Origin: an uncultured Bacteroides sp.
GTDB lineage: Bacteria; Bacteroidota; Bacteroidia; Bacteroidales; JACABE01
Direction: 5' to 3'
NCBI GenBank assembly: GCA_964496885.1
Contig: CAZCBG010000003.1
Span: forward strand, 16,952-80,951
DNA length: 64,000 nt
Each line of letters begins with the position of its first letter. The stretch's first letter is position 1. Below the pieces are notes generated by a model, which worked only from the letters and a program-made list of their open reading frames with translations, ran no database searches and was not told where the DNA came from. The translations under genes were made by a program, and so were the position numbers. Shown one piece after another: positions 1 to 64,000 of this stretch.

Positions 1-501
1 GATACATTTGTCTTCAGCATAGAAAGCTGCGATTTCTTTGGCATCAATTGCTTTTAGGTATTGACCATATTTAACAACAAAACGATGAGGAGTTTCTTTG
101 GTTTGTTTCAGCATTTGCTCGATTAAAGCAGTAAAATTAACCTCATGTCGCGAATTTTCCCATTTTGCAAAACTGGCCACTAATTCTTCTTTTTTGACAG
201 GTTTTAGCAAATAGTCAATACTATTCACTTTAAAGGCCTGAATCGCATATTGGTCGTAAGCTGTAATAAAAATAACTGGAGCATTCACCTTTATTTGTTT
301 GAAGATCTCAAAACAACTACCATCTGCCAGATGAATATCCATCAATATCAAATCAGGATGACTATTCACCATCAGCCAGTTAACTGTATCGCTGATGGTT
401 TCGAAATTATCCAGAATTTCGGAATTGGAATATATCTCTTTGACCAAACGTATTAAGCGACGACTTGCGGCTTGTTCGTCTTCAACAATAAGAATTCTCA
501 T
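1..501 (-). CDS. LytTR-family response regulator, N-terminal 167 codons (3' end lies beyond the left edge)
   Basis: Not in the ORF track because no stop lies in the window. My translation of the minus strand from ATG 501-499 gives MRILIVEDEQAASRRLIRLVKEI...HPDLILMDIHLADGSCFEIF...VIFITAYDQYAIQAFKVNSIDYLLKPV (receiver domain). It continues RFVVKYGQYLKAIDAKEIAAFYAEDK, the start of a LytTR domain. It lies 30 nt downstream of the kinase gene on the same strand. Confidence 0.85.
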   Translation of the reverse strand, partial: MRILIVEDEQAASRRLIRLVKEIYSNSEILDNFETISDTVNWLMVNSHPDLILMDIHLADGSCFEIFKQIKVNAPVIFITAYDQYAIQAFKVNSIDYLLKPVKKEELVASFAKWENSRHEVNFTALIEQMLKQTKETPHRFVVKYGQYLKAIDAKEIAAFYAEDKCI

Positions 502-531
502 AATCTGATTTTTAAGAATATGCAAATTTAC

Positions 532-1581
532 TTAGTTTTCTATTTGTTCCAACAATGGAATGGCCACTGAAAAATAATCCGATGATTCCATAATTTCAAT
601 CTCTTTATCGGACAAAAATTTATATCGATTGCGGATATTTTGTAAGCCCAATCCGGAAGAAGTTTCTTCTTGTTGCCGTTTCTGAATGTTGTTCTTCACC
701 ATAATATAACTATTTTCGGTTAAAGAAATTTCAATGATAAGTGGGCACCCACTAGAGATTACATTGTGTTTGATGGCATTTTCAACTAACATTTGCAAAC
801 TTAATGGTGCAATTCCTTTCGGCAAAACATAGGTAGGAATCATATTTTTCAAAATTAAATTTTCTCCATAGCGTTTCATTTGAAGGAAAGCATAAGTTTT
901 GATCAGTTCAAGTTCTTCCTCTAAGCTAATAATTGATTTGTCACGCAATTGAAGGATGGTTCTAAAAAAATCGGAAAGCTTTTGAACATATTCTACTGCA
1001 GCTTCTTTATCTTCTTCGATCAGTGTAATGAGAGTATTGAAACTATTGAACAAAAAATGAGGGTTGACCTGATTTCTGAGGGTTTCAAATTGTGACAGCA
1101 AACTTTCTTTCTCAAGTTCCTGAGATCTTTTATCAGATTTCATCCACATGATATAAATAAAAACACCTTCATGGATAAAAGAAATAAGCAAAGAAATCAT
1201 CAAACATTTGGCATATATATCTAAAAAGAAATATTTCTCTATAGATATTGCAGCTAATACTATGTGTCCAATCATAAATATTAAAGCTACAACAAGTAAA
1301 TTATAAACAGCAATAAAAAGTATTTCCAAAATGATATGTTTTACAGGATGCTTTTCCCAGGGATATTTTTGGCAAAGTGTAAAAACGATGTAGCGGCATC
1401 CTAACCACAAAGCAGTAGTGCTTAATGTTGAGAAGAATATATTTTCAAGTATCATAGGAAAATCGGTGCCTGAAGTCATTCCGACAATAAGGGGGGCAAT
1501 AATACCTAAAAACAATATCCCGCTCACTATTACCAATATATTGTAGAATTTGTCCTGATTTCGGGGTTTTTTTTCAATCAT
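532..1581 (-). CDS. LytS/YehU-type sensor histidine kinase (membrane N-terminus, no obvious periplasmic sensor domain)
   Basis: 349 aa. The N-terminal half is hydrophobic, with about 5 TM segments. The H-box NPHFLFNSFNTLITLIE is typical of the His_kinase (PF06580) family. The ATPase motifs are LVENAIKHN and GLGLQNIRNRY. ATG verified at 1581-1579. Confidence 0.85.
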   Translation of the reverse strand: MIEKKPRNQDKFYNILVIVSGILFLGIIAPLIVGMTSGTDFPMILENIFFSTLSTTALWLGCRYIVFTLCQKYPWEKHPVKHIILEILFIAVYNLLVVALIFMIGHIVLAAISIEKYFFLDIYAKCLMISLLISFIHEGVFIYIMWMKSDKRSQELEKESLLSQFETLRNQVNPHFLFNSFNTLITLIEEDKEAAVEYVQKLSDFFRTILQLRDKSIISLEEELELIKTYAFLQMKRYGENLILKNMIPTYVLPKGIAPLSLQMLVENAIKHNVISSGCPLIIEISLTENSYIMVKNNIQKRQQEETSSGLGLQNIRNRYKFLSDKEIEIMESSDYFSVAIPLLEQIEN

Positions 1582-1650
1582 GATATTAAATTCAAAATTT
1601 ATTATTTCAAAGTATAGAAATTAAATAAGCAAACAAGTCGTTCGGTAAAA

Positions 1651-4056
1651 TTAAAAAATAATCCTATATTGAGGAATTATCATTCTTCCTGTTTGGTAAA
1701 TATAGGAAATTTCTCCTGTTTTTGTATTCAGTTTCTGGCTATAAACGTTTTGCTGGTTAAATAAATTCTGGATATCAATTCCCCATTCTTGGGTGATTTT
1801 TTTTCCATTCCTTCGGTAAACTATTTTTAAATCGGTACGTGAATAATCTTTATATTGCAAACTATAAGCTTTATTCTCATCATATTGTCTGTAATATTTC
1901 CCATTGATTGCATCGTACATGATATTTGCAGGAGTATAGCGTTGACCGCCGGCATACGTTGTTTTTAGATCAAAACTTAAAATATTTCTTGCTTTCTGCT
2001 CTTTCTTAAGGCTTCCAAGAATAAACTCCTTCCCGAGCAGGGCATTGAAAACATAATTGCCATTGAAAGCTGTATTGCGTTCGACCTGATCGCTGCCCAT
2101 GTATTTCGATTCAAATAGGGAAGCCGTAAACAGATAATAAAATCCTTGGTTAAGGAAATGTTCCAGGGTAAATTCAAGACCATAATTTTTTCCTCTTCCC
2201 GTCGCTTTTAGGGTATCAGGTGTAGCATATCCAAAATTAGCTCCTTCATTTAAGAGGGAATAATAATTATAAGATCCTCCATTTACAGCTGCATTTGCAA
2301 GGAATTGGTAATAAACTTCTGCTTTAATGCGAACGTATTCTGTGATATTTCGATCATAGCCCATTACAAAATGCTGACTCTTCATCATCCCAAGGTTTTC
2401 GTTCAGTCGTTCGAAACTACCGTCAGGCATTTTGCTTTGACGGAAATACACACTGATAGAATTCAGCTGGCTGTGCATTCCATATCCAAAACTCAGCGAT
2501 TGATTGTTCGTAATATTCCATTTCAGTCCTAATCTGGGTTCGAGGGAATAATCATTGTTCAAACCATAATACATTGCATGCAAGCCCGTATTGAGTGTTA
2601 ATGCATCATTGAATTTGTACTGATACTCTAGATAGGGTTGCAATAAATAAGTAAAACCTTTATAATCGGATATGGTTCGTAATGCAAGATCCATTGAGTT
2701 ATAAATCCTTTCTAATAAATTAAAACCCATCCCTTTCAGAAAGAAACCTGCTTTTACAAAACTTCTGTTGTTTATTTTATGATTAAGAAAAAATGAAATA
2801 CTCAGGTTTTCTTCAGTAAAATCATTTCTGTAATTTGGGATTTTAATCTGTTGAACAGGAGATAATGAATCTACAGTTGTTTTAAATGTATGACTTGCTG
2901 CCGATAAACTTAGCTTTGAATAAGTGTTGCTTCCAAAAAACAAGGTATGTGTAATCCCACCGGCTATCATATCTGATCCGTTGGTTAAGTCAAAACCTTC
3001 GCCTCCATAAAAATCGATTTTGTTTTTTGTTGTATCCTTGCGAGAATCCCACATTTCGATATCACTGATTCCGCCCAACGCAAATACCGAAAAACTCCCC
3101 AGTTTGGTTTTTGGAAAATTAAGTTTCATCGAAAAGTCCTTGTATTTTGGGATTCCTGTACCAGTACCAAAATCAGCGCCCATCTTTTCCATCACTTCCA
3201 AAGTAGAATATCTTGCATTTATTAAATAGGACGATGCATTTTTTTTATTTATAGGCCCTTCGGCACCCAATTCAAATCCATTGAAACCAATTTGTCCAAG
3301 AAATTCATGTTTTTCGTTGTTACCGTTGCGCATTTTTAAATCAAATACACCCGAAACTGCATTGCCGAATTCAGCAGGAAAAGCTCCCGTTATAAAATCT
3401 GAATTAGACAAGACATTGTTATTCAATATACATACCGGACCTCCGGTAGCTGAGAGAGCACCCCAATGGTTGGGGTTAGGAATATCAATACCTTCCAGAC
3501 GCCATAGCAAGCCTGAAGGAGAATTTCCACGAATAACGATATCATTTCGGGCATCGTTACTTCCTACTATTCCTGCATAGTTGGATGCCATACGGGCAAC
3601 ATCGTTACGGGAACCGGCATAACGACCCGTTTCTTCTACCGTAAAGCTCCTTGAACTCACCGAAGTCATTTTATTGAGTGTATTCGATTTATCAGCACTG
3701 GCATTGATTTCAACTGTTTTTTGAGTAATTAGATTTTCGTCCATTTCAATGTCGAGTACCAGCTCTTTTGCAGTATTCAGGTTTAGATTGCTGAGGTATA
3801 CATCTTTGTAACCCATAAAACTAATCTTTAAACTTTGCCTTCCTACACTTATGTTTTCCATTCTGAATTTACCATCTGCATTGCTGGAGGTTCCTATTAA
3901 TGGAGAAGTATTTAGCAATACAATATTAGCACCGGGTAAAGTCATTTTAGTAATCCGGTCGGTAATTGTACCACGGATAGTTCCGGTCGGTAATTGAGAA
4001 GCCGAAACAATAAAGGAGAAAAGGATAAAGGATATAAATAAAACTGTTTTTTTCAT
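1651..4056 (-). CDS. TonB-dependent receptor with N-terminal carboxypeptidase-D-like regulatory domain
   Basis: The track ORF extends to 4095, but MKKTVLFISFILFSFIVSASQ from the ATG at 4056 is a clean signal peptide. Contains a CarboxypepD_reg-like segment (GTIRGTITD...DGKFRMENI), a plug (DIVIRGNSPSGLLWRLEGIDIPNPNHW) and a C-terminal beta-barrel ending in aromatic F. Confidence 0.85.
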   Translation of the reverse strand: MKKTVLFISFILFSFIVSASQLPTGTIRGTITDRITKMTLPGANIVLLNTSPLIGTSSNADGKFRMENISVGRQSLKISFMGYKDVYLSNLNLNTAKELVLDIEMDENLITQKTVEINASADKSNTLNKMTSVSSRSFTVEETGRYAGSRNDVARMASNYAGIVGSNDARNDIVIRGNSPSGLLWRLEGIDIPNPNHWGALSATGGPVCILNNNVLSNSDFITGAFPAEFGNAVSGVFDLKMRNGNNEKHEFLGQIGFNGFELGAEGPINKKNASSYLINARYSTLEVMEKMGADFGTGTGIPKYKDFSMKLNFPKTKLGSFSVFALGGISDIEMWDSRKDTTKNKIDFYGGEGFDLTNGSDMIAGGITHTLFFGSNTYSKLSLSAASHTFKTTVDSLSPVQQIKIPNYRNDFTEENLSISFFLNHKINNRSFVKAGFFLKGMGFNLLERIYNSMDLALRTISDYKGFTYLLQPYLEYQYKFNDALTLNTGLHAMYYGLNNDYSLEPRLGLKWNITNNQSLSFGYGMHSQLNSISVYFRQSKMPDGSFERLNENLGMMKSQHFVMGYDRNITEYVRIKAEVYYQFLANAAVNGGSYNYYSLLNEGANFGYATPDTLKATGRGKNYGLEFTLEHFLNQGFYYLFTASLFESKYMGSDQVERNTAFNGNYVFNALLGKEFILGSLKKEQKARNILSFDLKTTYAGGQRYTPANIMYDAINGKYYRQYDENKAYSLQYKDYSRTDLKIVYRRNGKKITQEWGIDIQNLFNQQNVYSQKLNTKTGEISYIYQTGRMIIPQYRIIF

Positions 4057-4190
4057 TTTTATGATTTTTAAAATTATCAGACTGCAAAAAAACATTGATT
4101 GCGATAAATATGCAATGAATTTCCGACGAAATGGGATAAATTAAACCTCAAACAAATAAAATGTATGCTGAATCCAGAAAAAAACAATAT

Positions 4191-6590
4191 CTAAAACTCA
4201 ACAATAATACCAATAGTTGGCAATACATTTCCTGAAAAATCTTCGATTTTTCTTAATATATATTTTGTTGGATTACTGGGATCTACAGCAATGTTTCCAT
4301 TGAGATCCAGATTTGTATAAAGTGGTTGTTGTTCTGATTTATAGGCCAATAAATTCTGGATATCCATGTAGAAGTTTAAGGCCCACTTTTTAAAGAAGTA
4401 TTGTTTGTCAATTCTGACATCTAATTGATTAAAAGAGCTTAAACGTTCCGAATTAAAAGCATTATAATTTAAATAGCCTCTACCTCTTGAATCCCAAATT
4501 GCACGATTTGAAGAAGCCTGTATATCAATCGGTGTATAAGGAGCTCCTCCAACAAAGCGCCATTTAGCACCTATTTCCCAGTTTCTACCAACGTTTCTTT
4601 TGATAGTAAAATTCAAGATGTGTTTATTATCCCAAGCAGAAGGAATATATTGTTGGGTTTTTTCTTTGAATTCGCTTCTTACAAAAGTATAAGAAAGAAT
4701 TACATTAAACCCTTTCAGATTAATATTTCGGTAATAAATTTCACACCCATAGGCTCTTCCTTCGGATGTAGAAGTAACTGCCTCATCACCAAAAGTGCCA
4801 TAATCTGCACCTTTACTGGCGATTGAGACAGAATCATTTACTGAAAAAGGATAATTATGGTAAGCTTTATAAAAACCTTCAATCGTTAATTTTGCATTTT
4901 CGCCAAATAGATAATCAAAACCTGTAACAAAATGATCGACTGCAATATATGTGATTTCATTCTGTTTATTTACAAGGTCACCGGTATTATTACGAAAACC
5001 TAAAGTGGTATAAGCTGGTCTCTGGTAATACCTTCCAATATTTGCATTTAAAAATAAAACTTCGGTCAAGCCATAAGAAGCTGACATACGGGGTGAAAAC
5101 TGATTGAGTAAATTTGACATCTTAGGGTCATAAGAGTTTGCATCCATTCGGATACCCAAAGACATCGTTAAACGGTTGTTTAAATACGATTTACTGATTT
5201 GTCCAAAAGCATTCCATGCAAACAAATCAAGTTTTGAATTATAATTAATAAAAATCAAACTGTCTTTTGCCAGTATTTTCTGGAAAGTAGTATTGTTGTA
5301 TCTGTTATATTCCAATCCCATTCCAAAGGTAATTTTGTAATTCAATGTATGTGCATTTCTTTCGAAACGGAATTTATTTTCAATTTCGTCGGATGTGTAA
5401 TCCAGTATTTTAGGTTTTGATTCATCATTGCCTGGAAATTTATAAGAAGTATTTCTTAGCATATTCCTGCTCAATACATAAGTATCGTAAGAATTTGTTC
5501 TGTAATGTTTAAAAACGCCACCTATTGCATAGTTCCATTGTTTAAAAACTGGTAAATATCCCAATATGTATTTTTGACTTTCGTTTGGGTTTTTGATGCC
5601 GGTATTGAGGTTAAATTGATCAATGGCTCCAATTCCTATGATAGTTAATTCGTTTTTTAAGTCAAATTTTGTTTTAGATTTCCATTGGAAATCGTTGTAT
5701 GTAGGCAGAAAGGGTAAGCCAATAGCACTAAAGAGGAACTGGAGATAAGATCTTCGTGCAGAGAATATGAAAGTTGTTTTTTTGTGGATCGGTCCGTCAA
5801 GGGTAAGTGCCAGATCGGAAGCTCCAAAGCTTGCTTTAAATTTTAAATTATCGGGATTCCCATCTATCAATCGCATATCAAGGATAGAACTCAAAGCATT
5901 TCCTTTATTGGCAGGGAAAGCTCCTGAATAAAATTCAATTTCTCTGACAAAATCTATATTTACAATACCTATGGGGCCACCAGATGCGCCTTGTGTAGCA
6001 AAATGATTTAAATTAGGAATTTCGATACCATCCAAATAAAATTTATTTTCGCTGCTACCACCACCTCTTACAATGATATCATTCCGATAGGCAGGCGTAG
6101 AAGAAACACCAGGTAAGGATTGCAGAACTTTTGAAATATCCCTGTTACCTCCCGGACTCTTTTCAATTTCTGCAATACCAATGCTTTTCATTGATAGTGG
6201 ACTTTCTTCATCCCTTTGGAATGTTTTCGCTTTGATTACAACTTCTGCTAAGCTGATTTCAATTTCGTGCATCGGAATATCAATAAGTTTGGTTTTTCCG
6301 GAAGTTGCCATGAATTCAGCACTCATGAATCCCTCAAAACCGACGGATGTTGCAGCCAATTGAATATATCCTGGTTTAACATTGGTAAATTGAAAACTAC
6401 CATTTATATCAGATGAAACGGCCATATTTGTACCTTTAATAATAAGATTGGCAAAAGGAATGGACTCATTATTTTTTGTATTAAAAATTCTCCCTTTAAC
6501 AGTAGCATTTTGAGCAAATAATGTATTTGCGAATAAAACCGTAAGCAAAATAGAAATTAATATTGTATTGAATTTGAGGATGCTGTTCAT
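4191..6590 (-). CDS. TonB-dependent receptor, tandem paralogue of 1651-4056
   Basis: 799 aa with a signal peptide. It has the same domain order and alignable motifs (ATVKGRIFN...NGSFQFTNV; DIIVRGGGSSENKFYLDGIEIPNLNHF) and a terminal F. No SusD partner gene. Confidence 0.85.
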   Translation of the reverse strand: MNSILKFNTILISILLTVLFANTLFAQNATVKGRIFNTKNNESIPFANLIIKGTNMAVSSDINGSFQFTNVKPGYIQLAATSVGFEGFMSAEFMATSGKTKLIDIPMHEIEISLAEVVIKAKTFQRDEESPLSMKSIGIAEIEKSPGGNRDISKVLQSLPGVSSTPAYRNDIIVRGGGSSENKFYLDGIEIPNLNHFATQGASGGPIGIVNIDFVREIEFYSGAFPANKGNALSSILDMRLIDGNPDNLKFKASFGASDLALTLDGPIHKKTTFIFSARRSYLQFLFSAIGLPFLPTYNDFQWKSKTKFDLKNELTIIGIGAIDQFNLNTGIKNPNESQKYILGYLPVFKQWNYAIGGVFKHYRTNSYDTYVLSRNMLRNTSYKFPGNDESKPKILDYTSDEIENKFRFERNAHTLNYKITFGMGLEYNRYNNTTFQKILAKDSLIFINYNSKLDLFAWNAFGQISKSYLNNRLTMSLGIRMDANSYDPKMSNLLNQFSPRMSASYGLTEVLFLNANIGRYYQRPAYTTLGFRNNTGDLVNKQNEITYIAVDHFVTGFDYLFGENAKLTIEGFYKAYHNYPFSVNDSVSIASKGADYGTFGDEAVTSTSEGRAYGCEIYYRNINLKGFNVILSYTFVRSEFKEKTQQYIPSAWDNKHILNFTIKRNVGRNWEIGAKWRFVGGAPYTPIDIQASSNRAIWDSRGRGYLNYNAFNSERLSSFNQLDVRIDKQYFFKKWALNFYMDIQNLLAYKSEQQPLYTNLDLNGNIAVDPSNPTKYILRKIEDFSGNVLPTIGIIVEF

Positions 6591-6627
6591 AAATCAAGGT
6601 TTTATTGAAATATTCTAAAAATTTATG

Positions 6628-6635
6628 CAAAATTA
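6628..6635 (-). promoter_or_regulatory. Bacteroidota -7 promoter box TAATTTTG (minus strand) upstream of receptor gene 4191-6590
   Basis: Plus strand reads CAAAATTA, which matches TAnnTTTG on the minus strand, 38 nt before the ATG at 6590. Confidence 0.45.
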
Positions 6636-6880
6636 CAAAAATTAGTGTTAAAAAATAATTAATATAATTAGCTACTAAACAGGTAATTGTAAAATATTTT
6701 ATAAATTTATTTAAAATAAGATAAAAAAAGTTAAAAAAAATTTGGAATTCTTATAAAAAAATGCTTAACATTGCAATACAATTTGAGAAAACCAAAAAAA
6801 ATGCCAGATGTAATTAGTTAAAACTCTATATATCATCCACTTAAAATTATCAACTTTTTATTAATTAAACTTAACTTTCT

Positions 6881-9800
6881 ATGAGAAAAATTACATTTTT
6901 ACTTGTCGCCCTCTTACTGATGGGAATGCAAGTGATTCAAGCACAAAAAGTTATCACAGGAAAGGTAACAGGTGCAGATGACGGAGCCAGTATTCCTGGT
7001 GTTCAGATTGTTGTAAAAGGAACTTTACATGGCACTACCACTGACATAGATGGTAAATACCGTATAACTGTTCCGGAAAAATCAGATGTATTGGTTTTTA
7101 CTTTTGTGGGTTTGAAAAGTCAGGAAGTGAAAATTGGGAACAGAAACATTATTGATGTAGTGATGGCTACAGATATAATGAACCTTGATGCGGTAGTTGT
7201 TACAGCTATTGGTGTGAAAAAACAAGAACGTAATCTTGGGTACTCTGCTACTCAGGTAAATGCTGATGAAATCATGAAATCTCGTGACAGAAGCCCGCTT
7301 AATGCATTGCAAGGAAAAATTGCAGGGGTGAATATTTCAACCGCTTCTTCCAGTCCGGGTGCTTCTACAAGAGTTATTTCAAGAGGTTTCTCTTCATTAA
7401 CAGGAAGCAATCAGGCTTTATACGTTGTTGATGGAGTACCTATCAATAATTCAGCTATCGGTAGTACAAGTTTGAATGGTGGTACCGACTTTGGAAACAG
7501 AGGGAATGATATAAATCCTGATGATATTGAAAGTATTTCCTTCTTAAAAGGTTCTTCTGCAACCATTCTTTATGGATCAAGAGCTGCTAATGGCGTAATT
7601 GTTATTACAACTAAAAAAGGAAAAGATCTCGTTAGAGGCGTTAAGAAAAAAGGAGCTGACATTACATTTACAACAACTTTTTTTGGTGAGACTCCTTTAC
7701 GTTTACCTACATTTCAAAATGAATTCGGTGAAGGTTTTAATGGTAAAGCTGATGTAATCGAAAATACTAGCTGGGGTCCAAAATTTGATGCAGTAGCTGT
7801 GCCTAGGGTATGGGGCCATGTTGTAAACAATCAACAACAAATTAAACCTTATGTTGCGCTTCCTAATAATGTTAGAGACTTCTTTGATGTTGGAACTACA
7901 TTTGAAAATTCAATTTCAATTGCAAATTCAAATGATAAGTCAAGTTATTTCTTTTCGTATTCTAATATAAATTCAGATGGAATTTTTCCTACCAATGCAG
8001 ATAGTTATAAAAGAAACACACTTTCATTGAGAGGTACTGCCAAATTAGACAATAATTTTACTAGTTCAGGTTCTATTTCATATGTAAAAAAACAAAGTAA
8101 ATTTGTACCTACCGGACAGGATCAATCTGTTTATGATAATATCATGCAGACTCCAAGAGATATTAGTATTGTAGATCAGTCCGATTATAAGAGTAAATGG
8201 TATAATTTAGACAATTATTACAATGGTTATGCCGCCAATCCTTATTATGTATTGAATGAACATGGAAACGATTTTAACGAAGACCGCGTTTTTGGAAATA
8301 TTGGACTGGATTATAAGTTTAATGATTGGATGAATGCTTCATGGAAAGTGGGTACTGATGTAGCCAATTCTCAGCTAAAAGAATGGCGCGCCATAACTGA
8401 CTATGTTAGAAATAATTATAGTGATGATCCAGGAACTGTTATTGAACAAACCTATTTTAACCGTGAATTTAACAGTGACCTTATTTTAAACTTCAACCGC
8501 AGTTTGAATCAGGATATTGAGTTCAGCGGATTGGTTGGTTGGAATGTTAACCAAAGAAATTCTAAAACCTTATCAACACAAGTAATTGGATTAAATATTC
8601 CTTATTTTTACAATTTATCCAATAGCTCATCCACTCCTTCTGTATCAGAAGCAACTATGATGAGAAGACTTTATGGTGTTTACATGAGTGCAGACTTTAA
8701 CTATAAAAAATATTTAAACTTACAGATCAATGCCAGAAACGATTGGTCATCTACTTTGCCTTCAGCAAACCGTTCTTTCTTTTATCCCGGAGCTAATGTT
8801 TCTTTTGTATTTACAGAGTTTTATCCTGAAATTACAAACATCATTCCTTTTGGAAAAATCAGAATGGGTTTAGCTCAGGTTGGTAATGATGCTAATCCTT
8901 ATCTTATTTTCAACTCATTTACACAGGCTAATTATGCTGATGGTTATCGTGGTTTAGATTGGCCATTGGGTGGAATTAATGCTTTAACTGTTGGAAACAC
9001 TATTGGTAACCCAAGTTTAAAACCAGAAATTACAACTGAATTTGAAATCGGAACCGATTTGCGTTTTTTGAACAATCGATTAGGGGTTGATTTTACTTTT
9101 TACAATAAAATCACTACCGATTTAATCTACCCTGTGCCTTTAGCCTACTCAAGTGGATATCAATACCAAACGATGAACTTAGGTAAAATTTCAAACCGTG
9201 GTATTGAAGTTTTAGTAAAAGGTACTCCTTTAAAGAATGCTGATTTCAAATGGGAAATTTCCGTTAATTATTCTAAAAACACCAACAAACTTGAAGAATT
9301 AAATGCAAGCCTTACAAAAGTTGACTTAGGCGGAACGAGTCGATTGGGTTTTGTAGCTGTTCCAGGACAACCCTTAGGTATGTTTGAAGGAGCTGTCGCA
9401 TTAACTGATGGCAACGGTCATATTGTTGTTGATGGTAGCGGTTTACCAGTTGCAGATCCTGTTAACCAGATACTCGGAAGCTCGCAATATGATTGGATGG
9501 CTGGTATTTCTAACAACCTCACTTACAAAAACTGGGCTTTATCTTTTTCATTTGATATTCGCCAGGGTGGTTTAATGTATTCACGTACCAAAGAAATGAT
9601 GTACTTTGCAGGAACAGCTCCTGAAACAACTTATAATGATCGTCAACCTTTCATTATTCCTAATTCAGTTCAGGCTATTTATGATGCAAATGGTGCCATT
9701 ACAGGTTATACCGAAAATACAACTGCTATTTCTCACCAATCAGCCACTTTGTATCAATATTATGATCAAACCAGAGGGGCAGGAAATTTTGCCCGTGAGT

Positions 9801-10063
9801 TTTTAATTAATAAATCATTTGTAAAACTTCGTGAAGTGGTTTTAACTTATACCTTTCCTAAAAAATGGTTAGCAAAAACTCCTTTCGGTGATGCATCTTT
9901 AAGTATTATCGGACGTAATCTATTATTGTTTACCCCATCAGACAATCATTTTATCGATCCTGAATTAACTACTTTTGGGAATGACTTAAATGCTGATTAT
10001 GGTGAATTTAGTGCAGCTCCTACTACCAGAAGTTTTGGTGCAAGTTTACGTTTTACCTTTTAA
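6881..10063 (+). CDS. SusC/RagA-family TonB-linked outer membrane transporter
   Basis: 1060 aa with a signal peptide. Contains a CarboxypepD_reg domain (ITGKVTGADDGASIPGVQIVVKG...DGKYRI), a plug with the TonB-box-like DAVVVTAIG, and a long barrel ending in F. A SusD gene follows directly. Confidence 0.9.
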   Translation: MRKITFLLVALLLMGMQVIQAQKVITGKVTGADDGASIPGVQIVVKGTLHGTTTDIDGKYRITVPEKSDVLVFTFVGLKSQEVKIGNRNIIDVVMATDIMNLDAVVVTAIGVKKQERNLGYSATQVNADEIMKSRDRSPLNALQGKIAGVNISTASSSPGASTRVISRGFSSLTGSNQALYVVDGVPINNSAIGSTSLNGGTDFGNRGNDINPDDIESISFLKGSSATILYGSRAANGVIVITTKKGKDLVRGVKKKGADITFTTTFFGETPLRLPTFQNEFGEGFNGKADVIENTSWGPKFDAVAVPRVWGHVVNNQQQIKPYVALPNNVRDFFDVGTTFENSISIANSNDKSSYFFSYSNINSDGIFPTNADSYKRNTLSLRGTAKLDNNFTSSGSISYVKKQSKFVPTGQDQSVYDNIMQTPRDISIVDQSDYKSKWYNLDNYYNGYAANPYYVLNEHGNDFNEDRVFGNIGLDYKFNDWMNASWKVGTDVANSQLKEWRAITDYVRNNYSDDPGTVIEQTYFNREFNSDLILNFNRSLNQDIEFSGLVGWNVNQRNSKTLSTQVIGLNIPYFYNLSNSSSTPSVSEATMMRRLYGVYMSADFNYKKYLNLQINARNDWSSTLPSANRSFFYPGANVSFVFTEFYPEITNIIPFGKIRMGLAQVGNDANPYLIFNSFTQANYADGYRGLDWPLGGINALTVGNTIGNPSLKPEITTEFEIGTDLRFLNNRLGVDFTFYNKITTDLIYPVPLAYSSGYQYQTMNLGKISNRGIEVLVKGTPLKNADFKWEISVNYSKNTNKLEELNASLTKVDLGGTSRLGFVAVPGQPLGMFEGAVALTDGNGHIVVDGSGLPVADPVNQILGSSQYDWMAGISNNLTYKNWALSFSFDIRQGGLMYSRTKEMMYFAGTAPETTYNDRQPFIIPNSVQAIYDANGAITGYTENTTAISHQSATLYQYYDQTRGAGNFAREFLINKSFVKLREVVLTYTFPKKWLAKTPFGDASLSIIGRNLLLFTPSDNHFIDPELTTFGNDLNADYGEFSAAPTTRSFGASLRFTF

Positions 10064-10083
10064 TAATTTAAAAATACATAAAA

Positions 10084-11607
10084 ATGAAAAATATATTAAA
10101 ATATAACAAATGGATGCTTCTCATAATGCTATTTACTTTTGCCAGTTGTGAGAAAGATTTCATGGATGTAAACCATGATCCCAGTAGATCTTCAGAATCA
10201 ACCGTTCAACTGACCTTCCCTGCAGGTGTTGGCTCTTCTGCTTATGTAATTGGTGGTTATTATCAATTATTAGGTGCATTTTGGTCACAACATTGGACAC
10301 AAGCTATCGGAGCTCCACAATGGAGAGAAATCGATTCCTATAATCTTCAAACCAGCGATTTTGACGGCCGCCAATGGGGTGAACTGTATTCAGGTGCTTT
10401 AAATGATTACAAATATGTAAGAGAATTAGCAACCAGCACACAAAACTGGAGTTACTATCTTATGGCAACTGCTATGCAGGCATATACTTATCAGGTACTT
10501 GCTGATTTATACGACAAAATTCCCTATACCGAAGCTTTGCAAGGTGCCAGTGGAAATCTGACGCCTAAATACGACAATGGTTCTGTAGTTTATGATGGTT
10601 TAATTAAAATGCTTAATGAAGCCCTTACGCATGATTATAAAACTTTTAAAAGTGCAACAAATCCCACAGCAACATCAGTACAACCCGGAACGGATGATAT
10701 TATTTTTGGTGGCGATATGGATAAATGGGAAAGTTTTGTAAATACATTGAAATTAAAAATTTATTTGCGTCAGGCTTATGTACGTCCTACCGTTGCTTCT
10801 GCCGGAATTCAAGCAATGTATACTGCAAATGTTCCTTTTTTAGCTGAAGATGCTAAAATAGCTATTTTTGCCAGCCAGCAAAACAAACGAAACCCTGCTT
10901 ATGAAACTTTTATCGACAGATTGTCAGGCAATATTTCAATGAGTCAGACCATTTATTCAATTCTTGACAGTGTTTCAGATCCACGTTTACCTTTATTAAT
11001 TGCCAAAAATGCAAAATCACCTGCTGTTTATAAATGTTTGGTTCAAGGAGATTATTTCAATACTACCTTTCCAACAGGAGCAAATATTTCAAATTTATCA
11101 ACACCTGTTTTAACCGGTCTTGATCCAGTTTACTTTTTCAGTAAAGCAGAAAGCTATTTTTTACAGGCTGAAGCGATTGAAAGATACGGTGTAACCGGAA
11201 ATGCAAAAACAATGTATCAAAACGGTATTGATGCAGCTTTTAGCAGATTGGGTGCTACTGGATCAGCTGCTTTCTATGCTGTGGGTGGTAAATACGAATA
11301 TCCATCGGCTGGTACTTTTGAAGATAAACTTGAAAAAATTATTGGACAGAAATGGATAGCCATGGTAAACAATCAAGGTATAGAATCATTCTTTGAACAC
11401 AACAGAACGCATTATCCAAGAGAAAGTGCTGTTCCTGGAACTTCTCCTGCTTATGTTAAAGGCCAATTTACAATTTCTGTCAACAGTGCTACCGGAAGTC
11501 TTTACCCTAAACGTTTGTTGTTTACTGAATCTGAACGCAGAAGAAATCCTAACACTCCTGCTTTAGAGTCAATCAACAAAAAAGTTTGGTGGGATACAAA
11601 ACTGTAA
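10084..11607 (+). CDS. SusD/RagB-family nutrient-binding outer membrane lipoprotein
   Basis: 507 aa with lipobox FTFASC. It starts 20 nt after susC. TPR-like helical content and the conserved C-terminal FFEHNRTHYPR motif are typical of SusD-like proteins. Confidence 0.85.
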   Translation: MKNILKYNKWMLLIMLFTFASCEKDFMDVNHDPSRSSESTVQLTFPAGVGSSAYVIGGYYQLLGAFWSQHWTQAIGAPQWREIDSYNLQTSDFDGRQWGELYSGALNDYKYVRELATSTQNWSYYLMATAMQAYTYQVLADLYDKIPYTEALQGASGNLTPKYDNGSVVYDGLIKMLNEALTHDYKTFKSATNPTATSVQPGTDDIIFGGDMDKWESFVNTLKLKIYLRQAYVRPTVASAGIQAMYTANVPFLAEDAKIAIFASQQNKRNPAYETFIDRLSGNISMSQTIYSILDSVSDPRLPLLIAKNAKSPAVYKCLVQGDYFNTTFPTGANISNLSTPVLTGLDPVYFFSKAESYFLQAEAIERYGVTGNAKTMYQNGIDAAFSRLGATGSAAFYAVGGKYEYPSAGTFEDKLEKIIGQKWIAMVNNQGIESFFEHNRTHYPRESAVPGTSPAYVKGQFTISVNSATGSLYPKRLLFTESERRRNPNTPALESINKKVWWDTKL

Positions 11608-11724
11608 TTATTAAAATTTAAAAAAAATAATATGAAATAGCCCTAAAAATAATATTCAAACAAACAAAGAAATTATTCTATGGCGTATTCCATGTGACAA
11701 ATAAATAATTAAAATTAATAACAC

Positions 11725-12417
11725 ATGAAAAAAAATAATATAATATTAATAGTCATCCTTTTAGTATCAGTTTCCATTATGAGCTGTAAAAAGGATAGCA
11801 ATAATGTGTCAAAAGTTACCACTTATGCCGTTTTAACCATGAATGGACCTTCAGATACAGTTATTGCAACCGGATCAACCTGGGTTGACCCAGGTGTTAC
11901 TGCAAGTACTGGTGATCAAGTTACAGTTACACCGGCTACTTTAAGTACTGCTACTGCAGGAAGATATGAGCTAACCTATAAAGCGGTCAATGTAGATGGT
12001 TTTCCATCAATAGCTACCAGAGTGGTATGGATAGTTGGTGTTACCGGTGATGGAACAACTAATTATGCTAAAGCGTATGAAGGTGGACGTGGCACAAATT
12101 ATTCTAAAGAAATGGGAGACGGGACCGTGTACTTATCAAAAACAACGATTCCAGGTGTTTATTTCTGCTCGGATATGTTTGCCAGGTATTATGAGGTTTG
12201 GAGAGGTTATGGTGTTGCCTACCATTGCGCCGGTGTTATTCGTGTAAATACGGACAAAACCATCGACAATGCAAATGTAAACTTTGTATCTCCTTGGGGC
12301 GCATGCTTTATGACTACTGGAACCGGTACTGTTGATCTGGCAGGTAAATTTACTTATAAGTTAACCCTTGGAGGCTCTCCGGTTGCTGCTGCTTTCTTTC
12401 TGGAGCCAAAACCGTAA
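11725..12417 (+). CDS. surface lipoprotein, BT_2262-like accessory protein of the SusCD complex (Ig-like N-terminal domain)
   Basis: 230 aa with lipobox SIMSC. The N-terminal segment VLTMNGPSDTVIATGSTWVDPGVTAS resembles Ig-like DUF5011-type domains. Position and size match the third gene of BT2264-BT2261-type loci; this is my recollection and was not searched. Confidence 0.5.
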   Translation: MKKNNIILIVILLVSVSIMSCKKDSNNVSKVTTYAVLTMNGPSDTVIATGSTWVDPGVTASTGDQVTVTPATLSTATAGRYELTYKAVNVDGFPSIATRVVWIVGVTGDGTTNYAKAYEGGRGTNYSKEMGDGTVYLSKTTIPGVYFCSDMFARYYEVWRGYGVAYHCAGVIRVNTDKTIDNANVNFVSPWGACFMTTGTGTVDLAGKFTYKLTLGGSPVAAAFFLEPKP

Positions 12418-12458
12418 TTAGTTATTAATTCAATTTTTTTAATTTAAAATATATAAAA

Positions 12459-12899
12459 ATGAAAAATAAAATAATTTTTAGGATACTGTTTATCTTCACA
12501 TTATTTATTGCACTTTCCTGTGTAAAAGATGATAAATGGAAAGATTACCAGACTTTCAGTAGTGCTTATCCTGTTTGTGGTCAATACCATGTTACCTGGT
12601 CTTTAAATGGTGTTTTACAAGATCCTCCGGGACCTACCATCCTTTCTCTTTATAATTCAGCAAAAGGAGACAGTATTTGGGTTGACGATAATAAGCAATT
12701 CTGGTCATTTAAAGTGAAAGCTACTTTGAATGGAAGTAATTTTTCTATAACCAAAGGTATTGATTTATTGTACAACGATTCAACTACTATTACAGAGGGC
12801 TCTGTTTCTAACGATAATATTTATATGAAAGTAGAATGGGCTTCTTCACCGGGTGATGTTTATATTTGCCAAGGTAAACGTCAAACCGGGTTTGAATAG
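12459..12899 (+). CDS. small surface lipoprotein, BT2261-like fourth component of the SusCD locus
   Basis: 146 aa with lipobox IALSC. It starts 41 nt after the previous gene and is followed by a strong terminator. The assignment rests on position and size only. Confidence 0.4.
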   Translation: MKNKIIFRILFIFTLFIALSCVKDDKWKDYQTFSSAYPVCGQYHVTWSLNGVLQDPPGPTILSLYNSAKGDSIWVDDNKQFWSFKVKATLNGSNFSITKGIDLLYNDSTTITEGSVSNDNIYMKVEWASSPGDVYICQGKRQTGFE

Positions 12900-12922
12900 G
12901 AAACATTTATTTTAAACTATTT

Positions 12923-12960
12923 AAAAAGAGGCTGTCAAAAATTTTTGACAGCCTTTTTTG
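12923..12960 (+). terminator. rho-independent terminator ending the SusCD four-gene unit
   Basis: AGGCTGTCAAAA (12929-12940) pairs with TTTTGACAGCCT (12944-12955) and is followed by a T-run. Confidence 0.8.
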
Positions 12961-13038
12961 TAACTTTTATTAAAGCTGCTTCGTCATAAATGTAAATGAT
13001 TTTAAAATATTATATTAACACAATTAAATGATTTACAA

Positions 13039-13368
13039 ATGAAAACAAAAGTTTTAGCAATTTTATTCATCTTTTTACTGGTGAGTGTTGCATTAAAAGC
13101 AGAAAATGATGAGCTCAGTTTCAAACAAACTGTAGCGACTCAAATTAAGTACCCTGATTTTGCAAAAGATCAAAAATTGGAAGCAGATGTTTACGTCAGC
13201 ATTTCAATTAACGAAAATGGAGAAATTATTGTCAATCAATCGAATTCCATCAGCCAGGAGTTTATGGATTATGTGAAAACAGAGTTGCAAAAGATAAAAG
13301 TAAGCACCGATAATGAAGTGATTGGGAAAACATTCTATTTCAAATTTATTTTTAAATACCAGGAATAA
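13039..13368 (+). CDS. hypothetical secreted protein
   Basis: 109 aa with signal peptide MKTKVLAILFIFLLVSVALKA. There is a weak resemblance to a TonB C-terminal-like fold (YPDFAKDQKLEADVYVSISINENGEI). No firm family assignment. Confidence 0.5.
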   Translation: MKTKVLAILFIFLLVSVALKAENDELSFKQTVATQIKYPDFAKDQKLEADVYVSISINENGEIIVNQSNSISQEFMDYVKTELQKIKVSTDNEVIGKTFYFKFIFKYQE

Positions 13369-13398
13369 ACAGAAGTTTTCTTTAGCTTCATCATTCAT

Positions 13399-13449
13399 AA
13401 GTCGTTATTCGTTATTTCTTATTAATTTGAAATCAACGTATAACGACTT
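13399..13449. terminator. perfect 10-bp inverted repeat between convergent genes (possible bidirectional terminator)
   Basis: AAGTCGTTAT (13399-13408) and ATAACGACTT (13440-13449) are exact reverse complements separated by 31 nt. TTTTGATTTT follows. Confidence 0.4.
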
Positions 13450-13489
13450 TTGATTTTAAAAAGATAAAACATGAATTTTAAAAACAGGC

Positions 13490-14455
13490 TTATAATAGTG
13501 GTTTCTTTTTTCGTAACCAAAGTTTCATTCCCACCTGAGCCTGAGCACCTGCAACCATCCTGTTTTTACGGTACAAATGTTTTAGCTTGATACCATACAA
13601 TTGAGAAATACTAAACATGGTTTCATTGGTTTTTACAAAATGGAATTCGACAGATCCTTTACGTCGCTTGGGTTGTAGATAAACCTTTTCCCCTTCCTTA
13701 AGAATATAATCTTTAGAAAACTCATTGTAACGATAAAGTTCACCTGGTTTCATCTCGAAATCTATCGCAATTGTCAAAAAATTATCCGTTTTCTTTGCCA
13801 GCACGAATTTTATATTATTGTTTAAAAATACTTTCCGGTTGTTATTCCCGGTACTTATAAATTCAAAATCCTCAGTATCGTTTTTGGACAGAAAGCTTTC
13901 AGCTATGTGATTATTGTTCTGTATTGGATAAACGCTATCCAACTCATATAACTTATTGTCTTCAATAATTTTAATTAATAATTGAGGATATTTGGGATTG
14001 GTGGCATAACCTGCCTCTTTCAATCCCTGCGCCCAGGCTTTATAATCATTGATATTTAATAAAAACAAAGAAGCATATCTTACTCTCATTCTCAAAAATC
14101 CAGAATGATCTTTAAATGATTCTAAAGCTGCATCATACATTCTAAAGCATTCATCTTTTGCATCATCGTCTTTCAAATATGTTTTTCCTGCCCAATCGCT
14201 TGTACATTTGATGCCAAAATGATTGTTGGCTACAATCGCTAAATCGCTATTCCCATTTGCAGATTCTAAAATTCCCTGGGCCATTGTAATACTTGCTGGA
14301 ATTTTATAATTCTTCATGTTTTGAACAACAATTTCTTTATAGCATTCAATGTATTCTTTAACTGTGATTTTTTTTCTCTCATTTTGAGCAGAAATATCAT
14401 GAGATGAGCCAATAAGAAATATCAAAATTATTACATGTAAAGATTTCAGCTGCAT
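13490..14455 (-). CDS. peptidoglycan hydrolase: N-acetylglucosaminidase domain plus C-terminal LysM
   Basis: The glucosaminidase motif is ASITMAQGILESANGNSDLAIVANNHFGIKC. The C-terminal LysM-like segment is ETMFSISQLYGIKLKHLYRKNRMVAGAQAQVGMKLWL. ATG 14455 gives signal peptide MQLKSLHVIILIFLIGSSHDISAQ; an upstream in-frame ATG at 14503 is also possible. Confidence 0.8.
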   Translation of the reverse strand: MQLKSLHVIILIFLIGSSHDISAQNERKKITVKEYIECYKEIVVQNMKNYKIPASITMAQGILESANGNSDLAIVANNHFGIKCTSDWAGKTYLKDDDAKDECFRMYDAALESFKDHSGFLRMRVRYASLFLLNINDYKAWAQGLKEAGYATNPKYPQLLIKIIEDNKLYELDSVYPIQNNNHIAESFLSKNDTEDFEFISTGNNNRKVFLNNNIKFVLAKKTDNFLTIAIDFEMKPGELYRYNEFSKDYILKEGEKVYLQPKRRKGSVEFHFVKTNETMFSISQLYGIKLKHLYRKNRMVAGAQAQVGMKLWLRKKKPLL

Positions 14456-14519
14456 ATATTTTATTAAATTCAAGTTATTTTTTGTTTTTAAAGTTTCGAT
14501 CATGTCTATTTACACTTAT

Positions 14520-14612
14520 TGCAGGCAGTAAGGTGGTTGGCTTGAATGCCTATGATATAATCATTTCGGTTTGTCACTAAGCTTATGGATGGACATTTCA
14601 TAGGATCAGTTT
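14520..14612 (-). promoter_or_regulatory. candidate structured 5' leader of the LysM hydrolase mRNA
   Basis: A locally GC-richer stretch inside an AT-rich intergenic region. On the minus strand CCUAUGA pairs with UCAUAGG across about 42 nt. A competing AUGAU-UAU-AUCAU hairpin and an AGGCA/UGCCU stem are also present. It lies downstream of the promoter box at 14648-14655. Confidence 0.3.
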
Positions 14613-14647
14613 TTTAAGTTAAAAAAGTAATTTAAGATAATTACATA

Positions 14648-14655
14648 CAAAAGTA
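14648..14655 (-). promoter_or_regulatory. -7 promoter box TACTTTTG (minus strand) for the LysM hydrolase gene
   Basis: Plus strand reads CAAAAGTA, directly abutting the plus-strand box. Together they read CAAAAGTATAATTTTG. Confidence 0.45.
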
Positions 14656-14663
14656 TAATTTTG
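14656..14663 (+). promoter_or_regulatory. -7 promoter box TAATTTTG for rsmG
   Basis: Matches TAnnTTTG, 79 nt before the ATG at 14742. Confidence 0.4.
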
Positions 14664-14741
14664 CAAACTCAAATTTCAGCAAGCAGAAATTGTTTTTGCA
14701 CAAAAAAATGTTATAAAAATCTATTTTAAAAGATTGTAATT

Positions 14742-15359
14742 ATGATGATTGTAAAAAAGTATTTTCCTGAAATCAGTTCAGTGCAAATTGAAATGTTTGA
14801 AAAGCTCATTCTATTGTATAAAGAATGGAATGCTAAAATCAACTTAATTTCAAGGAAAGATATTGATAATTTGTCCATTAATCACATTCTTCATTCATTG
14901 GCTATTGCAAAAGTAATCAATTTCAGAAAAGGAACCTCTATTCTGGATGTTGGAACTGGTGGAGGTTTGCCAGGCATTCCTCTTGCAATTTTATTCCCTG
15001 AAGTTCATTTTCATTTAATAGATTGCATAGGCAAGAAAATAACAGTAGTAGAAGCTATTGTTACAGAATTAGGATTGAAAAATGTAAGTGCTCAAAAAAT
15101 AAGAGCAGAAGAACTGCATGAAAATTTTGATTTTATAGTTAGCAGAGCGGTAACAAAATTACCTGAATTTTATGAATGGGTAAACAGCAAAATCTCCAAA
15201 AACCAAAAGAACGAACGCTTAAATGGTATAATTTACCTGAAAGGAGGTGATTTAACCGAAGAGCTCTCAGGTATCAGCCGCAAGCATAAAGTTTTTGATC
15301 TCAAAGACTTTTTTGAGGAAGAATATTTTGAGACTAAAAAAGTGGTTTACATTTATTAA
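14742..15359 (+). CDS. rsmG: 16S rRNA (guanine527-N7)-methyltransferase
   Basis: 205 aa. The GidB-type N-terminus is LYKEWNAKINLISRKDIDNLSINHILHSL and the SAM motif is ILDVGTGGGLPGIPLAI. Confidence 0.9.
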   Translation: MMIVKKYFPEISSVQIEMFEKLILLYKEWNAKINLISRKDIDNLSINHILHSLAIAKVINFRKGTSILDVGTGGGLPGIPLAILFPEVHFHLIDCIGKKITVVEAIVTELGLKNVSAQKIRAEELHENFDFIVSRAVTKLPEFYEWVNSKISKNQKNERLNGIIYLKGGDLTEELSGISRKHKVFDLKDFFEEEYFETKKVVYIY

Positions 15360-15469
15360 TTTCCTTTTTCAACAATAACCTCACAGATTTGAATGAATAA
15401 AATGGGGGGATATTTAAGCTTCAAATCAATTAAATTAGTAAAATCTGACAGGTTTAAATTTTAAAAAAT

Positions 15470-16666
15470 ATGAAGAACGATTATACAAAAATAATCTTAA
15501 AACCAGGTAAAGAAAGATCGTTGCAGCGCTTTCATCCGTGGGTTTTTTCAGGTGCCATCGAAGCAGTAACCAAGGAATTATCGGATGGAGAAATTGTTGA
15601 GGTTTTCGATTCAAAAAAGGAATACATTGCCACAGGCCATTATCAGGAAGAAGGAAGTATTACTGTAAGAATCTTTACATTTGAAAAAACAATTATTGAT
15701 GAAGAATTCTGGAGACAGAAGCTTCAAAAAGCTATCAACCTCCGAAAAACATTGGGTTTGTTCGATAACGAAACTACCAATGCATTCAGATTGGTGCACG
15801 GTGAAGGTGATTTGATGCCTGGTTTAATTATAGATTATTATGATGGCAACGTTGTAATTCAATTTCATTCTTATGGGATGTTTTTGTTGAAAGATATATT
15901 TGTTAAAGTTCTTAATGATTTATTGGGAAATCAAATGAAAAGCATTTATAATAAAAGCGACACTACCCTTGCCAAAGGAGAAAATAACCAAAATGCCAAT
16001 GGATATTTACTGAATGAAAAAACCTTTGAAATTGTCATTAAAGAATATGATAATCAATTTATTGTAGATTTTGAAACAGGACAAAAAACAGGCTTTTTTA
16101 TTGATCAGAGAGAAAACCGGAAATTACTGGAGAAATACTGTCTTGATAAGAAAGTACTAAACGTATTTAGCTATACCGGTGGGTTTTCAGTATCTGCTTT
16201 AAAAGGTGGAGCTCAAATGGTTCACAGTGTTGATAGTTCTCAAAAAGCCATTGATTTGTGCAATAAAAATATAGATCTTAATTTTGGTGTTACTGATGCT
16301 CATTTGTCATTTGCATGCGATGCATTTGAATTTCTGGAAAAAATGGACAGCGACTATGATCTAATTGTGTTGGACCCACCGGCATTTGCCAAGCATCTTC
16401 ATTTAAGAGAAAAAGGATTAAAAGGTTACCGGAATATCAATAATAAAGCGATTCATAAAATCAAGAAGGGAGGTATATTGTTTACCTTCTCCTGTTCTCA
16501 GGCAATTTCGACAGAAGATTTCAGAACCATGATTTTTACAGCAGCGGCACAAGCTAAAAGAGAAGTAAAAATACTTCATCAGTTATCACAAGGAGCCGAT
16601 CATCCTATTAATATCTACCATCCTGAAAGTGAGTATCTAAAGGGATTAGTTTTGTATATTGAATAA
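15470..16666 (+). CDS. rlmI: class I SAM-dependent 23S rRNA (cytosine-C5) methyltransferase, RlmI-like with PUA domain
   Basis: 398 aa. Motifs are the PUA-like N-terminus KPGKERSLQRFHPWVFSGAI, the central NAFRLVHGEGDLMPGLIIDYY, GQKTGFFIDQRENR, and the SAM fold VLNVFSYTGGFS...DPPAF. Confidence 0.8.
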   Translation: MKNDYTKIILKPGKERSLQRFHPWVFSGAIEAVTKELSDGEIVEVFDSKKEYIATGHYQEEGSITVRIFTFEKTIIDEEFWRQKLQKAINLRKTLGLFDNETTNAFRLVHGEGDLMPGLIIDYYDGNVVIQFHSYGMFLLKDIFVKVLNDLLGNQMKSIYNKSDTTLAKGENNQNANGYLLNEKTFEIVIKEYDNQFIVDFETGQKTGFFIDQRENRKLLEKYCLDKKVLNVFSYTGGFSVSALKGGAQMVHSVDSSQKAIDLCNKNIDLNFGVTDAHLSFACDAFEFLEKMDSDYDLIVLDPPAFAKHLHLREKGLKGYRNINNKAIHKIKKGGILFTFSCSQAISTEDFRTMIFTAAAQAKREVKILHQLSQGADHPINIYHPESEYLKGLVLYIE

Positions 16667-16806
16667 ACGAACAATAGAACTTAAAATATAATTTACTTCT
16701 TTGTAAGATTTTACAATCAAAATATACTTACTTTTGTTAAAGTATAAGTTAAAGACTTAAACTTAAGCTGATCAAAATTGAAAAGAAAAAAATAAAATAA
16801 ATAGGA

Positions 16807-17190
16807 ATGAAACGAAACTTTTTTTTATACTGCTTTTTCGTATCTATAATTGGAATTTACAGTTGTAAGAAAGATGATACAGTTACGAATTCTGGTACTT
16901 TTCGTCCGAATAGTATGTCAGAATTAACTTCTCCGCTTGATTTCAGTTGGCAAACTGTAAAATATGTAAAAGTAAAGTTACAAGGTTCTCATGTGATGAC
17001 AACTATCATAAAAACTACAAATGGAAATATTCTTTTCAAAGGGTTGGTAAAACCAACTACTAAAGTTGAAACTACCATTGAAATTCCAGTTTCAGTTAAT
17101 GAAGTACTGGTTGTGTATGGTCCAATAACAAGGAATGTTAGTTTGACCAATAATACAATTGACTGTACATTTAATTTGAATAGTTTCTAA
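16807..17190 (+). CDS. small lipoprotein, likely operon partner of the LruC-domain protein
   Basis: 127 aa with lipobox GIYSC. Its stop lies 15 nt before the next start. Its sequence pattern aligns with the N-terminal domain of the second LruC protein at 48372 (see findings). Confidence 0.6.
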   Translation: MKRNFFLYCFFVSIIGIYSCKKDDTVTNSGTFRPNSMSELTSPLDFSWQTVKYVKVKLQGSHVMTTIIKTTNGNILFKGLVKPTTKVETTIEIPVSVNEVLVVYGPITRNVSLTNNTIDCTFNLNSF

Positions 17191-17205
17191 TTAAAAAAAG
17201 ACTTT

Positions 17206-18705
17206 ATGTTAAAAAGATTAATTGCAAAAACAGGAATGGTAATATTCATTATATTATTATTCAGTATGTATACAAAAGCGCAATTAATGTTAAATTGTGA
17301 ATCTGGAAACATATCTGCAGAAACCAATGCCTGTTGGAGCTTTGAAGGTGTGAATTATATAAATACAGGGCAGGTAATTACGGGAACTTACTCTACGCTT
17401 AGCAATCAACTATCCAATCCTTTACCCAATGCTTGTTGGATTAAAACACCCTGGATGAAAGTTGCTTCAGGAAATATTTCAATAAAAGCCAGATTAAGTG
17501 AAGCTAGTGGAACCAGCAGAGGCATCGTTTTTTCATATATTGCTTACGACTCTCTTAATCCTCCCAATTATGAATCTACAGCTGTTGTTTTCGATTCAAG
17601 TACTTGGACTTCAATAAATACAGATGTTAAAACGCTTACTTCTGCAATTCCTCTCATTATTGCCAATTCAAATCAAATATACAAAATAAGAATCAGTTTT
17701 GTTGGAAATGGAGGTAATTCAGGTATAGTAGCTGATAATTTTATGATACCTGGCAATTATTGGTCAAATCCCGTTGCCAATTGCATGCCAATGGCAAGTA
17801 CTCAAGATGCAGATAGCGACGGAGTTGACGATGCACAGGATGCTTTTCCTAATGACCCCTATAAAGCGTATAAATCATATTTTCCCATCGAAAATCATTT
17901 TTCGACCCTGGCATTTGAAGATCTATGGCCGGCAAAAGGGGATTATGATTTCAACGATGTTGTGGTTGATTATAATTCATTAGTTGTAACCAATGCTGAG
18001 AACCAGGTAGTAGAAATTAATTATCAGTTTAAAGTTAGAGCAACTGGCGCAAGTTTTAGAAATGGATTTGGATTTGAATTAACCAATATAAGCCCAAATA
18101 CAATCAGAAGCGTTAGCGGATGTAATATTAGTTTGGGAAGTATTTATTCAATAGCTGCAAATGGTACCGAAAACGGACAAACTCATGCATGTATCATTGC
18201 AATTGGAAATGTATATGATGTGTTGACTTACCCTGGAGGCAATGTTGGAGGTATCAATACCACCATTGGAGCTCCTTATGCTTCTCCTCAGATTGTAAAT
18301 GTAAAACTTAGTTTTATTGAGAATGGAGTTCCCGGTTTAGCAGGTCCTATAAACATCTCGCAACTTGGTTCAAATACTTTTAACCCTTTTATTATTGTAA
18401 ATCAAACAAGAGGAAGAGAAGTTCATTTGCCGGATTACAAGCCCACTTCAATGGCTAACCTCTCCTTATTTGGAACACTTCAGGATGATAGCAATCCTGG
18501 AATCGGAAGGTATTACAGAACAAAAACCAATTTACCATGGGCAATTCGAACTTACGAAAGTTTTCAATATCCAATTGAAAAAGCTGATGTAACTTCAGCT
18601 TATTTAAAATTAATTGATTGGGTTATAAGTAATGGTACACTATTTAACGATTGGGATACCAATCCAAACTATCGTGACAATACTTACATTTATTCACACC
18701 CCTAA
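17206..18705 (+). CDS. LruC-domain-containing secreted protein
   Basis: 499 aa with a signal peptide. Contains the Ca-binding-like repeat DADSDGVDDAQDAFPNDP, then the LruC signature LAFEDLWPAKGDYDFNDVVVDY...FNPFIIVNQTRGREVHLPDYKPT...YYRTKTNLPWAI. Confidence 0.8.
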   Translation: MLKRLIAKTGMVIFIILLFSMYTKAQLMLNCESGNISAETNACWSFEGVNYINTGQVITGTYSTLSNQLSNPLPNACWIKTPWMKVASGNISIKARLSEASGTSRGIVFSYIAYDSLNPPNYESTAVVFDSSTWTSINTDVKTLTSAIPLIIANSNQIYKIRISFVGNGGNSGIVADNFMIPGNYWSNPVANCMPMASTQDADSDGVDDAQDAFPNDPYKAYKSYFPIENHFSTLAFEDLWPAKGDYDFNDVVVDYNSLVVTNAENQVVEINYQFKVRATGASFRNGFGFELTNISPNTIRSVSGCNISLGSIYSIAANGTENGQTHACIIAIGNVYDVLTYPGGNVGGINTTIGAPYASPQIVNVKLSFIENGVPGLAGPINISQLGSNTFNPFIIVNQTRGREVHLPDYKPTSMANLSLFGTLQDDSNPGIGRYYRTKTNLPWAIRTYESFQYPIEKADVTSAYLKLIDWVISNGTLFNDWDTNPNYRDNTYIYSHP

Positions 18706-18777
18706 TTATAAATAAAAATCCTATTGCTCTACAAATAAGATGTTTTCCAGATCAATGATCTCTGAAAAAAGACAGTT

Positions 18778-20004
18778 TCAAGGACATTGCTCATCAACTT
18801 TAGCTATTGCTTCTTCATAACCAAGACTTGCTGACATTTTCAAATCTGCACAACTTCCTTTTTTATCATTTTGAATACTCTTAATGGCGCCTCGCATATA
18901 AAAAGCTTCACCGTCTTTTTTGATTTTTATTGATTCATTCAAATCATCCAAGGCTAAATCATATCTTTTCTGATACATATATATTTTAGCTCTTCCCTTT
19001 AATGCTTCAGTATTCTTAGGATTGATAATTAAGGCCCTACGGAAGTCGGCCATCGCCTGAGGGGCTTTGTTCATTTTTACATACAATTCACCACGATGAA
19101 CCCAGACTTCTTCATTGTCCCTATCTAATATAGTTAGTTTAGAATAATCTTTGATGGCGAGCTCGAAATTCCCTAAAGCCGCATTAGAAAACGCTTTTTT
19201 TTCATAAACTTCAGTTGATGAAAATTTCAATACATTTGTCAATTGAGAATAATCAGCCAGTGCTTCAGTATATTTTTTTATTTGATAAAAAGCATTCCCT
19301 CGTTCTATTAAAATTTCTTTTAGATTATAATTCAAGGCAATCAATTTAGTCAGATCGCTGATGGCCAAAGTAGGATTTCCTTTTTCCCAGTTGAGCTTGG
19401 CTCTTTCGTGAAAAGCTTCTGCAAAATCGTTTTTCAATGTAATGGATTTGGTAAAATCATTATTGGCTTCTGTATATTTTTTTAATTTTCCATACACCTT
19501 CCCCCTGCCATAATACAAATTAGCATTGGATTTATCATACTCTACAGATTTAGTATAATCAATAATCGATTTTTCGTATTCATTGCTTTCTTCATACATC
19601 ATGGCTCGCTTTTCATAAACTGCTGCAAAATTAGGTTTGATAGTGATACATTTATTAAAATCGCTCAAACTAGCTTTGTAATCTTTAAGGCTTAAATAGT
19701 ATATACCTCTGTAATAATAAACTAAATAATAGTCTTTGTTTTTTGAAATGGATAAAATATAATCTTTCAAGGCTTCTGCGTTTTTGCCCAGGGCAAAATA
19801 ACAATGACCCCTGTCAGCGAAGGCTTCGTAATAAAATGGACTTTTGATAATGATTTTGTTATATATTTCAATGGCTTCGGTGTATTTACTTTTATGCATC
19901 AGATCTACCGCATCGTTATACATAATAGCCGAAGATTGCGCAAAACCGTGATGAAATACAATTAAAAAACCAATTATTGAAAGAAAACTTTTAAGTTTTT
20001 GCAT
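18778..20004 (-). CDS. tetratricopeptide (TPR) repeat protein
   Basis: 408 aa with a signal peptide. It has about 10 consecutive 34-residue repeats with the A..Y/F...A consensus (YTEAIEIYNKII, NAEALKDYILSI, YEKSIIDYTKSV and others). Confidence 0.8.
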   Translation of the reverse strand: MQKLKSFLSIIGFLIVFHHGFAQSSAIMYNDAVDLMHKSKYTEAIEIYNKIIIKSPFYYEAFADRGHCYFALGKNAEALKDYILSISKNKDYYLVYYYRGIYYLSLKDYKASLSDFNKCITIKPNFAAVYEKRAMMYEESNEYEKSIIDYTKSVEYDKSNANLYYGRGKVYGKLKKYTEANNDFTKSITLKNDFAEAFHERAKLNWEKGNPTLAISDLTKLIALNYNLKEILIERGNAFYQIKKYTEALADYSQLTNVLKFSSTEVYEKKAFSNAALGNFELAIKDYSKLTILDRDNEEVWVHRGELYVKMNKAPQAMADFRRALIINPKNTEALKGRAKIYMYQKRYDLALDDLNESIKIKKDGEAFYMRGAIKSIQNDKKGSCADLKMSASLGYEEAIAKVDEQCP

Positions 20005-20012
20005 TGATAGTG

Positions 20013-20020
20013 TATATTTG
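20013..20020 (+). promoter_or_regulatory. -7 promoter box TATATTTG for pdxH
   Basis: Matches TAnnTTTG and lies inside the TTG-initiated extension of the track ORF, 13 nt before the ATG at 20034. Confidence 0.45.
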
Positions 20021-20033
20021 TAAAAATTTTAAA

Positions 20034-20681
20034 ATGATGCAAGACGACATTGCAAAAATAAGGAAAGATTATAAAAAATTCCAATTAATCGAAAGCAATA
20101 TTGATTCCAATCCGTATAAACAGTTCGGGAAATGGCTGAACGAAGCTATAGCGGCTGAAGTAGATGAACCCACAGCCATGACTTTGGCAACTATTTCTAC
20201 CAAAGGATTTCCATCGGCACGTATTGTATTGTTAAAAGCATACGACGATAAAGGGTTTACTTTTTTCTCCAATTACGAAAGTCGTAAAGGAAATCATATT
20301 AAAAAAAATCCGAATGTAGCCCTGGTTTTCTTTTGGAAGGAATTGGAACGACAGGTTCGCATTGAAGGTGAAGTGCAAAAGGTATCCGCCAAAGAATCAG
20401 ATACCTATTTTGCCAGCCGGCCTTTCGAAAGTCAGGTAAGTGCCAGCATTTCGGAACAGAGTGCCACTATTCCCGACAGGAATTATATTGAAATGCTTCA
20501 TCAATTATTTGTAAAAAAACAAGGTGATAAACCCATTCCTCGACCTGATAACTGGGGTGGATATCGTGTAATACCAAGAAGGATAGAGTTTTGGCAAGGT
20601 AGGGAGAACCGCCTCCACGATCGTATCAAATACTGCAGTAAAGATGCAAAAAACTGGAAAATAAAAAGGATAGCACCTTGA
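20034..20681 (+). CDS. pdxH: pyridoxamine 5'-phosphate oxidase
   Basis: The track ORF starts at a TTG (20004). The first ATG (20034) gives MMQDDIAKIRKDY and a length of 215 aa. Motifs are PTAMTLATI...PSARIVLLK, QVRIEG and FWQGRENRLHDR. Confidence 0.9.
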   Translation: MMQDDIAKIRKDYKKFQLIESNIDSNPYKQFGKWLNEAIAAEVDEPTAMTLATISTKGFPSARIVLLKAYDDKGFTFFSNYESRKGNHIKKNPNVALVFFWKELERQVRIEGEVQKVSAKESDTYFASRPFESQVSASISEQSATIPDRNYIEMLHQLFVKKQGDKPIPRPDNWGGYRVIPRRIEFWQGRENRLHDRIKYCSKDAKNWKIKRIAP

Positions 20682-20750
20682 TAAGTTTGTTTAAGAAACT
20701 GTAATCGCTTCAATTGAAGTGAAACGATGAACAATTTATTAAGTTTAAAG

Positions 20751-22856
20751 CTAACTGATTTTTTCCCAACTTCCTCTTATTTTCTTCATTTTCAGGAGTT
20801 CATCTTTTAGTTTTCGATTTTTAACGGATTCAAGCAAAGGATCCTCTTTTAAAATATCTATGGCCTGATTTCGGGCAATTTTAATAAGATTTTCATCTTT
20901 CACAATATCAGCCAGATGAAGATCGAGCATGCCACTTTGCTGGGTACCCTGCATATCTCCAGGACCACGGAGTTTTAAATCGGCTTCCGCTATTTCGAAA
21001 CCATCTGTCGTTCGAACCATGGTTTCTATCCGTTTTTTCCCATCTGAGGTCAGCTTATTTCCTGTCATCAAAAGACAATAAGATTGCTCTGCACCACGTC
21101 CAACCCTGCCTCTGAGCTGGTGGAGTTGAGATAATCCAAAGCGTTCTGCATTTTCGATTACCATTACCGAAGCATTGGGAACATCCACACCTACTTCAAT
21201 AACAGTAGTAGAAACCATAATCTGTGTTTCGCCTTTTACAAAACGTTGCATTTCAAAATCTTTAACAGCAGACTTCATTTGTCCGTGCACAATACTTACG
21301 GCATATTCTGGGAGTGGAAATTCGCGGGTTATACTATTGTAGCCATCCATCAGATCTTTTAAATCAAGGGTTTCCGATTCGTTTATAAGTGGGTATACTA
21401 CATATACTTGTCTTCCTGCAGTGACTTGTTGCTTAATAAAACCAAATACTTTGAGTCTGGCCGAATCAAAATAATGAAAGGTTTTTACGGATTTTCTGCC
21501 AGGAGGCATCTCATCTATGGCAGAATAATCTAAATCTCCGTAAAGTGTCATTGCAAGCGTTCGGGGAATAGGAGTGGCTGTCATTACAAGAATATGAGGT
21601 TGTCTTTCATTCTTTTCCCATAGTTTTGAACGTTGCTCAACTCCAAAACGGTGCTGCTCGTCGATAATTACCAGGCCCAGATTGGCAAACTGTACCGTAT
21701 CTTCAATCAAAGCATGAGTGCCTATTAAAATATGTATTTCGGACGATTGCAAGCCCTCATCAATGAGTTTGCGTTTTGCTTTTTTACTTGAACCGGTAAG
21801 CAATTCAACCTTAATACCCATACCATTCAGCATTCTATTGATGGTTTCAAAATGTTGGTTGGCCAGTATTTCGGTAGGAACCATCAAACAGGACTGAAAA
21901 TTGTTATCAGCTGCAATCAGCATACACATCAGGGCTACCAATGTTTTCCCGCTTCCCACATCTCCCTGCAGCAAACGGTTCATCTGTTTGCCGGAACCTA
22001 AATCGTTGCGGATTTCCTTGATTACCCGCTTTTGTGCATTGGTAAGCTCAAAAGGAAGGTTTTGTGTGTAAAAAGTATTGAAATAATGACCCACTGTTCC
22101 AAAGCGATGACCTTGTACTTTCGTCAAACGAATTTGTCGCATCATCAGCAAGCTTAACTGGAGATAAAATAGTTCTTCAAATTTAATACGTAATTGCGCT
22201 TTTTGTAGTATTTCAGTATTTGAAGGAAAATGAATGTTAATCAGGGCTTCTTCTCTGGAAATGAAGTGGTATTGACTGATAATTTCAGTTGTCAAAGTTT
22301 CGGGTATACTACTTTTGGCAATACCTACCAAGGTCTTGGTAATTTTACTGATACCTCTTGAAGTAAAACCCAGTGCCTTTAATTTTTCCGAAGAACTGTA
22401 ATATGGATACAAGCCTTCGGTGACTTCGCTTTGACTTTCGGCAATAGACTCTATATCAGGGTGGAGAATATTGTAGGTTCTGTTAAAGAGGGAAGGTTTG
22501 CCGAAAACAACATACTCCTCACCTAATCTGAGTTTTTCTTTGATCCATTTCACACCCTGAAACCATACCAATTCTATACTGCCTGTGTCGTCTTGAAATT
22601 TAGCTATAAACCTACTACTCCTCATTTTTCCTACAGTTTCGGTAGATACTATCTTACCTTTCATCTGCACATACACAAGGTCGTTCGTAATTTCGCTGGC
22701 TTTATAAAACTTGGTTCTGTCGATATAACGAAAAGGGTAATATTGCAATAAATCACCAAAACAACCTATATTCAATTCTTTACGAAGCAATTCTGCCCTT
22801 TTAGGGCCGACTCCTTTAAGATATTCAATCGCTGTTTCGGCAAAACTGTAAGCCAT
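20751..22856 (-). CDS. recG: ATP-dependent DNA helicase RecG
   Basis: 701 aa. Contains a wedge/OB N-terminus and the helicase motifs MNRLLQGDVGSGKT, DEQHRFGV, TATPIPRT and QLHQLRGRVGRG. Confidence 0.95.
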   Translation of the reverse strand: MAYSFAETAIEYLKGVGPKRAELLRKELNIGCFGDLLQYYPFRYIDRTKFYKASEITNDLVYVQMKGKIVSTETVGKMRSSRFIAKFQDDTGSIELVWFQGVKWIKEKLRLGEEYVVFGKPSLFNRTYNILHPDIESIAESQSEVTEGLYPYYSSSEKLKALGFTSRGISKITKTLVGIAKSSIPETLTTEIISQYHFISREEALINIHFPSNTEILQKAQLRIKFEELFYLQLSLLMMRQIRLTKVQGHRFGTVGHYFNTFYTQNLPFELTNAQKRVIKEIRNDLGSGKQMNRLLQGDVGSGKTLVALMCMLIAADNNFQSCLMVPTEILANQHFETINRMLNGMGIKVELLTGSSKKAKRKLIDEGLQSSEIHILIGTHALIEDTVQFANLGLVIIDEQHRFGVEQRSKLWEKNERQPHILVMTATPIPRTLAMTLYGDLDYSAIDEMPPGRKSVKTFHYFDSARLKVFGFIKQQVTAGRQVYVVYPLINESETLDLKDLMDGYNSITREFPLPEYAVSIVHGQMKSAVKDFEMQRFVKGETQIMVSTTVIEVGVDVPNASVMVIENAERFGLSQLHQLRGRVGRGAEQSYCLLMTGNKLTSDGKKRIETMVRTTDGFEIAEADLKLRGPGDMQGTQQSGMLDLHLADIVKDENLIKIARNQAIDILKEDPLLESVKNRKLKDELLKMKKIRGSWEKIS

Positions 22857-22867
22857 TTTTTTTATTG

Positions 22868-22875
22868 CAAACCTA
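22868..22875 (-). promoter_or_regulatory. -7 promoter box TAGGTTTG (minus strand) for recG
   Basis: Plus strand reads CAAACCTA, 12 nt upstream of the ATG at 22856. Confidence 0.5.
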
Positions 22876-23081
22876 CAAATTTATTAGGAAATAATAAATG
22901 GATTATATTAAAGTCTTTAATAAATGACAAAAAAATCCATAATTTTAGTCGATGGAACAAAAACGGATGAAAATCTTAATTATTGAAACACAGCTATTTT
23001 TATAAAATTATTTATTTCTTAAAAAACTAAAAAATCATGTAATCTCTGATTCTCTCATTCCCTAAATTCATAAATAATCCC

Positions 23082-23089
23082 TACCTTTG
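23082..23089 (+). promoter_or_regulatory. -7 promoter box TACCTTTG for uvrA
   Basis: Matches TAnnTTTG, 25 nt before the ATG at 23115. Confidence 0.5.
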
Positions 23090-23114
23090 CAGCCGTTTTT
23101 GAAAAACTATTTGA

Positions 23115-25949
23115 ATGCCTGATAACGAAGCTAAAAACCTTGAAATTTACGGTGCAAGGTCGCATAATTTAAAGAATATTGATGTTCGTATTCCGCGAGA
23201 CAAATTGGTAGTTATAACCGGTTTGAGTGGAAGCGGAAAGTCATCATTGGCATTTGATACCATTTATGCTGAAGGCCAAAGGCGTTATATGGAAACGTTT
23301 TCAGCGTATGCCCGTCAATTTATAGGTAATCTGGAACGTCCTGATGTAGATGAAATTACAGGTTTAAGCCCCGTTATCTCTATCGAACAAAAAACCACTG
23401 GAAAAAATCCTCGTTCTACTGTGGGAACTATTACCGAAATTTATGATTTCCTGCGTTTACTTTATGCAAGAGTGGCAGATGCTTACTCATACCTCAGTGG
23501 TGAAAAAATGGTTCGTTATTCAGAAGTTCAAATCATAGCTGCTATCGAAGAAAGGTATTCCGGGAAAGGCATCATTATATTGGCTCCATTGGTTAAAGGG
23601 CGTAAAGGACATTACCGGGATTTGTTTGAGCAAGTGCGCAAACAAGGTTTTCTGAAAGTCCGCATTGATGGAGAAATTAAAGAAATCAACTTTGGAATGC
23701 AGGTTGATCGCTACAAAATCCATGATATTGAAGTGGTTATCGATAAAATTAAAGTAAATGAAGATGCTAGCCAAAGAATTACCCAGGCTGTTCAGATTGC
23801 TTTGCGTCATGGCAAAGGTATGCTGATGGTTATGGAGCACGAAAGCAGTGAAGTGCGACATTACAGTCGTTTGCTCATGTGTCCAGTTACCGGAATTGCT
23901 TATAGTGAACCTGAGCCCAATTCTTTTTCCTTCAATTCACCATATGGAGCTTGTCCACATTGTAATGGTTTAGGTGAAATAGCTGAAATGGACTTTAATA
24001 AAATAATTCCAGATAAAACTAAATCGATCCATCAGGGTGGAATCATACCTATTGGAGCACATAAGACAAGCTGGATATTCAAACAACTGGAAGCCATAGC
24101 CGAAAAGCATAAATTTAGTCTTGATACTCCTATTGAAGATGTTCCCGAAGAAGCCATGAACAGCATATTATATGGCTCCGATGAAGTATTGAAAGTTAAA
24201 AATGATTATTTAGGTGTAACTACTTCATATGCCATTACTTTCGAAGGGGTGATTAATTTTATTTCCAACCAGAATAACGACTCAGCACCTCAGGGGATTA
24301 AGAAATGGGCAAGCAATTTCATGAACAAAATACCTTGCCCTGATTGCAATGGAAGCCGGTTGAAGAAAGAATCACTTCATTTCAGAATAGGCGAAAAAAA
24401 TATTTCTGAACTTTCCAATATAGACATGATAGTGCTCAATGAATGGTTTGAACATATCAATGAAGTCCTTGACGAAAGGAAACAAAAAATTGCGTACGAG
24501 ATTGTTCGCGAAATTCAGACTCGTATCAGTTTTTTGCTAGATGTTGGGATTGATTATCTTACGTTGAATCGTCCATCTAAGAGTTTATCAGGAGGTGAAT
24601 CGCAACGTATTCGATTGGCAACACAAATCGGATCGAAACTTGTGGGCGTTCTTTATATTTTAGATGAGCCCAGCATTGGTTTGCATCAAAGAGACAACCT
24701 TAGGCTGATTAAAGCGCTGAAAGATTTGCGAGATATTGGCAACTCGGTAATTGTAGTAGAACATGATAAAGAAATGATATTGGCTGCCGACCATGTAATA
24801 GATATTGGCCCCGGAGCAGGTATACACGGTGGAAAGATTGTGGCTGAAGGTCATCCAAAAGATATGATGCATGGCAATACCATTACTTGCGATTATCTTA
24901 CTGGAATTAGAAAAATTGATATCCCATTAAAGCGCCGTCAACCCAATGGTAATTTTCTTATTTTAAAAGGTGCGAATGGTAATAATTTAAAAAATGTTAC
25001 GCTCAAATTGCCTTTAGGTATCTTCGTTTGTGTAACAGGAGTTTCAGGAAGCGGAAAATCCAGCCTGATCAACGAAACTCTGCATCCTATTCTAAGCAAA
25101 TATTTCTATCGTTCCGATAAAAATCCATTACCTTATAAAGCCGTAGAAGGATTAAAACATATTGACAAAGTAATTGAAATAGATCAATCGCCCATTGGCA
25201 GAACACCTCGTTCTAACCCTGCAACTTATGTTGGCGTTTTTGATGAGATTCGTAAGTTGTATGCCAACTTACCCGATTCCAAGATCAGGGGATATTTGCC
25301 AGGCCGTTTTTCATTCAATGTAAAAGGAGGTAGGTGTGAAACCTGTGGTGGTGCCGGTTTACGTACGATTGAAATGAATTTTCTGCCGGATGTTTATGTC
25401 CCTTGCGAAACCTGTGGAGGTAAACGATACAACCGTGAGACCCTAGAAATCCGTTTCAAAGGAAAATCTATTAATGATGTTTTGAACATGGATATTGACC
25501 AGGCTGTTGAGTTTTTTGAAAACATTCCTTCTATCCTTATTAAAATTCAGACATTGAAAGATGTCGGATTGGGATATATTACTTTAGGCCAACAATCTAC
25601 TACCCTTTCGGGAGGAGAAGCCCAACGTATTAAACTGGCCACTGAACTTTCAAAAAAAGATACAGGCCAGACACTTTACATTCTTGATGAACCAACTACC
25701 GGTCTGCATTTTGAGGACATTAGGGTTTTGTTGGAAGTTCTCAATAAACTCGTCGAAAAAGGCAATACAGTCCTTGTAATTGAACACAATCTGGATGTAA
25801 TCAAAGTAGCCGACTATATCATTGACATCGGCCCCGAAGGCGGACAAAAAGGTGGAAATATAATTGCCGAAGGTACACCCGAAGAAATAGTTAAACAGAA
25901 GAAAGGCTATACCGCTCCTTATTTGAAAGAGGTTTTGGAAATCCTTTAA
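23115..25949 (+). CDS. uvrA: excinuclease ABC subunit A
   Basis: 944 aa. Contains two ABC ATPase modules (GLSGSGKSSLAFDT, GVSGSGKSSLINET; LSGGESQRIRLA, LSGGEAQRIKLA) and zinc modules (CPHCNGLG, CETCGGAG...CETCGGKRY). Confidence 0.97.
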   Translation: MPDNEAKNLEIYGARSHNLKNIDVRIPRDKLVVITGLSGSGKSSLAFDTIYAEGQRRYMETFSAYARQFIGNLERPDVDEITGLSPVISIEQKTTGKNPRSTVGTITEIYDFLRLLYARVADAYSYLSGEKMVRYSEVQIIAAIEERYSGKGIIILAPLVKGRKGHYRDLFEQVRKQGFLKVRIDGEIKEINFGMQVDRYKIHDIEVVIDKIKVNEDASQRITQAVQIALRHGKGMLMVMEHESSEVRHYSRLLMCPVTGIAYSEPEPNSFSFNSPYGACPHCNGLGEIAEMDFNKIIPDKTKSIHQGGIIPIGAHKTSWIFKQLEAIAEKHKFSLDTPIEDVPEEAMNSILYGSDEVLKVKNDYLGVTTSYAITFEGVINFISNQNNDSAPQGIKKWASNFMNKIPCPDCNGSRLKKESLHFRIGEKNISELSNIDMIVLNEWFEHINEVLDERKQKIAYEIVREIQTRISFLLDVGIDYLTLNRPSKSLSGGESQRIRLATQIGSKLVGVLYILDEPSIGLHQRDNLRLIKALKDLRDIGNSVIVVEHDKEMILAADHVIDIGPGAGIHGGKIVAEGHPKDMMHGNTITCDYLTGIRKIDIPLKRRQPNGNFLILKGANGNNLKNVTLKLPLGIFVCVTGVSGSGKSSLINETLHPILSKYFYRSDKNPLPYKAVEGLKHIDKVIEIDQSPIGRTPRSNPATYVGVFDEIRKLYANLPDSKIRGYLPGRFSFNVKGGRCETCGGAGLRTIEMNFLPDVYVPCETCGGKRYNRETLEIRFKGKSINDVLNMDIDQAVEFFENIPSILIKIQTLKDVGLGYITLGQQSTTLSGGEAQRIKLATELSKKDTGQTLYILDEPTTGLHFEDIRVLLEVLNKLVEKGNTVLVIEHNLDVIKVADYIIDIGPEGGQKGGNIIAEGTPEEIVKQKKGYTAPYLKEVLEIL

Positions 25950-26079
25950 TTAATTAAACTGAAAATTTTTAATTTCATTTTGTTTAAAAAGTTCATAAAA
26001 TAAATGCTTTTTCCTCATGAATTTCTTACTTTCGTAAAAGATTCATCACTTTGATTTTTATTATTATAATTTCTTTGTT

Positions 26080-27150
26080 ATGAGGGTATTGAAATTAATA
26101 TGTCTGTTTGTTTTCTTGGTTTTTCCAGCGAAAGCTTTCCTTCAGGAAAATGTTTTTTTTAAGGATTTTGACGATGATATCCGAGGGAAATATGGTTTGC
26201 GTATTATGTTCTACAATCTGGAAAACTTTTTCGATACACACAATGATAGCATAACACTGGATGATGATTATACTACTTTTGGTCTGAAACACTGGGGCGG
26301 TGAGAAATACAATGCCAAGCTGAACAATATATACAAAGTAATTGCTAGTGTGGGTGGTTGGGAACCACCTGAAATTATCGGTGTTTGTGAAATAGAAAAC
26401 AAATGGGTAGTAAGCGAAATTGCCATCGGAACTCCTTTACGAAAATTTAATTATAAATATATTCATTACGATTCGCCCGATCCCAGAGGGATTGATGTGG
26501 CATTGCTTTATCGTCCGGATAAATTTACACCAATATTTCATCAACCGTTGCGAATTATCTTCCCTTTTGATACAACTGCAAGAACCAGAGATATTTTGTA
26601 TGTAAAAGGATTGACAACTACTAAAGATACTTTGCATATCTTTGTCAATCATTTCCCTTCCAAGTTTGGGGGTGCAATGATAACTATTCCAAAGAGAAAT
26701 TATGTTGCCGGCTTTTTAAGAAACAAAATTGACAGTTTGCTGTTAATCAACCCTAATGCGGACATCATTGTCATGGGCGATTTTAACGATGAACCTACGG
26801 ATGAATGCATGACGAAATATTTGAAAGCAAAATGTGATAGCAGTGATATTCATTTCGGTGATTTGTTCAATCTGATGTGTAAATTGAAAGCAACGGAAAA
26901 AATAGGGAGTAATAAATTTCGCGAACAATGGAGTTTAATAGACCAAATTATCGTATCAAACACATTGGCTAAAAATATAAAAAAATGGCATGTAAAAAAT
27001 TTACGCGCTTTTATTTTCAAAGCCGAGTATTTATTACAATCTGACGAAACCTATTTGGGCGTAAAACCTTTCAGGACATACAATGGCTATAGATATACAG
27101 GAGGTTACAGCGATCATTTGCCTGTATATATGGATTTGATTTACGAATAA
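26080..27150 (+). CDS. secreted endonuclease/exonuclease/phosphatase (EEP) family protein
   Basis: 356 aa with a signal peptide. N-terminal YNLENFFD, GDFNDEPTD and the C-terminal GGYSDHLPVY are the EEP catalytic signatures. Confidence 0.8.
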   Translation: MRVLKLICLFVFLVFPAKAFLQENVFFKDFDDDIRGKYGLRIMFYNLENFFDTHNDSITLDDDYTTFGLKHWGGEKYNAKLNNIYKVIASVGGWEPPEIIGVCEIENKWVVSEIAIGTPLRKFNYKYIHYDSPDPRGIDVALLYRPDKFTPIFHQPLRIIFPFDTTARTRDILYVKGLTTTKDTLHIFVNHFPSKFGGAMITIPKRNYVAGFLRNKIDSLLLINPNADIIVMGDFNDEPTDECMTKYLKAKCDSSDIHFGDLFNLMCKLKATEKIGSNKFREQWSLIDQIIVSNTLAKNIKKWHVKNLRAFIFKAEYLLQSDETYLGVKPFRTYNGYRYTGGYSDHLPVYMDLIYE

Positions 27151-27265
27151 AAGATAATTGTGAATTAAAAGATACCTTGCTATTTCACAGATTAAATCAG
27201 TATAAAAAAGAATATTTAGAAATTTACAAAACAATAATCTAATAACCAATAACTAATTACTAAAA

Positions 27266-27781
27266 ATGAAACAGAAACAACTACTTATCATAGCAGCAAT
27301 TGCACTTACAATGGGTATCATTTCAATTGTCTATTTTACAAACAGAACTAAAGTAAACCCTCAGGAAACTTTAACCCACAAATCCGAAGAACCTGCATTT
27401 ACCAAGCAGGCTGAGCTTTCTTTTTTTAGAGGAGCTGACAATACTGTAATAAATACGATTTCTATCGAATTTGCCAAAGATGAATATTCACGTGAAAAAG
27501 GCCTGATGTATCGTCGGTCAATGGATGAAATGCAGGGAATGTTATTTATCTTTGAAGATGAAGCGCCTCGTTCCTTTTGGATGAAAAATACTTATATTTC
27601 TTTGGATATAATCTATATAGGTGAGAATAAAAAAATTGTTTCGATTCAAAAATCGGCGATTCCATTATCGGAAGAATCTTTACCTTCTTTTAAAGATGCA
27701 ATGTATGTATTAGAAGTTAACGCAGGCTTTACTGATAAATACAACATCAAAGAAGGAGATGGGATTCGTTTTACCGAATAG
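27266..27781 (+). CDS. DUF192 domain-containing protein
   Basis: 171 aa with an N-terminal TM/signal segment. The core GLMYRRSMDEMQGMLFIFEDEAPRSFWMKNTYISLDIIYI is typical of DUF192. Confidence 0.75.
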   Translation: MKQKQLLIIAAIALTMGIISIVYFTNRTKVNPQETLTHKSEEPAFTKQAELSFFRGADNTVINTISIEFAKDEYSREKGLMYRRSMDEMQGMLFIFEDEAPRSFWMKNTYISLDIIYIGENKKIVSIQKSAIPLSEESLPSFKDAMYVLEVNAGFTDKYNIKEGDGIRFTE

Positions 27782-27789
27782 TAAAAATG

Positions 27790-28125
27790 TCAGACTTTCT
27801 TAGCTTTGTAACCAAGTTTCAATAATAATTCGAGCACTTTATCTTTAAAATCGCCTTGAATTAAAATTTCACCATCTTTTGCAGTACCGCCAACACCACA
27901 TTTGGTTTTAAGCAGTTTCCCTAAATCGCTCAAATCATCCTCCTTACCAATAAAACCGGTAATTAAAGTGACTTTTTTTCCGCCTCTTTGCTTTTTGTCC
28001 AATAAAACCCTAAGGTCTTGTTGTTTAGGAACTAAAGTGTCTTGGATTTCTTCTTTATCAAACTGATATTGAAAATCTGGATTGGTTGAATAAACAATCC
28101 CGATAGGATTATTTTTTTTTGACAT
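27790..28125 (-). CDS. SUI1/YciH-type translation initiation factor
   Basis: 111 aa. GGKKVTLITGF...LKTKCGVGGTAKDGEILIQGDFKDKV is the SUI1 fold signature. Confidence 0.85.
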   Translation of the reverse strand: MSKKNNPIGIVYSTNPDFQYQFDKEEIQDTLVPKQQDLRVLLDKKQRGGKKVTLITGFIGKEDDLSDLGKLLKTKCGVGGTAKDGEILIQGDFKDKVLELLLKLGYKAKKV

Positions 28126-28126
28126 T

Positions 28127-29023
28127 TTAAGGAATTATTACGTTAAGTGCTAAATGATTAACTTGTATATGAAGATTCTTAGTAAGTTTAACAGCTTCAC
28201 CATCAATATTTACAACTCTGTTACGTTTACGTTCTATAAATACTTCTTTGGTTTTAATGATTTCGAGATAATTGGTTTTATACAGTTGTTTTAAAAAAAG
28301 TAACTGTATAAAAAAGAGCATTTTATAAACCGGAATTTTCTTAACAACACATACATCTATCATTCCGTCATCTATTTTTGCATGAGGTGCAATGGAGGTA
28401 TTGTATCCAAACTGATCGGAATTGGCAAAAACAATCATCAGTGCTCTCCTCTTGATAACTTCACCATTAAGTGTAAGTTGGTAGTTTTTGGGACTATACA
28501 TTCTGTACTCTTTACTTGCTATTGTAAAATAAGACCAAAAACCTCTTTTGTTATATTTTGCAAATCTTTTGGCAACCAATGCATCAAACCCAATCCCTGC
28601 AATACTTAAAAAAAGCCTTTCGTTTACATTTACAGTATCAACCGAAGTATAATTATTTCTATTAATTACTTCTATGGCATCTTTAATTTTAAATGGAATT
28701 TTCAGGAATCTTGCCAGTCCATTTCCAGACCCCAATGGAATAATGCCAAGTTTTACTTTGCTTCCTTTTAATCCATTCACAACTTCATTTACTGAGCCAT
28801 CTCCGCCTACAGCAACAATTATATCAGCCCCATCAATAATAGCCTGTTCTGTTAAATTAATAGCGTGTTGAGCATATTCTGTATGAATGATCTGATAATC
28901 ATATTTCTCTTTGTCAATAAACAAAGCAATTTGATTATCGACATTTTTTCGCTTTACAACTCCTGAAATAGGATTGATAATAAAAATGATTTTTTGTTTT
29001 TCCAATTTTTTTGATTTATTCAA
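28127..29023 (-). CDS. diacylglycerol/lipid kinase family protein (YegS/DgkB-like)
   Basis: 298 aa. Motifs are IIFIINPISG and the DAGK catalytic motif VAVGGDGSVNEVVNGL...IPLGSGNGLA. The start codon is TTG at 29023 (verified), with no ATG upstream of the conserved N-terminus. It overlaps the preceding gene's stop by 8 nt. Confidence 0.8.
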   Translation of the reverse strand: MNKSKKLEKQKIIFIINPISGVVKRKNVDNQIALFIDKEKYDYQIIHTEYAQHAINLTEQAIIDGADIIVAVGGDGSVNEVVNGLKGSKVKLGIIPLGSGNGLARFLKIPFKIKDAIEVINRNNYTSVDTVNVNERLFLSIAGIGFDALVAKRFAKYNKRGFWSYFTIASKEYRMYSPKNYQLTLNGEVIKRRALMIVFANSDQFGYNTSIAPHAKIDDGMIDVCVVKKIPVYKMLFFIQLLFLKQLYKTNYLEIIKTKEVFIERKRNRVVNIDGEAVKLTKNLHIQVNHLALNVIIP

Positions 29024-30953
29024 CCTGCAATTTGTTGTTTATCACTCTATTATTGTATTGTTGAATAACAGCTTTTAAAAAGTTTTCCATTTCAATCCTT
29101 TTTGAAACTTCTTTAGTTATGAGGTTGTTCTTAAGTAATGAATCGTTTTTAATCTGATACAATGATACAGCGCTTTCTCCATCAAATTTCAATACGTAAT
29201 CATCTTTAATCAATTGATATTCACCATTTATAAAAGAAATATTAAAATGTGGTTTTTTATTATTAAAAACACTATTTCCAAAAGAGAAATAAGGTTTGTC
29301 AAAATTCAGAAAATCAAGAATTGATGGCATGATATCAATTTGTTGACCGATTTGATTGTGGTCGAGCTTTAAATTGGTATTTGGCATGTAAAATATAATA
29401 GGAACAGCATACATTCCTATGTTATTCTGGTAATAATCCAGGAATGCTTCTGAGGTATGATCGGCTGTTATTACAAACAAAGTACTGTCAAACCAAGCCA
29501 TTTTGCTGGCAGTTTCAAAGAATCTTTTCAAAGAATAATCAGCATACATAATGCTTTCCTGTATTTCGAGATGTCCTTTTTTAAACTTCCCTTTATATTT
29601 CTCAGGTACAGTATAAGGATGATGCGAAGATAGTGTAAAAACTGATGACAAAAAAGGTTGTTGTGTTGTATTTAATTGTTTGGCATAGTTTTGTAAAAAA
29701 GCTTCATCCACTATACCCCATTTCCCATCATAATCTTTTTCGTTATTATATTGAGTTCGTCCATAATAGGTTTCAAAACCTGCTAATTTAGTAAAGGAAT
29801 CAAACCCCATGCTCCCATTAGTACCTCCATGAAAGAATGAAGTATTATATCCTTTGGCTCTCAAAAGACTTGCAACGCTACTAATTTTATTTGCTGCATA
29901 CATCGAAGTAATGTAAGCCTCATTCATCAATGTAGGTATACTTGACAAAATTGAAGGAATACCTTCGATAGAGCGTTTTCCGTTGGCAAACCCTTTAATA
30001 TAGGCGCTTTTTTTAATGAGTTCATCTATAAAAGGAGTAAATCCAGAATATCCTCCGATATTATTCAATGCACCAATGTGCTCCTGCGAAAAGCTCTCTA
30101 ATATTATAATTACTACATTTAATTTCCTAAAATGCTTAGAGGTATCTGTTGTGTCGGGCAATTGAAGAGGAGTGTATATTTCAGCTAATTCATCTGCATT
30201 CTTAAAATATGATTTTTTACTTAAAACCGGAAGACCAAAGGTTTTGAAAATAGTAAATGGAGTATTTAATACCAAGGGGACATTCTTAGTTTCAGTATAT
30301 TTACTTGCTGTTATAATATCAATCGGTTTTAATTGCAAGCCACCTCTAATGCCAATGATTAGAATTCCTATAGTTAAAATAAATGCCAAACTTTGAAAAG
30401 TATAATACTTAATTTTTGTAGTGATGATATCTTTTACTTTAAAAATACTAGATAATTTGAACAATACAAAAATAAAAATGATTAAAAAAACGACTATATA
30501 CCAAAAGTCAGTTATAAATTGAGGGATTAGTTTGCTAAAATCACCACCAACTGCCATATAATTAAAAATATCACTGGTTGTCCGTTTAAAGGTAAACCTA
30601 AAATAAATAACATCTATAAAGTTCAATATCAATGCAATACTATTTGTAGAATAGAATAATATTTTCATTATTTTTTGATACAACAAACTGAATCTTAGCT
30701 TTAAGGGAATTAGCTGAAATAAAATATAAATGAAATTCAACATAAATATTGAAGCAATGTCGAAACGTATTCCTCCAAGTAATATTTTAATAAAATCAAA
30801 GACCCCAATTCCCCTGAAAAACTGCAAATTAGCAGCATAAAAAATAATCCTGGAAATTGTAAAAAGGAAAATAAGGATGAGGACATTAAATATAACTACC
30901 AAATAGCTATTATACGTCCTTGTTTTGAATAAATTTTGTAAAGATTTTCTCAT
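29016..30953 (-). CDS. LTA-synthase-family (sulfatase-fold) membrane phosphoglycerol/phosphoethanolamine transferase
   Basis: 645 aa. It has about 5 N-terminal TM helices and then a sulfatase/alkaline-phosphatase-fold domain (NVVIIILESF...FFHGGTNGSMGFD...ITADH). Confidence 0.8.
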   Translation of the reverse strand: MRKSLQNLFKTRTYNSYLVVIFNVLILIFLFTISRIIFYAANLQFFRGIGVFDFIKILLGGIRFDIASIFMLNFIYILFQLIPLKLRFSLLYQKIMKILFYSTNSIALILNFIDVIYFRFTFKRTTSDIFNYMAVGGDFSKLIPQFITDFWYIVVFLIIFIFVLFKLSSIFKVKDIITTKIKYYTFQSLAFILTIGILIIGIRGGLQLKPIDIITASKYTETKNVPLVLNTPFTIFKTFGLPVLSKKSYFKNADELAEIYTPLQLPDTTDTSKHFRKLNVVIIILESFSQEHIGALNNIGGYSGFTPFIDELIKKSAYIKGFANGKRSIEGIPSILSSIPTLMNEAYITSMYAANKISSVASLLRAKGYNTSFFHGGTNGSMGFDSFTKLAGFETYYGRTQYNNEKDYDGKWGIVDEAFLQNYAKQLNTTQQPFLSSVFTLSSHHPYTVPEKYKGKFKKGHLEIQESIMYADYSLKRFFETASKMAWFDSTLFVITADHTSEAFLDYYQNNIGMYAVPIIFYMPNTNLKLDHNQIGQQIDIMPSILDFLNFDKPYFSFGNSVFNNKKPHFNISFINGEYQLIKDDYVLKFDGESAVSLYQIKNDSLLKNNLITKEVSKRIEMENFLKAVIQQYNNRVINNKLQVE

Positions 30954-30960
30954 ATGGCTG

Positions 30961-30968
30961 CAAAATTA
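30961..30968 (-). promoter_or_regulatory. -7 promoter box TAATTTTG (minus strand) for the LtaS-like operon
   Basis: Plus strand reads CAAAATTA, 8 nt upstream of the ATG at 30953. Confidence 0.45.
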
Positions 30969-31111
30969 CAAAATTGAGTTCAATAATTTATTATTTTTAT
31001 AATTAGTTGTTTCTATTGTTATATACGAAATAGCATTAAGTTGAAATAGTTTACTAACATTCATATGTTTAAAAAAAGTAAAAAAAATATTTTTTTTATA
31101 AATATTTTGTA

Positions 31112-31119
31112 TACTTTTG
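31112..31119 (+). promoter_or_regulatory. -7 promoter box TACTTTTG for the small lipoprotein gene 31148
   Basis: Matches TAnnTTTG, 28 nt before the ATG. Confidence 0.5.
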
Positions 31120-31147
31120 CATCAAATTTTAATAATAGTAAAAACAA

Positions 31148-31405
31148 ATGAAAAAATTATTATCTGTAATCGCAGTTGCTGGAATGTTTGCATTCGTAGC
31201 TTGCGGACCAAGCGCAGAACAAAAAGCTGCCGCTGCTGAAAAAATCGTTGCTGATTCAATAGCTGTTGCTGATTCAATAGCAAAAGTTGGACAAGCTGCT
31301 GCTGAACAACTTGTTAAGGATTCAATTGCTAATGCTGATGCAAAAAGAATTCAAGATTCAATTGCTGCTGCTGAAGCTAAACCAGCTAAAAAAGGTAAAA
31401 AATAA
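31148..31405 (+). CDS. small Ala-rich lipoprotein with DSIA repeats
   Basis: 85 aa with lipobox FVAC. The mature part is low-complexity and helical, with four DSIA motifs and a KKGKK tail. It has its own promoter box and terminator. Confidence 0.7.
   Translation: MKKLLSVIAVAGMFAFVACGPSAEQKAAAAEKIVADSIAVADSIAKVGQAAAEQLVKDSIANADAKRIQDSIAAAEAKPAKKGKK
31247..31281 (+). repeat. tandem 18-nt (6-codon) duplication inside the lipoprotein gene
   Basis: GTTGCTGATTCAATAGC occurs at 31247-31263 and again at 31265-31281, a perfect 17-mer with an 18-nt period. It encodes VADSIA-VADSIA. Confidence 0.9.
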
Positions 31406-31424
31406 TTTATCTTTTTACGTAATT

Positions 31425-31459
31425 AAAAAAGGGAAAATAGAAATATTTTCCCTTTTTTG
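31425..31459 (+). terminator. rho-independent terminator
   Basis: GGGAAAATA (31431-31439) pairs with TATTTTCCC (31444-31452), followed by TTTTTT. Confidence 0.8.
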
Positions 31460-31481
31460 TGTTTTATATTGTTTTTATATG

Positions 31482-31489
31482 TAGCTTTG
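31482..31489 (+). promoter_or_regulatory. -7 promoter box TAGCTTTG for the 55-codon lipoprotein gene
   Basis: Matches TAnnTTTG, 41 nt before the ATG at 31531. Confidence 0.5.
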
Positions 31490-31530
31490 CACGTTAATTA
31501 ATTAATCAATAACTTAATATCAATCACAAC

Positions 31531-31698
31531 ATGAAAAAAATTTTTGGATTATTCTTAGTTGCAGGAATCTTAGTGATTTCAGCATGCGGTTCAGGTGCAA
31601 AACAAGAAGTACCTGCTGATTCTACAGCAGTTTCTACTCCAGCAGTTGATACAACAGCAGTAGTAGCTGATACAACAACAGCTGCACCTGTAAAATAA
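31531..31698 (+). CDS. 55-aa Ala/Thr-rich lipoprotein (absent from the ORF track)
   Basis: My translation is MKKIFGLFLVAGILVISACGSGAKQEVPADSTAVSTPAVDTTAVVADTTTAAPVK*. It has a textbook signal peptide and lipobox (ISAC) and is bracketed by a promoter box and a terminator. The 151-aa track ORF on the opposite strand (31524-31979) is its antisense shadow. Confidence 0.7.
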   Translation: MKKIFGLFLVAGILVISACGSGAKQEVPADSTAVSTPAVDTTAVVADTTTAAPVK

Positions 31699-31715
31699 TT
31701 CTGTAAAATACAGAT

Positions 31716-31752
31716 AAAAAGAGAGGTATTTATTTGCCTCTCTTTTTTTTTG
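31716..31752 (+). terminator. rho-independent terminator
   Basis: AGAGAGG (31720-31726) pairs with CCTCTCT (31737-31743), followed by a run of 9 T. Confidence 0.8.
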
Positions 31753-31793
31753 ATTTTTTTTTGGATTTCATACTTCACATTCAATAAAAGCTT

Positions 31794-31801
31794 TAATTTT
31801 G
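31794..31801 (+). promoter_or_regulatory. -7 promoter box TAATTTTG for the citrate lyase genes
   Basis: Matches TAnnTTTG, 25 nt before the ATG at 31827. Confidence 0.5.
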
Positions 31802-31826
31802 ACACAAAATTAAAGCATATAGGAAT

Positions 31827-33050
31827 ATGGAATTTAACAATCAAAAAACAGCAGTTGCCGGTAATAAAGGGAAAGGAATACGTTCCGATTGCTTTGTCTC
31901 TATGGAGATTACAAATGAAGGAGGTTTGCAAATTGAAATTCAAAGTAAAGTAGCTGTTTTTTTTGGAGAAGCAATTCATAGAACAGCCCTCACTGTTCTT
32001 GAATATTTTGGTATCGAAAATGCAAAGCTTTTTATTGAAGATACAGGCGCCATAGATTGTGTACTGGCTGCAAGAATAGAAGCAGTTATCAAAATGCTTG
32101 TAAATACTTCAAAGGTTTTTTTACCCGAAATGTATATTGCCAACAATTATTCCACAACAAAAGAAAGAAATAGGTTTTCAAGACTTTACTTACCAGGAAA
32201 TTCACCCAGTCTGATGCTAAATGCAGGCATTCATAAACCCAATGCTATCATTCTTGATCTTGAAGATGCTGTGGCTGTTGACAAGAAATTTGAAGCCAGA
32301 TTTTTAGTAAGAAATGCACTCAGAGCTATTGATTTTTATGGAGCAGAACGCATGGTTCGTATTAATCAGATTCCGAATGGATTAGAAGATCTTGATTTTA
32401 TAGTACCTCATAATGTTAACCTGATTTTAGTTCCTAAATGTGAAGATGCTGAACAAATTCATGTTTTGAATCTTCGTATAAATGAATTAAAGAAACAAAA
32501 TAATATTACCAATGAAATTTGGTTAATGCCTATTATCGAAAGTGCGAAAGGTGTGATGAATGCTTATCAGATTGCGCTATCAGCACCAAATATTGTTTCA
32601 ATGGCAATAGGTTTGGAAGATTATACTGCTGATTTAGGTTGCCGTAGAACCAACGAAGCTTCAGAATCATTTTTTGCACGTTCTGTTCTTGTAAATGCCT
32701 GTCGTGCTTCAGGAATTCAACCTATAGATTCTGTATTTTCCGATATTGCCGATATGGAAGCATTAAAAGAAAATGTATTGAAATCAAAAGCATTGGGATT
32801 TGATGGAATGGGATGTATACACCCAAGACAAATTAAAGTTATACACGAATATTTTGCTCCTGACAGCATTGAAATTGAAAAAGCCAAAAAGATTGTACTG
32901 GCATTTGATGAAGCCACAACAAAAGGATTGGGTGTTGTTTCACTTGGAACAAAAATGATTGATCCACCTGTTGTAAAAAGAGCTGTAAAAACGATAGACT
33001 TAGCTATAAATATGGGCAAATTATCTAAAGACTGGAGGAACGAAGCATGA
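31827..33050 (+). CDS. citDE: fused citrate lyase acyl carrier protein (gamma, CitD) and citryl-CoA lyase (beta, CitE)
   Basis: 407 aa. The first ~95 aa align to CitD (AVAGNKGKGIRSDCFVSM... and EDTGAIDCVLAARIEAV versus E. coli AVAGTLESGDVMI and DDKGALDCILRARLEAL). The rest is the HpcH/CitE fold (RSRLYLPGNSPSLM...IILDLEDAV...MPIIESAKG...GLEDYTADLG). Confidence 0.85.
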   Translation: MEFNNQKTAVAGNKGKGIRSDCFVSMEITNEGGLQIEIQSKVAVFFGEAIHRTALTVLEYFGIENAKLFIEDTGAIDCVLAARIEAVIKMLVNTSKVFLPEMYIANNYSTTKERNRFSRLYLPGNSPSLMLNAGIHKPNAIILDLEDAVAVDKKFEARFLVRNALRAIDFYGAERMVRINQIPNGLEDLDFIVPHNVNLILVPKCEDAEQIHVLNLRINELKKQNNITNEIWLMPIIESAKGVMNAYQIALSAPNIVSMAIGLEDYTADLGCRRTNEASESFFARSVLVNACRASGIQPIDSVFSDIADMEALKENVLKSKALGFDGMGCIHPRQIKVIHEYFAPDSIEIEKAKKIVLAFDEATTKGLGVVSLGTKMIDPPVVKRAVKTIDLAINMGKLSKDWRNEA

Positions 33051-34609
33051 AGAAATATGATAAACTTGTAAGCAATGCAGCTGGAAGAATCGTTCCTACT
33101 GAAATAAACGGTGTAAATCAATATCCTTATATGGGTATAGGGAAGCACAAACCATCTGGAAGAAAATATGCGCCACAAATTGTTTCCTGTTCCGATTACC
33201 CAGCTGATGGTAATAAAACAATTCCAACCCTTAAAGATGCATTAATAAAATCTGGTTTGCGAGATGGAATGGTGATTTCTACGCATCATCATTTTCGCAA
33301 CGGTGATTTGGTGGCAATTCAGATTTTTGATATTGCAAAGGAAATGGGGATAAAAGATCTGGTTTGGTTTCCTTCTGCTTCTTTTGAATGTCAGTCAGTG
33401 CTGGTAAAATATTTAGAAGACGGAACCATTCATCATATCGAAGGAAGTATGAACGGATCATTAGGTAGTTTTACTTCAGAAGGGAAAATGAAAGGACTAG
33501 GTGTTTTACGTTCTCATGGCGGCCGCTATCAGGCAGTGCAGGACGGAGAAGTTATTATAGATATTGCTGTAATTGCAGCACCTACAGCAGATGCATTTGG
33601 TAATGCTACAGGTGATCGTGGCAGTGCTGCATGTGGATTGTTAGGTTTTGCATTAGCTGATTCACAATATGCAAATAAAGTTGTGGTTGTAACCGATAAT
33701 CTGGTTCCTTTTCCCTGTATTCCTTGGCAAATACAAGGGAATAATGTGGATTATGTCGTAGTTGTCGATAAAGTTGGAATTCCCGAAAAAATTGTGTCAG
33801 GTACGACTGAGATTACAAAAAGCCCTGATCGTTTGTTATTAGCTGAAATGACAGCCCAGTTTTGCGATGAAGCAGGAATTATCAGAGATGGATTTTCTTT
33901 TCAGGCAGGGGCAGGTGGTACTGCACTTTCAATAGGTATTTATTTTGCTGAAATACTACGGGCAAGAGGAATGAAATCAAGATGGGCAAGAGGCGGAAGC
34001 AATAAATATTTAGTGAAAATGCTGGAAGATGGTTTACTTGATTACATTTTAGATGGACAAACTTTTGATCTGGAAGGAGTTCGGTCGATGCGTGAAAATG
34101 AAGGGCATGTAAATACCAGCCCTTTTACAAGTTATAATTATCATGGGAAAGGAAATTTTTCATCCATGGTAGATGTTGTCATTTTAGGTGCTACTGAAAT
34201 TGACGTTAACTTTAACGGAAATGTAGTAACCCATTCCGATGGTTATTTATTGCATGGTATTGGTGGCTGGCAAAACTGTCTTCATGCTAAATGCACCATT
34301 ATACCTATTCCTTTATTCCGCGACAGAATCCCGGTGATTGTTGATGAAGTTACTACACTTTGTGGCCCCGGTGACTTGATAGATGTTATTGTTACCGAAC
34401 GAGGTATCGCCATTAATCCTAAAAGAACGGATCTGATTGAGAAAATGAAAAATTCAAGTTTACCCATCAGAACCATTGAAGAATTGAAAGCCGAAGGTGA
34501 ACGTATTTGTGGCAAAGCAGCCAAACCTAAATTAAGTGACGAAATAGTTGCAGTCGTGAAATGGGTGGATGGAACTATTTTGGATGCCATCAGAAAAGTT
34601 GAAAAGTAA
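33047..34609 (+). CDS. citF: citrate lyase alpha subunit (citrate CoA-transferase)
   Basis: 520 aa with the motifs ISTHHHFRNGDLV and SFQAGAGGTALS. Its start overlaps the citDE stop in ATGA (33047-33050). Confidence 0.9.
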   Translation: MKKYDKLVSNAAGRIVPTEINGVNQYPYMGIGKHKPSGRKYAPQIVSCSDYPADGNKTIPTLKDALIKSGLRDGMVISTHHHFRNGDLVAIQIFDIAKEMGIKDLVWFPSASFECQSVLVKYLEDGTIHHIEGSMNGSLGSFTSEGKMKGLGVLRSHGGRYQAVQDGEVIIDIAVIAAPTADAFGNATGDRGSAACGLLGFALADSQYANKVVVVTDNLVPFPCIPWQIQGNNVDYVVVVDKVGIPEKIVSGTTEITKSPDRLLLAEMTAQFCDEAGIIRDGFSFQAGAGGTALSIGIYFAEILRARGMKSRWARGGSNKYLVKMLEDGLLDYILDGQTFDLEGVRSMRENEGHVNTSPFTSYNYHGKGNFSSMVDVVILGATEIDVNFNGNVVTHSDGYLLHGIGGWQNCLHAKCTIIPIPLFRDRIPVIVDEVTTLCGPGDLIDVIVTERGIAINPKRTDLIEKMKNSSLPIRTIEELKAEGERICGKAAKPKLSDEIVAVVKWVDGTILDAIRKVEK

Positions 34610-34627
34610 AATTTGATATGACATAAT

Positions 34628-34667
34628 AAAGAGGCTGTTTCCCAAGGTATTAAGAAACAGCCTCTTT
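34628..34667. terminator. 14-bp hairpin between convergent citF and the flippase gene (bidirectional terminator)
   Basis: AAAGAGGCTGTTTC (34628-34641) pairs with GAAACAGCCTCTTT (34654-34667) around a 12-nt loop. The U-tracts are short on both sides. Confidence 0.6.
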
Positions 34668-34709
34668 ATATTTATGTCATCACTACTAAATCAGCAGCTT
34701 TGTATATAT

Positions 34710-36194
34710 TTATACTTTTATCACTTTCCTGAACATCTCTTTTTCAAAATATATTACAACTGCTATATATAACATTATAAACAGTGTATTTACACTTAAT
34801 TTATATGCAAGCGTTTCAATATTCATCCAAAGGCTGATAAAGTAGAGCATAAGTGCTAAGCCTGTGTAAAGACCGATTTTTCTTAAATCGTATTGAATAT
34901 AATAATGCTTTTGTCCTAACAAATAAGAAACTGCCATGATCAAGAAATAACAAATCAGAGTTGCCCATGCTGCTCCCATATAGCCCATAATGGGTACCAG
35001 CCAGAAATTGAGCGCCAAAGTAACCACAGCCCCGAATACAGAAATATAAGCTCCATACATGGTTTTGTCGGTAATTTTATACCAGATTGATAAATTGTAA
35101 AATACGCCCAAACAAAGGTTAGCCATCAGCAAAATCGGAATGACAGCTGCACCTACTCTAAAATCTTTGCCTATAATCTTAATAATTACATCAATATACA
35201 TCATGACACCTAAAAAAATAAAAGAACAAACAATGATGAAATACTTCATCACATCGGCATAGATCTGACGGGCATCTTCGCGCAGGGCTTGAGAAAAAAA
35301 GAAAGGTTCGGCTGCAAACTTAAAAGTTTGAATAAACAGGGTCATCAAAATAGCAACTTTGTAACATGCGCCGTAAATCCCAAGCTGTTCCATCGGATGA
35401 TCAGCTGCCGGTACCAAATGCTTTAGAAGTATACGGTCGAAAGTCTCATTCACAATACCGGCCATTCCCCAGACCATTATTGGTAAGGCGTATTTTAGCA
35501 TTTGTTTCCATAATTTTTTGTCAAAATACAATTTTATGTCAATTATTTCGGGAAGCATCAACAATAAAGTAATACCACATGCAATAAGATTGGAAATAAA
35601 GATGTATCCCACACCCACAGAAGGCTTGTAAAATAAATGGAGTAAAAATCTGAGCATTCCATCTCCGGTATTTTTTTCCAGCCAGGGACATAAAACAATA
35701 AAAAACAGATTAAACCCTATTTGCAATGCAATGTTCACCGATTTAAGAAGTGCAAATCTGCGTGCTTTATTCTGCTCTCTTAAGCGTGCAAAAGGAACTG
35801 CACTCAATGCATCCAGACCCAATATCCAGGCAAACCAGACAATGTATTCAGTGTGATTGGCATAACCTAAAATTGAGGAAATCGTAGGAGAAAAAATCCA
35901 GGTAAGTGCTATAAAGGCCAATGAACTGACGAGCAATGAAATTACAGAAGTATTGTAAATGCTACCCTTTTCATTTTCCTTTTTTGAAAAACGGAAAAAA
36001 GTTGTTTCCATCCCATAAGTGAGGATGACCATTAAAAAAGCAACATAAGCATACAATTCAGTAACCACACCGTATTCACCGGTAGTGAATACCCTTGTGT
36101 AAAGAGGGAAAAGGAAATAATTCAACAATCGCCCAACGATGGTGGGTAATCCGTAAATAGCCGTTTGTCCTGCAAGTTTCTTTAATGGATTCAA
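34710..36194 (-). CDS. MOP-superfamily oligosaccharide/polysaccharide flippase (Wzx/MurJ-like)
   Basis: 494 aa and polytopic, with about 12-14 TM helices. The N-terminus LKKLAGQTAIYGLPTIVGRLLNYFLFPLYTRVF is typical of the polysaccharide biosynthesis protein family. The start codon is TTG (plus strand CAA at 36192-36194). Confidence 0.75.
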   Translation of the reverse strand: MNPLKKLAGQTAIYGLPTIVGRLLNYFLFPLYTRVFTTGEYGVVTELYAYVAFLMVILTYGMETTFFRFSKKENEKGSIYNTSVISLLVSSLAFIALTWIFSPTISSILGYANHTEYIVWFAWILGLDALSAVPFARLREQNKARRFALLKSVNIALQIGFNLFFIVLCPWLEKNTGDGMLRFLLHLFYKPSVGVGYIFISNLIACGITLLLMLPEIIDIKLYFDKKLWKQMLKYALPIMVWGMAGIVNETFDRILLKHLVPAADHPMEQLGIYGACYKVAILMTLFIQTFKFAAEPFFFSQALREDARQIYADVMKYFIIVCSFIFLGVMMYIDVIIKIIGKDFRVGAAVIPILLMANLCLGVFYNLSIWYKITDKTMYGAYISVFGAVVTLALNFWLVPIMGYMGAAWATLICYFLIMAVSYLLGQKHYYIQYDLRKIGLYTGLALMLYFISLWMNIETLAYKLSVNTLFIMLYIAVVIYFEKEMFRKVIKV

Positions 36195-36216
36195 TATGAC
36201 ATTTGATTTTATATTG

Positions 36217-36224
36217 CAAACCTA
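36217..36224 (-). promoter_or_regulatory. -7 promoter box TAGGTTTG (minus strand) for the flippase gene
   Basis: Plus strand reads CAAACCTA, 23 nt upstream of the TTG start. It shares the 15-mer ATTGCAAACCTACA with the recG promoter region. Confidence 0.5.
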
Positions 36225-36270
36225 CATAAATTTTTTATTTATTTCAAAAAAGAAACCAATAATGGGAAAA

Positions 36271-36299
36271 AAGAGGCTGCCCTTTTGAGACAGCCTCTT
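36271..36299 (-). terminator. rho-independent terminator after the SPOR gene
   Basis: AAGAGGCTG (36271-36279) pairs with CAGCCTCTT (36291-36299). On the minus strand a T-run follows (plus strand A-run 36265-36270). Confidence 0.75.
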
Positions 36300-36306
36300 T
36301 TTAAAA

Positions 36307-36720
36307 TTATTCACTTATTTTGGGAAAGTTAATCTGATCTTTAATAACAAAAGCATCGGGAAAATCCATTTTAATCTGCTGAACAAATCCCCTGGCTTCC
36401 ATTCTGGTTCTGAAGTCTCCAATTTTAACTTTAAAATTAGGCTCTTCATAAACCACATAAGCTTCTATATCAGGATATTTCTCTGTAAAAGCAGCCTTGC
36501 ATTGCATTGCCCCGGTTTTTGAATTATTGCCCGATTGAAAGAATACATTAATTCTAAAGCCTGGAATAGTATTGATTACTTCATTAATTTTCAAATGCTT
36601 ACTAAGCAATTCGTTAATTTTTTCATCCTGAACAACATCCAGTTTGCCTGTATTTTGTGCAAAGGTTTTGACTGAAATAGCAAATATTATTGCTAAAAGT
36701 ATAAAATAAGTTTTCTTCAT
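36307..36720 (-). CDS. SPOR domain-containing protein
   Basis: 137 aa with a signal peptide. The C-terminal GFRINVFFQSGNNSKTGAMQCKAAFTEKYPDIEAYVVYEEPNFKVKIGDFRTRMEA matches the SPOR fold pattern. Confidence 0.75.
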   Translation of the reverse strand: MKKTYFILLAIIFAISVKTFAQNTGKLDVVQDEKINELLSKHLKINEVINTIPGFRINVFFQSGNNSKTGAMQCKAAFTEKYPDIEAYVVYEEPNFKVKIGDFRTRMEARGFVQQIKMDFPDAFVIKDQINFPKISE

Positions 36721-36729
36721 GCAACAATA

Positions 36730-37575
36730 TTATCTTGCAGAATTATTTATTTCAATGGGTTGAATACTCAAAACAGGAATAGGGCTGTTGTTTACCATTT
36801 GCTGAGCATAAGGACCTAACCAGAAATTAGCAGCAGTTTTTTCCTGTTCTGTCATTATAACAACCAGGTCGGCATTAATTTGCTGTGAATATTCAATGGT
36901 AGTTGTGGTCGTATTATCGGCTTCTACAAAATTAGTAACATATTTAGCATGATTCTCGTCCATATATTTCTCAACTTGTGATACATATGTATCAACTTTA
37001 CGTCTGATAGCTTTTAAAGTTGTAGTATAGAGTCCTAATATATGGATTTCTGCATCAAAATATTTTGCCATTTTACATGCAAATGGTACCTTTTGACGGG
37101 TATCAGATGAACTATCAATCGGAAGTATGATTTTCTCCAGTTTCTTTTTAAAATTGAAACCGTATCTGATTGTAATTACAGGACATGGGGCATAAGTAAC
37201 AATCCTAAATGCATTGCTTCCCATCCACATCTTTTCAAAACCGGAGGCACCATGAGTCCCTGCAATAATTAGATCAGCATCATTGTATTTAGCCTGATTA
37301 GCAATTTCGCTGTAAACTCTTCCTTTGCGGAGTTTATAGCTTAGTGTACTATTCACTAATTTCGGTTGATATTCCATTTGAATCTTTTCGATATGCAACT
37401 TTGCATCATTCCTTGCTTCACTGCCTATTGCTAAAAATTCCGAATCTGTGTCAGTTTCACTATCAACCCAAACCATCATAATATTGGCATTGGTCTTGTT
37501 AGCAATATCAATAGCAAGTTCTAAGGCATATAAAGACCCTTTTGAAAAATCAATAGCTACAATTATTTCTTTCAT
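36730..37575 (-). CDS. tandem universal stress protein (two UspA domains)
   Basis: 281 aa with two repeats, each starting with a beta strand (IIVAIDFS, IILPIDSS). The first carries the ATP-motif-like AGTHGASGF. Confidence 0.8.
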   Translation of the reverse strand: MKEIIVAIDFSKGSLYALELAIDIANKTNANIMMVWVDSETDTDSEFLAIGSEARNDAKLHIEKIQMEYQPKLVNSTLSYKLRKGRVYSEIANQAKYNDADLIIAGTHGASGFEKMWMGSNAFRIVTYAPCPVITIRYGFNFKKKLEKIILPIDSSSDTRQKVPFACKMAKYFDAEIHILGLYTTTLKAIRRKVDTYVSQVEKYMDENHAKYVTNFVEADNTTTTTIEYSQQINADLVVIMTEQEKTAANFWLGPYAQQMVNNSPIPVLSIQPIEINNSAR

Positions 37576-37692
37576 AAATTCCGTTATTTATAGATTATTT
37601 ATTTAATTTAGCTAAATTATATATTTTTTAATCATAGTGTACGTTTTTTTTAATAAAAATGTTACGATGATACCTTTTTTTAATGAAAATTT

Positions 37693-38718
37693 ATGAATGA
37701 AAATTTAGATGCCAGCGGAGAACAACTCAATTCAGCGGAGAAAGAATATGAAAGAGCCTTGCGGCCTTCATTTTTTGATAGTTTTGCCGGACAATTTCAG
37801 GTAGTCGAAAATTTAAAAATTTTCGTAGAAGCAGCCAAGCAAAGGGGGGAAGCACTCGATCATGTTTTATTACATGGACCTCCGGGATTGGGTAAAACTA
37901 CGCTCTCCTATATTATTGCCAACGAGCTGAATGTTAACATTAAGATTACTTCAGGTCCTGTGCTTGATAAGCCGGGTGAATTAGCTGGTCTTTTGACCAA
38001 TCTTGAAGAAAACGATGTGTTGTTTATCGATGAAATTCATCGTTTATCACCTGTAGTGGAAGAATATCTCTATTCAGCCATGGAAGATTATAAGATTGAC
38101 ATCATGATAGAATCAGGGCCCAATGCAAGAAGTGTGCAGATTGCGCTGAACCCTTTTACATTGATCGGTGCCACAACACGTTCAGGACTGTTAACAGCTC
38201 CTTTACGTTCACGTTTTGGCATCAATTCACGTTTATCGTATTATGATGCGGTAGTGCTTGAAAAAATCATTACCCGTTCTGCAGATATTTTGAAAATAGG
38301 CATCGTAAAAGAAGCAGCCGGCGAAATTGCCCGTCGTAGCCGGGGAACCCCCCGTATTGCCAATCTACTTTTGCGCCGTGTCCGCGACTTTGCACAAATC
38401 AAAGGAAACGGGAATATAGATTTACCCATTGTTCAATATGCCCTCAATGCCTTGAATGTTGATAAAAACGGGCTCGATGAAATGGACAACCGGATATTAT
38501 CGACCATCATCGATAAATTCAAAGGAGGACCTGTTGGATTAACGACAATAGCAACTGCTGTTGGTGAAGATTCCGGTACCATAGAGGAAGTATATGAACC
38601 CTTCCTGATTATGGAAGGCTATATGATGCGCACTCCTCGGGGTCGGGAAGTTACCGAAATGGCCTATAAACATTTGGGAAGAATTAAACTCAACAAACAA
38701 AAGGATTTATTTGAATAA
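37693..38718 (+). CDS. ruvB: Holliday junction branch migration DNA helicase RuvB
   Basis: 341 aa with the motifs [40 protein letters not shown] and [17 protein letters not shown]-like [17 protein letters not shown]. Confidence 0.97.
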
Positions 38719-38816
38719 GAGGTGCTGATTAATAGAACAGAAAAGTAGCTAACATAATGTTTTTTAATGCTATACAGAAGAATATTTAAGCTTTTCAAAT
38801 AATGATCATTCCTCCT

Positions 38817-40004
38817 TTATTCTTTAATTACAATATTATAATCCAACCAAAAGGCTTTGTTTTGCATCATTTTCTGATCGTAAATATTGTTTGAATTCTC
38901 CATTCTGGGAAGCTTTCTTACCAAACTTTCTCCATTTTCAACTTCTCCAATATTTTTATATTCTGTAAAAAATTTTCCTACGATATGAGGTTTATGCTGT
39001 TCATAGTAGAAAAATCCATCCCCAAACTCATATTTTAAGTAAGATAATATCATTTTATTTTCATTATCAGATTTGTAAATAACTAAAATATCTGAATTTA
39101 GGTGAATATAATAATCTTTACTGTTTGTTTGAACCGGAATTGGAAAATCTTCAGCTTTGTATAAGATATGAATTTTGAATAATTTATGATCCACACTACT
39201 CAAATATACTTCACCATAAACTACTTCTTCTTTTGAGTTTTTAGGGGAGATTTTTATTTCTAAAATATTTGTTTTTAAGGTACTGTCATAATAGCTCGTT
39301 TTTAAAGTATAATTATAATTTTTGGGATCTGAAAAATATTCGCTTTTATAGCGGCAAAAATTTCTTTCAAGCATCCATTTTAAATAATTCCCTTCTGGAG
39401 TAGGTACTTTCAATAAGCTATCCCTGTTCTTTTGAATTCCTAAAATATAAATATTTTCAAGAATATTGTCCAGTAAATTAGCATGTAATCTATCATAGCC
39501 CGGATCTTCAATAATAAGAGCACTATTAACTGTTCGGGTATGCCATTTTTTTATTGGATCATAATTATTAATTTGTTCGAAGTACGAACCTTTATAAAAA
39601 CGTTTTCCCGTTTGAAAGTTTGTTTTAATTTTTTTAAAAGCATCTGCTAGCATTTCATAAGCTGAAATGCCTGAAGTTATTATCTCAACTGGATTTAAGT
39701 TGTAAACCACAGGATCCATGTGTATATTATTAGCATTAATTGTATCCAATTTTTTCAACAAAAATGCTTTTCGATAATAACCGATACTTGAAATCCAGAT
39801 TGAATCATTTAGAGGATCATTTTTGATATAAAGGATAAACTTCCCATCAATATCGCTGATGGCACCCAAATATTTATTCACGTACACATTTGCATAAGGG
39901 ATGGGCGCTAGTGTTTTTGTATCAATAAGATTTCCCTGTACAATTCTTCCTTTTGCGAATAAAGTTATAAGTAGAAAATATAAAACAAGGAGAAGATTTT
40001 TCAT
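38817..40004 (-). CDS. carboxypeptidase-like regulatory domain-containing secreted protein, function unknown
   Basis: 395 aa with a signal peptide. The N-terminal GNLIDTKTLAPIPYANVYVNKYLGAISDIDGKFILYI is CarboxypepD_reg-like; the rest is unassigned. I found neither a promoter box nor a hairpin in the 70-nt gap to the upstream gene. Confidence 0.6.
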   Translation of the reverse strand: MKNLLLVLYFLLITLFAKGRIVQGNLIDTKTLAPIPYANVYVNKYLGAISDIDGKFILYIKNDPLNDSIWISSIGYYRKAFLLKKLDTINANNIHMDPVVYNLNPVEIITSGISAYEMLADAFKKIKTNFQTGKRFYKGSYFEQINNYDPIKKWHTRTVNSALIIEDPGYDRLHANLLDNILENIYILGIQKNRDSLLKVPTPEGNYLKWMLERNFCRYKSEYFSDPKNYNYTLKTSYYDSTLKTNILEIKISPKNSKEEVVYGEVYLSSVDHKLFKIHILYKAEDFPIPVQTNSKDYYIHLNSDILVIYKSDNENKMILSYLKYEFGDGFFYYEQHKPHIVGKFFTEYKNIGEVENGESLVRKLPRMENSNNIYDQKMMQNKAFWLDYNIVIKE

Positions 40005-40074
40005 AGTTATCGTTGAATCATTTTAATAGCCATAAATTAGTTAGCAGATAAAATAAGATCAAATGCCTTTCAGA

Positions 40075-40410
40075 TTATTCTTCCAATATCCTGAAGGAAT
40101 CGCTGTCTTCGATTCTTTCCAACTCACTTTCTTCGGGCAAATGAAGATAAGCCTTTATGGCAGGGTCGAAATCGGCGATGGTTTCCACTTCAAAAACCTT
40201 GCTGTTTTTTTCGTCTTCCACATATTCTTCGGTTTCTGTACCTGCCAAAAACCTCCAGCCACTGTCGTTTTCAGCATCTTCCTGAATTTCTTCACGGTAC
40301 ATATAACCGACTTTTTTACCATCTAAGGTAATTAAATTTGAAACCAGACACAAACCCATGGAGGTTTCTTCTGCAGGATTTGTATTGTGTTTTATGTGTT
40401 GTTTTTTCAT
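40075..40410 (-). CDS. DUF2185 (Imm33-like) domain protein
   Basis: 111 aa. The core GLCLVSNLITLDGKKVGYMYREEIQEDAENDSGWRFLAGTETEEYVEDEKNSKVFEVETIADFDPAI matches my memory of the DUF2185/Imm33 consensus (MYRE...DSGW.F..G.E..EY). Its ATG overlaps the radical SAM stop (TAATG at 40412-40408). Confidence 0.6.
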   Translation of the reverse strand: MKKQHIKHNTNPAEETSMGLCLVSNLITLDGKKVGYMYREEIQEDAENDSGWRFLAGTETEEYVEDEKNSKVFEVETIADFDPAIKAYLHLPEESELERIEDSDSFRILEE

Positions 40411-42269
40411 TATTTTGTTTTTTTATTTATAAATTTTGAAATGTAATTCTTTGGAATTGAAGTAGGCGGAATTTTAAATTCAAACCAATCTTGCAAGGAA
40501 TATTCCAATCCGTTATCGTGCATAAAATTATACAAGGCTTTGGTCAGCCCCATGCCATATTTCTCATGATTACAGCCTGTTTTATCAATATGATTACAGC
40601 CGTTTTGAGCAAATACATTTTCAGGATAAGGAAGGCGTTCTACTCCATATTTTTCAGGATCCATGCCAACCGGACTGTGAACCGTCATGGCAAAGCGATG
40701 CCAGAAGGCTGATTGTATCAGCTTGTGATGAAACAATTGACGAACAACTTCTAATGCATCTATCGTTTCCTGAGCAGTTTCGGTCGGGAAACCATACATC
40801 AGATAAGCATGTATCATGATGCCAGCGTTTTGAAAAGCAGCTGTTACTGTTGCTACTTGCTCTATGCTTACGCCCTTTTCCATTTTTTCCAATAAGCGGT
40901 CGGAAGCAACTTCCAGACCACCTGAAACTGCAATGCAACCCGACTCAGCAAGTAATTCGCATAACTCTGATTTAAATGCCATTTCAAATCGGATATTTGT
41001 CCACCAACTAAGGCTGAGTTTGCGCTGGATAATCTCTTCAGCTAATTTTCTCAACAATATAGGAGATGCCGCTTCATCTACAAAATGAAAGCCCCGTTGC
41101 CCTGTTTGTTTGATAATAGCTTCTATACGGTCGCATAAAATGCCTGCAGATGCTGGCATGTATCGTTTGATATAATCCAAAGAAACATCGCAAAACGAAC
41201 AACGGTGCCAGTAACATCCATGAGCCAGTGCTATTTTGTTCCAACGTCCATTGCTCCACAAATTGTGCATGGGATTTGTAGTTTCGCTCACAGAAATATA
41301 GTCCTGCAAAGGCAAACCTTCGTAAACGGGTATTCCAATGTCTTTGTGAGCAAAATCTTTCTCAAGGGCATTGTTGATGTATGTAACTTTAGCATGTTCT
41401 AATTTAAAAGTTCTTGCTAAATTATCTTCACCCTTTATAATATGATTCAGTAATTTTAATAAAGGTAGTTCCCCATCGTCAAGGCAAACATAATCTATCA
41501 ATTCAAATAGCTTTGGTTCATTAAGTTGACGCAATTCTGTATTAACAAACCCTCCTCCAATGACAACCGGAATATGCGGATATTTTTTCTTGATAAATTC
41601 TGCTGATTTTAAAGCCATTAACAAATTCCCAGGAAAAGGAATTGTAAAGCCAATAAGTTTAGGCTTATATTTGATGATGGATTGATCCAATAAGTTATAC
41701 ATGACGCCAGTAATGAGTGACTCAAGCTTAAGCTCTTCTTGAATGCATTGATAGTTGATGGAATTTAAGCCGATTTGTTCTGCATAACGACTGAATCCAA
41801 AGCGGCTGTCAATACATTCGGTAATAAAATCGCCAATATCCTCTATGAATAGCGTAGCCAGAAATTTTGCTTTATCTTGTATGCCATCTGAACCAAAATG
41901 CCATTCTAAGTCCTGTTGAATGTTGAATCTTCCGGCTTCCGGTAAAACTCCATTGTTGATGGAATAAGCAAAACTTGTGTCTTTACCTTGCAAAAAAGCA
42001 ATAACTGCATCAATATGCCTGATGTAGTCATCTTTTGATGCTATTATTTTTTTTGAATTCTCTGAACACTTGGCGTCATCTATAGAATCAAACATCATTT
42101 GCAATCCATTGGCAGAAAGCAATTCTAAAATGCAAGAGATGCTTAAATCAAGTTGAGCTACCTTAAACCCTTGTTCTTGCAAAAAACCCTTTAAACCGGC
42201 TGTTGCAGGATAGGGTGTATTCAACTGAATAAAAGGTGGAATAATAAGTAATAAATCGTTTTGAGTCAC
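40410..42269 (-). CDS. B12-binding-domain (class B-like) radical SAM enzyme, noncanonical CX4CX2C motif
   Basis: The track ORF (to 42446) starts at a TTG and its first 59 residues are low-complexity. I prefer the GTG at 42269 (giving MTQNDLLLIIPPF), because a promoter box lies at 42292-42299 inside the extension. The Rossmann-like N-terminus is LIGFTIPFPG...VVIGGGF. The cluster motif C-YWHR-C-SF-C was verified codon by codon at 41216-41190. Confidence 0.75.
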   Translation of the reverse strand: MTQNDLLLIIPPFIQLNTPYPATAGLKGFLQEQGFKVAQLDLSISCILELLSANGLQMMFDSIDDAKCSENSKKIIASKDDYIRHIDAVIAFLQGKDTSFAYSINNGVLPEAGRFNIQQDLEWHFGSDGIQDKAKFLATLFIEDIGDFITECIDSRFGFSRYAEQIGLNSINYQCIQEELKLESLITGVMYNLLDQSIIKYKPKLIGFTIPFPGNLLMALKSAEFIKKKYPHIPVVIGGGFVNTELRQLNEPKLFELIDYVCLDDGELPLLKLLNHIIKGEDNLARTFKLEHAKVTYINNALEKDFAHKDIGIPVYEGLPLQDYISVSETTNPMHNLWSNGRWNKIALAHGCYWHRCSFCDVSLDYIKRYMPASAGILCDRIEAIIKQTGQRGFHFVDEAASPILLRKLAEEIIQRKLSLSWWTNIRFEMAFKSELCELLAESGCIAVSGGLEVASDRLLEKMEKGVSIEQVATVTAAFQNAGIMIHAYLMYGFPTETAQETIDALEVVRQLFHHKLIQSAFWHRFAMTVHSPVGMDPEKYGVERLPYPENVFAQNGCNHIDKTGCNHEKYGMGLTKALYNFMHDNGLEYSLQDWFEFKIPPTSIPKNYISKFINKKTK

Positions 42270-42291
42270 AATTTTAAATAATTGTTTTTTA

Positions 42292-42299
42292 CAAAAGTA
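42292..42299 (-). promoter_or_regulatory. -7 promoter box TACTTTTG (minus strand) for the radical SAM operon
   Basis: Plus strand reads CAAAAGTA, 23 nt upstream of the in-frame GTG at 42269 and inside the longest-ORF extension. Confidence 0.45.
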
Positions 42300-42418
42300 G
42301 GATAAATTTCTATTCTGCTGCTTACTTAGGAATCTTTTATTTAGAAGATAGTTGAGCAAATTACGAAGTGGTTTAAGATTTATTAGTAAAAGGAGGTTAA
42401 GAAGCGACATTTTTTTAT

Positions 42419-42426
42419 TACTTTTG
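42419..42426 (+). promoter_or_regulatory. possible -7 promoter box TACTTTTG for the Pls-like synthetase gene
   Basis: Matches TAnnTTTG but lies 108 nt before the ATG at 42534, which is a long leader. Tentative. Confidence 0.3.
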
Positions 42427-42533
42427 TATAAGATTCGATAAAACAAGTATTATTTTAAAAAAGCTGAATTAGAATACTTTAATAAATTAAAAAATATTCT
42501 ATTCTTGAAAAATATCAATCTAAAAAACACAGC

Positions 42534-45500
42534 ATGCAAGAAGAACCCTTTGAAGAAAAAGTAATCAACATAAATTTTAGTGCGTGGTCGGGACTTTCAT
42601 CTTATAATAATTTGAAGGAAAAGCTGCTTTTGCATGAGCTTTTTGAACAATCTGCAGATCGTTTTCCTGATAATATAGCAATAGAAGATGCAACTATAAA
42701 GCTCAGCTATGCTGAAGTTGAGCATCAGGCAAATCAGCTGGCACATTACCTCATCGAAAAGGGAGTTGGTGCTGATCAGAAAGTTGCTATTATGCTCCCT
42801 CGGATTTCATATGTTTATATTGCAATGCTGGGGGTTTTAAAGGCAGGAGGGGCTTATATTCCGCTTGATCCAGAAATACCCGGTGAAAGAGTTGACTTTA
42901 TAATGGAAGATTCCGGAGCATTGCTTCTTATTTCTTCTGATGAAATTTTAAACCGCATAGGTTCTACTCTTACAACTAGAAAGATATTAAATGTTGACCA
43001 AGAAAATAAGTTGCTTGAAAACTTCCCTGAAAGTCGAATGATAAATTCTAAGGTAAGTAGCAATCATCTCTGTTATATTATTTACACTTCAGGTACAAGT
43101 GGCCAGCCTAAAGGCGTTTTGCTGGAACATCGAAATGTAATTACTTATGTTCATTCTGCTCAGGAAATATATCCAATAACAGCTTCTGACAGAGCCCTTC
43201 AGGGTTTTTCCGTATCTTTTGATGCATCAGTAGAAGAAATTTGGCTTCCTTTTTCTGTAGGAGCTTCTGTTGTTGTAGGTAAATTTGACATCATGCGATC
43301 GGGTGACCGTTTTTCAGAAATTCTTTATAAGTTAAACATTACTTTTTTATCCTGTGCACCCACATTACTATCTATGGTTGATGAGGATATCCCAAGCTTA
43401 AAGATATTGATATTCGGTGGGGAAGTTTGTCCATCTGATCTAGCGCATCGATGGTGCCGTGAAGGTCGGATGGTATATAATACCTATGGACCAACCGAAG
43501 CAGCTGTTATTGCAACCTACCAGGTTTTAGAACCCAATCAGGCTGTAACTATTGGACGTCCAATGCCTCAATATATTGTAATGATACTTGATGAGGCATT
43601 AAATTCAGTAAATATTGGCCAGGAAGGAGAAATCTATATTGGAGGAGAATGTGTAGCCCGCGGCTATCTCAATCAGGCAGAACTTACAACAGAAAAATTT
43701 ATTGAAACCGACAAATTTACAACTTATCCTTTGCGTTTGTATAGAACAGGTGATCTTGCCAAATATGCAGAAAATGGAGAAATAATATATGTAGGAAGAG
43801 CCGATACCCAAGTGAAAGTTCGTGGTTTCAGGGTTGAACTGTCAGAAATTGAAGGACTTATTCTGAAAACTAATAATATAAAAGCAGCAGTTGTGGCACT
43901 CGATAAAGCTACACAGCAACTTGCAGCTTATATCGTTGTACGTGAAGGAGAAACTATTGATCGTGAACAAATGATTACTTTGCTTCGCGCTAAACTACCT
44001 TATTACATGATACCTTCAACACTTGACGAGGTGATTTCTTTGCCTATGACCTCAAGTTCTAAAATTGACAGAAGTAAGTTACCAAAGCCTAAAACACCAT
44101 TGGCTTCTTCTTCACATAAGGAATATATATTACCAACATCTACTCTTGAGAAAGTACTTGTAGGTAAGTTAAAGGATCATTTCAGGCTTATCGATATTTC
44201 AATGGACGACAACTTCTTTACTGATCTCGGGGGGCATTCTCTTTTAGCAGCTATTGTTGTTTCTGATCTAAGAAAAGACGTTTTGTTCAAAAATATGTCA
44301 GTCATTGATATCTACAACAATCCAGTATTAAAAGATTTAGCAAATGAACTGGAATCTCAGTTAAACTTAAAACACACTAAAAAAAAAGAGCCCCGCGACT
44401 TTTACAAACCATCAAGCCTTAGTTATTATAGTTGTTGGTTCAGTCAGGGTGTATCCATGATATTTTTATCCTTCTTATTTGGCTTAGAATGGTTGGGACC
44501 GTTTTTTGTTTATTCTTATTACTATCATGCCGATTATGGGGTAGTAGATTCTTTGTTAATCATGCTTCTGACTTACTTTTTGCTGTTGCCAACATTTTCG
44601 ATATTTGCTATCATCTTTAAATGGCTGGTAATTGGCCGGATTAAACCTGGTAAGTATAAATTGTGGAGCTTATATTATTTCCGTTTCTGGATAGTAGATA
44701 AGGTTATAGGTATTTCCCCTGCCAGTTATTTTACGGGAACTCCTATTATTACCAATTTCTATAGATTGTTAGGGGCAAAAATTGGGAAAAATACATACAT
44801 CAACTCACATACTTCGTCTGTATTCGACTTACTGACAATCGGAAATAACGTTAGTATATGTACAGATACTCATTTTAAAGGCTTTGAGATCAAAGACGGT
44901 TACCTTCATATTGGATCTATTGAAATTGCTGATGAATGTTTTGTTGGAACCCGTTGTTGTATTTCAGAAAATACTAAAATGGAGCGTAATTCTTCAATGG
45001 AAGATCTCTCTTTACTGCCTTCAGGAAGTATTATTCCTGCAAACGAGAATTGGCAAGGTTCTCCTGCTGAGAAAATAGGCATTAATCCAAAAGTAGAAAC
45101 TATAAAATTGTGGAAAGAAACTCATTTTACGCTTTACCTCCTGGGCGTATTTATTTTTCCTCTCATAACTATGCTGGCTTATTTTCCTGGAATGATGCTC
45201 ATTACACATGTCGACTATTCCAGTGATGACTATGAATTTTTAATGTTAACCATTGTTGTTGCAGTTTCGTTCGTACTTATATTATCTCTCATTATTGCTT
45301 TGTTAAAATGGCTGATGTTGGGAAATATAAAGGAGGGAAGGTATCCTGTAGCAAGCCTTTTTTACTACAGGAAATGGTTTTTTGATCAATTGATGAAATT
45401 GAGTCTGCAGGTTATTGGTACACTTTATACAACACTCTACCTTCAGTATTGGTTTAAACTTTTAGGCGTAAAAATTGGTAAGCGTTCCGAAATTTCAACG

Positions 45501-46502
45501 GTTGAATTTATTTCACCCGACTTACTGGTGGCTGGTGATGAGTGTTTTTTGGCTGATTCTGTATCTGTTGGCGCATCTCATGTAAGAAATGGATATATTT
45601 CCATAGCAAAAACATATATCGGAAACCGTACTTTCGTAGGAAACAGTGCAGTTATTAGTCCGGGAACAGTCTTAGGGAATGGAGTGTTGGTTGGTGTACT
45701 TTCGAAGATGAAGGACGAACAACTTCCTGCTCCTGATGGAACTTCATGGTTTGGTTCACCTGCAGTTTACTTACCCAATCGTGATATCAATCAGGATTTT
45801 TCAATTGGCCGGACTTATCAACCAAGTCGAACGCTTTTTGCATTGCGCTATTTCATAGAATTTTTTAGAGTTACACTTCCGGCTACCCTTTTTATTATGA
45901 TGGCTTCTATGATAACCAATATTACCAGTTATTTACAAGTTGATTTTGATCTCTTGCCATTGATGTGTATTTTCCCTTTACTTTATATCGGGGCTAGTTT
46001 TGTAGGATTTATTGTGCTGGCCCTATTTAAATGGATTGTGATTGGTCGTTACCGTCCTTGCAATAAACCTCTTTGGAGTGGCTTTGTATGGAGAAGCGAA
46101 CTTGTTACAGGATTGTACGAAAACTTTGGAGTACTTTTCTTTATGAACGTGCTAACAGGTACCCCTTTTATTAAATTCCCACTCTGGCTACTGGGCAGTA
46201 AAATAGGGAAAAGAACTTGTATTTATACTACACAAATTACAGAATTTGATCTTGTAAAAATTGGCGATTATTCTGCATTAAACGATAACTGCACAATACA
46301 AACTCATCTTTTTGAAGACAGGGTGATGAAGATGTCGTATGTTGATATTGGAAAAGAGTGTACTGTAGGGGGAATGTCTGTTGTCCTTTACGATTCTAAG
46401 ATGGAAGATGGAGCTAGACTTGACAATTTATCTGTATTAATGAAGGGTGAAACGCTTTCTGCAATGAGTACTTTTATAGGTGCACCTGCAAAACCAGCAT
46501 AA
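42534..46502 (+). CDS. Pls-type (epsilon-poly-L-lysine-synthetase-like) single-module membrane NRPS: A domain, T domain, then three [2 TM + beta-helix] modules
   Basis: 1322 aa. All adenylation core motifs A1-A10 are present in order, followed by the PCP motif FFTDLGGHSLLA. There is no HHxxxDG or TE motif. The C-terminal ~690 aa is a threefold repeat of two hydrophobic helices plus a hexapeptide-repeat-like segment. Details are in the findings. Confidence 0.85.
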   Translation: MQEEPFEEKVININFSAWSGLSSYNNLKEKLLLHELFEQSADRFPDNIAIEDATIKLSYAEVEHQANQLAHYLIEKGVGADQKVAIMLPRISYVYIAMLGVLKAGGAYIPLDPEIPGERVDFIMEDSGALLLISSDEILNRIGSTLTTRKILNVDQENKLLENFPESRMINSKVSSNHLCYIIYTSGTSGQPKGVLLEHRNVITYVHSAQEIYPITASDRALQGFSVSFDASVEEIWLPFSVGASVVVGKFDIMRSGDRFSEILYKLNITFLSCAPTLLSMVDEDIPSLKILIFGGEVCPSDLAHRWCREGRMVYNTYGPTEAAVIATYQVLEPNQAVTIGRPMPQYIVMILDEALNSVNIGQEGEIYIGGECVARGYLNQAELTTEKFIETDKFTTYPLRLYRTGDLAKYAENGEIIYVGRADTQVKVRGFRVELSEIEGLILKTNNIKAAVVALDKATQQLAAYIVVREGETIDREQMITLLRAKLPYYMIPSTLDEVISLPMTSSSKIDRSKLPKPKTPLASSSHKEYILPTSTLEKVLVGKLKDHFRLIDISMDDNFFTDLGGHSLLAAIVVSDLRKDVLFKNMSVIDIYNNPVLKDLANELESQLNLKHTKKKEPRDFYKPSSLSYYSCWFSQGVSMIFLSFLFGLEWLGPFFVYSYYYHADYGVVDSLLIMLLTYFLLLPTFSIFAIIFKWLVIGRIKPGKYKLWSLYYFRFWIVDKVIGISPASYFTGTPIITNFYRLLGAKIGKNTYINSHTSSVFDLLTIGNNVSICTDTHFKGFEIKDGYLHIGSIEIADECFVGTRCCISENTKMERNSSMEDLSLLPSGSIIPANENWQGSPAEKIGINPKVETIKLWKETHFTLYLLGVFIFPLITMLAYFPGMMLITHVDYSSDDYEFLMLTIVVAVSFVLILSLIIALLKWLMLGNIKEGRYPVASLFYYRKWFFDQLMKLSLQVIGTLYTTLYLQYWFKLLGVKIGKRSEISTVEFISPDLLVAGDECFLADSVSVGASHVRNGYISIAKTYIGNRTFVGNSAVISPGTVLGNGVLVGVLSKMKDEQLPAPDGTSWFGSPAVYLPNRDINQDFSIGRTYQPSRTLFALRYFIEFFRVTLPATLFIMMASMITNITSYLQVDFDLLPLMCIFPLLYIGASFVGFIVLALFKWIVIGRYRPCNKPLWSGFVWRSELVTGLYENFGVLFFMNVLTGTPFIKFPLWLLGSKIGKRTCIYTTQITEFDLVKIGDYSALNDNCTIQTHLFEDRVMKMSYVDIGKECTVGGMSVVLYDSKMEDGARLDNLSVLMKGETLSAMSTFIGAPAKPA
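42630..44093 (+). other. adenylation domain of the Pls-like synthetase
   Basis: Motifs in order: LSYAEVE, LKAGGAYIPLD, YIIYTSGTSGQPKGV, FDASVEE, NTYGPTE, GEIYIGGECVARGYL, YRTGDLAKY, GRADTQVKVRGFRVELSEIE, LPYYMIPS, SSSKIDRSKL. Confidence 0.9.
44238..44240 (+). other. predicted phosphopantetheine-attachment serine (Ser569) of the carrier domain
   Basis: The TCT codon lies within GAT CTC GGG GGG CAT TCT (DLGGHS). Frame checked against the ATG at 42534. Confidence 0.8.
44430..46499 (+). repeat. threefold internal protein repeat (aa ~633-850, ~862-1085, ~1100-1322) of the Pls-like synthetase
   Basis: Each copy has two TM helices, a junction motif and a beta-helix-like segment. The junction motifs are FKWLVIGRIKPGKYKLWS (nt 44616), LKWLMLGNIKEGRYPVAS (nt 45303) and FKWIVIGRYRPCNKPLWS (nt 46026). 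The following segments contain LLGAKIGKNTYI, LLGVKIGKRSEI and LLGSKIGKRTCI. Confidence 0.85.
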
Positions 46503-46661
46503 TTTTTCAGCATTTGAATTTATATTTTTTCTTAGATCTCACAAATTACTTAATAGATAAATCTTTGATTTTAATACTCTCAGTAAAGGCTATAGCGTTT
46601 ATAAATTAAATTTTTTAATAGCTTTATAAATTTTTTTAAAAACTTTATGTAGGTTTGTAGT

Positions 46662-47366
46662 ATGCATTTATTTTATACACCCGATATTAAATCTTCTTCG
46701 TATGCCCTTGATAAAGAAGAATCCACACATTGTGTAAAGGTATTACGTTTGAAAGAAGGCAGCCTAATCCATTTAACTGATGGAAAGGGAAATCTGTATA
46801 AAGCACAATTGCTGACTTCAGATCCCAAGGAATGCTTAGTCGAAATCAAAGAAACGATACCTGAATTCGGCAAAAGAGGATTTTATTTACATATTGCCAT
46901 TGCACCTACTAAAAACATCGACCGTTTTGAATGGTTTCTTGAAAAAGCAACCGAAATAGGCATTGATGAAATTACACCCCTTTTCTGTGAACATTCCGAA
47001 AGGAACATCATTAAACCAGAACGGCTACAAAAAATTATCACTTCAGCCTTAAAGCAATCTTTAAAAACTTATCACCCGGTTTTGAATGAAGCTGTTAAGT
47101 TCAATCATTTCATTCAGACTTTTTTTGATGGTAAAAAATACATTGCACATTGCGAAGAAAACAAAAAAACATCCTTGCAATCAGCTTGTCAAAAAGGCGA
47201 AAATGCTTTGATATTAATAGGCCCTGAAGGTGATTTTAGTAATCCGGAAATTATAAATGCCATTGAAAACAATTTTTTACCCATTAGTTTGGGAAATTCA
47301 CGCTTACGAACCGAAACTGCTGGTATTGTGGCCTGTCATACTATTAATTTATTGAATGAATTATGA
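46662..47366 (+). CDS. rsmE: 16S rRNA (uracil1498-N3)-methyltransferase
   Basis: 234 aa with the motifs MHLFYTP, HCVKVLRLKEG and the C-terminal SPOUT knot LIGPEGDFS...LGNSRLRTETA. Confidence 0.9.
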   Translation: MHLFYTPDIKSSSYALDKEESTHCVKVLRLKEGSLIHLTDGKGNLYKAQLLTSDPKECLVEIKETIPEFGKRGFYLHIAIAPTKNIDRFEWFLEKATEIGIDEITPLFCEHSERNIIKPERLQKIITSALKQSLKTYHPVLNEAVKFNHFIQTFFDGKKYIAHCEENKKTSLQSACQKGENALILIGPEGDFSNPEIINAIENNFLPISLGNSRLRTETAGIVACHTINLLNEL

Positions 47367-48016
47367 TTAAAAGATTTTTTTTATACCTGATATTAATTGC
47401 ATTTTTAAGCTCATTTACACCACCAACCTATCAAATTGCATTGTTAAAATACAATGGAGGTGGAGATTGGTATGCCAATCCTACTTCATTGACAAATCTT
47501 ATTCAATATGCAAATCAATACCTCGGTACCAATCTAAATCCGGATTATGCTACTGTTGATGTGGGAAGTACAGAATTGTACAATTATCCCTTTGTTCACA
47601 TGACCGGACATGGAAATGTTGTTTTTTCTGACAGAGATGCAGAAAATTTAAGAAACTATCTGAAAGGTGGAGGTTTTTTACATATCGACGATAATTATGG
47701 CATGGATAAGTTTATACGGCCTCAAATGAAAAAAGTATTTCCTGAATTGGAATTTGTAGAATTACCTTTTAGCCATCCTATTTTTCATCAGAAATATGAT
47801 TTTCCGAATGGTCTGCCAAAGATTCATGAACACGATGGCAAACGCCCTCAGGGATTTGGATTATTCTTCAACGGCCGACTGGTTTGTTTTTATAGCTATG
47901 AATGTGATTTGGGTGATGGATGGGAAGATCAGGATGTTCATAAAGATTCAGAAGCAACACGTACCAAAGCTTTAAGGATGGGTGTGAACCTATTACAGTT
48001 CGTTTTTAATCAATAG
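47363..48016 (+). CDS. DUF4159 domain-containing protein
   Basis: 217 aa. LLKYNGGGDWYANPTSL...YPFVHMTGHGNVVFSDRDAENLRNYLKGGGFLHIDDNYGMDKF...LPKIHEHDGKRPQGFGLF is the DUF4159 pattern. Its start overlaps the rsmE stop in ATGA. Confidence 0.8.
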   Translation: MIKRFFLYLILIAFLSSFTPPTYQIALLKYNGGGDWYANPTSLTNLIQYANQYLGTNLNPDYATVDVGSTELYNYPFVHMTGHGNVVFSDRDAENLRNYLKGGGFLHIDDNYGMDKFIRPQMKKVFPELEFVELPFSHPIFHQKYDFPNGLPKIHEHDGKRPQGFGLFFNGRLVCFYSYECDLGDGWEDQDVHKDSEATRTKALRMGVNLLQFVFNQ

Positions 48017-48371
48017 TTTAATAAATTGTTGAGCCTAATAGGAAAGTTGTAAGCCAAAGTTCTGATTAGCTCAAAAAGTAGAGTTAGATTTCTAAAATTA
48101 ATAAATGTATTTTATAATATGTAATCTTCAAAAGCTAAAACCCATTATTCATATTTGAAGTTAATCACTAAAAATAAAATAGTTTAAAAAGTTCAATGTG
48201 CTTAAAATCAAATGGATGTAAAACGTGGCATAAATATTGAACATTGAAGAAATATGAGAGTGAATTATAAAAACTTTAAAAGTTCTGAAAAAACACTCAT
48301 ATGATTAAACAAAATATATAAATATTTGTTTAATTTTCAATTAGTTATATATCTTATTAAATTTTATTTTT

Positions 48372-50408
48372 ATGAAAAAATTAATCCTAATATTATTTTC
48401 TTTATCAATTTTAAGTTCATGTAGTAAAGATACAGCAACTCCAACATCTTCTGATGTTTTAGTTACAATGGACAACATGGTTGTTAATCCAAGTTTTGGT
48501 TTTAAAACTTCTCAAAATATTAGTGTAGAGCTTAAAGCTCAGGATAATATGGGTACAGCTATGCAATACATCCGTTTTAATGTATTTTCAAATATGAAAG
48601 AAAACGATGGAGCAATTATTGCATCAGGTGCAACAGATATCAATGGTGATTTGAAATTAAGTATTCCTATACCCAGCTATTACGATTCTATCGTAGTTGC
48701 TACTGATTTTATAGGTTTTGTAAATCAAATAAAGCTTCCAATTATTGGAGGAAAAGTGTCCTACTTATTTGGGGGAAATCATCCAGCTAAAAAATCAGCA
48801 GAGGAATTAATTCCTAAAGCAACAGCTGCCTATATCAAATTTTTAGGAACTTACAATAGCCAAGGTGTCCCTAATTATTTAGTTTCCAACGATGTGGTAG
48901 AAGCCAGTTTGTTGACTGATATTAATGCCTGGTTACCAGAATATAAATCTGTTCCAGTTAATCATCCTGGATATTTAGCACAAACTAATGTTACCAATGT
49001 TATTTTAAATCAAATGGCAGATGTTTGGGTTACTTTTGTTCACGAAGGTGCAGGTTATATGAATGTCTTAGGTTTTTATACTTACGATAAAAATACCCCA
49101 ATTACGAATGTAAATCAAATAGATTCTATCCGGATTATTTTTCCAAATGCTTCGTTATCAGGAAGCGGAGGTGGATTAAATTCAGGGAATAGGGTTAAAC
49201 TCGGAACTTTTCCTGCCAACACAGGTATAGGTTGGGTATTGTTTTCAAATGGATGGACAGGAAGCAGTGTAAATGCAAATGCTACAAAATATTATTCTGA
49301 CCCTATACTTAATCCAGAAACCGATGTGGCCAACCGCCAACACACTGTTTTGCTTCACGATGCAGGAAGAGGATTGTATTTATGTGGTTTTGAAGATATG
49401 GGTCGTAATCCAAATATCGGAGCTGATAACGATTTTAATGACATTCTCTTTTATGTAAAAACAAATCCAGTTCAAGCAATTGCTCAAAACAATGTTTATC
49501 AGGCAAGTGGTTCTGCTGTTGATACCGATCATGATGGAGTTTCTGATTTATTTGACGATTATCCAACAGATCCATTAAGAGCTTTTAATAATTATTTTCC
49601 TTCAAAAACACAGTTTGGCACATTGGCTTTCGAAGATCTCTGGCCTTCAAAAGGAGACTATGATTTTAATGATGTGGTGGTTGATTATCGTTTTAATCCA
49701 ATAACCAATGCATCTAATCAGGTTGTAAATATTCAGGCAAAGTTTGTTGTTAAAGCCACTGGAGCTGGTTTCTTAAATGGTTTTGGTTTCCAGATTCCTT
49801 CACTTACTTCAGCCTCAGTGCAGAATGTGACTGGAACTAATTTAACCGAAACAGGTTTTATCAGTACTTTAGCAAGTGGTGTCGAAGCAAATCAATCTAA
49901 AGCAACAGTAATAGTGTTTGATAATGCCTGGAAGAATTTTTCAAATGCTTCAGGAAGTAATCCAAGTGGTTTCTCTGGTATCAATACTTTAATTGGTGGG
50001 AGAACTGGTATTCCTGATACTTTAAATGTAAATCTGACTTTGGTACAACCCATAAGTTCTGCAACATTAGGTTTGCCTCCTTATAATCCATTTATTATAG
50101 CAAATAAGACCAGGGGGAAAGAAATTCATCTTGCTGATTATCCTCCTACCGATTTGGTTGATCATACATTGTTTGGAACATCAAATGATAACAGTAATCC
50201 TTCAGCCGGAAGATATTATAAAACTGCAAACAATCTACCATGGGGTATTAATATTGCAGAAAAATTCAATTATCCGATTGAAAAAGCTAAAATTATTGAC
50301 GGACATTTAAAATTTGCCGCCTGGGCACAAAGTAGTGGTGTTCTTTATAAGGACTGGTATAAACCAAATGCTGGGTATAGAAATTCAGTTTATATATATC
50401 CAAACTAA
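48372..50408 (+). CDS. LruC-domain lipoprotein with N-terminal beta-sandwich-like and DUF4114-like domains
   Basis: 678 aa with lipobox LSSC. The DUF4114-like segment is VTFVHEGAGYMNVLGFYTY...GFEDMGRNPNIGADNDFNDILFYV. It is followed by the Ca-binding-like DTDHDGVSDLFDDYPTDP and the LruC signature LAFEDLWPSKGDYDFNDVVVDY...YNPFIIANKTRGKEIHLADYPPT...YYKTANNLPWGI. Confidence 0.8.
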   Translation: MKKLILILFSLSILSSCSKDTATPTSSDVLVTMDNMVVNPSFGFKTSQNISVELKAQDNMGTAMQYIRFNVFSNMKENDGAIIASGATDINGDLKLSIPIPSYYDSIVVATDFIGFVNQIKLPIIGGKVSYLFGGNHPAKKSAEELIPKATAAYIKFLGTYNSQGVPNYLVSNDVVEASLLTDINAWLPEYKSVPVNHPGYLAQTNVTNVILNQMADVWVTFVHEGAGYMNVLGFYTYDKNTPITNVNQIDSIRIIFPNASLSGSGGGLNSGNRVKLGTFPANTGIGWVLFSNGWTGSSVNANATKYYSDPILNPETDVANRQHTVLLHDAGRGLYLCGFEDMGRNPNIGADNDFNDILFYVKTNPVQAIAQNNVYQASGSAVDTDHDGVSDLFDDYPTDPLRAFNNYFPSKTQFGTLAFEDLWPSKGDYDFNDVVVDYRFNPITNASNQVVNIQAKFVVKATGAGFLNGFGFQIPSLTSASVQNVTGTNLTETGFISTLASGVEANQSKATVIVFDNAWKNFSNASGSNPSGFSGINTLIGGRTGIPDTLNVNLTLVQPISSATLGLPPYNPFIIANKTRGKEIHLADYPPTDLVDHTLFGTSNDNSNPSAGRYYKTANNLPWGINIAEKFNYPIEKAKIIDGHLKFAAWAQSSGVLYKDWYKPNAGYRNSVYIYPN

Positions 50409-50426
50409 TAAGGAAAGTTTTTAAAT

Positions 50427-50458
50427 AAAAAAGGGCAGTTTTGAATTGCCCTTTTTTT
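50427..50458 (+). terminator. rho-independent terminator after the LruC gene
   Basis: GGGCAGT (50433-50439) pairs with ATTGCCC (50445-50451), including one G-U pair, followed by TTTTTTT. Confidence 0.75.
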
Positions 50459-50467
50459 ATAAGCAAA

Positions 50468-50487
50468 AAGCCCGATTTTTCGGGCTT
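50468..50487 (-). terminator. hairpin terminator downstream of tRNA-Leu (minus strand)
   Basis: AAGCCCGA pairs with TCGGGCTT around a TTTT loop. On the minus strand it sits 4 nt after the tRNA 3' end and is followed by TTTTT. Confidence 0.7.
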
Positions 50488-50491
50488 TAAG

Positions 50492-50573
50492 TGCGGATGA
50501 AGGGACTCGAACCCCCACGTCGCAAGACACCAGATCCTAAGTCTGGCGCGGCTACCAATTACGCCACATCCGC
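50492..50573 (-). tRNA. tRNA-Leu (anticodon UAG)
   Basis: The reverse complement is GCGGATGTGGCGTAATTGGTAGCCGCGCCAGACTTAGGATCTGGTGTCTTGCGACGTGGGGGTTCGAGTCCCTTCATCCGCA. The acceptor stem is GCGGATG/CATCCGC and the anticodon stem CCAGA/TCTGG carries the loop CT-TAG-GA. A long variable arm and a TTCGAGT T-loop are present. No CCA is encoded. Confidence 0.85.
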
Positions 50574-50584
50574 ATAATGGACTG

Positions 50585-50592
50585 CAAAGATA
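50585..50592 (-). promoter_or_regulatory. -7 promoter box TATCTTTG (minus strand) for tRNA-Leu
   Basis: Plus strand reads CAAAGATA, 11 nt upstream of the tRNA 5' end. Confidence 0.55.
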
Positions 50593-50751
50593 ATACTTTT
50601 TTTCTTATGCTTAAGTTTTTGTTTGGAAAATATTTGAATTTGTTTTAGAGATGTGCAAATTAAAGTTTTTTTTACTCAGAATGGGGTTTTCAATTGTAAT
50701 CATTTTAAATATCCTTAGTAGTACTCAGGGCACTTCTTTTCAAGATATTCC

Positions 50752-51990
50752 TTATTCATACCTCAGCGATTCAATGGGATCTAGGTTGGCAGCTTTTACA
50801 GCTGGGTAAATACCAGAAACCAATCCAACAAACAGACATAAAATAAATCCGCTAAAAATCCAAAGCCAGGGAATAATAAAGCTGCTTCCAATTGCAAACG
50901 AAACTACATTCCCTACTAAAATACCAAGGATAATGCCAAGTAAACCTCCAATTTGTCCTATAACCACAGCTTCAACCAAAAACTGATTCTTAATTAGATT
51001 TTTAGTTGCTCCCATTGATTTTCTGATACCAATTTCACGGGTACGTTCACTAACGGAAACCAGCATAATATTCATCAAACCTATGGCAGCACCAAGGAGT
51101 GTAATGATTCCTATTATTGAAGCAGCCATGGTAACATATTTCATATTTTCGATAAATGATTGGGCCATATTATCGCTTTTGGAAGCATCAAAATTATTTT
51201 CTTCTCCAATATTTACATCACGAATAACCCTAAAAACCCCAACAGCTTCATCAATGGCAACATCCATTTTTAATGGATCATTTACTAAAATGCTGATGCT
51301 GAAAGACATATTCGGACGTGGGAAATACTGCCTTACATTGTTGATGGGTAAAATACAATTTTTGTCACCACTAAACCCCATACTGCTTCCTTTAGATTTT
51401 AAAACACCAATTACCATATATTTGCCAGGCCCTATTGAAACGATTTGATTGATAGGATTTTCGTCTTTTTTAAAAATGGACTTTGATAATTCCTCACCAA
51501 TGATAGTAACACTTGAACCGTAATTTACTTCAGAGGGTGTAAAATTTCTGCCTTTTGCAATTTCATTTCCGGAAGTAAACAAATAGTTTTCGTCGGCACC
51601 AATAACACCGATGTTAGGATTGGTTTTTTCGCTTAAAAATTTCACGGTTGCAGTATGCGTTGCAAAAGTAGATAATGAAGTGTAGGCAGGGAATTTATAA
51701 TTATTTTTAAATTGTTGCGCTTCGTCAAAAGTAATTTCTTTGTATCGTTTTGCTCTTCTGCCGTCTCCCATTTGCATTTGCATCGCATGATCGCGTAAAG
51801 TAAAGGTATTGGCTCCCATTTGAGAAAAACTCTTGGTAATACTTGATTTTAAAGAATCAATGGCAGTTAAAATACCAACTAAAGCCATAATTCCAAAAGC
51901 AATAATCAATACAGTAAGTATGGTTCTTGTTAAATGACTACGGATTGATTCGAGCGAAATTTTAACATTTTCGACGATTAACACTTTCAT
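50752..51990 (-). CDS. ABC transporter permease, MacB/FtsX family
   Basis: 412 aa. It has an N-terminal TM helix, a large periplasmic domain (MacB_PCD-like) and the C-terminal FtsX helices with the [14 protein letters not shown] motif. No ATPase gene is adjacent. Confidence 0.85.
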
Positions 51991-52017
51991 TTTATTGAAT
52001 TTAGAAAAGCTAAAAAA

Positions 52018-52674
52018 TTAAAACTGTACCTTATTTCCATAAGCTAAATCGCCTGCATCTCCTAAGCCTGGAACAATGTAAGCCTGGGCGGTTAATTCAT
52101 CATCAACAGCTCCAACCCATATCGACACATCACTTATTGAAAGATGTTTGTGAACATAATCAATACCTTCGGCGCTGGCTAAGACCGAAACAAAATAAGT
52201 ATGGCTTGGTTTTCCGTGAGTAATAAGTTCTTTGTAAGTTTTGACCATCGATGCCCCGGTGGCAAGCATTGGATCTGCAAGTATCAGTACTTTATCTGTT
52301 AAATCGGGGCAAGATAAATATTCAATCTGAATGTCAAAATTACCTTTTTTATCGTGTTTACGATAGGCCGAAATAAAAGCGTTTTCAGCTTGATCAAAAT
52401 AATTCAGCAAACCATAGTGAAAGGGCAGTCCGGCTCTTAGAATAGAAGCAATTACCGGCTGTTGTTTCAGCAATTGAATCTCTGCAATTCCTAAAGAGGT
52501 TACAACTTCTTTGGATTCGTATTGAAGCTTTTTACTTAGTTCATACGCAAATATTTCGCCCAATCGTTCCATATTTTTACGAAACCGCATCCTGTCTTGT
52601 TGAATTTTTTCATCTCTGATTTCTGCAATAAACTGATTGAAAAGAGAATTGTGATTTCCTATTATGTTTGCCAT
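52018..52674 (-). CDS. upp: uracil phosphoribosyltransferase
   Basis: 218 aa. Contains ILRAGLPF, the PRPP-binding loop VLILADPMLATGAS, and the C-terminal YIVPGLGDAGD. Confidence 0.9.
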   Translation of the reverse strand: MANIIGNHNSLFNQFIAEIRDEKIQQDRMRFRKNMERLGEIFAYELSKKLQYESKEVVTSLGIAEIQLLKQQPVIASILRAGLPFHYGLLNYFDQAENAFISAYRKHDKKGNFDIQIEYLSCPDLTDKVLILADPMLATGASMVKTYKELITHGKPSHTYFVSVLASAEGIDYVHKHLSISDVSIWVGAVDDELTAQAYIVPGLGDAGDLAYGNKVQF

Positions 52675-52685
52675 AATCTTATGAT

Positions 52686-53606
52686 TTATTTTTTACCACT
52701 TATCAGCTTTACAATAAAAGGTAAATTGTTTTTTTTCACTTGCAAATATACACAATTTTTTGCACCAAAGTTATGATTAAAACTAGCAATACTTTCTAAA
52801 GATGAACCTCCAAAATCAAAACAATCTATTTTTTGAGCATAAGTTTTTAATAATTCATCTATCATTAAATACATTGCACCTAATGCTTTCCCTTCAGCGT
52901 TTGCACTTCCTTTTAAAAATAAAATCCGATGCTTGGTTCGTATAAAAAATCCTCCTGCAATCAATTCGTTTGAAGTATTCATTACACCCAGAGCGATTCC
53001 GCATTTATGGATATTACATGCTATCATTAGACTTTTTAGTATTTCATAATCTTTCGAATGGAGTTCTTTTATTTGTTTACCTTTATTATTTCGGAATAAA
53101 TTAACTATTTTTTCGTGAGCAATGTTTTCATTAATTTTTAAATTGTTTTTTTCTGCTTTTTTAAGATTCCTTTTTGCATCGCCCTTATAGTCCTGAAAAA
53201 TGTCTTGGTAAGCCTTATTTAAGTCTAAAAATTGAAAAAATCGTTCTTTTTTTTGAAAATCAGCTTCAGTAAAGTTATTGTTTTCGTGAATGTTAAATTC
53301 AATAAATTGAATATTACTTGGGATGGCTTCAAAAAATGCATTTACCATGGTTTCTGTACATGCTATTTTTGAATAAACACCTAAATACCTTGTAAAAAAA
53401 GGCTGGTAAAGATAAGATATTTTATACTTGGAGTTAAGCGTCAAAGGGAAAACTGCTTCATAATCGTTCAAAATTAATGCACTCCAATTTTTACATACCA
53501 CATCTAAATACCAACTATAGACATAGACAATGCCATTGACAGATGTTTCAATGCATTCGTCCCACTTTTCTTTATTTATTTGGCTATGTAGCAGATAGTT
53601 TATCAT
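52686..53606 (-). CDS. GNAT/FemAB-fold acyltransferase-like protein, function unknown
   Basis: 306 aa. The N-terminus (KWDECIETSVNGIVYVYSWYLDVV...YLYQPFFTRYLG) and C-terminal half (GGFFIRTKHRILFLKGSANAEGKALGAMYLMIDELL) resemble Fem/GNAT-like family members common in Bacteroidota. Assigned by memory only. Confidence 0.45.
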   Translation of the reverse strand: MINYLLHSQINKEKWDECIETSVNGIVYVYSWYLDVVCKNWSALILNDYEAVFPLTLNSKYKISYLYQPFFTRYLGVYSKIACTETMVNAFFEAIPSNIQFIEFNIHENNNFTEADFQKKERFFQFLDLNKAYQDIFQDYKGDAKRNLKKAEKNNLKINENIAHEKIVNLFRNNKGKQIKELHSKDYEILKSLMIACNIHKCGIALGVMNTSNELIAGGFFIRTKHRILFLKGSANAEGKALGAMYLMIDELLKTYAQKIDCFDFGGSSLESIASFNHNFGAKNCVYLQVKKNNLPFIVKLISGKK

Positions 53607-53608
53607 GT

Positions 53609-54913
53609 TTATTTTACTGCATATTTTATCATTTCTTCATACACTTGCTGCCAACCAATCCAACGATGTTGGTTGCTCAGCGATTCGTTGTGCCATAGAC
53701 TAATAAAATTGCCGTTTACTGCCTTTATCTCGTCAATTAATGGTGTAATATAGCTCAATGCTTTATCTGCATGTATATTGTTGTAATCTCTTAAAGTACC
53801 TTCCATAAATGCAAATGGATGAATTCTTAAATTGGTTTCAAGGTCTGATTCTAAATCATAAAAATTAAAGCTATTGCAGATACTAGCTCTGAAACCAGTT
53901 TCAGAAGCATATCCCATAGTGTAATCATCTGTAATATCAAGCTCAATCAGATTGCGATAGCTTAGTGGTAAATCTAATTTGAGAAAATGTTGTCGACTTT
54001 TAGTGATTTGACGATTTAATACTTTTGAAAGTGTTTCGATTTCCTTTTTTAATATTTTAATATTGGAATTAGAATTAAAAGATGGATGAATGCCAACTTC
54101 TGCCTCATCGTTCAACATTTTTATCAATGAATGAAACTTTCGATTATTTATGGGTATATTTTTGTCGAAATCGCCATATTGAGCGAAAAGAATAAAGTAA
54201 ATAGGGTGGAGCTTATATTTTTCTTGCATTTCAAATTGAAAACTGTAAGTATCAAAATGGTCTTTCCCAAATCCGGTCAATACTTTAGTTCTTTCAATAA
54301 TGTCTTTAATATTAAAATAAAGCATAGATTTAATATATCCTCCGATAGAGCGAATAATGCCTTTTAACCTATAAGCATAAGCACAATCAATATCTATCGT
54401 TGGAATAAATGAGAATTTTCTTTCAATTATCTTAAAATCAGGATATTTATTTTGAATAATTGCAGCTATTTTTAACGCCCAAATATTAATCAAAGGTTTT
54501 TTTAGGAAGTACTGTTTATAAGCAATGCTTTGGTCGGCACTAAATCTGCCATATTGATCTTTGATATAAGGTAAATATTCTTCGTATCGGCTCACCAAAT
54601 AAAATCCTGCAGCAAAAGGGTCGAAAACTAGTTGTGATTTTTTATTAGAAACGCCATAGAAAGCAGTATCATTTTCAAAATCAATGAACTTCAAATCCTG
54701 TTCGTGAATATTGGTTTCGAATAATAAATTTACAGCGCAAAAAAAGATTTCATCTTCAAAAGCTTGTTCAGAATAATTAATTTTTACACCTTGATAGGCA
54801 ATAAACTCATCAGTACTTGTAGTAAAAAAAGTATCTATGCCCATTAACTCATTAAAATAAAGCCTGAAGGTATATTGAATCCGATTACATATTTTTGGTG
54901 TATAAATCAGCAT
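53609..54913 (-). CDS. polysaccharide-deacetylase-like protein with a distinct N-terminal domain (DUF7033-like)
   Basis: 434 aa with the N-terminus MLIYTPKICNRIQYTFRLYF. The candidate NodB-like elements are PTIDIDCAY, VGIHPSF and SRQHFLKL. Its stop lies 2 nt before the next gene's start. Confidence 0.5.
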   Translation of the reverse strand: MLIYTPKICNRIQYTFRLYFNELMGIDTFFTTSTDEFIAYQGVKINYSEQAFEDEIFFCAVNLLFETNIHEQDLKFIDFENDTAFYGVSNKKSQLVFDPFAAGFYLVSRYEEYLPYIKDQYGRFSADQSIAYKQYFLKKPLINIWALKIAAIIQNKYPDFKIIERKFSFIPTIDIDCAYAYRLKGIIRSIGGYIKSMLYFNIKDIIERTKVLTGFGKDHFDTYSFQFEMQEKYKLHPIYFILFAQYGDFDKNIPINNRKFHSLIKMLNDEAEVGIHPSFNSNSNIKILKKEIETLSKVLNRQITKSRQHFLKLDLPLSYRNLIELDITDDYTMGYASETGFRASICNSFNFYDLESDLETNLRIHPFAFMEGTLRDYNNIHADKALSYITPLIDEIKAVNGNFISLWHNESLSNQHRWIGWQQVYEEMIKYAVK

Positions 54914-55074
54914 TTGGGGTTTAAGTTATTTATTGGCTAAAAGAAAATCAGTTGCGAATGGTTTTTATTTTTAAGATACAATTTATTAAAATATATAAAG
55001 AGGTGAAAGAATAAAAAATTATCAATAATTAAAGACAAGAAATAACTTAATAATCAATAACATAATAACTAATT

Positions 55075-55776
55075 TTATATCATTCCTTCATCGGCAAAGC
55101 TATAATATTTTTCGTCACCTATTATTATATGATCAACGACTGCTATTTCCAGAAATAAACCTGCTTCTTTTATTTTTCTAGTAAGCTTACAATCTGCATC
55201 ACTGGGTTTTAAATTCCCTGAAGGGTGATTATGACACAGTATCAGCGATGTAGCATTGTTTTCCAAGGCTATTCTAAATATTTTTTTAGGATCGGCAACA
55301 GTTCCAGAAATCCCACCTTCACTGATACTTTGGTATTTAATGATTTTATTAGCTTTGTTAAGTAGGATTATCCAAAATTCTTCATACAAACAATCGGAAA
55401 CCATGGATTGCATAAGTTCAAACGCATCTTTGCTTGAATTTATTTTCTTACGTTCAATAACATCGGCACTTCTTCGACGCTTTCCTAACTCTAAAGCGGC
55501 AATAATACTTATAGCCTTTGCTTCACCAATACCTTTAAATTTTTTTATTAAATCGCTGATACTTAATTTTGAAAGCTCAATCAGATTGTCATTGCAAGAA
55601 TTTAAAATACGTTTCGATAATTCTACAGCAGATTCTTCGGTATTTCCTGAACCTATTAAAATAGCAATTAGTTCAGCATCGCTAAGACTGGCTTTCCCTT
55701 TTAGCATCAGCTTTTCACGAGGCCGATCATCTTCAGCCCAATCTTTAATCGTAATCTTTTGGTTGTAATTATCCAT
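55075..55776 (-). CDS. radC: RadC-family JAB/MPN domain protein
   Basis: The track ORF begins at a TTG (55815). The ATG at 55776 gives MDNYNQKITIKDWAEDDRPREKL, the usual RadC N-terminus. Contains an HhH segment and the JAMM motif LILCHNHPSGNLKPSDAD. Confidence 0.85.
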   Translation of the reverse strand: MDNYNQKITIKDWAEDDRPREKLMLKGKASLSDAELIAILIGSGNTEESAVELSKRILNSCNDNLIELSKLSISDLIKKFKGIGEAKAISIIAALELGKRRRSADVIERKKINSSKDAFELMQSMVSDCLYEEFWIILLNKANKIIKYQSISEGGISGTVADPKKIFRIALENNATSLILCHNHPSGNLKPSDADCKLTRKIKEAGLFLEIAVVDHIIIGDEKYYSFADEGMI

Positions 55777-56124
55777 TTGATTAGTTTGTAGCGAAAGTAA
55801 TAATTTTTCATCCAAAATTTTTAAATAATAGTATTTTTTTTAAAAATTTGAAAAATTAAGCCATTTAAAACCATAATTTACAACTAAGCAGATATCAGAG
55901 GATGAACCATCCGATTTTTGAATGTCATTTTAAATATTGTTTTAAAAACACAAATACTTACAAAATCTTCATATTCAATTTATTCTTAAATTTTTAGCAA
56001 GCTTATAATTTTTGATAATTTAATTTTATAAAAAAAGTCCTTCCAATTCAGATATTTTCTCTAATTTCGTTGCATTAAAAAAAAGTATCATTTTTATAAG
56101 TATTCAACTTAAATCATTTTAGAA

Positions 56125-56346
56125 ATGGCAAAAGTTAAAGGAGACATTGTAATTGACATTGAGGCATGTAAAGGATGTGAGGTTTGCATAACAGCTTGCC
56201 CCAACGATGTAATTGCAATGGCAAAAAATGTAAATGGGAAAGGCTATCATTATGCTGAATCCATTAATGAAGAATGTATTGGTTGTGCGAATTGTGCAAT
56301 CGTATGTCCGGATGGTGTTATCACCGTTTATAAAATAAAAATATAA
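56125..56346 (+). CDS. 2x[4Fe-4S] ferredoxin, delta subunit of 2-oxoacid:ferredoxin oxidoreductase
   Basis: 73 aa with two cluster motifs, CKGCEVCITACP and CIGCANCAIVCP. It directly precedes the alpha, beta and gamma genes. Confidence 0.85.
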   Translation: MAKVKGDIVIDIEACKGCEVCITACPNDVIAMAKNVNGKGYHYAESINEECIGCANCAIVCPDGVITVYKIKI

Positions 56347-56377
56347 AAACGTTTTTAACAGTTTTAAATACAAAAGA

Positions 56378-57460
56378 ATGAAAGAACTGAGATTAATGAA
56401 AGGCAACGAAGCAGTGGCAGAAGCTGCTATCCGTGCCGGATGTGATGGTTATTTCGGCTACCCTATTACTCCCCAATCTGAAGTAATGGAATATTTAATG
56501 TACCAAGAGCCACATAAAACTACAGGTATGATTGTTTTACAGGCTGAAAGTGAAATAGCCGCAATCAATATGGTATATGGAGGCGCTAGCTGTGGTAAAA
56601 GAGTGATGACATCCTCTTCAAGCCCTGGTATTAGTTTAAAACAAGAAGGAATATCCTATATTGCAGGAGCGGAACTACCTTGTTTGATTGTAAATGTAGT
56701 GCGTGGTGGACCTGGATTAGGTACAATTCAACCTTCCCAGTCAGATTATTTTCAATCTACCAAAGGTGGTGGTCATGGTGATTATAGATTGTTGGTATTA
56801 GCGCCTTCTTCCGTTCAGGAAATGGCTGATTTTGTCGGATTAGGTTTTGATCTTGCATTTAAATATCTCAATCCTGTTTTGATTTTATCAGATGGCGTTA
56901 TAGGTCAAATGATGGAAAAAGTTGAATTAGCTCCTCACCAGCCAAGGTTCACTGAAGCAGAAATTCGTAAAAATACACCATGGTCGACTATGGGAAAACC
57001 TCACGATAAAGAAAGGAATATCATTACTTCTTTGTTGCTTGATTCTCATAAACAGGAAGAACATGTTGCTCATTTACGTGATAAATATCTGGCAATGGAG
57101 GAAAATGAAGTAAGATATGAAGAAATCGATTGTGAAGATGCTGAATACCTCATTGTAGCTTATGGCTCAAGTGCACGTATCAGTCAAAAAGCTGTAGAAT
57201 TAGCCAGAGTCAAAGGGATAAAAGTTGGTTTATTTCGCCCTATTACGCTCTTCCCTTTCCCTAAAAAACCTTTGTTAGCACACACTAAAAAAATCAAAGG
57301 AATTTTAACTGTTGAGATGAGTTTAGGTCAAATGGTAGAAGATGTGAAGCTTGCAGTTGAATGTAAAGTTAAAGTTGAGCATTTCGGTCGCTATGGTGGT
57401 GTTATTCCTACACCCGATGAAGTCGTAATAGCTTTAGAACAACAAATAATAGGAGGTTAA
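56378..57460 (+). CDS. 2-oxoacid:ferredoxin oxidoreductase alpha subunit (KorA/VorB-type)
   Basis: 360 aa with the N-terminus MKGNEAVAEAAIRAGCDGYFGYPITPQSEV. Substrate (2-oxoglutarate versus branched-chain 2-oxoacids) cannot be resolved by eye. Confidence 0.85.
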   Translation: MKELRLMKGNEAVAEAAIRAGCDGYFGYPITPQSEVMEYLMYQEPHKTTGMIVLQAESEIAAINMVYGGASCGKRVMTSSSSPGISLKQEGISYIAGAELPCLIVNVVRGGPGLGTIQPSQSDYFQSTKGGGHGDYRLLVLAPSSVQEMADFVGLGFDLAFKYLNPVLILSDGVIGQMMEKVELAPHQPRFTEAEIRKNTPWSTMGKPHDKERNIITSLLLDSHKQEEHVAHLRDKYLAMEENEVRYEEIDCEDAEYLIVAYGSSARISQKAVELARVKGIKVGLFRPITLFPFPKKPLLAHTKKIKGILTVEMSLGQMVEDVKLAVECKVKVEHFGRYGGVIPTPDEVVIALEQQIIGG

Positions 57461-57464
57461 TACA

Positions 57465-58253
57465 ATGTCAGATATTATTACAAAAGAACAAATCAGAAAA
57501 CCGGAAAATTTAGTTTATACTAAAACTAAATTACTGACCGATAAAGCGTTGAGTTATTGTCCTGGTTGTGGTCATGGTACAGCACATCGAATTGTGATGG
57601 AAGTGATTGAAGAATTAGGGGCTCAGGATAATACCATTGGGATTGCTCCTGTTGGCTGTTCTGTATTGGCTTACGAATTTATGAATATAGATATGCAGCA
57701 AGCTGCTCACGGAAGGGCACCTGCAGTAGCTACGGCTGTTAAAAGATTATTACCTGATAGATATGTGTTTACTTATCAGGGCGATGGAGATTTAGCTGCT
57801 ATTGGTACTGCTGAAACGATTCATGCTTGTAATCGTGGTGAAAATATTACCATTATATTTATCAACAACGGTATTTATGGTATGACAGGTGGTCAGATGG
57901 CTCCAACTACTCTTCCTAACATGAAAGCATCAACTTGCCCTTATGGCCGTGATGTTGCAACAATGGGAAATCCACTTAAAATGACAGAGTTAATTGCCCA
58001 GTTGCCGGGTGTTCATTTTGTAACCCGTCAAGCAGTGCATACACCTGCTGGTGTTCGTAGAACAAAAAAAGCCGTTCGTAAAGCTTTTGATTTGCAAAAA
58101 CAAAACAAAGGATTGACATTTGTTGAAATCGTATCAAATTGCAATTCCGGATGGAAAATGACACCTGTTCAATCAAATATTTGGATGGAAGAAAATATGT
58201 TTCCTTTTTATCCTTTAGGCGATATTAAAGTTGATGGTCAATTGGTTAAATAA
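57465..58253 (+). CDS. 2-oxoacid:ferredoxin oxidoreductase beta subunit (TPP-binding)
   Basis: 262 aa with CPGCGHG and the TPP motif GDGDLAAIG...NNGIYGMTGGQ. Confidence 0.85.
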   Translation: MSDIITKEQIRKPENLVYTKTKLLTDKALSYCPGCGHGTAHRIVMEVIEELGAQDNTIGIAPVGCSVLAYEFMNIDMQQAAHGRAPAVATAVKRLLPDRYVFTYQGDGDLAAIGTAETIHACNRGENITIIFINNGIYGMTGGQMAPTTLPNMKASTCPYGRDVATMGNPLKMTELIAQLPGVHFVTRQAVHTPAGVRRTKKAVRKAFDLQKQNKGLTFVEIVSNCNSGWKMTPVQSNIWMEENMFPFYPLGDIKVDGQLVK

Positions 58254-58279
58254 ATTTTTACAATATAAACATTGAAGTT

Positions 58280-58831
58280 ATGACAGAAGAAATAATCATA
58301 GCCGGTTTTGGTGGTCAGGGCGTTTTATCGATGGGTAAAATTCTTGCATACTCCGGTATAATGCAAAATCAGGAAGTTAGCTGGATGCCTTCATACGGTC
58401 CCGAAATGCGTGGAGGTACGGCAAATGTAACAGTTGTAATAAGTGATAACCGTATCAGTTCTCCGGTAATCAATAGTTTTGATACAGCAATTATCCTTAA
58501 TCAACAATCAATGGATAAATTTGCTGCTACCGTTAAACCTGGTGGATTACTCATTTATGACCCTAATGGAATTACACATCACCCTGAACGTAAAGATATA
58601 AATATTTATACAATAGAAGCTTCAGAAGCTGCAGGAAAATTAGGCTTGATGAAAATTTTCAACATGATTGTATTAGGTGGATTTCTTAAAATTAAACCAT
58701 TAATTGAGCCTGAGTTTATTCACAAAGGCCTTGAAAAATCATTGCCTGCCCGCCATCATAAATTAATCCCAGAAAACGAAAAAGCGATAGAAATTGGTAA
58801 AGGATTAATTAAAGCTGTTCATTTGGTTTAA
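58280..58831 (+). CDS. 2-oxoacid:ferredoxin oxidoreductase gamma subunit
   Basis: 183 aa. IIAGFGGQGVLSMGKILA...SYGPEMRGGTANVTVVIS is the gamma-subunit signature. Confidence 0.85.
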   Translation: MTEEIIIAGFGGQGVLSMGKILAYSGIMQNQEVSWMPSYGPEMRGGTANVTVVISDNRISSPVINSFDTAIILNQQSMDKFAATVKPGGLLIYDPNGITHHPERKDINIYTIEASEAAGKLGLMKIFNMIVLGGFLKIKPLIEPEFIHKGLEKSLPARHHKLIPENEKAIEIGKGLIKAVHLV

Positions 58832-58852
58832 TTTTACCAGCATAATAACATC

Positions 58853-58886
58853 CCCTTTATTGGCAATCGTCAGTAAAGGGTTTTTT
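58853..58886 (+). terminator. rho-independent terminator after the oxidoreductase operon
   Basis: CCCTTTA (58853-58859) pairs with TAAAGGG (58874-58880) around a 14-nt loop, followed by TTTTTT. Confidence 0.65.
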
Positions 58887-59064
58887 CTTTTCCATGAATT
58901 CAATTTATTGCTTATCTTTGCAAAAAAAAAATCAGGGTGTTTTTTATTGAGGAATTGGAACTAAGTAAGTTGACAGTTCGTAATTATCAATAAATTTATA
59001 TACTTTTACACTCAAATTATTGAGATTATTATAATCTTATATATTAACATTTTTCGCTAAACTT

Positions 59065-59730
59065 ATGGAATACAATTCAACACGCAATAAGCTTATTATT
59101 GCTGAATATGGGCGTAACGTCCAAAAAATGATAGAACATGCAGTAAGCGTTGAAGATAGAGACAAACGCAACCAATTAGCAAAAGTGATAATCAGGGTGA
59201 TGGGGCAAATCAATCCACATTTACGTGATGTTGCTGATTTTACCCACAAACTTTGGGATCATTTGTTTATTATATCTGATTTTAAATTAGATGTAGATTC
59301 TCCTTATTCGATACCATCTGAGGAAATTTTAAAAATTAAGCCAGAACAGGTTCCTTATACCGATAAGAAATTTGCTTTCCGTCATTATGGAAGAAATATA
59401 GAGTTAATGATTGAAAAGGCTACTTCAATGGAAGAAGGTCCGGACAAAGATCGAATTGTTCAACTTATAGCAAATCACCTCAAAAAATCATATCTTACCT
59501 GGAATCGTGATAGTGTGGACGATGAGGTTATTGTTGAGCATCTTAAAGTGATGTCGAAAGGTCAGTTAAAACTGAACGAAAATTTTAAATTTAATAGCTC
59601 TTTTGATATTCTTGCAAAAAATAAACCTACAACGCCTAAAAATAAACCAAGTCTCAACAATCCTGTAAAGAGAAATAACCCCGTAAAAAAAAACAATAAC
59701 TTTACCCAGCTAAAAAGAAAAGAAAATTAA
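59065..59730 (+). CDS. DUF4290 domain-containing protein
   Basis: 221 aa. MEYNSTRNKLIIAEYGRNVQKMIEHA...MGQINPHLRDVADFTHKLWDHLF is the DUF4290 pattern. It has a basic Lys/Asn/Pro-rich tail and sits directly upstream of murA, as is usual in Bacteroidota. Confidence 0.8.
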   Translation: MEYNSTRNKLIIAEYGRNVQKMIEHAVSVEDRDKRNQLAKVIIRVMGQINPHLRDVADFTHKLWDHLFIISDFKLDVDSPYSIPSEEILKIKPEQVPYTDKKFAFRHYGRNIELMIEKATSMEEGPDKDRIVQLIANHLKKSYLTWNRDSVDDEVIVEHLKVMSKGQLKLNENFKFNSSFDILAKNKPTTPKNKPSLNNPVKRNNPVKKNNNFTQLKRKEN

Positions 59731-59749
59731 TGTTTTAATCCTTTAATGA

Positions 59750-61054
59750 ATGAGTTCATTTGAAATTACAGGTGGTAAAAGCTTGCATGGTGAAATAATA
59801 CCACAAGGAGCTAAAAACGAAGCATTACAAGTAATTTGCGCTGTATTACTTACTCCCGAAAAAATAACAATCAGCAATATTCCCGATATAAGGGATGTGA
59901 ATAAACTTATCGAGTTGTTGGCCGAAATGGGTGTTAAAGTCGAAAAAACAGCACCTGAACAATTTACATTTCAAGCAGATGATGTAAATCTTGAATACCT
60001 TAAAACAGAAGCGTTTAAAATAAAAGCGGCCTCGTTAAGAGGTTCAGTTATGATAGTTGGACCGCTGCTCGCTAGATTTGGGAAAGCGTATATTCCACAA
60101 CCAGGTGGTGATAAAATTGGTCGCCGTCGTTTAGATACACATTTTATTGGGTTTGAAAAATTAGGTGCTAAATTCAATTATAACTCGATCAGCAAATTCT
60201 ATCAAATTGATGCTTCTCATCTACAAGGCTGTTATATGTTGCTCGACGAAGCTTCTGTTACAGGAACAGCTAATATTGTAATGGCTGCTGTAATGGCCAA
60301 AGGGATAACCACTATTTTCAATGCAGCTTGTGAACCTTATTTGCTGCAACTTTGCAATATGCTCAATCGAATGGGAGCTAAAATTGATGGTGTTGGTTCT
60401 AACCTTTTAACCATAGAAGGTGTTAGTGAGATGCATGCATGCAATCATACTTTACTCCCCGACATGATTGAAGTTGGAAGTTTTATTGGCTTAGCTGCCA
60501 TGACTCACTCTCAAATTACTATTAAAAATGTAAATTATCAACATCTTGGTGTTATTCCAGAGGTATTTAGCAGATTAGGTATTCGGATTCAACACGTAAA
60601 TGACGATATTATTGTTCAACAACAAGACCATTACGAAATTGAACATTTTATGGATGGTTCTATCATGACTATTTCTGATGCACCCTGGCCAGGATTTACA
60701 CCTGATCTTATCAGCATTGCATTGGTAGTTGCTACACAAGCAAAAGGTAGCGTGCTTATTCATCAGAAAATGTTTGAAAGCCGCTTGTTCTTTGTTGACA
60801 AACTAATTGATATGGGGGCTCAGATTATTCTTTGCGATCCGCATCGAGCTACTGTTATTGGCTTAGATCATCAATATCCTTTACGAGGCATCGAAATGAT
60901 TTCCCCTGATATTAGAGCTGGGGTAGCATTGCTAATAGCTGCCCTTTCAGCTCAAGGCAAAAGTATTATTCATAATATCGAGCAGATCGATCGAGGGTAT
61001 CAACAAATTGATCATCGCCTGAGACTATTGGGTGCTGAGATTAAACGAATCTAA
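59750..61054 (+). CDS. murA: UDP-N-acetylglucosamine 1-carboxyvinyltransferase
   Basis: 434 aa with the motifs GAKNEALQVICAVLL and LRGSVMIVGPLLARFG. The active-site loop PGGDKIGRRRLD carries Asp in place of the fosfomycin-target Cys. Confidence 0.93.
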   Translation: MSSFEITGGKSLHGEIIPQGAKNEALQVICAVLLTPEKITISNIPDIRDVNKLIELLAEMGVKVEKTAPEQFTFQADDVNLEYLKTEAFKIKAASLRGSVMIVGPLLARFGKAYIPQPGGDKIGRRRLDTHFIGFEKLGAKFNYNSISKFYQIDASHLQGCYMLLDEASVTGTANIVMAAVMAKGITTIFNAACEPYLLQLCNMLNRMGAKIDGVGSNLLTIEGVSEMHACNHTLLPDMIEVGSFIGLAAMTHSQITIKNVNYQHLGVIPEVFSRLGIRIQHVNDDIIVQQQDHYEIEHFMDGSIMTISDAPWPGFTPDLISIALVVATQAKGSVLIHQKMFESRLFFVDKLIDMGAQIILCDPHRATVIGLDHQYPLRGIEMISPDIRAGVALLIAALSAQGKSIIHNIEQIDRGYQQIDHRLRLLGAEIKRI

Positions 61055-61094
61055 AAATTTTTCTTCGTTTTTTTTTGTGAAATAATTAACGTAA

Positions 61095-61124
61095 AAAGCT
61101 TCTGGTATTAAGGAAGCTTTTTTA
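61095..61124 (+). terminator. rho-independent terminator after murA
   Basis: AAAGCTTC (61095-61102) pairs with GAAGCTTT (61113-61120), followed by TTTT. Confidence 0.7.
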
Positions 61125-61151
61125 ATTTTGTGCGATTAAATACTTTCTTTT

Positions 61152-61664
61152 ATGAAAAAAATAAAAGCAATCATTATTGTAAGTTTCTTTTTGGTTTTTG
61201 TATTACAGGCTCAGAAAATTAATATGAAAATGATTGATATAAAATCTAATAAAGAAATTCTGAATGGGAAATGTAATCTGAAGGGTTTAAAAAATGGCGA
61301 ATTTGGTAAAATCTTTAAAATAGAATATAATAATTATATCCCAGATAATGAAATCATCGCATTGCTTCAGCCAAAAATGATGGATATAAGTTTTGAGATA
61401 ATACTTGGTACTTGGTGTGGTGATAGTAAAGAACAATTACCACGTTTTGTCAGGATTTTAGATGCAATAAAATATAAAACCAAAAATATACCTTTATTAT
61501 GTTTAGATCGGTCTTTCAAAGCAGAAGATTTTGATAAGGAAAAACGAAACATACAAAAAATTCCTACTTTTATTATTTATCGTAACAACATTGAAATAGG
61601 CAGGATAGTTGAAACTCCATTACAAACACTTGAAAAAGATTTACTTGAAATTCTTGTAAAATAA
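61152..61664 (+). CDS. thioredoxin-fold protein with monothiol WCGDS motif
   Basis: 170 aa with a signal peptide. The thioredoxin-like core ILGTWCGDSKEQLPRF...IPTFIIY has CxxS rather than CxxC. Confidence 0.7.
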   Translation: MKKIKAIIIVSFFLVFVLQAQKINMKMIDIKSNKEILNGKCNLKGLKNGEFGKIFKIEYNNYIPDNEIIALLQPKMMDISFEIILGTWCGDSKEQLPRFVRILDAIKYKTKNIPLLCLDRSFKAEDFDKEKRNIQKIPTFIIYRNNIEIGRIVETPLQTLEKDLLEILVK

Positions 61665-61764
61665 ATTCAAACATTAAACTTTTTATTTATTAAAAATTAA
61701 GATAATGTGTGAATAAAGAATTTAATTTCAAATAGATACCCAATTTGTAGATTTGCTAAAAATA

Positions 61765-61805
61765 CAAAAAAAGCTGCTGGATCATCAAAATCCAGCAGCT
61801 TTTTT
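61765..61805. terminator. bidirectional terminator between the thioredoxin-like gene and pckA
   Basis: AGCTGCTGGA (61772-61781) pairs with TCCAGCAGCT (61791-61800). An A-run lies upstream and a T-run downstream. Confidence 0.8.
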
Positions 61806-61820
61806 ATGGTTAAAAAATTT

Positions 61821-63452
61821 CTACAAATGTGGTCCGGCTTCAACCAAGCGTTTACCTTCCTCATTATCGGTAAAACTTTCGAAATTTTTGATAAATTTTT
61901 CTGCAAGAATACGTGCCTGAACATCCCAAGCTGTTGGGTCTTCCCATAAATTACGGGGATTCAGTAAAGCTGCATTTACATTGTTGACAGCTTTTGGTAT
62001 CGAAAGTCCGAATATTGAAATATTTTCATATTCAGCATTGTCCAAAGAACCATCCAGTATAGCATCAATAATAGCTCGGGTCGAAGGTATATCAATTCTT
62101 TTTCCAACCCCGTAAGGTCCACCTATCCAGCCTGTATTAACCAGATAAGCTGTTGACCCATGAGCTTCTATTTTGCGAATTAACTCTCTGGCGTAAACAG
62201 TTGGGTGTAACAATAAAAAAGCAGCTCCAAAACAGGAAGAAAATGTAGGTGTAGGTTCTTTAATACCCCTTTCGGTACCTGCAACTTTGGCTGTATATCC
62301 ACTCAAAAACTGGTACATGGTTTGGTCTTTGGTGAGTTTTGAAACCGGAGGCAAAACGCCGAAAGCATCTGCTGTTAAGAATATAATTTTTTTCGCATGC
62401 CCTCCTTTTGAAACTGGTTTTACAATATTGTTGATATGATAAATAGGGTAGGAGACCCGCGTGTTTTCCGTTTTTGATCCATCCTCAAATAATATATCAC
62501 CGGTTTTTTCATTGTAGGCCAGGTTTTCTAACAAAGCATCACGTTTAATGGAATTGTAAATATCTGGTTCATTTTCTTTGCTGAGGTTGATGCATTTAGC
62601 ATAACAGCCTCCTTCAAAATTAAAAACACCGTTGTCGTCCCAGCCATGCTCATCATCACCAATCAACATACGTTTAGGATCTGCAGAAAGGGTAGTTTTA
62701 CCTGTTCCCGACAAACCGAAAAATACTGCAGTATCACCATCTTTCCCCATATTGGCAGAACAATGCATAGATGCAATACCTTTTAATGGAAGGAAATAAT
62801 TCATGATTGAGAAAAACCCTTTTTTAATTTCGCCACCGTACCAGGTTCCACCAACAACAGCTCTTCGTTCTTTAATATTAAAAACAGTATATACATCACT
62901 ATGTAAATTGTGCGCTTGCCAATTTTTATTGGTTGTTTTGCAGGCATTCAACATAACAAAATCGGGTTCAAATCCTACCAATTCTTCTTCAGTGGGACGA
63001 ATAAACATGTTTTTAACAAAATGAGCCATCCAAGCTACTTCTGTTACAACTCTTATCTTTAATCGTGTATCTTCATTGGTACCTGCAAAACCATCCATTA
63101 CATAAATTTTCTTATTATTCAGTTGGTTAACGGAATTGTCGTATAATTCTTTCCAAATAGTTTCGGAAATAGGTTTGTTGTCAGATGATTTTCTATAAGG
63201 ATTTGCCCACCAGATATTGGCTTTTGATTCGTTTTCTTCAACAATGTATTTGTCCTTTGGAGAACGACCGGTAAATATTCCTGTATCAACCGTTACAGCA
63301 CCGGTACTAGTTACAAATCCTTTTTCGTAACCTTCTAAAGCAGGATTGGTTTCATGTTTATATAATTCATCAAAAGAAAGATTGTAATATAATTCTTTAA
63401 CTTGGTCAATTCCATATGATTTTAATGCGGTTTTAATATTTTCCATATTCAT
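61821..63452 (-). CDS. pckA: phosphoenolpyruvate carboxykinase (ATP)
   Basis: 543 aa with the kinase-1a motif [13 protein letters not shown], plus IGDDEHGW and LVNTGW. Confidence 0.95.
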
Positions 63453-63676
63453 AATTAATTAAATAGTTTTAAAGTCCTTTTTTAAAAGCATAAAAAGCAA
63501 GAATTATGTAATTAATTGAAAGCGTTAAAACTATTGAAAAACTACCTTTTAGAGGTAATTTTTCTGATTTGTTTACTTAATATTTAATTTTTTAACAAAA
63601 ATACAATTTTTTTTTAAGCACTAAAGTTAATGATTAATAATTTTTATTTTTTTTATTATAAAACTAATTGAATTTT

Positions 63677-63684
63677 TATCTTTG
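63677..63684 (+). promoter_or_regulatory. -7 promoter box TATCTTTG for the malic enzyme gene
   Basis: Matches TAnnTTTG, 20 nt before the ATG at 63705. Confidence 0.5.
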
Positions 63685-63704
63685 CACATCAATTTTTAAG
63701 AATT

Positions 63705-64000
63705 ATGGAAAAAATTAAATTAAATCTAGAAAATCTGGATAACGTATTTCCAGATAATTTTACTCCCGAACAGATAGCAAAAGCTAAAACATTGTTTCTA
63801 AAACGATTATCTATCAAAGCACATCAGTTTTATGGTGGGAAAATCCAAACTGTAGCTAAAGCACCCGTGCTTGGCTTTAACTGGTTCAATGTATGGTATA
63901 CTCCGGGTGTTTCAAAAGTTTCAACTGATATCAGGGATAATAACGTTACTTCTTACGATTTGTCCAATCGTGGCAATTTAGTTGCTGTAGTTAGCGACTC
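63705..64000 (+). CDS. NAD(P)-dependent malic enzyme, N-terminal 98 codons (runs off the right edge)
   Basis: Not in the ORF track because no stop lies in the window. My translation is MEKIKLNLENLDNVFPDNF...FYGGKIQTVAKAPVLGFNWFNVWYTPGVSKVSTDIRDNNVTSYDLSNRGNLVAVVSD. YTPGV and GNLVAVVSD are malic-enzyme N-terminal signatures. Confidence 0.75.
   Translation, partial: MEKIKLNLENLDNVFPDNFTPEQIAKAKTLFLKRLSIKAHQFYGGKIQTVAKAPVLGFNWFNVWYTPGVSKVSTDIRDNNVTSYDLSNRGNLVAVVSD

Follow-up and report, generated by a model that had tools for sequence, protein, structure and literature searches.

A probable poly-lysine-type NRPS of the Pls/PosA family encoded in a metagenome-assembled Bacteroidales genome

The gene at positions 42534..46502 of the plus strand of the window, the whole stretch of 64,000 nucleotides analysed here, encodes a genuine and intact member of the Pls/PosA family, whose members are membrane enzymes known to polymerise a single amino acid, here most likely lysine, to a cationic product. 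With a probability of roughly 0.7 it is a functional single-module membrane NRPS of this family, of the poly-lysine type, in a metagenome-assembled Bacteroidales bacterium. Epsilon-poly-L-lysine is an industrial food preservative, and new cationic polymers are being sought among the enzymes of the Pls/PosA family. Should the Bacteroidales enzyme prove active, it would add a new phylum and anoxic habitats to those with proven producers, and expression work would gain an AT-rich gene that stands on its own. It would also raise the question what use a diderm anaerobe has for a membrane-active polycation.

Family assignment and domain architecture

Open reading frame calling and translation yielded a complete pls-like gene of 1322 codons plus stop, and no open reading frame of at least 80 amino acids was found on the opposite strand within 42534-46502. 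Residues 638–1319 of the 1322 amino acids protein matched the NCBIfam model TIGR02353 ("Pls/PosA family NRPS") with 608 bits, well above the curated cutoff of 423.1 bits, from model position 3 to 695 of 695. Three separate matches to this model had been expected in the preliminary description; a single full-length match spanning the entire C-terminal region was obtained instead. The Pfam matches to AMP-binding and PP-binding, which had also been predicted, were both detected, together with one to Hexapep, and every testable defining feature of the family was found in the protein. The assignment is routine and its kind is not new, as the exact protein (on ENA contig ERZ4223863 NODE_31) and near-identical copies are already present in public collections. 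The mates of the protein in its 90% identity cluster, which come from Bacteroidales metagenome-assembled genomes, are named "Pls/PosA family NRPS" by NCBI, and as a genome annotation the gene is ordinary since the NCBI pipeline gives near-identical proteins the same name. The family identity proposed earlier was right but its novelty was overstated, having been preceded by this naming and by a 2023 paper on PosA which surveyed the family across phyla, Bacteroidetes included (PMC10522769). A literature search found no characterised Bacteroidota member, in line with the caution expressed at the outset about studied homologues in this phylum.

The adenylation domain (residues 33–516, 42630..44081) was recognised by TIGR01733 with 398 bits (cutoff 317 bits; model positions 1–409 of 409), by Pfam AMP-binding with 273 bits, and by AMP-binding_C. 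It carries the motifs A1 to A10 in the order originally described: A1 to A3 can be read in the translation as LSYAEVEH, LKAGGAYIPLDP, and LCYIIYTSGTSGQPKG, and A4 to A10 were located too. The carrier (thiolation) domain (residues 553–604, 44190..44345) passed the Pfam PP-binding threshold narrowly, with 22.0 against 20.8 bits. Its motif FFTDLGGHSLLA begins at residue 561 and places the serine for phosphopantetheine attachment, Ser569, at nucleotides 44238-44240, exactly where it had first been located. This serine sits in the sequence DLGGHSLL and is unchanged in 77 of 77 homologues. While the adenylation and carrier domains are typical of canonical NRPS with the order C-A-T-TE such as GrsA and LgrA, the protein differs from these in having neither a condensation domain nor a thioesterase, with the making of peptide bonds attributed to the beta-helix domain. 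A motif scan of the 1322 residues confirmed that HH dipeptides (and therefore HHxxxDG) and GxSxG are missing, and Pfam gave no match to Condensation or Thioesterase anywhere in the protein.

The top PDB sequence matches of the protein are LgrA, McyA, TycA, and GrsA, and the adenylation domain alone scores higher against GrsA (320 bits) and 5u89 (356 bits) than against Streptomyces albulus Pls, from which it is distant (PDB 7wew; 242 bits, E value 1e-70, the adenylation domain alone being compared). Such scores would fit an ordinary NRPS fragment, in which an A-T loading module had become fused to an unrelated membrane acetyltransferase through chance or an assembly error. This explanation is hardly credible, as thousands of proteins of about 1290–1330 amino acids share the full-length architecture, which is also seen on independent contigs, and the Pls-type specificity code is conserved together with it. 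That this architecture is found on many independent contigs refutes a chance fusion or misassembly. The order of domains in the Pls/PosA family member described here is that of S. albulus Pls (BAG68864.1), where A and T are likewise followed by three repeats of two transmembrane helices and a soluble domain, C and TE domains are likewise lacking, and TIGR02353 is likewise matched. The length of S. albulus Pls, about 1319 amino acids, is close to 1322. No Streptomyces-named entry occurred among the 50% cluster representatives of similar length. Unlike S. albulus, the host is a low-GC, diderm Bacteroidales bacterium, and the product is predicted only.

Substrate code and predicted product

The specificity code was read from an alignment to GrsA-PheA and consists of D230, A231, E234, S273, I293, G295, T317, V325, I326, and K510 (DAESIGTVIK). 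It is identical in nine of ten positions to the lysine code of S. albulus Pls (DAESIGTVVK), the exception being position 9 with isoleucine in place of valine. Among 77 homologues DAESIGTVIK occurs in 69 and DAESIGTVVK in three, so that 72 of 77 carry the Lys-type code DAESIGTV[IV]K, down to 39% identity; four others have valine at position 5. A published list (PMC10522769, Suppl. Table 2) gives DAESIGTVVK for S. albulus Pls, a maker of poly-lysine, and has DAESIGTVIK itself with Lys as the predicted substrate. The aspartate at position 1 and the glutamate at position 3, to which both amines of a diamino acid bind in this family (PMC10522769), are present as D230 and E234, and they are placed in the pocket so as to hold such a substrate by its alpha-amine and its side-chain amine. 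As the code agrees with that of Pls in nine of ten residues, an epsilon-poly-L-lysine-type polymer is therefore the most likely product judged from the sequence. The choice between epsilon and alpha linkage and the chain length are not readable from a sequence.

A rather unlikely alternative is that the protein belongs to the same family and makes something else, that is a polymer of ornithine, DAB, DAP, or beta-lysine, very short oligomers, or lysine attached to a non-lysine acceptor such as an envelope component. Small changes of the code do lead to different polymers in members of the family, and software mispredicted the substrate of PosA, the delta-poly-L-ornithine synthetase of Acinetobacter baumannii and, like the protein described here, a family member from a Gram-negative host: the code-based prediction first gave lysine, the enzyme used ornithine, and the difference hinged on methionine at position 2 (PMC10522769). 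In addition, the Bacteroidia clade's C-terminal domain is less than 47% identical to all others, and no characterised member of this clade was found in the literature search. Against this stands position 2 itself, which is alanine in all lysine enzymes, methionine for ornithine, phenylalanine for DAP or DAB, and glycine for beta-lysine (PMC10522769). It is the Pls-type alanine in the window protein, unlike the methionine in the PosA code DMEHNGTVSK. The match to Pls in nine of ten code residues and the end-to-end fit of the C-terminal domain to the family model argue in the same direction, namely for a polymer of the poly-lysine type.

C-terminal polymerisation region and proposed mechanism

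The Pls/PosA C-terminal polymerisation domain comprises residues 638–1319 (44445..46490). The preliminary description had divided the last ~690 residues into three tandem units of two hydrophobic helices and a soluble segment each, and this was borne out by pairwise alignment of the units (Z = 20–32 over shuffles). Transmembrane hairpin 1 (44415..44630) contains the helices 628–665 and 670–699 with a short acidic loop between them and is followed by the soluble part of unit 1, C1 (residues 700–861, 44631..45116), with a KW..G motif, helices, and a left-handed beta-helix. Hairpin 2 (helices 862–896 and 902–928, 45117..45317) precedes C2 (residues 929–1098, 45318..45827), which includes the Pfam Hexapep match at residues 1027–1054, and hairpin 3 (helices 1099–1134 and 1140–1169, 45828..46040) precedes C3 (residues 1170–1322, 46041..46499), C2 and C3 again forming left-handed beta-helices. 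The hairpins were defined by hydropathy, AlphaFold2 helices, and charge distribution, the soluble parts by internal alignment, AlphaFold2, and Foldseek. The AlphaFold2 model of the C-terminal fragment (pLDDT 84.2, pTM 0.87) was built from an alignment of sequences 68–96% identical to that fragment, which gives weak support to the packing between its domains. It yielded the anticipated three beta-helices, each after one of three helix pairs, and six long helices of 27–38 residues each. The proposed six transmembrane helices in three pairs are thus predicted by hydropathy, model, and loop charge taken together; the hydropathy scan with a threshold of 1.6 found five of the six, residues 1099–1134 (helix 1 of hairpin 3) staying below it and being model-based. 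For PosA a C-terminal fold of six bent helices and three beta-helices in pseudo-three-fold packing has been predicted (PMC10522769, section 13), an architecture which matches the model obtained here.

A search of the PDB gave no solved structure of a Pls/PosA C-terminal region, only weak matches to hexapeptide proteins. Foldseek related the model to acetyltransferases of the hexapeptide type and to gamma-carbonic anhydrases. All three soluble units have the fold of hexapeptide acyltransferases such as maltose and galactoside O-acetyltransferases and streptogramin acetyltransferase, with E values of 1e-4 to 1e-5 and a target-normalised TM-score of up to 0.59. These enzymes act as trimers with active sites at the interfaces, where a catalytic histidine is found. 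The Bacteroidales protein differs from them in that three beta-helices are contained in one membrane-tethered chain, in that the acyl donor would by analogy be an aminoacyl-S-carrier domain and not acyl-CoA, and in that an invariant histidine occurs in unit 3 only. This residue, H1258, lies in the motif THLFEDRVMKM (residues 1257–1267, 46302..46334), which is the same in 77 of 77 homologues at 39–93% identity, across phyla, whereas the histidines that units 1 and 2 have at about the corresponding positions are variable among these homologues. H1258 is a candidate catalytic base, and because only unit 3 has a family-invariant histidine, the pseudo-trimer probably contains one catalytic centre.

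According to a mechanism summary for the S. albulus enzyme, Pls makes an epsilon-linked L-lysine homopolymer on free, non-covalently held acceptor chains (PMC9205021). By analogy to Pls and PosA, the adenylation domain would adenylate L-lysine and load it as a thioester onto Ser569 of the T domain, and the pseudo-trimeric beta-helix domain would pass the lysyl group on to a free lysine, at its epsilon-amine. Repeated transfer to the growing, non-covalently held chain would then give an epsilon-poly-L-lysine-type isopeptide polymer with no need for a C or TE domain. The hairpin loops are acidic and their flanks are basic, which agrees with a topology suggested by the positive-inside rule, where every catalytic domain would be cytoplasmic and the short acidic loops of the three hairpins outside. 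We propose that the three hairpins could make an exit path for the cationic chain.

Distribution, selection, and genomic neighbourhood

Bacteroidia homologues are 62–93% identical to the window protein, with an average identity of ~65% at the deepest split inside the clade. Homologues occur in many other phyla at 39–46% identity, the Bacteroidia clade being less than 47% identical to all phyla outside it. Members are found in mostly anaerobic, diderm hosts, among them lineages labelled Prevotella, Bacteroidaceae, Muribaculaceae, and Paludibacter. The pls-like gene is under strong purifying selection, with a dN/dS of 0.07 overall, of 0.04–0.07 against five relatives, and of 0.036 for the C-terminal domain against one of the relatives, L035. 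A broader interpretation, doubtful as a whole, would be that the Bacteroidia enzymes form one coherent, old-looking, vertically inherited, and strongly constrained clade with H1258 of unit 3 as the single catalytic centre of its pseudo-trimer, and that a poly-lysine-type polycation is a widespread physiological product of anaerobic Bacteroidia for the envelope, biofilm, or interference competition and not a sporadic antibiotic.

The gene is solitary and lacks conserved partners. Among 38 Bacteroidia loci, in which genes of a peptidase, a transporter, or a PPTase were sought, at most seven had any one gene family in common, and synteny is lineage-specific only. PosA is likewise encoded by a solitary gene with no cotranscribed partners (PMC10522769). 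This solitude, together with the failure of a non-exhaustive search to identify a PPTase nearby, could point to a secondary-metabolite gene that was acquired recently or is in decay, silent or inactive and with no role in the organism. We consider this very unlikely: the frame is intact with all motifs in place, the dN/dS values against the five relatives are low, the GC content of 33–38% resembles that of the flanks, synteny is retained with relatives 79–93% identical, and the clustering of the Bacteroidia sequences broadly matches their taxonomic labels. A horizontal-transfer island was likewise rejected on the grounds of this GC content and of the lack of an integrase among the open reading frames annotated at 34.7–54.9 kb. 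The earlier statement that neither integrase nor tRNA flanks the gene stood for the integrase only, as a tRNA-Leu is located 4 kb downstream (50491-50573). Similarly, rsmE does follow directly downstream but ruvB, described as the upstream neighbour, is 3.8 kb away. In agreement with the initial observation no pld-type gene for a polymer-degrading enzyme adjoins the pls-like gene, unlike in Streptomyces. Rfam gave only tRNA and no regulatory RNA upstream of the gene, and the 5' intergenic region measures 87 bp. Between ruvB and the pls-like gene there are three minus-strand open reading frames, encoding a CarboxypepD_reg-like protein, an Imm33 protein, and a B12-radical-SAM protein, and the latter two were dismissed as parts of the system since the pair adjoins pls only in the lineage of the window itself.

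Domain architecture and predicted substrate

The ORF of 1322 amino acids claimed in the preliminary description at 42534-46502 of the forward strand is real, and no ORF of at least 80 amino acids was found on the opposite strand within it. A search of NCBIfam yielded two matches above cutoff, the amino acid adenylation domain TIGR01733 (398 bits, cutoff 317, residues 58-454) and the terminal domain TIGR02353 (608 bits, cutoff 423, residues 638-1319, model positions 3-695 of 695), the latter titled "Pls/PosA family non-ribosomal peptide synthetase". Pfam matches were obtained for AMP-binding, AMP-binding_C, PP-binding (22.0 bits, threshold 20.8), and Hexapep, but none for Condensation or Thioesterase domains. 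AMP-binding, PP-binding, and TIGR02353 were thus found as had been expected; instead of three anticipated TIGR02353 matches, however, a single one was obtained because the model spans the entire C-terminal region. The carrier motif FFTDLGGHSLLA starts at residue 561 as described, with Ser569 encoded by nucleotides 44238-44240, and neither an HH dipeptide nor a GxSxG motif is present in the protein, again in agreement with the preliminary description.

For assignment of the ten specificity residues the adenylation domain was aligned to GrsA-PheA; the numbering is valid since the GrsA-PheA sequence used returned the published code DAWTIAAICK. The code obtained, DAESIGTVIK, is identical to that of an Acidobacteria homologue with lysine as predicted substrate and closely resembles DAESIGTVVK of the epsilon-poly-L-lysine synthetase Pls from Streptomyces albulus, for which lysine has been determined experimentally (PMC10522769 Supplementary Table 2). 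The same table lists DMEHNGTVSK for ornithine in PosA, the delta-poly-L-ornithine synthetase of Acinetobacter baumannii, DFE... for the enzymes using DAP or DAB, and DGESVSVVNK for a beta-lysine enzyme. Position 2 of the code tunes side-chain length and the glutamate at position 3 holds the side-chain amine (PMC10522769). Of the 120 database proteins closest to the protein, 109 have DAESIGTVIK unchanged. Among 77 full-length homologues taken from genome contigs, the lysine type DAESIGTV[IV]K occurs in 72, at identities as low as 39%, and four further homologues carry valine at position 5. Because of the Pls-like code and its conservation in both sets, lysine is the best-supported predicted substrate. 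Every testable defining feature of the Pls/PosA family, the lysine-type code included, was found, and the protein is a member of this family.

Fold, topology, and candidate catalytic centre of the C-terminal region

The C-terminal region was divided into three units (residues 625-855, 856-1100, and 1101-1322), which align pairwise with local scores 20-32 standard deviations over shuffled controls and so bear out the three tandem copies described before. In a Kyte-Doolittle scan the hydrophobic segments come in pairs, located at about 640-703, 863-933, and 1134-1173. An AlphaFold2 model of residues 625-1322, calculated from an alignment of 76 sequences, yielded a mean pLDDT of 84.2 and a pTM of 0.87. 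Each modelled unit consists of two long helices (628-665/670-699, 862-896/902-928, and 1099-1134/1140-1169), a short strand, two to three helices, and then a beta-helix. The three acetyltransferase-like beta-helices proposed previously are thus present in the model, and Foldseek matches in the PDB were hexapeptide-repeat acetyltransferases and gamma-carbonic anhydrases with E values of 1e-5 to 1e-3. A PDB sequence search with the C-terminal region weakly matched the same kinds of protein and returned no solved Pls-type C-terminal domain. The model agrees with the published AlphaFold description of PosA, in which six bent helices and three five-turn left-handed beta-helices pack in roughly three-fold symmetry (PMC10522769 section 13). 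Each hairpin has a short acidic loop (net charges -2, -4, and -2), and the segments following hairpins 1, 2, and 3 are basic (+5, +2, and +4), so that by the positive-inside rule the adenylation domain, the carrier domain, and all three beta-helices have a predicted cytoplasmic location with the hairpin tips alone facing outward.

Each unit has a histidine (H780, H1016, and H1258) that lies within the corresponding loop of its beta-helix or close to it, and hexapeptide acyltransferases use a catalytic histidine. The stretch THLFEDRVMKM in the unit 3 beta-helix (residues 1257-1267, nucleotides 46302-46334), which includes H1258, is invariant in all 77 homologues from many phyla, whereas H780 is substituted in 30 and H1016 in 52 of them. 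This suggests a functional asymmetry among the three repeats, and by analogy with the acyltransferases the pattern of H1258 is consistent with a pseudo-trimer in which one interface alone holds a catalytic centre. In Pls of S. albulus it has been shown that the adenylation domain adenylates lysine, that the carrier domain carries it, and that the C-terminal tandem domains attach it first to a free lysine and subsequently to the growing chain, which is itself free (PMC9205021). As all structural prerequisites are present, we infer the same mechanism here: lysine would be adenylated by the adenylation domain, loaded on the carrier domain, and coupled by the tandem domains to free lysine and afterwards to the free growing chain.

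Relatives and distribution

The exact protein is already public (ENA ERZ4223863 contig NODE_31, 141.7 kb), and its 90% cluster includes MFZ4413050.1 and MEI6696792.1 ("[Bacteroidota bacterium]"), so that near-identical proteins already bear the Pls/PosA family name. The Pls/PosA family name is also attached to matches from Microbacter margulisiae, Prolixibacteraceae, and Bacteroidales MAGs. In the literature searched, no Bacteroidota member had been studied experimentally; the survey in the PosA paper includes a homologue from Chitinophaga whose code is of the ornithine type (PMC10522769). The protein is a further uncharacterised member of a known, automatically annotated family and not a new type of system.

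More than 575 loci were detected when one genome per species was scanned. Identity to the protein studied here is 93% in the Bacteroidota MAG ELA489, 77-83% in related Bacteroidales and Acetobacteroides MAGs, 62-68% in MAGs labelled Paludibacter, Prevotella, Bacteroidaceae, Muribaculaceae, Dysgonomonas, Parabacteroides, and Prolixibacteraceae, and 39-46% in Planctomycetota, Verrucomicrobiota, Elusimicrobia, Holophagaceae/Geothrix, Myxococcota, Bacillus rhizoplanae, and a Methanosarcinaceae MAG. When the C-terminal domain was searched exhaustively with HMMER, 713 clusters (formed at 50% identity) reached E values of 1e-30 or better; one representative with 73% identity stands for the whole Bacteroidia clade, the next best reaching 46%. 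In a crude average-linkage clustering the Bacteroidia sequences grouped broadly by taxonomic label, with other phyla intermixed. A reading in which anaerobic Bacteroidia make, for a physiological role, a poly-lysine-type polycation of ancient origin and vertical inheritance appears improbable. One locus from the Bacteroidales-labelled MAG fen_957 (L085, 3897-7796) encodes a homologue only about 40% identical, which groups with non-Bacteroidia sequences; either this is a second type gained by horizontal transfer or the contig was mis-binned.

Gene neighbourhood and selection

Downstream of ruvB (37693-38718, +) lie a 395-amino acid CarboxypepD_reg-like ORF (38817-40004, -), an Imm33-domain protein of 111 amino acids (40075-40410, -), and a B12-binding radical SAM protein of 678 amino acids (40410-42446, -). 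The pls-like gene (42534-46502, +) is followed by rsmE (46662-47366, +), a DUF4159 protein (47363-48016, +), a 678-amino acid LruC-domain protein with DUF4114 and DUF4842 (48372-50408, +), and, 4 kb downstream, tRNA-Leu with anticodon TAG (50491-50573, -), the sole Rfam or ARAGORN match across the 64-kb window. This neighbourhood is retained in close relatives; more distant Bacteroidia have unrelated neighbours. In a comparison of 38 Bacteroidia loci, each neighbouring gene family turned up in seven at most; acetyl-CoA synthetase is a neighbour of pls in six. The pls-like gene is therefore a stand-alone unit, as has likewise been reported for posA (PMC10522769). Its GC content (33-38%) is the same as that of the flanks. 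Comparison with the 93% relative gave a dN/dS of 0.07, and for the C-terminal domain the values with five relatives were 0.03-0.04.

An M14 peptidase and an SBF-family transporter are found beside pls in five Prolixibacteraceae-type loci (L004, L011, L013, L030, and L040), the 922-amino acid M14 zinc carboxypeptidase being divergent and upstream and the transporter directly downstream (5120-7888 and 11934-12842 in L004). These two proteins, which are absent from the window, could be partners for trimming or export of the polymer.

The radical SAM/Imm33 pair (40075-42446, -), with the Imm33 gene downstream of the radical SAM gene, is divergent from pls and adjoins it only in the window's own lineage (loci L001/L006, L007, L032, and L035). 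The radical SAM protein is class-B methyltransferase-like, all its NCBIfam matches being far under the cutoffs. The 395-amino acid ORF contains the CarboxypepD_reg-like domain alone, has a low GC content (28%), and is missing in L001, a relative with 83% identity in which ruvB and the Imm33 gene are immediate neighbours; it looks like a lineage-specific insertion. The order of the DUF4159 and LruC-domain genes is conserved in close relatives.
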